Below the pieces are notes generated by a model that did not search any database, was not told the DNA's origin, and saw only the letters and a list, made by a program, of their open reading frames with translations. A stretch of 32,453 bases of DNA from Jimgerdemannia flammicorona (taxonomy: Eukaryota): contig RBNJ01000346.1 in assembly GCA_003990765.1 (NCBI GenBank), forward strand, positions 1 to 32,453. Reading direction: 5' to 3'. How positions within the stretch are numbered: position 1 is the stretch's first letter; every line of letters starts with the position of its first letter. This document shows positions 1 through 32,453 of the stretch, piece after piece. The position numbers and the translations under genes were made by a program.

Positions 1-2
1 TC

Positions 3-1409
3 CTGAACAATGATGATGCTGACAAGCATACCCGGTACAATCAATACCAACTCAAGGACAATGCGATCTACTACAAGGACAGATTGTATGTTCCAAACAA
101 CCGAGACCTCTGAAGGACTATCCTATTTGAATGTCATGATGCCCCTACAGCTGGACATTTAGGATTTGATAAATGTTACGAAATTATCTCCCGAAACTTC
201 TATTGGCCCCGCATGGCAGATCAGCTCAAAACCTACATCACTTCCTGTGATGCCTGCCAAAGAAACAAGTCCTCAACACTAGCAAAACCCGGCTTACTCC
301 ACCCTATTCCAGTACCATCCGCAAATTGGGAACAAATCTCTATAGACTTCATTGTACAACTACCCCAAATCAAGAATGGAAAAGATGCAATTGTTGTCTT
401 TGTGGACTATCTCAGCAAACAAGCCCACTTTGTGCCTACTACCACTACTGCAACAGCACCGGATATAGCCACACTCTTATTTGACAACATCTTCCGCTAT
501 CATGGTCTTCCCAAAATCATTGTTAGTGACCGAGATCCGAAATTCACCAGCCACTTTTGGAAAGCCCTCTATGCGCACCTTGGAACAAAACTTGCACTAT
601 CCACAGCCTTTCACCCTGAAACCGATGGCCAAACCGAAAGAATGAACCGAACTCTGGAACAAATGCTAAGGAACTATATCTCCTACAGACAAGATGATTG
701 GCATGAATACCTCACCGCAGTCGAGTTTGCCTATAACAACAGCAAGCAAGCCTCTCTTGGAATGACCCCATTTTTCGCTAATACTGGACAAAACCCAAAC
801 ACCTCTTTGACACTTATCTGAACTACTGAAGAACCCTCCACAGTCGAAGCCATTGAAGAATTCCTACTCTGAATGTGCAATCTAAGCCAGATCGCAATTG
901 AGAATTTATCACGAGCTTAAGAACAACAGTCACAGTATGTTAACCAACACCGCCGAGAAGAAACTTTTGATATTGGAGAAAAAGTTCTACTAGACATCAG
1001 AGGATACCGAGTCGACAACCTCAAGCACAGACCATCCACAAAGCTGAACAGCAAGTTCATTGGACCATTTGAAGTCATTGCACAAGTCTCTCCAACCTCC
1101 TACAAACTGGCACTACCAGACACTATTAAGATTCACCCAGTCTTTAATGTTCAACGTCTCAAGCGATACAATGACAATGATGATGAGCTATTTCCAAATC
1201 GAACCACCAAACCACCTGTACCTGTCATCATTAATGACCAAGAAGAATACGAAGTTGAACAAATCCTCAACAAACGTGGCAACAAGAATCATCCCGAGTA
1301 CCTTGTCAAATGGAAAGGTTACCTGATCCACGATGCAACCTGGGAACCCAAGACCAATCTTCAGAATGCTACCGACCTAGTTCAGAAATATGATTCCTTG
1401 AACAACTAG
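3..1409 (+). pseudogene. pol: pol C-terminus of element A: HHCC zinc finger, DDE integrase core, GPF module, chromodomain
   Basis: One frame (includes ORF 213..821): HDAPTAGHLG...CDACQ, ISIDFI, IVSDRDPKF, ERMNRTLEQML, KFIGPFEV, IHPVFNV, EYEVEQIL...YLVKWKGY...ATWEP. In-frame TGA/TAA stops (e.g. 111, 819) are consistent with CGA/CAA mutation. Confidence 0.93.
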
Positions 1410-1820
1410 AACCAAATACTCTGCACCGATCTGTACATACTATATATTATCCTCCCGAATATTATAACTATCACAAACCAAATCAAGAACTCAGCAAAAC
1501 AAGACAAGAATACTGACCCTCTGGAAAAATAGCAAAACTGAAAGCAAGCCTATTCTCCCTGTACCACTGGTGGGAAACAAGGTGTAGACATTTAAGAAGA
1601 TTCCTTAGAGGAAATTCTCCAGCAGTGAATGACGTCAGAATCACTTCTGGTGCATGGCATTGAACACATGACCCTTTAACGTATGAATCCAATGCGTTAG
1701 GCAACTGTACTACGAGCATGCCACTTTCTGAAGAAATGGACCTTACCAGACTTTTGACCTCCCAAATAGTGTAACAACACTAGAACAAATTAGAAGGCCC
1801 CGACGAGGACGTCGAAAGCT

Positions 1821-1833
1821 AAGAAGGGGAGAG
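1821..1833 (+). other. Polypurine tract of element A
   Basis: AAGAAGGGGAGAG, 1 nt before the TG LTR start; nearly identical to the element D PPT. Confidence 0.85.
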
Positions 1834-2123
1834 TTGTAAGCGCACAACCTCCAAGCCACCGAAATTACATGTCACCCTCTGAACAAAGCCACTGAAATCA
1901 CACATGACCTCTGAACAAATCTGGAAATCACCTGCTTGACCACAAAGCTGAGTCAAACCGAAGTCACAGCATATAAAGCTAAGTCAATATGAAGTTATGG
2001 AACACAAGATCTACACAAACGGAACCTTACCAATCAGGACCAAATGCATATATACTGAGCACCGAGACATGTTGAATCAGAGAACCAAAACAAACAACAA
2101 CCACAACTTCCAAATATACAAAC

Positions 2124-3221
2124 ATGACCACTGAGATTTACAACCACATCCATGCTAACATTTGGAATGCCATTGTCAACCAAGCTACACCCCCTCTGCC
2201 TCTCATGAATATCCATAGCCTGGCACCCCTCTACTTCATGGAAGCCCAATGGAATGCCCTGAACATGCTTAGTGAGGCCCACCAAATCGGACAAATCTCA
2301 AGCTACTACCAGATTGGCCGCCTCCTGGAAGACATGGTCGAACACCACCATGATACAGACATTACCCAGATGTCTCAACACCAGAAGCTCATTGCCCGCA
2401 AACATTGAGAACTCTTCTATGAGTACAACACCTTTATTCCCCGCCTCCGAGTTACTATTAGCGAAATGGTTGCTACCCTGTCCTATGGCCAAATCGATGA
2501 CATGATACAAGAAATCAACCACAAGTACCTCGAATACGTCCAGACCACAGACAGAACCTTCCTGCACCCTGATGACCACATCCTGCAAATGCCTCAAGTC
2601 GAATATGCCATGAAGGACATCTACGATATAATCCACTTCGACGAAGATGAAGCAGAAGACAATGATCCCTCTGACGCCAACATGACCTCTAGCCAAGAAT
2701 CTCTGCCAACCCTGATCACTCCACCAACCTTGCCGATGAACTTACAATAGTTCATAACTGCATATGAGACTTATTGGAACAATGACCACTGACACGAATA
2801 TCAACCCGTGTTCACCCCCAATTACTTCAATTATAATGAAGAGACTGGAGAATACAACCTGTACCTTCAGACAACCCTCGAGATTGAACCAACCACTCCA
2901 CCACCCGAGTACGAGCAACATGAACCACAGCCGCCAGCATACTATAACCCTGCAACTCATAGTGCTGTAACCTATAAAAGGTACGCAGATAGCGAATCCG
3001 ATAAAAGCGAAGACAGTACACCCATCCTTCGCCCACCAATACCTTATCCAGCATACGAAACAGACAATGCTATCCTGTGGGACGGAGATGAAGTCCCAAT
3101 GTATTACTACCTTAGCCAACAAGGAGAAGTAATCTGCGAACCATTATTCCTAGACGACTACTTCATCAGAGATGATGCAATCGATGGTGATATTATCGAA
3201 GACTACCCAGATAGTGCCTAA
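2124..3221 (+). pseudogene. LTR-embedded ORF of element A (~365 aa, unknown function, acidic/Pro/Tyr-rich C-terminal half)
   Basis: Track ORFs 2124..2408, 2466..2750 and 2808..3221 share one frame and join across three stops (TGA, TAG, TGA), each one C>T step from a sense codon. Confidence 0.75.
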
Positions 3222-3410
3222 ACCTATAATTAGTCTAGCAGTCATAGTATAGATAGATTAGCCTTGTACGACGTGACTGTGAACTGACTCAGCAGTCAGA
3301 TGATCTCTTGACATGTCAGATCACACTTGTACTATGTGACTGCATTCCGACTCAGCAAGGTACTTAGTGCTACATCCATATCTAGTATAGTCCAGATAGC
3401 CCCTCACTAG

Positions 3411-3418
3411 TATAAATA
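3411..3418 (+). promoter_or_regulatory. TATA box of LTR A
   Basis: TATAAATA downstream of repeated GACTCAGCA motifs (3285-3294, 3348-3357) and upstream of AATAAA near 3555. Confidence 0.55.
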
Positions 3419-3917
3419 CCCCCTCCCCCAGACCTCAGAATCTCAGACTCAAACAGACTTGAAGACTTGAACAATCCGAACACAACTCCTGAGCACTTCC
3501 CCACAATACCCCTTCACACAACTACTCCTAGTATAGCAATATCATGAATAGCAAATAAACCTATTCCATAACCCACAAACCACTCTTAAGTAAATCCACT
3601 CTCTGTTAGGTCCTACTCCTAACCCCATCACGAAATCTCCTAATTGGGTATTGTCTGCAGCAATACGCCAATTCAACTAAGCTGGTCTTAGTTTCTTGAA
3701 CTTCCTGAAATATGGAAAATCCTGAACATCCAGAACTAGTCCGAAAAAGGACTTTGGTTGAGACGTCAACCCGATCTTGAAATCAATAAGTGTAGAGGAC
3801 ATACTCCATACGAAATTGATCTTGACCATAAGAAAACGGTCTTCCAGAACATCCAGAATATCCAGAAAACCCTTCCAGAACTATGTAACGGTCACCCTAA
3901 AAAGTAACTCTCTTACA

Positions 3918-4188
3918 GCAAGATTGTAGTTTTCTTTTTATTATGGCAAATATTCTAAGATCTTTCTTTAGCATTAGTGAGGTTTCTTTCTAGTTCTCAA
4001 GTAGAGTCATATAAAGAGTAGTCTTTCCATTTTACTAAGTATTCTAAAGAGGTTTCTTGACCCCTTTTTATAACTCAGTAGTCTAAAATTTATTACATAA
4101 TATATTCTAGTTGTCCTTCAATTATTACTAGTGATGGCAGAAGTATTTTCCAATTAGGAATTTGATTTGGAGTATATTACTTAAGTAG
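3918..4188 (-). pseudogene. pol: Element C fragment 1: integrase C-terminus and chromodomain
   Basis: Minus strand reads ...VIIEGQLEY..KILDY*VIKRG..LEYLVKWKDYSLYDST*ELERNL. It joins in frame across element B to give IHNIFHISLLK (IHPVFHVSLLK-like). Confidence 0.85.
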
Positions 4189-4555
4189 TGTCACATAGTA
4201 GTCACTGAGTTCTTTAAATATATCAGATTCTATTCAAGGTATATCTCTTAGACTAACTCAAGTTTGTTATAAGCAAGTTCTTATTGGAGTATCTTCCTAA
4301 AGTCTTATAGTCCTTAATTTTCTTATCTTTAAACTGTCTTATTATCTCTTAGATTGCTTGTAAGAAAGTGTATATATTGTACTAAGAGAAACTAACTTTA
4401 TTTTAAAGGAAATAAGAGAAGTATTTATACAAAATATAATTCAATGATTGCTAAGATATAAAGCTAAATATAAATTCCAATAACTAAAATAAAATGTCAG
4501 GACAAGAAAAACTACTAAGTTTTAGGATCAGTACTGATAGTTATACAGGTTCAGG

Positions 4556-4680
4556 ATACTGGTATAATTCAGTATTATATTAGAATGCTGGTGCTGGCAT
4601 AACTCAGTATTACATCAGAATGCTAATACTGGCATAACTCAGTATTATATCAGAATATCAGTGCTGATATAACTCAGTAT
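4556..4680. repeat. 35-bp tandem repeat (~3.5 units) in the B 3' LTR
   Basis: Unit approximately GCTGGCATAACTCAGTATTACATCAGAATGCTGGT; also present in the 5' LTR (~18383-18506). Confidence 0.85.
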
Positions 4681-4692
4681 AATCAAAGAACT

Positions 4693-5544
4693 TTAGAGTA
4701 GAATATTCAAGACCATAGGGGCTTCATCCTCATCAGAGGTCAGGATATCTTTGAAGGAGATGAGGTCCATGAATTCATTATCATCATTATATAGGTTATA
4801 CATTTTGTATACTTCATATGCTTTGTATATATTGCACAGGATGACATTATTGCTAATGATGTCATCACATTTGGTAGTGGTAGTGGCAAGAACAAGGAGA
4901 TCTGGAGCTCTCCAATCTATGAGGTTCTCTTCCACAAAATAAGGAACAAATGTGGGGTCTTGGAGAGATCTAATCTGGATACTTGGGCCTTGAAATACTG
5001 AGATCAATCCTTGCAGGAATTGATCTGAGTTGTCCTGGAGAATGGGATATCAGAAGTCTTCTACTTAATCACTATTGAGAGTGATAGTAGACTGGGCTTC
5101 TGTAGCCACCCTAGCTTCTAGTGTATTGATATGGCAGGATGATAGGTCTCTGAAATCTGAGACTTTAACATACTCCAAGTTGGGGATCAACCATGATGCA
5201 TGCCTAAAGATCTGATGGATCTTCTTAGCTGTCCTTATTTTACATATATCTATGGAAGTGGTATCTTATAGCTTTTGAGTGCTGGTCTGTGAGAACTCTC
5301 AGTAGAGGAGGTTTCCTATTTCATACTTCTACCACATTTGGAGGTATTTGGTAGCAATGGTGATCCTTGTTTCCATTTCACAGCAGTAGAAGATATAATG
5401 ATAAGGGTCACTAGTACCCAGGTTGATACTAGGAGTCCTTCTTGAGTGGGTCCTCATGGCTCTTCTGATGTCTTAAAACATCCTTTCTTCAACTGAGGTG
5501 CCTTGGTGGTTCCTTAACTTTGAGGTTTAGTGAGTAGTATGCAT
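4693..5544 (-). pseudogene. LTR-embedded ORF of element B, 3' LTR copy (283 codons)
   Basis: ATG 5544 to TAA 4693, 852 bp, no net frameshift; includes track ORF 4693..5007; same length as the 5' LTR copy. Confidence 0.75.
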
Positions 5545-5820
5545 TTCATTTGTAGTAAGTCTTTGAGCTATTTTGGGATTGGTGGGTCTTGTTGGTTACT
5601 GCTACTGTGGTTCCTTGATCCTTCTTTTATATTTCTTAAGATATCTAAACTGTAGTCACAATGACTTACAGTTGGTCATCATTGCTCATCTCATATACTA
5701 TATGATCTTCTTGTGCTTCAATCTGGTGACTTATAAGGAAAGGCTGTCTTCTGTACTGATGTCATCATTCTGGGGTCACTGTTACATCTTTCTCCTAAAT
5801 AAAGATCTTCTTGAGCATCC

Positions 5821-6138
5821 TTATTCATTGGTCCAGTCTTGAAAAATTTGCTAATCCCATAATCTCTGGCAAAAGGTCAAAAAGTAGTATTTATGGGCTG
5901 GTATATTCTTTATATATTTTGGCATGATAGTAAAGGATCACTCCCTTCATATAGAGTAAGGGCCTAATTCTGATCTTGACCAATCAGTTGATAGTTCAAA
6001 CTCCTCTAGCTTTGAAAGTCTCACAGATGAGTAGTTACTGGTACCATATCTCTTAGAGAATGATCCAGACAGATAGCCTGCTGGTTATGGAACATGCTGT
6101 TATGATTCACAGACTAGAACCTCATGGATAGTCATCAT
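5821..6138 (-). pseudogene. Small ORF between pol and PPT of element B (105 codons)
   Basis: ATG 3 nt after the pol stop: MMTIHEVL...LSGSFSKRYGTSN...FELSTDWSRSELGPYSI. Five internal stops, all C>T-explicable. Similar segment in element D. Confidence 0.5.
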
Positions 6139-6141
6139 GTT

Positions 6142-7413
6142 TTACTTCTCTTGTATAGGTTTATAGTACTTCTTGAGTCTGTTTCTATACACTATAGTAG
6201 GCAGTATGATCCCTGAGATTTTCCTAAGCCAGAAGGTAGTACTCTTGATATCTTGCACATAGAAAGGTCCTTTCCATTTGGGCTCCAGTTTTTGCAACCA
6301 TAAGGCTTCTACTATATTTCGATATAGTAGGACCTTTTCTCTAATTTGGATGAGTTCTAGGGTCTTGTGATTCTTTTCTACATTCTTTCTTATCAGTGCT
6401 TGTGACTTGATAATGTAATCTTCTGCCTTCTTCCTGATTTGGTGTAGTTTCTGGATTTCTGCATCAACCTATCTCCAAGTTAGGTCTAGATTTGTAGCTG
6501 AGATTCCATCAGAATCTTCTTCTTCAAAGAGTAGTTCCCTTGGGGTAAAGTATGTGCTCTGTGACTATATATCTCATAGGACAGAGAGGACAGTTGGAAG
6601 ATAATTATCCCAATTCTCATATGTCTCTGAGATTTTCACCAGGATGTTCTTGAGGGTCTTATTGGTTCTCTCTGTCTGTCCATTTCCTTGAAAGTGGTAT
6701 ATGGTAGTCTTGATGTACTGGATCTTGTATTTCTGATATATTATCTCATAAAATCTATTGACAAATTCTGTGCCATAGTCTGTTGTGATTTGCTTCAGTG
6801 TCTTATAGTAGCAGATAATTTCTCAGTATAGAAAGTCAGCTATAGAGAGGGCATTGGCTTCTTGTAATACTTCTGCTTCTATCTATTTGGTAAAGAGGTC
6901 TACAATAACTATAATATAGTAGTTTCCTAATAGTGTTACTGGTAGTAGCCCAATGATATCCATTGTGATGTGGTAAAAGGGGATAGGCTCAATTCTTGAT
7001 GATCTGGATGCCTGGTCTTACTGATCTTATTTCTGTTTTTGGCACTTGTCATACTCTTTGACAAATTGGTACAGGTCTTCTTCCATCTTGAACCACCATA
7101 TAGTTCTTCTTACCTTGTTGTATATGTTGGTTCCTTCTAAGTATCCTTGCTTGTATACTTCCTTCATTACTTGATACTTCTTATATTTGGATATTACTAG
7201 CTTTTCTTCTTTTCTGAGTATAGTGTTGTCTAGTTCAAACTGTTTCCAAGTCTGGTTGATGATGGTGATTGTCCAGGGTTCAAGATGGTTGGGTATCTTC
7301 TACTACCTAAGATAGCTGATTAATCTATAGTATAGCTCCTTATTTATATTGAATAGTCTTGATGGGGGTGTTTCAGGGTATCCTTAAGAGTATATCAGCA
7401 TTGGTGTTAGTTC
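6142..7413 (-). pseudogene. pol: Element B RNase H tail and integrase
   Basis: Minus strand NTNADIL.R, decayed HHCC (V.EYDKCQ), MDIIGLL, ITTDYGTEF, ERTNKTLK, KLEPKWKGPF, ending RLKKYYKPIQEK*. No chromodomain. Confidence 0.88.
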
Positions 7414-7439
7414 TTTCTGAGTAGTGCTCCAAATAAATG

Positions 7440-7565
7440 GAGTTGATCCAGATGAGATTTGATTCAGGTTTATCATGTGATGGATTCGAATCAACTTGGA
7501 TTGGTCTTGTGATCTGATCCAGATTGATCTGGATTGATCCATCCAGATTGATCTATCTGAATTGA
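7440..7565. repeat. hAT left subterminal GATC/GGATT-rich repeats
   Basis: Short motif reiteration; TTTATCATRTGATGG occurs near both element ends in inverted orientation. Confidence 0.65.
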
Positions 7566-7828
7566 AATCTTTAGTGACATCACCCTTTCTTTTGTTCATT
7601 TCACTCTTGTTTTTTTTTTTCCTACCACACTTTGGTAACATCACCTTTTCCTTTGTTCCCTCTCTTTTCTTTGTTCTTTTTCTTTATTCTTTTCTGCCAC
7701 ATTATGAGCAAACAAAACAGCAGCCCTTAATTCATATGTTGGTCCAGTCTACTCATTTTTCACCCTACAATAATCATCAAAAGAGGGAGTATTCAAGATA
7801 GAAATGTACTCTCTGCTGATAATGTTAG

Positions 7829-9839
7829 ATTCTTTCTCATATGGACAGCACACAAGCTACTCATTGAGAGTCAAAGGGGTGATGGTGGTGGCGATGGTGA
7901 TGGCAATGACAATGGTAATGGCAGGGATGAGGGTGAATTCTGGCAATAACTCATGGCAGCCCTTTGGACCTCAGAATTCACAGACCTCACAGCTATGTAC
8001 ATGGTAGCTTTTTTGGAGCAGCCAGTAGTAGATGTAGGTTGCTCTTTTCTGCCACTACTTTTTACTTGTTTAAATTCCCCCAGTACAACCTGATTCACCT
8101 TATGCTCTTCTTAGGGTTCACAGCTCTATGGCAAGATCTGCTGACTTTATTCGCAACATCTGGTCAAGATGAAGAAAGGCTGGAGGACATTGCAGGGCAT
8201 GCCTTTGGTAACTGAGCTGTTGAGTCAATACATCATATGGCAGAGGTCTCAAAAGGAACAGAAGCAAGCCTTTATGAGCAATCTTGTACAAATTGTGCAA
8301 CTTGTGTAACTTGTCAGCATACAGCTCACTCACTCACTCATACTCTTTTTCTGAAATACCCATCTCTATGTTTTATTTAATTTCATTTTTTACATGGTCT
8401 TCTCCTAAAAAACACCCACACCCACATACAACCTGTCTGCATGCAACTTATCCACATGCAGCCCATCTATATACTTATCTTCATCTCTCAGATCAGGGCT
8501 CAGTTTCATTAGAAAGGAGAGTTCAAAGTTACCTGAGTTCAACCATGTCCAGCATCTGATCAAATAGAGAAATTCGAGAGTAAGATGTTCAGTATGAGTA
8601 GTACCAGCATTGTCATCAAGACTTGGGGGTCTACATTTGAATCAGAGCCAATCATTCTTGACCAAGGGGTCCATTGGCCAGCAGAAGTAACCAACAATGA
8701 AGAGAACTATATCTTTATTAATAAATACAGAGAGGTGGTTGCGATGGTGATAAGGAATCTCTATGGTGATAAGCTTTGCTACCACATCAACAAGATTTGT
8801 AAGAATTGCATCAAATACTAGGTAGCAGAAAAGAGGGGGCAAAAAAAGCAAGGAGGGGGGGTTTGGACAGGAATTGGGTATACTTCAATATTGGTGAAGG
8901 GTGGGTTCTGGAGTTTTGAAATCCCCCACACTCATCTCCCTTTTTTTTTTTTCTCCTCCCCAGATAAATTACACTCTTCACTAATATACTCTTTTTGATA
9001 CAATTCTAAGGATGCACAAGATTCTGTACCCCTACTGGAACTTTAGAAGTACTATTAAAGAGTAAACTACACATGAGTATGACATGGTCTATACAGCAAT
9101 GGCAGCTATGATCTGGGGTTCTTTGAGCAGATTGGTAGAGCATATGGTAGGCCAGCTTAGTGATGATCTTGATATGACTGTATGTACATTCTTGGTGCAA
9201 TTTAGTATACCATATGAGGTGAGAAGCTGTTTTTTTAGAGTGCTACAGCCCAGGGGATTTCTGCAGCCTGGGGGGTTTCTGTCCCCTCACATACAAAAAG
9301 GACTGACTGGTTGCCATCTATTTTGGCAGGTTTCCAAGCCAGGACTCCTGGGGCTGAACCAAGGGCAGGCATCTACCAGCACAGCCTAGCAGTATGAGGT
9401 CCTGGGCCAAGGATTCACCCAACTGTATGCTCGTGTCACATTAGGATATGTTGGATGCAATATTTCTCTGCCCACACACATAGACAACAATATTACCCCA
9501 GTAATGTTTTATGTCCTGGAAAGGAAGGGCCCAATCTGAGAGGATAGCAGAGGAGTCTGGTATGACCTCACCTACAGTTTCGGGGTCCCATTTGCAGCCA
9601 ACATAGCCATCCTCTTCCAACCACATGACTACTATGGCACCATCACCTTCGAGGAGAGCTCAGATACAATAGTTGTTGCACTCACAACAGATGACAGGCT
9701 CATCAAGGCCTGGGACTGGTGGGTGGAGCAGTTTTTGTGAAAGATAGGCAATCTTTCACAAGGGATAGGCAGTCTTTCATAAGGGTTAGGCAGTTATTTT
9801 ATGTGGATTGGGTAGTCTTATGTAGGGGATTGAGCTGAG
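7829..9839 (+). pseudogene. Putative second spliced gene carried by the hAT (at least 5 exons, unknown product)
   Basis: Exons ~7829-8033, 8115-~8300, 8492-8821, 8964-9218, 9330-~9839, joined by GT..AG introns that can all be phase 0, with pyrimidine tracts. Includes track ORFs 8585..8821 and 9084..9389. Several C>T-type stops. Confidence 0.55.
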
Positions 9840-10090
9840 CACCTCTTCTGTAGCACTAGTTTAGCCATTATGTAGGGCCCTATTGGTCCCTTGGCCCTGC
9901 TCTGTAGTGCTATCAGTATGGCACTGTAGCATAGGACCAGGGTGTCTGTGGAACCTGAACTGATGATGGGGCCCAAATCTGTGGTAGACTTCAACTGCTG
10001 AAAGTACTCTCCAACCACCAGAAATATCCTCTGACTACCAGAAGCACTCTCCGACCACCAGAAGCACCCTCTGCTCTGGACTTCTTAGTA

Positions 10091-10755
10091 GCTTAGGGCT
10101 GCCCCTATGCTGCTGGCAGAGGGCTACAAATTTTGTACACTCCCTCTGCCTACCTCACCTGTTCTGGACACTTGCAGCTTGGGGCTGCCCCTTGCTGCCA
10201 GCAGAGGGCTGCAAATTTTGTACACTCCCTTGCCAACCCCATATCCACCAACCCCACCAACTGACCCCACCCACTGACCTGGGTGCTGATAGCTTGGGGC
10301 TGCCCCTCACTACTGGTGGAGGGCTGCAAATTTTGCTTGCTCCCTCTGCCTGCTCCACCTATCCCAGACACTTGTGGCTTAGGGTTGCCCCTTGCTACTG
10401 GCAGAGGGTTACAAATTTTGTGCACTCTCTCTGCTGACCCTGTGCCCACCAACCCCACTGACCGATCCCACCCACTGACCCAGGCACTGACAGCTTGGGA
10501 CTGCCCCTCACTGCTGGCAGAGGGCCACAAGTTTTGTACACTCCCTCTGCCAACCCCCCCTCTGCCAACTCTCCCGACTGAGACACTTGTGGCTTGGGGC
10601 TGCTCCTTGCTGCCAGTGGAGGACTGCAAATTTTGCACACTCTCTCTGCTAACTCCATGCCCACCCACCGACCTGCCCACCAACCCAGGCACTGATAGCT
10701 TGGGGCTGCCCCTTATTGCTGGTAGAGGGCTGCAAACATTACATACTCCCTCCAC
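10091..10755. repeat. GC-rich higher-order repeat: 7 copies of a ~58-bp core with two alternating spacer types
   Basis: Core GCTTGGGGCTGCCCCTTGCTGCTGGCAGAGGGCTGCAAATTTTGTACACTCCCTCTGCC at ~10091, 10177, 10292, 10377, 10493, 10592, 10698. Confidence 0.9.
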
Positions 10756-10908
10756 CACCACCACTAACTCTGCTGATCACTACCTACTTGGGCTGCAAAC
10801 TCTGGGCTAAGTCCTTAGGGTTTTTTACCTTTTTATTATTTTTGAAAGATATTAAATATTTCACAAGGCCAACCAACTTATCTGCAAACCCCTAGGACCT
10901 ACTGAATT

Positions 10909-13601
10909 TTAGCGGCCTAAGCCCCACTAAGACTTCAGATACATACATGCTCAGATTGTCTCAGCATTCAGTGTATATCTCTTTGGGGCAATGAGGTCCA
11001 CCTCACCTGAGAACACCCACTCGATAGAAGCACTGGAGGCAGGAATCGCCAGGTAGTCCTGAGTCATGCTATATAGACTGGAGAAGTCCATTTGATACAG
11101 CTGCATACCCTGGTGGGTAGAGTGGTGGTTAGATTAGTAGGTTAAATTGGTCCAATGCCTACCTAACAACCCACCTTCTACCAGTTGAGCACCTCTGTAC
11201 CCTTCAGCAAGATCATGTGATCACTGGCAAGGTAAATGGTAAGTTTGTCTATTGATGACAGCTCTTCCACTGATGGCTCCCTCTTCCTCTTTCTGCTAAA
11301 GTAAATGTGGGACAAGAGGGATCCCTCAGCATATTTGTCCAGACTTCAGCTAGAACCTTGCAGCGGTGCATAGTTTTTCTAGTACACTTCAATTATGGTC
11401 TACTTAATTCTCTCAATGAAGTACTGCTCCCAGCCCTGATCTTTATAGTATTGTAGCTTTAAGTGTGGGTCTAGCACTGTTCAAAGAAAAGGAAAGAGTG
11501 AGTTTTTGTAGGGGTTTCTCTGTTTTGGAAGGGGTAATAGCCATATGCTGACATTGACATACCTATACTGATTGAGTATAGTGGTATCTGTTTGGGAGTA
11601 GTACTTTCTGAGCTTGCTAAGAGTAACCTCTACAGCATCTCTCTGATCTGAGCTCAACTGTAAATCACCACAACCCTCCAGCCTATCCTTGAGCTTGTCC
11701 TTTAGTCAGTCAATCAGAAGGTTGTATACTAGTATTGCTGAGCTTATTGTTGGGGTCGTTTGTTTGACTATATCCTTTATATAATCATCAAAACACTGGC
11801 AGTTATATGTGGTGAGGTATTGTATTGTGTAGAGGCAGACAAAACAAGTATAGAGGCTGACAAAATAAGTATAGAGCCAGAGAAATTACCACTTACTTCC
11901 AAAACTCTGACAACATTCCTAAGTATATCTCACTTGCTTTCACCTAGAGCCTTGGCCCATATTTCCTTGTCAGCAGCCACTGTTGAATCTATTGGCTTTT
12001 TTTTGTTTTTTGTTTTTTTTTTTAAAATAAATCTTCAATTATCTGAAATAAGTTACTTTAGCTGACTGAAGAAAAAAAGAATGCATACCATAGCAAACTC
12101 TAGCACATGTTGGATCATTGCAAATATTGAGTTCTAACATATACAGATGTCTAATATAAGCTCTTTCAGGGCTAAACTGATTGCCCTACACTATACAGCA
12201 AATTTGTCTCATCATTGTAGGAATGATTGGACTGACACAACTAGTTTGTGCAGCTTGGAAATTATACTCAGGGCCTCTCCTCTCTTGGATATTTTGTCTA
12301 TGTACATAAGATAGTCCTGAACAGTGAGGTTCAGTACATGGGCCTAGCATCACACACAGCAGCTTTCTGTACCAAAGGCCATATTTTTCTGTTTGAGGCT
12401 GGCCACTAAAACTTTGAAAAATGTTGAGTTATTTGTAGTATTGTTTGTCATAATGGCTAAAATCTGTACTTGAAATATTTGGTCAGTGAATTTATGTGAA
12501 AATAAATAACCAATAAAATCTGGTTTGTTTTAAGACCTCCCTCAAAACACCAACCTGATGGTAAGCCCCCCTTTTTTACCTTAGTTGTGATCCCAAGCTC
12601 CTGAATACAACTAATAAAAGTATCTACAATGTTGTCTCCAGAATGAGGGCCAACAAGTTTGACAAAGTCAAGGGTGAGATATTTAAGCTGCCAATCGAGG
12701 TCAATCCAATGACTGGTAATACCCAGAAACAAAATTGCATTGGGGGATATCCATGTGTTGATCATAAATGAAATTTTGCCTGCTGAATTCTGCTTATTGA
12801 ATGTGAGGTTAAATTGGTGAGCTCTTTTATATAATTCAGCTTACAAAGGTCACAGTACTGCCCTTATTTTATCTGAAGTATCTGGCAGAGATTATTGTAC
12901 TCCTTCCTATAGGCCTCCAGGACATCTTTGTGAATAGTATTAGTACTTAGCAAATATAAATCATGCTTGAGAAGGCCAAAGATGCTATGCAATTGATCAC
13001 TCTTGATGGTTGTGAATAGCTGGTCTGTATATACAATCCAGTGAATGAGCTGATTTCAAAATTCTACCAAAGAGTATGGCTAAATATTTTTGATTAAATA
13101 GCATTATTAGTATAAAAATAGTTGGACAATTAGATAAATATACCCACTACAGCTTGGATGTCGATTTTATTTGTCTCTATGTTCTTTTTTATTTTGTCAG
13201 AGTACTTGTCTTTTATGTATTAATTCATGTTCAAAGTTATACTATCAAGCATTTTGAACTTCTGGCTGGTGCAGTTTATGGAGGTGGATGAAACAATATC
13301 ATATGTGTGTCAAAACAAAAAGTGTCAATAGGTGCATCTTAATTTTTTACCTGCAATAATTACAAATAACATCATCTCCTATCTTAACATAATGTTGCCA
13401 GATTTTAGAGTGAGGATTGCATGGAAGGTGTGGAACTATCAGAGATGTTTGACTTGAAGCATCATTGGTACTGTGAACTGTTGAAGACTGATCTATTGAT
13501 ATATGTGTTTGTGTATTTACATATATATGTATATGCATATATGTATATTGTATATGCATGTATGTATATTGTATTGTAGATGTATCTGACATATGAGTCA
13601 T
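10909..13601 (-). pseudogene. Intron-containing hAT transposase
   Basis: BED-finger start (SKIWQHY...VICNYC), ISFMINTW...FLGITSHWID...GPHSGDNI, C*AHVLNL (CxxH), decayed TRWNST, VLDPHLK, dimerisation domain DYLAIPASSASIEWVFS. Start coordinate approximate. Confidence 0.88.
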
Positions 13602-13604
13602 GTA

Positions 13605-13920
13605 GAGGATTTGGATTAGAGGATTCAGTTGAAGGATTCAGATGAGAATTTGGATTGAAGGATTCAAATTGGAGGATTTGAATTGGAGGATTCAAATTGG
13701 AGGATTCAGATTGAGTGATTCGGATTGAGTGATTCAGATTGAGTAATTCAGATTGAGTAATTCAGATTGAGTAATTCGGATTGGAGTAATTTGGATGAGT
13801 AATTTGGATGGGGTGATTTGGATGGAGTGATTCAGATTAATCTGAGATGATTCAGATGGCTTTGGATTTGAAATTCAGATCAAACCATCATATGATAAAT
13901 CGAATCTGGATTTGATTTGA
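13605..13920. repeat. hAT right subterminal 14-bp tandem array (GAGTGATTCGGATT-like)
   Basis: Directly visible tandem units next to the TIR; transposase-binding role inferred from known hAT subterminal repeats. Confidence 0.85.
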
Positions 13921-13941
13921 ATTGACTCATTTGGAGCACTA

Positions 13942-15268
13942 TTCCTGAGCAGTGCTTGACAGTATAGTCATACTCTTGCAGTCTGTAGATCCATCTAGTA
14001 TATATTCCTTTGAGGTTTAGAGTGTAGAATAGCCAGACAAGAGCAGAATAGTCTGTTTGAATAGTGAAGTGTTTCCCAGCTAGGTAGTAGTAGAACTTAT
14101 CTACTGCCCAAACTACTGCTAAGCATTCAAGCTTGCATGACTCATAGTTCTGTTCTGCTCCATGGGTACCTTGACTTGCATAGGAGATGACATATTCATG
14201 TTCATCTTTCTTCTGAGCTAGAACTGCTCCAAGTCCTATAGTACTTACATCTGTCTGCAGGATGAATTCTAGATTCCAATCTAGTCTTCTGAGAATAGGT
14301 GCTTGGGTAAACTTGGTCTTGAGTTCATTGAAGGTTTCTTGACATTCCTTGGTCCATTTGAATTTGGTTTCCTTCTTCAGTAGCTCATAGATAGGTGCTG
14401 TAATGTTGGAGTATCCTTTGATGAATCTTCTGTAGTAGCTGGCCAGTCCAAGGAAGACATAGACTTCTGTAGTCATTCTGGATCTTGGGTAGGCTACAAC
14501 AGCCTCAATCTTCATAGAGTCTGTGTGGATTTCAGTCTGGTTGATGAGGTGTCCTAGATAGGTGATTTCTTGAGCCACAAACTTGTATTTCTTAAGCTTG
14601 ATATAAAGGCCATACTCTTTGAGCTTCTTGAGGGCTAGCTGTATATGATTAATGTGTTCCCATATAGTATTGCTGAAGATGATCACATTATCAATATAGA
14701 CAAAGAGCTATTTTCCAATCTCATTACTGAAGACTCTGTTCATCATTCACTGGAAACTTACTGGAGCATTGCACATTCCAAATGGCATTCACAGGTAGAT
14801 ATAGGTGGCATCAGGTGTAATGAAGGCTGATTTCTCACTGGTATCTTGAGTGAGACCAATCTGATAGAAGCTTGAGAACAGATCTAAGGTGGTGTAATAT
14901 TTGGCTTTACTTCCAAGAGTGGTAAGAATTTCTTGAATATTTGGTAAGGGTTACCTATTCTTCTTAATGATAGTATTGAGCTTTCTGTAGTCAATGCAGA
15001 GTCTTGGCACAAACTCTCCAGGCTTGCTTTCTTTCTTTAGGGTGAGGACAATGGGTAAAGCCCAGGGACTGATAGCTTACTTGATAATTCTGGCTTCTTC
15101 CATTTCCTTGAGTTCTGTTTGCAGCCATTTTCTGTAGACAGGTGGTATGGATCTGGCTTTCTGATAGATGGGCTTGGTATCACCTATGTCAACTTTGTGG
15201 TAGTACTTGGGTTCTTGATTATAGATATCCCTGAAGTCTGTAGCAAGTACTCCTTCATTCTGGTACAA
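13942..15268 (-). pseudogene. pol: Element B reverse transcriptase and RNase H
   Basis: RLCIDYRKLN, MPFGMCNAP, YIDNVIIFS (YIDD), YLGH, FLGLASYYRRFIKGYS, ILQTDVS, LECLAVVWA, TIQTDYSAL. Confidence 0.95.
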
Positions 15269-15374
15269 GACCTTGAGAAGTTGTCTTCCAGGGGAATGTT
15301 TTCTCCAATAGTATATATATGCTTATTCTAGTCCTTGTCTTTTTTGTGTTTAAGTTTGGTAATCTTGATGGTAG

Positions 15375-15790
15375 TATAGGCTCCTCTTCTAGTAGATCCG
15401 AAGCCTTGTTCTTCTCTCTTGGTCTTGATGAGTTTGATGGCTTCAGTGATCTTGGGTTTCTTGATTTTGTGAATCAGCATCTGGCCAATCCTGTCATGCT
15501 TTTTAACTTTGAATGGGGTGGTGGGGTTGTGATTCCTGACTATAAGAAAGATCTTGCCAGTGTAATCAGAGTCAATTACTCCTCCTTCAACTGAGATTTC
15601 GCTTTTGGCCAGACTGCTTCTGATTTTGATAATTCTGGTATGGTTCTCTAGCAGCTTGACTCCAATTTCAGTACCAAGTAGAGTAGTGGTCTGTGGTTCA
15701 AGGGTAGTATCTTGAATGCTGGCAAGGTTCATTCCTATGGCTCCTTCAGTCTTATATTCTGGGATCTTGGCTTTAGAGTGGAACTTCTTG
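15375..15790 (-). pseudogene. dut: dUTPase domain of element B (between protease and RT)
   Basis: IRSSLA, GGVIDSDYTG, DRIGQM, R...GFGST: trimeric dUTPase motifs 2-5. Confidence 0.9.
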
Positions 15791-16189
15791 ACCTTAAGAG
15801 TGATATCTGGTTCTTATTCCTCCTCATCATCACTGTTAGCTTGAAGCTCTGGGGGCTGGTCATCTTCTTTGGCTTTCTTTTTTACTTTGGCAGCTTCTTG
15901 CTTATGTTTCTGTTGGCAGATTTTCCTGACTTCACTGATACAGGACCAGCAGTCATTCAGGTATTCAGAGCAGTACATCCTAGTACCATGGGGGTATCTT
16001 CCTTAAGGGGCATAGCCATTAATAATCTTATTGTACTACTGCTCATCTGTAAGCTTGGGTGTCTTGTTCTTGTTCTTGTTTACCAAGTATATGAAGACTT
16101 CTGTATTCTCTTAATCTCCTTTCTCCATGTCTGGTAGGACTCCTTTGTAGATATTGATAGAGACTCATACCTTTCTTCCTCTATAGTTG

Positions 16190-16510
16190 ATCTGCATCTT
16201 CTGGGCATTGAGGTCAATGATGGCCTTGGTCTTGTAAAGCTATTGATTGTCAATGAGGATATCATAGTTAGTAGCACTTGTAACAATCATATCTACTGGG
16301 ATGGTAGCTTCTCCTATCTTGATGGAGACTTCTCAGATTTTGCCAAGGAGAGTAGTTGTATACCATCTACTATAACATAGACCATTTTGGTGGACTCTTC
16401 AATGTCCCAGCCTAGGCAGTCAATTGTCTTCTTGCTTATGAGACATCCTCCAGCACTGGTATCAATGATAATATTAAAGATATAGTCTTCAATCTAACAT
16501 AGAGTATAGG
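16190..16510 (-). pseudogene. Aspartic protease domain of element B
   Basis: IIIDTSAGGCL (DTGA-like) and a decayed ILGND-like motif. Limits approximate. Confidence 0.75.
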
Positions 16511-17049
16511 TTGATGTCTTGCACTGGTCTTCAGATTCTTTACCTGAGTTTTTAGATTCTTCCTGTACATTGTGAGCTTCTACAATCTTATACTCTTGAT
16601 TCTTGGCAGTAGTTGCAAGTCCTACTCTCAACTGCTGTCTAAATGCAGAGACTTTGGCTAGCTGTCCAAAAGTAGCATTGATCTTCTGTTCCTTGAGATC
16701 CTTATAGATATCATACTGATGAATCTTGGTCTTGTATAGCTTCTGTTCCTTCTTGCTTTCACTTTCTCCTGAGACTGGAGTAGTGTCTTCAATGATTTGG
16801 CAGGCAGCTTTATCTAACTCCAAATCTTGATCAATCTCCTTGGGTTGAGTCTTGCTTTGAATAGTAATAGCTGGGGTCTTCTTTAGTCTTCCAACTAGCT
16901 TGCTGTTACTCTTCTTGTTATAAGACTTGGACTGGGTTCTGGTACCTTCAGTAGCAGAGTAGAATTCAAGCTCCTTATAGTATTCTTCATCATCAGTATT
17001 GCTAATCTCCTCAATGACTACTGCATTAGTTTGTTCTCTGGTTCTGCTA

Positions 17050-17940
17050 ACATTGCTTGATTGGGCTTTGCATCTTATTTCAGTCATGCAATTCTTTTCA
17101 TAGTGGCCTTCTTCTCTATATCTGAAGTATGTAATATTGCATTTTTCTATAGCAGCTGCAAATCTCTACACTGATCTCCTGTTGGCACTTTGGACTTCTC
17201 TAACAACATTATCAAGGTGTGCAGTCATCTCAGTGAACTGCTTGACAAGTTCCTCTACTGGGTCAGCTTTGGCTGCCTTGGGGGGTAGGTGGAATTGGTT
17301 GTCTGTTTACAACTGTAGCAGGTATGATACTAGTTGGCTTTGATGACTCCATCTTGATACCAGTTATTTTCTCCATTGAGTGTTCAGCAGAGTATCTGGC
17401 AGTCCAATATCTCTATGCAAAGACTACTTTCTGATCAAGGGTCAGTGCAGCTGGGGTAGACTGGATTGCTAGGGCAATTTCAGAGTGAACTCCTTTGAGG
17501 AAGATTAAATCTGCTATTTGTTCCTTGAGAGCATCATCATAGCCAGCCAAGACAATCTGATGGCAGATTCAGATATAGAATGAGTTAGGATCTTTACTAA
17601 GTCCTTGGCAGATAGTATTGAGTTGATTCTTGAGAGCTTGCTTGATCTCTTCAGTATAGTATATTGTTCTGAGGAAAACCTTTATGTTAGCAAGTTTGGC
17701 TATATCATTATCAGCAATAGTGGCTATATTGAACTTGTCTCTGGTAGGTCCTCTGAGACTGACTGGTAGAAGGGCCAATTGTGTATCCATATCAAGGGCT
17801 CATATGGTGGTAAATTATTCAAAGTCTTTAATAAAGGTCAGGATTGACTCTTCAGTAGTATATCTATAGAATGTGGGGGATGTATTTCCATCTTGTTTGA
17901 ATTCTTGCAGGAGTGACTCTTGTAGTCAGGGTAGTTATTA
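17050..17940 (-). pseudogene. gag: gag of element B with decayed CCHC knuckle
   Basis: PTFY...FIKDFE...SLRGPTR; YFRYREEGHYEKNC at ~17085-17130 is CxxCx4Hx4C with Cys>Tyr changes. Limits approximate. Confidence 0.75.
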
Positions 17941-17989
17941 TGGGGTTGTTCGTTTTTCAGCTTGAAAGTGAGGGATTCATCTTGAATCA

Positions 17990-18007
17990 CCAGTCAATGA
18001 GGCACCA
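17990..18007 (-). other. Primer-binding-site-like sequence of element B
   Basis: TGGTGCCTCATTGACTGG begins 3 nt after the LTR end; cognate tRNA not identified. Confidence 0.6.
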
Positions 18008-18010
18008 AGT

Positions 18011-19612
18011 TGTCATATAGTAGTCACTGAGTCCTTCAAATATACCAGATTCTCTTCAAGGTATATCTCTTAGACTAACTCAAGTTTGTTATAAGCAAGT
18101 TCTTATTGGAGTACCTTTCTAAGGTCTTATAGTTCTCAAACTTCTTATCTTTAAACTGTCTTATTATGTATCTCTTAGATTGTTTATAAGGAAGTGTGTA
18201 TATTGTACTGAGAGGAACTGACTTTATTTCAAAGAAAATAAGAGGAGTATTTATACAAAATATAATTCAATGGTTGCTAAGATATAAAGCTAAATATAAA
18301 TTTCAATAACTAAAATAAAATGCCAGAACAAGAAAAACTGTTAAGTTTCAGGGTCGGCACTGATGGTTATATAGGTTCAGGATGCTGGTATAATTCAGTG
18401 TTACATCAGAATGCTGGTGCTGGCATAACTCAGTATTACATCAGAATGCCAGTACTGATATAACTCAGTATTACATTAGAATGCTGGTGCTGGTATAACT
18501 CAGTATAACCAAAGAACTTTAGAGCAGAATATTCAAGACCATAGGGGCTTCATCCTCATTAGAGGTCAGGATGTCTTTGAAGGAGATGAGGTCTACAAAT
18601 TCATCATTATCATCATATAGGTCATGCATTTCATGTACTTTGCATGCTTTGCATATGTTGTGCAGAATGATGTTATTGCTGATGACATCATTACATTTAG
18701 TGGCAGCAGTGGCAGAAACAAGGAGATCTGAAGCTCTCCAGTCTATGAGGTTCTCTTCTACAAAATAAGGAACAAATATGAGATCTTGGAGAGATCTAAT
18801 CTAGATGCTTGGGCCTTGGAATACTGAGATCAATCCTTGCAGAAATTGATCTGGGTTGTCCTGGAGAATGAGATGCCAGAAGTCTTCTACTTCATCACTA
18901 TTGAGAGTGATAGTGGACTGGGCTTCTGTAGCCACCCTGGCTTCTAGTACATTGATACAGTGGGATGACAGATCTCTGAAATCTGAGACTCTAATATACT
19001 CCAAGTTGGAGATCAACCATAGTGCATGCCTAAAGATCTGATGGATCTTCTTAGCTATCCTTGTTTCACATATATCCATGGGAGTGGCATCTTGTAGCTC
19101 TTGAGTACTGGTCTGTGAGAACTCCCAGCAGAGGAGGCTTTCTATTTTGTACTCCTATTACATTTGGAGGCATTTGGTAGCAATGGTGATCCTTGTTTCC
19201 ATTTTATGGTAGTAGAGGTTATAATGATAAGGGTCACTAGTACCCAGGTTAACACTAAGAGTCCTTCTTGAGCAGGTCCTCATGGCTCTTCTGATATCCT
19301 GGAACATTCTTTCTTCAACTGAGGTACCTTAGTGGTTTCTTGACTTTGAGGTTTGGTGAGCAGCAGACATTTCATTTGTAGTAAGTCTTTGAGCTATTTT
19401 GGGATTGGTGGGTCTTGTTGGTTACTGTTACTGCAGTTCCTTGATTCTTCTTTTATATTCCTTAAGATATCTGAACTGTGGTTACAATGACTTACAGTTG
19501 GTCATCATTGCTTATCTCATATGCTGTATGATCTTCTTGTGCTCCAATCTGGTAGCTTGTAAGGAAAAGCTATCTCCTGTACTGATGTTATCATTCTGGG
19601 GTCACCATTATA
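18011..19612 (-). repeat. 5' LTR of element B (1602 bp)
   Basis: Direct repeat of 4189..5786; start decayed to TATAATGG from TGTAACGG. Confidence 0.93.
18519..19370 (-). pseudogene. LTR-embedded ORF of element B, 5' LTR copy (283 codons)
   Basis: MSAAHQTSKS...; includes track ORF 18801..19079; internal stops mostly at different codons than in the 3' copy. Confidence 0.75.
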
Positions 19613-19616
19613 GTAG

Positions 19617-21415
19617 TGAGATATGAAATATATTATGTATCTTCATACCTTAAGAGAATTCTAATTGATATAATATATTAGATATTATTTCTTTAACTGA
19701 GTAAGGTCTAATATATTCTAGACATAGACTTTATTTAGAGTATCTAGTCTGATTTGCTACAGTTACATTAGAGACTTCTAAGAGAACTAAGTCTCCTACT
19801 TCAAAGAGAACTTCTCTTCTATGTTGGTTAGCATATTTGCTTATTTTTTTTTTATAATTACTTAGACTTTGCTATTTATTACCCATCTATTACATATAAA
19901 TACAATATCTCCTCACACTACCCAATATCCCTAGAGAGCCTCCCCCCCCCCATACTCTCTCACTTAAAAATCACCTTGCCACCCTCCACACCAATCTTCC
20001 TCTCACTCTGTCTATAGATTTTCTCTACCAAACAGTACTGCTGATCTCTCTGCAGACCCTATCTCAACCACCATGTCCTCTAACAGCCCTTCTTATCTCA
20101 CCAGCTACTCTCTCAAACTCATATGTTTTCCTTCTTCAAATATAAATAACCAGTAATCTATCAGTTCTACTCATACCACTAATATCTAACCCAAAGTCAG
20201 CCACTCTCTCTCCACCCCCTCTACTAATCTATCTATCAGATCTTTCCATTACTCCTACTTACCATCCTCTCTGTACATAAGCATATTTAACTTGTTGCTC
20301 CTGAGGCTTTTGTAATTCTTTTTGTACTAACTATATAATATTTCCAATAGTTACTATAAGGTCTTCTACTGCAAGTACTATAGATTTTTCTATAGTTGCC
20401 AGAGTTCATAGGTATTGACCAGTATTCATAAAGAAAGATATTATTTGAATAGATGACTGTTTGGTATTATTATAGACAAATTCTGCTAATAAGAGATATT
20501 AGTTCCAGTTATCTTATTTGTAACTATAGAATATTCTCAATATTTGTTTGAGAGTTCTGTTAGTTCTTTCTGTCTGATCATCAGTTTGTGGATAGTAGAT
20601 AGTAGAGAATGATAACTTAGTATTTATCATTCCAAAGAATAGTTTTCAGAAAGTACTTATAAATTTGGGGTCTCTATCTGAGACTATTACTAAGAGTAGT
20701 CTATACAGTTTAAAAACTATATATAAGAAAATCTTTGCTGTTTCTAGAGTAGTGACTATAGTAGTAGTAGGTTCAAAGTATATCTATTTGCTAAGCCTAT
20801 TTATAAAAACTACTATGGCATCCTTTCTTTAGTTGGTTTTAGATAGTCTTACAATAAATTCTAAGAAAATCTAGTTTCAATTTCTAGTAGATATTAGTAG
20901 AGATTGAAGAAGTTCTAGAGGTACTTAATTTCTTACCTTATTTCTTTGATATAGGTTACAGAAATAACAGAAGTCCTTGATATCATCTGTCATTATTGAT
21001 CAGTAAAAGTTTTGAGTTATATTAATAAGAGTTTTTTTATAACTATAATGTTCTACAAAAGGTATATCATAGTATTTTTATATAATTTGAAGTCTCAGTT
21101 TTTGGTTTTTAGGGATTAAGACTCTTGTTTCATCATAGTACAATAATTCTTCTTTGAGGGTTAATTTTTTGGTCAATTTTTGAGTCTTTAGTCATTAGTT
21201 GGAGTTTGTAAGAATTTATAAATTTCTTAGTAGGTAAGATTATAGGCTTCTCTGATCTGATTCTTAAGATTATTGGCTATAATTATAATAGCTGTTATTT
21301 ACTCTATTTGTTCTATTCTTGAGAGAGAATTAACTACTATATTTGTTTTTTCAGAGCAGTATTCTACTGTGAAGTTATAATCTACTAAAGCTTCTAACTA
21401 TCTTACTTGTCTTTT
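19617..21415 (-). pseudogene. pol: Element C fragment 2: RNase H end and integrase (interrupted at ~19843-20279)
   Basis: [55 protein letters not shown]; heavily degraded. Confidence 0.85.
19843..20279 (-). mobile_element. Short poly(A)-tailed retroposon (5'-truncated LINE or SINE-like) in the element C integrase
   Basis: T10 tract at 19844-19853; AATAAA (minus, 19875-19880) ~20 nt upstream of the tail; flanking duplication AGCATATTT(..)CTT at 19830 and 20280; host frame QQVKYA-NQHRR rejoins. Confidence 0.7.
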
Positions 21416-21819
21416 TGTAACATTTTAGTATAGTTTATTTCTTTTCTTTATCTTTCTTCAATATTCTATGACCTTTTAGTACTTTCTGAATGCTTAGAAA
21501 TCCTTTCTTGGTACTGAGCATCCTCTAGTACTTATTTAGCTAGTTACTGAATGTTCTGGAAACTTGTAGAACTTTATTTGTCATCATTTGTCATCTTTGC
21601 CAAGAACTTTCCTCTTGGCATTTTCCTTTGATTTCTCAGATTCTTCTGGATCCTTCTTTCCGATCTTGTATAAATATCCTCTTTGTTCTCATGAATAAAG
21701 TCTCAGAATATTTTCTCTAAGAAATCCTTTGAGAATACTTAAATCCTTAAGTATCTCTTTGAGCTACTTAGGACTACTAGAACTAGTTGCTTCCTCATTT
21801 AGAAACTAGAACTGTTATA
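21416..21819 (+). repeat. 5' LTR of element D (404 bp)
   Basis: TGTAAC...GTTATA (decayed GTTACA); TATAAATA at ~21669. Confidence 0.93.
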
Positions 21820-21887
21820 CTTGGTAGTAGCAGTTAAGTTACACCTAGCCTTATCAAGACACCTCTCAAGATATCAGTCACAACACT

Positions 21888-22888
21888 ATGGAGGACAATG
21901 GGTGGAACTCTTTATACAGTACCTATAGTCCAGACAATACTTATACAATCAGTAAGAAGAAGAGGAACAGCAAAACCCTACTCAGTCAAACAGGGCCATC
22001 GAGAGTCTTTTGCAGACCACATTAGCTCAGATTGCCCAACTTCAAGAATGCATAAAAAGAAAGGAAAGCAAGGCCCCTGCTCATACCTCCATACTCTCAC
22101 TGATATCAATACATCCAACAGCAGTCACTATCAAGCCTCAGAAGTCCAACACTTTTGATGGTCAAAGAGGAGGACTTTCTACTGATGCCTGGCTTTTCCA
22201 ATTGGAGCAATATAGAGAACTGACTAATTTGGAAGAAGCAATACTAGTCCAATTTGCTGCCACACTCCTCTGAGGGAATGCTGCAATCTGGTGGCAAAAC
22301 CATGTCCAGAATACCAGATTTGCTAGCTGGATCAGAACCTGGAATGAATTCTCTGATACTGTTCAAAGCCAATTCAAACCAGTCAATAGCACCAAGGCCA
22401 TGCGAGACTGTCTGGCAAATGTCAAACAACTCAAGTCTGTATAAGCATACAATGCACAATTCCTGTCAATCCTACTGAAATTACCACATATCACTGAAGA
22501 TGAGAAGGTTAACAAGTACATCCAAGGCCTGAAAGGTCAAACCCAAGTTCATGTTGAACTAGAAGAACCCAAAGATCTAGATATAGCAATGAAGATTACT
22601 GATAGGTTTGATGTCATCATCTATGGTCACTACTTTGAACAGAAGAGACCACCTTTTAACAACAACCACAAAAGAGAGGAACCCAAAGTCAGAACTGTTG
22701 GACCTGCCCCCATGGACCTAGACACCATCGACAAGAGTAAGAAAGACAAGCTTATATCTGAGGAAAAGGAGCACCTCAAGAAGGCTGGAGCCTGCTTCTT
22801 TTACCATCAGCCTGGTTATATTACAACCAAATGTCCCAAGAAAACAGCTGAACCAAAGAGGATTCTGGTCCTATCCAAAGATACTTAA
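21888..22888 (+). pseudogene. gag: gag of element D
   Basis: FDG...DAWLFQLEQY, LL*GNAAIWW, GPAPMDLD, decayed knuckle CFFYHQPGYITTKCP. Confidence 0.85.
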
Positions 22889-22904
22889 GGTCAACCAGTT
22901 GAAC

Positions 22905-23312
22905 AAGAAGTTGTACTCAATTTCATGTGAGTCAACCCCAAGGCCCAGATCCCTCAAGCACAGTCAGAAGGAGCTATTGGTTTGGACCTTCAAGCAGTAC
23001 AATAAGTCACTATTCCTGCACATGAAAGAAGGCTCATTCCAACTGGCCTTTCAGTCGAAATTCCCAAGGAATATTATGCAAGAATTGCACCAAGATCTGG
23101 CCTCAGTTTCAAACACTCTGCTGGAGTTATTGACCCTGACTTCTGAGGCGAAATGCAAGTCCTGCTAGTCAACCACAAGAACCAACCATATACCATCAAT
23201 GAAGGTGACAGAATCACACAGCTCATCCTGGAGCAAGCCACCCTACCAGTCATCAAAGAGGTCACCAAGCTGTCTTCAACCAAGCAAGATCAGAAAGACT
23301 TTGGCAGTACTG
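22905..23312 (+). pseudogene. dut: dUTPase domain of element D (between gag and protease)
   Basis: AIGLDL, IAPRSG, GVIDPDF*GE, GDRITQL, KDFGST. Confidence 0.92.
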
Positions 23313-23350
23313 ATAAAGTTGCAAGCATAGCTGAGAACTGAGCCAATTCA

Positions 23351-26300
23351 ATGCTCATTTCCAAAGACCTAGTCAAGGGACAAGAGCTAGATGTTCTCAT
23401 AGACAGTGGAGCTGTTGGGAACTTCATCAACAAGAATCTTATCAACAAGCTTAAGATTCTCACCAAACCAGCCAGCAAGAATGGTGGAGTTGTCACTACA
23501 GATGGCACCATCTTACCAATTGACTCAATTGCCACTAAACTCCCTCTCAAGATCCAGAAGTACTGGGAACATTTAGATTTCGAGGTAGCACCACTAGGAG
23601 ACCATGACCTGATCCTAGGCAAATTCTGGCTTATATGATACCACCCTCAGATTGATTGGACTAAGAATGAAATCACCCTGATTCAGGATGGAACCAACAT
23701 TACCATCAAGCCAGACAAGACTCAGACAAAAACCCCAATTGCTACCCTTTTGGCAATTCAGTTCAAGAAGGCCCTCAAGAAAGCTACCTGTGCCTTTGTG
23801 GCATTAATCTGACCAAAGAAAGAAGACAAGAAGCTATCAATTAGTGAAAGTATCAAGTTACTGCTGAATAAGTATAAGGATGTCTTTCCAGACAAACTAT
23901 TTGGTCTACCACCTTCAAGAGACCATGACTATGAAATCAAGTTAGTACCTGATGCAGCTATACCTAAGAAGAAAATGTACTACATATCTCTACTCAAAAT
24001 TGAAGCAGTCAAGAAGGAACTTAATGAACTCATTGAGTGAGGAGCCATTCAGCCAAGCAAGTCACCCTTTGACTCCCCAGTCCTATTTGTCAAGAAAAAG
24101 GATGATACTCTGTGAATATATATAGACTACTGAGTACTCAACAAGATCACAGTCAAGAACTATTATCTACTACTACTCATAGATCAAATCTTTGATACTC
24201 TCAAAAATGCAAAGTACTTCACCAAGATTGATCTCATCTCTGGGTATCACCAAATTCAAATAAAGCCAGAAGACATACCCAAGACTGCCTTCATGACACT
24301 CTTTGGACTCTATGAATTTCTAGTCATGGTCTTTGGTCTCACCACTGCACCAGCAACCTTTCAAGATCTCATGCAAACTGTCTTCAAGGATCAGCTCTAT
24401 ATCTTTGTACTTGTATATATTGATGATATCCTGATCTTCAGTAGTACTGAAGAAGAACACCTCAAGCACATTGAACAAGTCCTCAAGATCCTCCATGAAA
24501 ACAAGCTCTATACAAAGCTCAAGAAATATGAATTTTTCAAGGATCAAGTCAAATACCTTGGATACATTGTATTAGTCAAAGGAATTCAAGTAGACCCAAG
24601 GAAAATACAAGCCATTGAATAGTGGCCTGTACCAGCAAACCTTACTGAACTTAGGTCCTTCCTTGGTCTGGCTGGATACTACTGTCAATTTGTCAAGAAC
24701 TTTTCTAGTATTGCAGAATATTTGATAAATCTCCTGTGAAAGGAATCTAACTCTGACCTCTATGTCCCCTACATCTGAGATACTTTCTGTCAACAAGCTT
24801 TTCAAGAACTCAAGAACTGTCTGACCCATACACCTATCCTTAGAAACATGGACCCAAACTTGAAGTTCATGGTCACTATAGATGTATCTAACTTTGCTAT
24901 TGGTGCAGTCATTTCTCAATATGATGGTCAAGAATACTGACCTATTGCCTTTGAGTCAAGAAAATTGTCCCCAGCCAAACAAAAGCTGGCTACTCATGAA
25001 AAGGAACTCCTGGCAATCATGTATGCCCTCAAGATCTAGTGATACTATCTAGAAGGAGTTGAGTTTGATGTGATCACTGATCACAGATCTCTTCAGTACA
25101 TCAATACTCAACCAACCCTTTCTCACCAACAAGCCAAGTAGAGTCAACTACTTCAGATCTTTACCCCAAACATCATCTATAAGCCTGGCAAAACTCTAGT
25201 GGTATCAGATATACTTTCAAGAAGACCTGACCTTACCGCAATTTTACAAGTCACCATGGCACCTGAATTCTTCAATCAGATCAAGAAGGCATACAAATAA
25301 GACTCTCTGGTTCTACAAAGAAATACCAAGAAATTCAAGGAAAAGTACACTATCAAGGACAACCTCATGTACTATTAAGATAAAGTATATATTTCTATCA
25401 ACCCTGAACTATGGTATAAGATTCTTCATGAACACCATGACTCCCCACTAGCTGGTCACCTTGGAACTGAGAAGACTATCAAGAATATCCAACAAGATTA
25501 CTACTGACCAAGCATGCTCAAGGAAATCAAAGAGTATATCTAAAGCTGCAATCTTTACCAAAGAAACAAGTCAAGCAACCAAGCACCTGCTGGTCTTCTA
25601 CAACCCCTGCCAATTCCAACCAAGAAGTTTGAATAGGTCACAATGGACTTCATTGTACAACTCCCATGAACCAAAACAGGCTATGATACTATTGTTGTAT
25701 TTGTAGACTGTCTCACCAAGATTACAATTACTGAGCCAACCACAACCAATACCACTGCCCCAGAAATTGCAAGAATCTTCTTCAAGACTGTCTTCCACTA
25801 TTATGGACTTTCCCAAGTAATTATCAGTGACTGTGACCCCAAGTTCATAAGCCACTTCTGACAAGTACTCTTCAAGACCCTTGGAACCCAAATTGCTATG
25901 TCCACTGCCTTCCATCCTCAAACTGATGGACAGACTGAGTGAATGAATAGAATACTCAAACAAATGCTCAGAAACTACATGTCTTATGAGCAAGATGATT
26001 GGGACCACTATCTAACCTATGCTGAGTTCACCTACAATAATGCCACCCAATCATCAACTGGCCTTTCTCTCTTTTAGCTACTTCATGGTCAAAACCCCAA
26101 GACCCCTGCAAGTCTAGTCTCATTCTAGCAATCCAGTCACACACAAGTCCCCACAGCCCAGAACCTTATTGACAAAATGGATTCCCTTCTCAAGATCACT
26201 ACTACAAACCTGTAAAAGGCTCAGCAACATTAAGCTAAGTATGCAGATAAGAAGCAGTGAAATATTATATACAATATTAGTGATATGGTTCTACTCAAAG

Positions 26301-26710
26301 CTGACAATATCAAGGCTCAATCTCAAGTTAACTGCTAGTCAGCCAAATTCCAGCCCAAGTATCTTAGACTCTTCGAAATCACTGAACAAGTCTCTATCTG
26401 GCCTTACTGCCTCAACCTGCCAACAACCATGTATATACACCCAGTATTTCATGTGTCACAACTCAAGGCCTAGAACTAGTCATCTTCTTACTCTGGTCAA
26501 ATTCTAACACCATCAGCACCAGTGATAGTTGAAGACCACATTAAGTATGAAGTTGAGAAAATCTTAGACAAACAAGTCTGGTACCATCACACAGAATACC
26601 TAGTCAAGTGGATGGGTTATCCTAAATATGATGCTACCTGGGAACCTGCTGCCAATCTCAAGAACTCTCAAGACCTCATCTAAGAGTTCAAGCAAAAAGA
26701 AACTCATTGA
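23351..26710 (+). pseudogene. pol: pol of element D: protease, RT, RNase H, integrase, chromodomain
   Basis: LIDSGA, LILGKFW, VYIDDILIFS, EKELLAI, GHLGTEKT, VISDCDPKF, IHPVFHVSQLK, YEVEKILD...YLVKWMGYPKYDATWEP. Confidence 0.93.
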
Positions 26711-27022
26711 CTGCCCATGAGGTTCTCCCCTTAGATAGTAGATGACATACTGTGCTATCAGGCACATTAAGTATCAGGGCACTCTAAAGAATATAGCATC
26801 AGAAACAAGAGATATAGGAGAACTCTATAAATTCTGCAACTAATGAGGTTCGAACCAGTTCTCATTTGATCAAGATGATACTTTGGCCCTTGCCTTATAT
26901 AAGGATGGCCAATCCTTGCCAATGAGCCAACATATTTTGTTTGAGGTTTCTTTTAGTCTTATTGTTTATTATGTATAACTTTGAGAATTCAATGAGGATA
27001 TTGATTCTTAAGAAGGGGGAGA

Positions 27023-27426
27023 TGTAATATTTTAGCATAGTTTATTTCTTTTTTTTGTCTTTCTTCAATATTCTATGACCTTCCAATACTTTCTGAATGC
27101 TTAGAAATCCTTTCTTGATGCCAAGCATCCTCTAGTACTTATTTAGCTAGTCACTGAATATCCTGGAAACTTATAGAACTTTATTTGTCATCATTTGTCA
27201 TCTTTGCTGAGAACTTTCCTCTTGGCATTTTTCTTTGATTTCTCAGATCCTTCTGGATTCTTCTTTCAGATTTTGTATAAATATCCCTTTTGTTCTCATG
27301 AATAAAGTCTCAGAATATTTTCTCTGAGAAATCCTTTGAGATCACTTGAATCCTTAAGTATCTCTTTGAGCTACTTAGGACTACCAGAACTAGTCACTTC
27401 CTCATTTAGAAACTAGAACTATTATA
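27023..27426 (+). repeat. 3' LTR of element D (404 bp)
   Basis: Direct repeat of 21416..21819 immediately after the PPT. Confidence 0.93.
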
Positions 27427-27431
27427 CTTTT

Positions 27432-29170
27432 AGTCAAAGTAGGTTGGAAGTAAATATAAACAAGAGATTAATTATCTGTAATGATAGGAAAATGTTTTTC
27501 TATCAGGAAGTATCTCTATTCTTTGAAACTTCTAACTATGATAAATAATTCCTTTTCATAATTAGAATATCTTATTTCTACTTCTTTTAACTTTTGAGAA
27601 AAGTAAGCTACTGAGTGTTTCTCTTGAGTAAGAACTGCTCCAATTGCTATATATATCTGATGCATCAGTAGTGACTTCAAAGAAACCTTTTGGATCAGGG
27701 ATTACTAATACTGATATATTAGTAAGAAGTCTTTTTAGATAATTAAAGGCTTGTATTTAAGTAGAAGTTTAATATTTTTTAACATCTATAGATTTTTGAG
27801 TGAGTGCTGTTAGAGGAGCTGCTACTCTAGAGAATTCTTCTCTAAATTGTCTGAAGAAGTTGGCCAATCCTAGGAATCCTTATAATCCTTTAAGATTTTC
27901 TGATCATGGCTAGTCTTCTATAGCTTTAATCAATCTGAGTGAAGTTTTAACTGTCCCTTTTCCAATAATATGTCCAAGGTATTCTACTACTTGCAAAGAA
28001 GTAATATTTTTCAAGCTTCAAATATAACTGATTTTTTTTCAGTATAGTGAAGACTTCTCTTAAGTATTGAAGATATTCTTTTTAAGTTATACTATAGATG
28101 AGAATGTCATCTATATAAACTAGTACACACTTGTCTAACAGAGACTTAAAGATATTATTCATGAAGGTTTAAAATATTACTAGAGTATTAGTTAATCCAA
28201 AGAACATAACTTTGAATTGATAATACATATCTATATCTTATCTTAAAAGCTGTTTTCTCTATATCTTTTTCATCTATTCCTATCCACTAAAATTCTTCTT
28301 TAAGATTACCTAAGGTCATAACCTTGGCTTTATAAAGCTGAATGAGTAGTTCTTTTATACTAGATAGAGAATATTGGTTTTATATAGTGATCTTATTAAG
28401 TAGACAGTAGTTTACATACATTCTTAATGTTCTATCTTTCTTTTTTATAAACAGAATGGGTGCTCTATAAGGAGATATACTTGGTTCAATATATTCTTTA
28501 TCAAGAAGTATCTTTAGAGTTTCTCTTAAGGCTTCTAGCTCTAGCTGAGATATAGGGTAGATAGGTCTATAAGGAGATGATGTTTCTGAAATTATATCAA
28601 TCTTGTGATTGACTTTTCTTTTAAGTGGAGGCTTTGTTAGTTCTTGGAATATATCAGAGAATTCTTCTATAAGAGACTGAATTATTTGTGAGATTTGAAC
28701 AACTTTCTTTTCTTTTGAAACTATATATATTAAGCAGAGATAACAATCTTCTATTCTTTTGACTTCTTTATAAAATTGGATAGCTGAGATTGTTTCTACT
28801 TATATTGGCTTTGGATTTAAAGTAAGCTTTTAACTCTGTTTCCATAGAGTGATTGCATTATTACTCTAATTAATATTGAAGTTATACTTTCTGAACCATG
28901 GGGTTTCAAGTATAATATTATAGACAGGCAAATATACTATATCTAGGTCTACTTTCTCTTTATAGTCTCCTATTTGTAGCATTAAGCCTTTAGCAATCTG
29001 AGATAATATCTGAGTTTTGCTATTTGTAAATTGTACTGTTCTTTTATTACTAGATGTAGTAAGAATTTTAGTCTATTTTACTAAGTTCTAGTTGATAAAA
29101 TTTCTAGAGACTCCTATATCAAAGAGAACCTTTATGTCTTGTTCTTTAACTTGAGCTGGTATTTCAATAA
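27432..29170 (-). pseudogene. pol: Element C fragment 3: protease, RT, RNase H
   Basis: VLFDIGVSRNFI, SPYRAPILF, MFFGLTN, VYIDDILIYS, FLGLANFFR, VTTDAS. Confidence 0.88.
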
Positions 29171-29449
29171 GTTCTTCATTATTGATTGTAGAAACAACTT
29201 CTTGTGTCAGATTTTGTTTCTTTTCTTTAGTCCAGATATTAGCTAGCTTAGTAGCTCTTCTTTAACTAAGTTCACTTAGATATACATAAGTAACAGTCAT
29301 TGAATATTTCTGTACAATATATTTATATACTATGAGGGCATCTTCCATATAGTATATATCTATCTTTTAGTTGAGAGTACTATTTTTCTTCTTTGGTAGG
29401 TTTTGTTTCTTGAATAGCGGCTGCTGTCTTAAGCTTCTTTTCAGTATTT

Positions 29450-29870
29450 TGAGGATCCAAATTCTTTAGTTCTTCTTTCTAAGAGTAGAAATGTTTTGAC
29501 TTCTTGAACTGTGAGATTATTCTTTATAACTTTTACAATCAGTTGTACTACTTTTTGTCCTAGTAGAATAGTATATTGTTCTTTTCTAAGATTTCTCAGA
29601 ATAACTTTAATTTCATCCTAATATACTTTATCAATAACTCCTCCTCTTATTGAGAGGTCATAATATTTTGCTAGTTCACTTTTTTCTGCTATTCTAACAT
29701 AGGTACTCTGAGGTATTTGTACAGCTATTTCAGTTCTTATTACTTGAGATTTTCCTAGTAGTATTGTCTGTAAGACAGTATTATAGAGATCATATCCTAC
29801 ATCTGTTAGATAAGCCTTAGTAGGAATAATTGCTTTATAGTAAAACTTTTTAAATCTGATAACTTCTTCT
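29450..29870 (-). pseudogene. dut: dUTPase domain of element C (between gag and protease)
   Basis: DVGYDL, IAEKSELA, GGVIDKVY*DEI, GQKVVQL, FGS. Confidence 0.82.
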
Positions 29871-29949
29871 ATCTCAGGAATAGTATTAATAACTGAGATA
29901 GTTGAAGGTCTTGAAGAAATGTTTTTATTTTCTCTAGACTATATTCTGT

Positions 29950-31880
29950 CTTCTTATAGTAAAACATTTGTCTTCTTTTCTAAGCCTCTCTATTTCTTCT
30001 GGAGAAAGTTTTTGAAAAATAAATTTCTTAAAAATTAGAGTTTCTCTATTCCAATACCTTTTCCTAGAGTCTTGATAGAGTTTACTTAAAGCTCACTCAG
30101 AGTTTCTTATACTATTCTATTCTCTAGATTTAGTGATAGCAGATGTTGCTAAAACTATTCTTACTCTAGATACTGCTTATCTGAAGCACTATTGATTATG
30201 AGGACAATCTGTAGAGATTTCTATTTCCTTAACTCTTCTGGCTAACCATAGAGAAATACTTTGAAAGAAGTAATTTGCTCTGGTTCCATTAAAAGCATTA
30301 TTATCAAAGTCATAAGAGAATCCTAATATATTCAAGAAGGCTTCCATTCTTGCTGCAAAGGCTTTTGAGTTTTCTTTACTTTATTCATCTTATTTTATGA
30401 CTTCTAATTGTGCTCTTGTATCTGCAAGAAGTGAAGAGCTTAGAAAATATCTTTTTAGGAGATATTTAAGTTCTCTTACTTCAGAGATTTGTAAATATTC
30501 TGGTTGGTCTCCTGTGGTATCTTATTCAGTAACTTCAATTATATCTTCTCAAGTAAGGAGCTTTGGATTTAAGTTATGATACCAGAGGCAGCTGAATCTC
30601 GAAAATAAGCAACTACTTTAACAGTTTGAGCTTAGGCTTTTGTAAAGACTTTCTCTGGAAAATGTAATACATTCTTTGCTAAAGTAGAGTCTGGATTTCT
30701 TTAGTCATTCTAACTGTTGCACTTGTATCCATTATCTACTGCACTTATAAATCCTAGTAGATCTGTAGATATTTCTCCCAAAGTGGAAATTGATAGAACT
30801 TTAGCTAGTTGATTCATAATCTACTAGATTAGCTAATGCTGCCAGTTGTATTGTTAATATATTAGTAGTCATTATTGGGGTTACTAGTTCAAGTGTAAAC
30901 TCTGGTCCTCTAAAAGTTTTATCTAAGTCTTCAGAGATTTCTTCAAAGAGTCTTTCAAGATTTTCTTCTTCTAAGGAGTCTGTTGCTTTCTTCTTCTCTT
31001 TAGATGATGTGTCTGGTAGACTTTCTATTTCAGAAAGGTCTTCTACTAATAGTTCAGATTCAGAATCTGAATATCTATCTTCTGGTTCAGGTTCTGGTCT
31101 TAAGTGAGGAATAGGTACTGAGTGTGAAGGTATATAAATTCCTGAGATAAGAGTTTTAAATAAATCTCTAGCTTCTAATAAATTTGTACTAGGTCCTGGA
31201 CTTGTTAATTCTGGAGGTTGTTTTCCTACTGGTATCTGTTGTCCAGCAGATAAATATTCTGTTTGGTCTCTTTCTGAACTAAGTATAGAAGAGATATCTG
31301 GTTCTTGTTGAGTGTCAAAATATATTATATATCTCTTATATTGAATTTCTTAGATAGTTATCTCAAGAGTTTCTAGTCTTTGTAGTTCTTATATATGGTT
31401 GATCTTATGACTTAAATATCTAAAGTAAAGATGGCTCTTTTTTTTTAGTAGAGTGATAATAAGGGAAATTAATCCACTGAAGTACAGTAGTTCTTGTTTC
31501 AATAGAGATTAATTCAAAAAATTATTCTGTTGCTTGAGCAACTGATTCAGGTATTCCTACTCTGTATATATATGTATTATCTTATAAGTCTGTAAAACTT
31601 TTTTAGAAGGTCTGTATCTCTTCTTAATACTGGATGTAGTTTATGGAATTCTGAATATAAATTTTGGGCAGAATGTTTAATAAGTTCTTATTGTTGTTCT
31701 TTATATTGGCTTTCCCAGTCAACAATAGTCTTTATATTTTGTTTTTCTCTTTTGAGGGTCCAGGGTATCTAGTCACTTCCTAAAGAATATATTCAGTAAT
31801 AGCTGGTGGACTATTTAATAATCTTTTATTTTTGTCTTATGTCAGATTGGCTTATAGATTCTGCTGCTATCAATTGTAAC
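29950..31880 (-). pseudogene. gag: gag region of element C with a long N-terminal extension
   Basis: E*LKKSRLYF, RDSAA.WYHNL...T*ED gag-like motifs; protein-like frames continue to ~31.9 kb; frameshifted, limits approximate. Confidence 0.5.
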
Positions 31881-32231
31881 TATATCTTCACTATTATAGT
31901 AATTATACCCTTTAAATTAATGATCCTTAATATTAATGACTTAAAGGCACTTATGTCAGATATCTGTAGCTTGAGGAAGTAGCTATTTTAATATCTAAGT
32001 ACTGTTTATTGTACTTCTAATTGATCTAGTCTCCTTCTGGTAGACTTAGATAACAATTTGGCAATTAGACTTTAATTTTTAAAGTCTAAGTCTTTTAGTA
32101 TATCTTTTTTAAATATAGTCTGATTTTAAGAATTATATTTAGATTCTTCAGAGTTCAAGTATTTATAGAGTTTAAGACATCTAATTTTAGATGTGGTCTT
32201 TTTAGTTTAAGTTATTCAGGAACTTATCCAT

Positions 32232-32453
32232 TGTAACGGTGACCCCAGAATGATGACATCAGCACAGGAGACAGCCTTTCTTTACAAGCCACCAGATCAG
32301 AGTACAAGAAGATCATACGGCATGCGAGATGAGCAACGATGACCAACTGTGAGTCATTGTGACCACGGCACAAGCATCCTGAAGAATATAAAAGAAGGAT
32401 CAAGGAACCGCAGTAGCAGTAGCTAACAAGAACCCCAATCCCAAAATAGCTCA
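32232..32453 (+). repeat. Start of a third, younger B-family LTR (opposite orientation, truncated by the window edge)
   Basis: TGTAACGGTGACCCCAGAATGATGACATCAG... is the reverse complement of the ends at 5786 and 19612, with CpGs intact. No PPT in front, so it is a 5' or solo LTR. Confidence 0.92.

Follow-up and report, generated by a model that had tools for sequence, protein, structure and literature searches.

A complete sense reading frame in U3 of an LTR of more than 1 kb, located 5' of the LTR promoter, is found in MMTV, where it constitutes the sag gene and encodes a type II membrane glycoprotein of this vertebrate retrovirus. The nef gene of HIV overlaps U3, and the bel/tas accessory genes of foamy viruses begin in the internal region and reach U3, with the transactivator Tas, which possesses an acidic activation region, being expressed from an internal promoter. 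To our knowledge, accessory genes of LTR retrotransposons have been recognized only in the internal region, and genes within the LTR only in a few retroviruses.

Additional open reading frames (aORFs) of plant elements include, according to the accessible parts of the publications, gene23 of Grande, the aORFs of RIRE2 and Retand and the env-like frames of Athila/Bagy2 (PMC7264820), as well as ORF0 of Retrosat2, RIRE3 and RIRE8 (PMC3485330), and the accessible part of a further report describes the antisense gene brtn of the fungal element Boty (bioRxiv 10.1101/2021.04.13.439636). An accessory protein that works on the RNA of its own element is, in the portion of text available, CERV of the C. 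elegans retrotransposon Cer1, which is needed for nuclear export of the genomic RNA (PMC10309623).

In the whole stretch of DNA analysed here (the window, 32,453 nt), two Ty3/Gypsy elements, A and B, display a long sense reading frame which, like MMTV sag, is situated in its entirety between LTR start and promoter, in B in both LTRs and in A in the 3' LTR whose start is set by the polypurine tract. In contrast to Sag, the deduced proteins are very acidic and lack a hydrophobic segment, Pfam and PDB profile searches up to E 1 yielded nothing beyond chance-level hits, and the host, taken to be fungal by the first-pass annotation, is a non-vertebrate with a genome rich in transposable elements. 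With the aORFs, as far as these are documented in the accessible texts, the two frames share restriction to a lineage, an extra position beside Ty3/Gypsy gag-pol, the lack of a known domain and fast evolution (PMC7264820; PMC3485330). However, the aORFs documented there occupy the internal region, ahead of gag or in the interval from pol to the 3' LTR, and often run antisense, whereas the A and B genes are sense and inside the LTR, hence present twice per element. Database searches found no sequence similarity of the A and B genes to described aORFs. In the accessible text of PMC7264820, the phrases 'in the LTR', 'inside the LTR' and 'within LTR' have no occurrence, and exact-phrase searches of open-access text for a reading frame in the LTR or U3 of retrotransposons retrieved only MMTV, foamy-virus and unrelated papers, which leaves absence from print unproven. 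Within the open-access literature searched, no accessory gene of this kind, in U3, is on record for an LTR retrotransposon; it would be the counterpart in retrotransposons of the U3 genes of retroviruses.

Elements A and B and the limits of their LTRs

Element A is represented by its 3' part and, with an integrase carrying a C-terminal chromodomain, is a Ty3/Gypsy element of the chromovirus type. All Pfam scores are above the cut-offs (Integrase_H2C2 2.1e-20, rve 1.2e-08, SH3_Tf2-1 1.1e-18, Chromo 9e-17). The following features are located on this element:

114 to 1409, plus strand: end of pol, integrase at 114-821, then SH3 and chromodomain at 921-1409 (Pfam)
1821 to 1833, plus strand: polypurine tract AAGAAGGGGAGAG, followed by one T and then TGTAAG at 1835 (purine-run scan and likeness to the tract of element C)
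1835 to 3660, plus strand: putative 3' LTR (start from the polypurine tract, end estimated)
2048 to 2054, plus strand: TATA-like ATATATA, 70-76 nt 5' of the gene's ATG, a candidate gene promoter of weak consensus
2124 to 3221, plus strand: decayed LTR gene of 365 codons and a stop codon, broken by 3 in-frame stops (open frame and database relatives)
3255 to 3357, plus strand: two copies of a 40-nt unit, 75% identical and 63 nt apart, between gene stop and TATA box, enhancer-like
3410 to 3419, plus strand: GTATAAATAC, candidate main promoter of the A LTR, the same 10-mer as in the B LTR
3554 to 3559, plus strand: AATAAA, about 140 nt past the GTATAAATAC box

Purine runs of at least 9 occur within 1400-4000 only at 1821, at 3121 inside the A gene and at 3743, and the run at 1821 alone is followed by TG. 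This tract is nearly identical to the tract of element C, AAGAAGGGGGAGA, which adjoins the verified 3' LTR start TGTAAT of C. The start of the A 3' LTR at 1835 can thus be regarded as well supported, while its end at about 3660 (..TGTCTGCA) is uncertain, being transferred from the 240-nt distance between TATA box and LTR end in B, and might lie as far as 3918 (..CTCTTACA). No second copy of the A LTR is found in the window, outside which the 5' LTR of A lies. The location of the A gene inside an LTR, of which the 3' copy alone is in the window, would accordingly follow from one polypurine-tract match together with the mechanism of replication.

Element B, 15.4 kb on the minus strand, has the same LTR-gene layout as A, and here the layout is seen directly. 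Paired LTRs, a target duplication, a primer binding site, a polypurine tract and the pol order RT-RNase H-integrase identify B as a Ty3/Gypsy LTR retrotransposon, the features of which are:

18011 to 19612, minus strand: 5' LTR, 1602 nt, starting with TATAATGG (TGTAACAG/TGTAACGG in other copies) and ending in ..TATGACA
19450 to 19457, minus strand: TATAAAAG, 80-87 nt 5' of the gene's ATG, a candidate gene promoter of weak consensus
18519 to 19370, minus strand: copy of the LTR gene in the 5' LTR, with 283 codons and a stop codon, interrupted by 3 in-frame stops past the ATG
18350 to 18528 (5' LTR) and 4524 to 4702 (3' LTR), minus strand: 35-nt tandem repeats directly 3' of the gene stop, enhancer-like
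18246 to 18256, minus strand: GTATAAATAC in the 5' LTR, 264 nt past the gene stop, with about 240 nt left to the LTR end
18007 to 17993, minus strand: primer binding site TGGTGCCTCATTGAC, next to the 5' LTR end
5796 to 5787, minus strand: polypurine tract AGGAGAAAGA, just before the 3' LTR
4189 to 5786, minus strand: 3' LTR, 1598 nt (alignment with the 5' LTR)
4693 to 5544, minus strand: LTR gene, 3' LTR copy, the same 283-codon frame with 7 in-frame stops

The element is flanked by CTAC at 19616-19613 and 4188-4185 as a 4-bp target duplication, and its two LTRs are 88.6% identical over 1595 nt, the frame of the LTR gene included. Matches to pol on the minus strand comprise RVT_1/RNase H (13883-14707), a dUTPase (15331-15813) and the integrase zinc finger (7030-7299), and no chromodomain was found after the B integrase. 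The gene begins 289 nt into the A 3' LTR and 242 nt inside the B LTR, with the whole B frame contained in both LTRs. The common layout is thus a gene that starts 240-290 nt into the LTR and ends 190-264 nt ahead of a short block of repeats and an identical GTATAAATAC box. The TATA-like sites near the ATGs of both genes are weak consensus matches within AT-rich DNA.

Two decayed genes and their relatives

The A and B frames are probably real protein genes that lie inside LTRs and have decayed in the window. With respect to A, the frame has 3 stops where 16.8 +/- 3.9 are expected from mononucleotide shuffles, none of 2000 of which was equally open, and the remaining sense frames over the gene have 13 and 31 stops. 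The stops, TGA at 2406-2408, TAG at 2748-2750 and TGA at 2790-2792, are all transitions from the codons that are read as R, Q and W, respectively, in the relatives. In the case of B, 4 and 7 stops in the two copies compare with about 16.5-17 in shuffles, with 0 and 6 of 2000 equally open.

Relatives of both genes are free of stops at 57-89% identity, most of them with a common C-terminal end. The family of the A gene consists of 2 clusters among 1.84 billion representatives: P0002, a stop-free protein of 247 aa, matches residues 115-364 with 65% identity and 82% positives up to the common C-terminal end, and P0006 (128 aa) is 89% identical over residues 1-128. For the B gene, seven mostly stop-free relatives, forming a family of 6 clusters at 90% identity, were retrieved, with P0007/P0013, P0008, P0009, P0010/P0014, P0011 and P0015 being 57-69% identical to the window copies. 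Indels among the B relatives are all in frame and restricted to the acidic tail; the blocks ILQDNxDQFLQGLIS.FQGP and YFVEE..IDWRA are invariant and have variable regions beside them, and P0011 diverges from the family at the C-terminal end. A tblastn search of the window with 8 family proteins led only to the three known places.

In simulations without constraint, run to equal amino acid divergence, 22-49 of 2000 sequences for A and 31-119 of 2000 for B stayed free of stops. These figures are to be read with the composition of protein databases, which list open frames by construction and are biased to intact copies. The relatives are known only as predicted proteins on contigs of 720-2375 nt (ENA, JGI/IMG), several begin at internal methionines, and scans of metagenome, viral and genome contigs confirmed no DNA of the relatives. 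The antisense frame across the A gene is nearly open as well (4 stops); a real gene in this orientation was rejected, as the antisense strand is A-poor and it is the sense frame to which the database relatives align, at 82% positives.

Between the two LTRs of B, 176 differences are transitions and 6 are transversions. A pN/pS of 0.57 for the B gene between the two copies was considered as a sign of selection and rejected, since values of 0.57 and 0.60 were obtained for the other sense frames, as expected of a transition bias. Since the value is the same in the gene frame and in the other sense frames, the decay of the B copies is neutral. As judged from their sequences, the window copies of both genes are dead through transition hypermutation.

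The first-pass annotation had claimed a frame of about 365 aa at 2124-3221 on the plus strand and an LTR gene in family B. The former is confirmed in length, in an openness that no shuffle attains and by its relatives, and the latter by the frame at 19370-18519 and 5544-4693 (minus strand) in the two LTRs. Its placement of the A gene in U3 holds in so far as the gene is 3' of the polypurine tract at 1821-1833 and the TGTAAG at 1835, and 5' of TATAAATA at 3411-3418, downstream of the gene; the LTR start itself is taken over from element C.

Protein character and kinship of the two genes

The A and B products are, by their deduced sequences, orphan, soluble, very acidic and lineage-restricted proteins. 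The proteins have a pI of 4.0-4.6 and a net charge of -20 to -48, and the highest Kyte-Doolittle mean over 19 residues is 0.57-0.97, thus never above 1.0, which indicates that there is no membrane segment. Both proteins are predicted to consist of a helical N-terminal half and a tail rich in proline, tyrosine and acidic residues, and the B protein has an arginine-rich N-terminus and a leucine-rich C-terminal end.

Searches for known families gave no assignment. Five of six proteins are without a Pfam family, and the sixth has a PPR match at E 0.11, which is chance level. Sequence profiles of the PDB gave no match to B; two matches of A to a kinetochore protein (E 0.27, 26 residues) were rejected as chance. 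On features, B scored at best 0.83 in the ESM Atlas, below the bar of 0.9, A was without a usable match, and structure rows had a TM of at most 0.33, with the Atlas's own models at a pLDDT of 0.35-0.39. AlphaFold2 models of the A and B proteins reach a pLDDT of 30.9 and 35.1, respectively, too poor for a comparison of folds.

The homology between the A and B genes, as claimed by the first-pass annotation from an alignment by eye, is not supported, with the sequence and profile tests all at chance. Smith-Waterman comparisons gave z values of 0.9 and 1.7, and equally good scores came from 85 and 37 of 500 shuffles. Profile-profile comparison by hhalign gave E 0.13 and a probability of 0.44%; the observed score of 18.0 is reached by 19 of 200 column-shuffled B profiles, while the reversed B profile scores 18.3. 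If the N-terminal halves alone are compared, 35 of 150 shuffles are as good. The motif seen by eye fared better in part: YxIGxLL, IA+K...F and IPxL are present and the top hhalign alignment is in the same register, but the match is not above chance.

Two separate acquisitions of a gene are most likely, rather than one conserved family, because the A-B tests are at chance, the elements are distant (integrase identity of 28% between A and B) and the nearer kin C (55% to A) has a short LTR devoid of the gene. Element C possesses an LTR pair in the window, with an LTR of 407 bp and no gene inside, and neither C nor D, the relatives of A, has a long LTR in the window. That the two genes are nevertheless homologues, members of one ancient LTR-borne family diverged past ordinary detection, is a doubtful possibility. 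That the genes agree in position and orientation, and the LTRs in layout down to the GTATAAATAC box and the TGTAA termini, would be in line with such an origin, as would the fact that hhalign repeats the register found by eye and that each family conserves YxIGxLL, [IV]A[RK]K...F and IPxL. Acidity, with tails that are acidic and hydrophobic, is common to the two proteins, and accessory frames of related elements may drop to about 10% similarity, as the accessible text reports for ORF0 of Retrosat2 (PMC3485330). The low-confidence models show helices in like order, displaced by about 15 residues (A: H3-20, H34-73; B: H18-35, H47-83), but this pattern comes from models with a pLDDT of 31-35. Against common descent stand the chance level of the Smith-Waterman, hhalign, shuffle and reversed controls and the integrase distance and LTR lengths named above. 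Of the 'conserved LTR-borne accessory protein' of the first-pass annotation, the part that stands is that of real, decayed genes with stop-free relatives and, in B, a gene in both LTRs; the single family of A plus B does not, and the one-family claim should not be passed on unchanged.

Position, expression and possible function

In the proposed explanation, A and B are distantly related Ty3/Gypsy elements that probably each carry a sense accessory gene in the U3-like 5' part of an unusually long LTR (1.6-1.8 kb). The stretch from polypurine tract to R is duplicated to both ends of the element at reverse transcription, and a gene between polypurine tract and R therefore has two copies in each new insertion and one in each solo LTR. 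Among the alternatives for expression, the favoured one is a short transcript that would start at the TATA-like site 70-87 nt 5' of the ATG and end at the polyadenylation site of the LTR itself, a proposal which we hold tentatively; the main alternative route would be a spliced subgenomic mRNA, by analogy to MMTV sag.

If the short transcript is made, the protein might enter the nucleus and act on the expression of its own element as an acidic activator or RNA adaptor, by analogy to foamy-virus Tas and Cer1 CERV, a function read from the composition of the A and B proteins alone. The first-pass annotation had suggested a transactivator or anti-silencing factor, for which the observed traits are an acidic, soluble character and the absence of a membrane segment. 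Foamy-virus Tas, likewise the product of a 3' accessory gene overlapping U3, would be the favoured working model. In contrast to bel/tas, the A and B genes are wholly in the LTR, with no homology detected and with a promoter of their own that is a candidate only. CERV, as described in the accessible text (PMC10309623), would resemble the A and B products as an accessory protein on the element's own RNA, a role which the arginine-rich N-terminus and the leucine-rich C-terminal end of B would fit.

Other readings concern the existence of the genes and their position. It is quite improbable that the frames are not working genes, but captured host or foreign fragments or the outcome of chance and composition, with a conservation that arises from recent copying and from databases of open frames. 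Although the absence of a known domain or fold, the very small families, the relatives being throughout anonymous predictions on short contigs, and the few stops in the antisense frame over the A gene, which indicate that composition matters, could be accommodated in this way, relatives at 57-76% amino acid identity are open to the same stop, an outcome that unconstrained simulations give in only 1-6% of cases. The uneven conservation, with invariant blocks next to variable regions and all indels in frame, and sense frames far more open than shuffles equally argue for genes.

As for position, it is very unlikely that the A frame is outside the LTR, as an ordinary sense aORF between pol and a short 3' LTR starting past 3221. 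From 3221 to the TATA box, no purine run has a TG after it. The tract at 1821-1833 moreover resembles the working tract of C up to the same TGTAA start, and element B proves that a layout with the gene in the LTR exists. What speaks for an outside position is that an LTR pair of A is not visible in the window, that its relatives C and D have short LTRs and that the most frequent aORFs, according to the accessible text of PMC7264820, are sense frames lying 3' of pol and ahead of the 3' LTR. An unlikely arrangement is also that the main transcription start is at the 5' TATA-like site, which would place the frame in R/U5 as the first cistron of the genomic RNA, similar to ORF1 of Ogre and ORF0 of Retrosat2, but within the LTR. 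The TATA-like sites 70-87 nt 5' of both ATGs are compatible with it, and plant elements with extra frames 5' of gag are known from the accessible texts (PMC3485330; PMC7264820). However, an R of about 1.5 kb would be needed, both elements possess, 3' of the gene, a strong GTATAAATAC box with repeat blocks immediately 5' of it, as is usual for a U3 enhancer-promoter, and in A AATAAA follows the box after about 140 nt.

Cumulatively, our proposal of genes in U3 reads that protein genes entered U3 independently in two distant Ty3/Gypsy lineages of one genome, that each LTR, solo LTRs included, forms a complete gene unit with a promoter of its own and the terminator of the LTR, and that the acidic product regulates expression of the element or counters silencing by the host. 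In this complete form it is speculative, and we put it forward with considerable reservation.

Such genes would escape any annotation pipeline for transposable elements in which LTRs are masked, and relatives that are anonymous and derived from metagenomes only fit this expectation. A gene in the LTR doubles with each insertion and survives as a solo LTR, so that its product could still be provided in trans when gag-pol has long been lost. If so, the reading of solo LTRs and of 'long LTRs' in genomes rich in transposable elements would change. The analysis also yields two small families of orphan proteins, which are amenable to tests of a role in the expression or silencing of retroelements.

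Nested Ty3/Gypsy elements and their remains

The window is built of nested Ty3/Gypsy elements, designated A to D, of which A is of the chromovirus type and C, with an integrase identity of 55%, is its nearest relative in the window.

Features of elements A to D in the window (coordinates, strand, description)
Base 1 to near 1409, +: element A, entering inside pol, with the pol stop near 1409 (Pfam)
114-821, +: integrase of A (Pfam)
921-1409, +: SH3 plus chromodomain of A (Pfam)
3554-3559, +: AATAAA, downstream of the GTATAAATAC box of A
4189-19612, -: element B, delimited by paired LTRs
4189-5786 and 18011-19612, -: LTRs of B, 88.6% identical over 1595 aligned bases
5' of the 3' LTR, -: polypurine tract of B, AGGAGAAAGA
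3 bases past the 5' LTR, -: primer binding site of B, TGGTGCCTCATTGAC
CTAC, 4 bp: target duplication of B
21416-27429, +: element C, with 407-bp LTRs that hold no gene
19611-21086 and 3964-4200, -: element D, the fourth element, its pol split by the insertion of B
21086-20415, -: integrase of D, 42% identical to that of A
19841-19611, -: SH3 part of D
4200-3964, -: chromodomain part of D

Between the pol stop and the polypurine tract of A lie about 410 nt (1410-1820), apparently non-coding and long for a chromovirus 3' UTR, and the remainder of D's 3' side adjoins the 3' end of A. The pol of B holds RT/RNase H, a dUTPase domain and an integrase zinc finger by Pfam. About 5.6 kb separates its RNase H (13883-14707) from its integrase (7299-6577), and the gap at about 7700-13350, which shows no Pfam match and contains a G+C-rich block (53%) of about 100-200-nt tandem repeats at 10071-10776, is probably a further nested insertion. 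The dUTPase domain in this Gypsy pol (15331-15813, minus strand, E 1.2e-24) has a counterpart in the Gypsy pol of a second, B-like and more decayed element near the window end (29621-29938, minus strand, E 7.4e-09). A third B-type LTR start, in plus orientation, leaves the window at 32238-32453.

Genes inside the LTRs of B and probably of A

The long frame reported by the first-pass annotation at 2124-3221 (plus strand) is present and comprises 365 codons with 3 in-frame stops, compared with 16.8 +/- 3.9 expected; none of 2000 shuffles was as open, and the remaining two sense frames over the gene carry 13 and 31 stops. The family-B frame likewise recurs in both LTRs of B, at 19370-18519 and 5544-4693 (minus strand), with 3 and 7 stops, respectively, counted from the ATG. 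The stretches subjected to the shuffle test, which take in two codons 5' of the ATG, contain 4 and 7 stops versus about 17 expected, and 0 and 6 of 2000 shuffles, respectively, were equally open. Opposite the gene of A, the antisense frame (2298-3143, minus strand) is nearly open as well, with 4 stops and ORFs of 147 and 133 aa, which is put down to the sense strand being rich in A and poor in T.

A full HMMER pass over 1.84 billion representatives with the A product retrieved exactly two proteins. P0002 (247 aa) is free of stops, shows 65% identity and 82% positives to residues 115-364 and has its C-terminal end at the identical position, while P0006 (128 aa) is 89% identical to residues 1-128. 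Where A has its three stops, R, Q and W stand in the relatives, so that every stop is a single transition away from a sense codon. Relatives of the B product are P0007/P0013, P0008, P0009, P0010/P0014 and P0011, with P0015 added by profile; their identity is 57-69% with the window copies and 63-80% with P0008, which serves as reference row in the B-family alignment A2, and all except P0011 share the C-terminal end ..LN[FI]LL. In the B family alignment invariant blocks adjoin a variable acidic region, in which every indel is in frame. Simulated without constraint to the observed amino-acid divergence, sequences remained stop-free in only 22-49 (A) and 31-119 (B) of 2000 cases. As a caveat, databases by construction list open frames, and the relatives of both products are anonymous predicted proteins, encoded on ENA and JGI/IMG contigs 720-2375 nt long. 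To judge from these comparisons, both frames represent genuine accessory genes that are lineage-restricted and have decayed.

The gene of B lies inside the LTR in both copies: it begins 242 nt past the first LTR base and ends 264 nt before the GTATAAATAC box, with 35-nt tandem repeats between. For A, AAGAAGGGGAGAG at 1821-1833 is the sole TG-followed purine run within 1400-4000, with TGTAAG coming next at 1835, and this tract is nearly identical to the tract of C, AAGAAGGGGGAGA, which abuts the verified LTR start TGTAAT. With the LTR start set by the polypurine tract, the gene begins 289 nt into the LTR, and its end precedes by 190 nt the same GTATAAATAC box that B carries, with a duplicated 40-nt unit between. 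The earlier placement of the gene within A's LTR thus stands, for the 3' LTR, as a good inference from the C-like tract and the TGTAAG start. The LTR would end at about 3660 by comparison with B, or as late as 3918; its end is uncertain because of a 35-nt stretch at 3884-3918, TGTAAC...CTTACA on the plus and TGTAAG...GTTACA on the minus strand, the first 14 bases of which resemble B-type LTR starts and which may be either a stump left by the LTR of D or the true terminus of the LTR of A. As the stretch from the polypurine tract to R is copied to both ends during reverse transcription, A's 5' LTR, beyond the window, should on this mechanism carry the gene.

Proposed kinship of the two genes

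That the two LTR genes form one homologous family, as first proposed from a by-eye alignment, is not supported. The pattern itself is real, and its register is identical in the top hhalign alignment, yet every sequence and profile test remains at chance level. Smith-Waterman comparison of A with the 5' and 3' LTR copies of B gave z 0.9 (85 of 500 shuffles as good) and z 1.7 (37 of 500), respectively. Aligned by hhalign, the family profiles, shallow with Neff 1.2 and 1.6, scored 18.0 (E 0.13, probability 0.44%), which 19 of 200 column shuffles equalled and the reversed profile reached with 18.3, while the N-terminal halves only scored 14.5 (35 of 150 shuffles as good). Helix order is similar in the AlphaFold2 models of the two products, which deserves little weight as the models are unusable (pLDDT 30.9 and 35.1). 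The integrases of A and B, moreover, share only 28% identity, and C, the nearer kin of A, has a short LTR without the gene. Separate acquisition of the two genes is hence the more likely reading.

Decay, protein character and proposed function

The gene copies in the window are dead. The LTR pair of B differs by 176 transitions, 116 of them at CpA, and 6 transversions, and across the window CpG reaches 0.12 of the expected frequency. This pattern resembles RIP-like or deamination hypermutation more than ordinary ageing, so that the insertion of B is not datable from LTR divergence. Between the two B gene copies pN/pS is 0.57, and the remaining sense frames give 0.57 and 0.60, which indicates neutral decay after insertion, the low ratio reflecting the transition bias.

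Pfam offers no family for the products, its one match, to a B copy from the window itself, being at chance level (E 0.11); the PDB offers no relative and the Atlas no look-alike above the noise bar. With a pI of 4.0-4.6 and a net charge of -48 (A) or about -20 (B), both products are strongly acidic; neither possesses a membrane-like segment, and they are accordingly not Sag-like or Env-like. Intact B relatives start with an arginine-rich stretch and close with an acidic run that leads into a leucine-rich end. In the A product, proline, tyrosine and acidic residues abound in the C-terminal two thirds.

Retroviral genes inside or overlapping U3 include MMTV sag, the foamy-virus bel region and HIV nef. 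Exact-phrase searches of open-access text for a retrotransposon ORF in the LTR or U3 returned either no paper or, where a gene within an LTR was the subject, MMTV and foamy-virus papers only. Additional ORFs are a well-documented feature of LTR retrotransposons, but in the internal region; the passages on them in a review place none in the LTR and name the Boty antisense gene as the sole fungal example (PMC7264820), whereas the gene of B, and probably that of A, lies in the LTR; ORF0 of Retrosat2 is described as lying 5' of gag (PMC3485330). The layout of A and B is an unusual variant of the LTR retrotransposon accessory genes already known.

The part of the LTR with the gene would come last in the genomic RNA, at its 3' end, and in the 5' LTR would lie 5' of the promoter, a position in which the gene needs either its own promoter or splicing. 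TATA-like sites 70-87 nt 5' of both ATGs suggest a short transcript, which is predicted to stop at the LTR's own polyadenylation site and could arise from solo LTRs too. As a working model, the proteins of A and B are putative nuclear regulators or adaptors of the element's own expression, which fits their acidic, soluble character.
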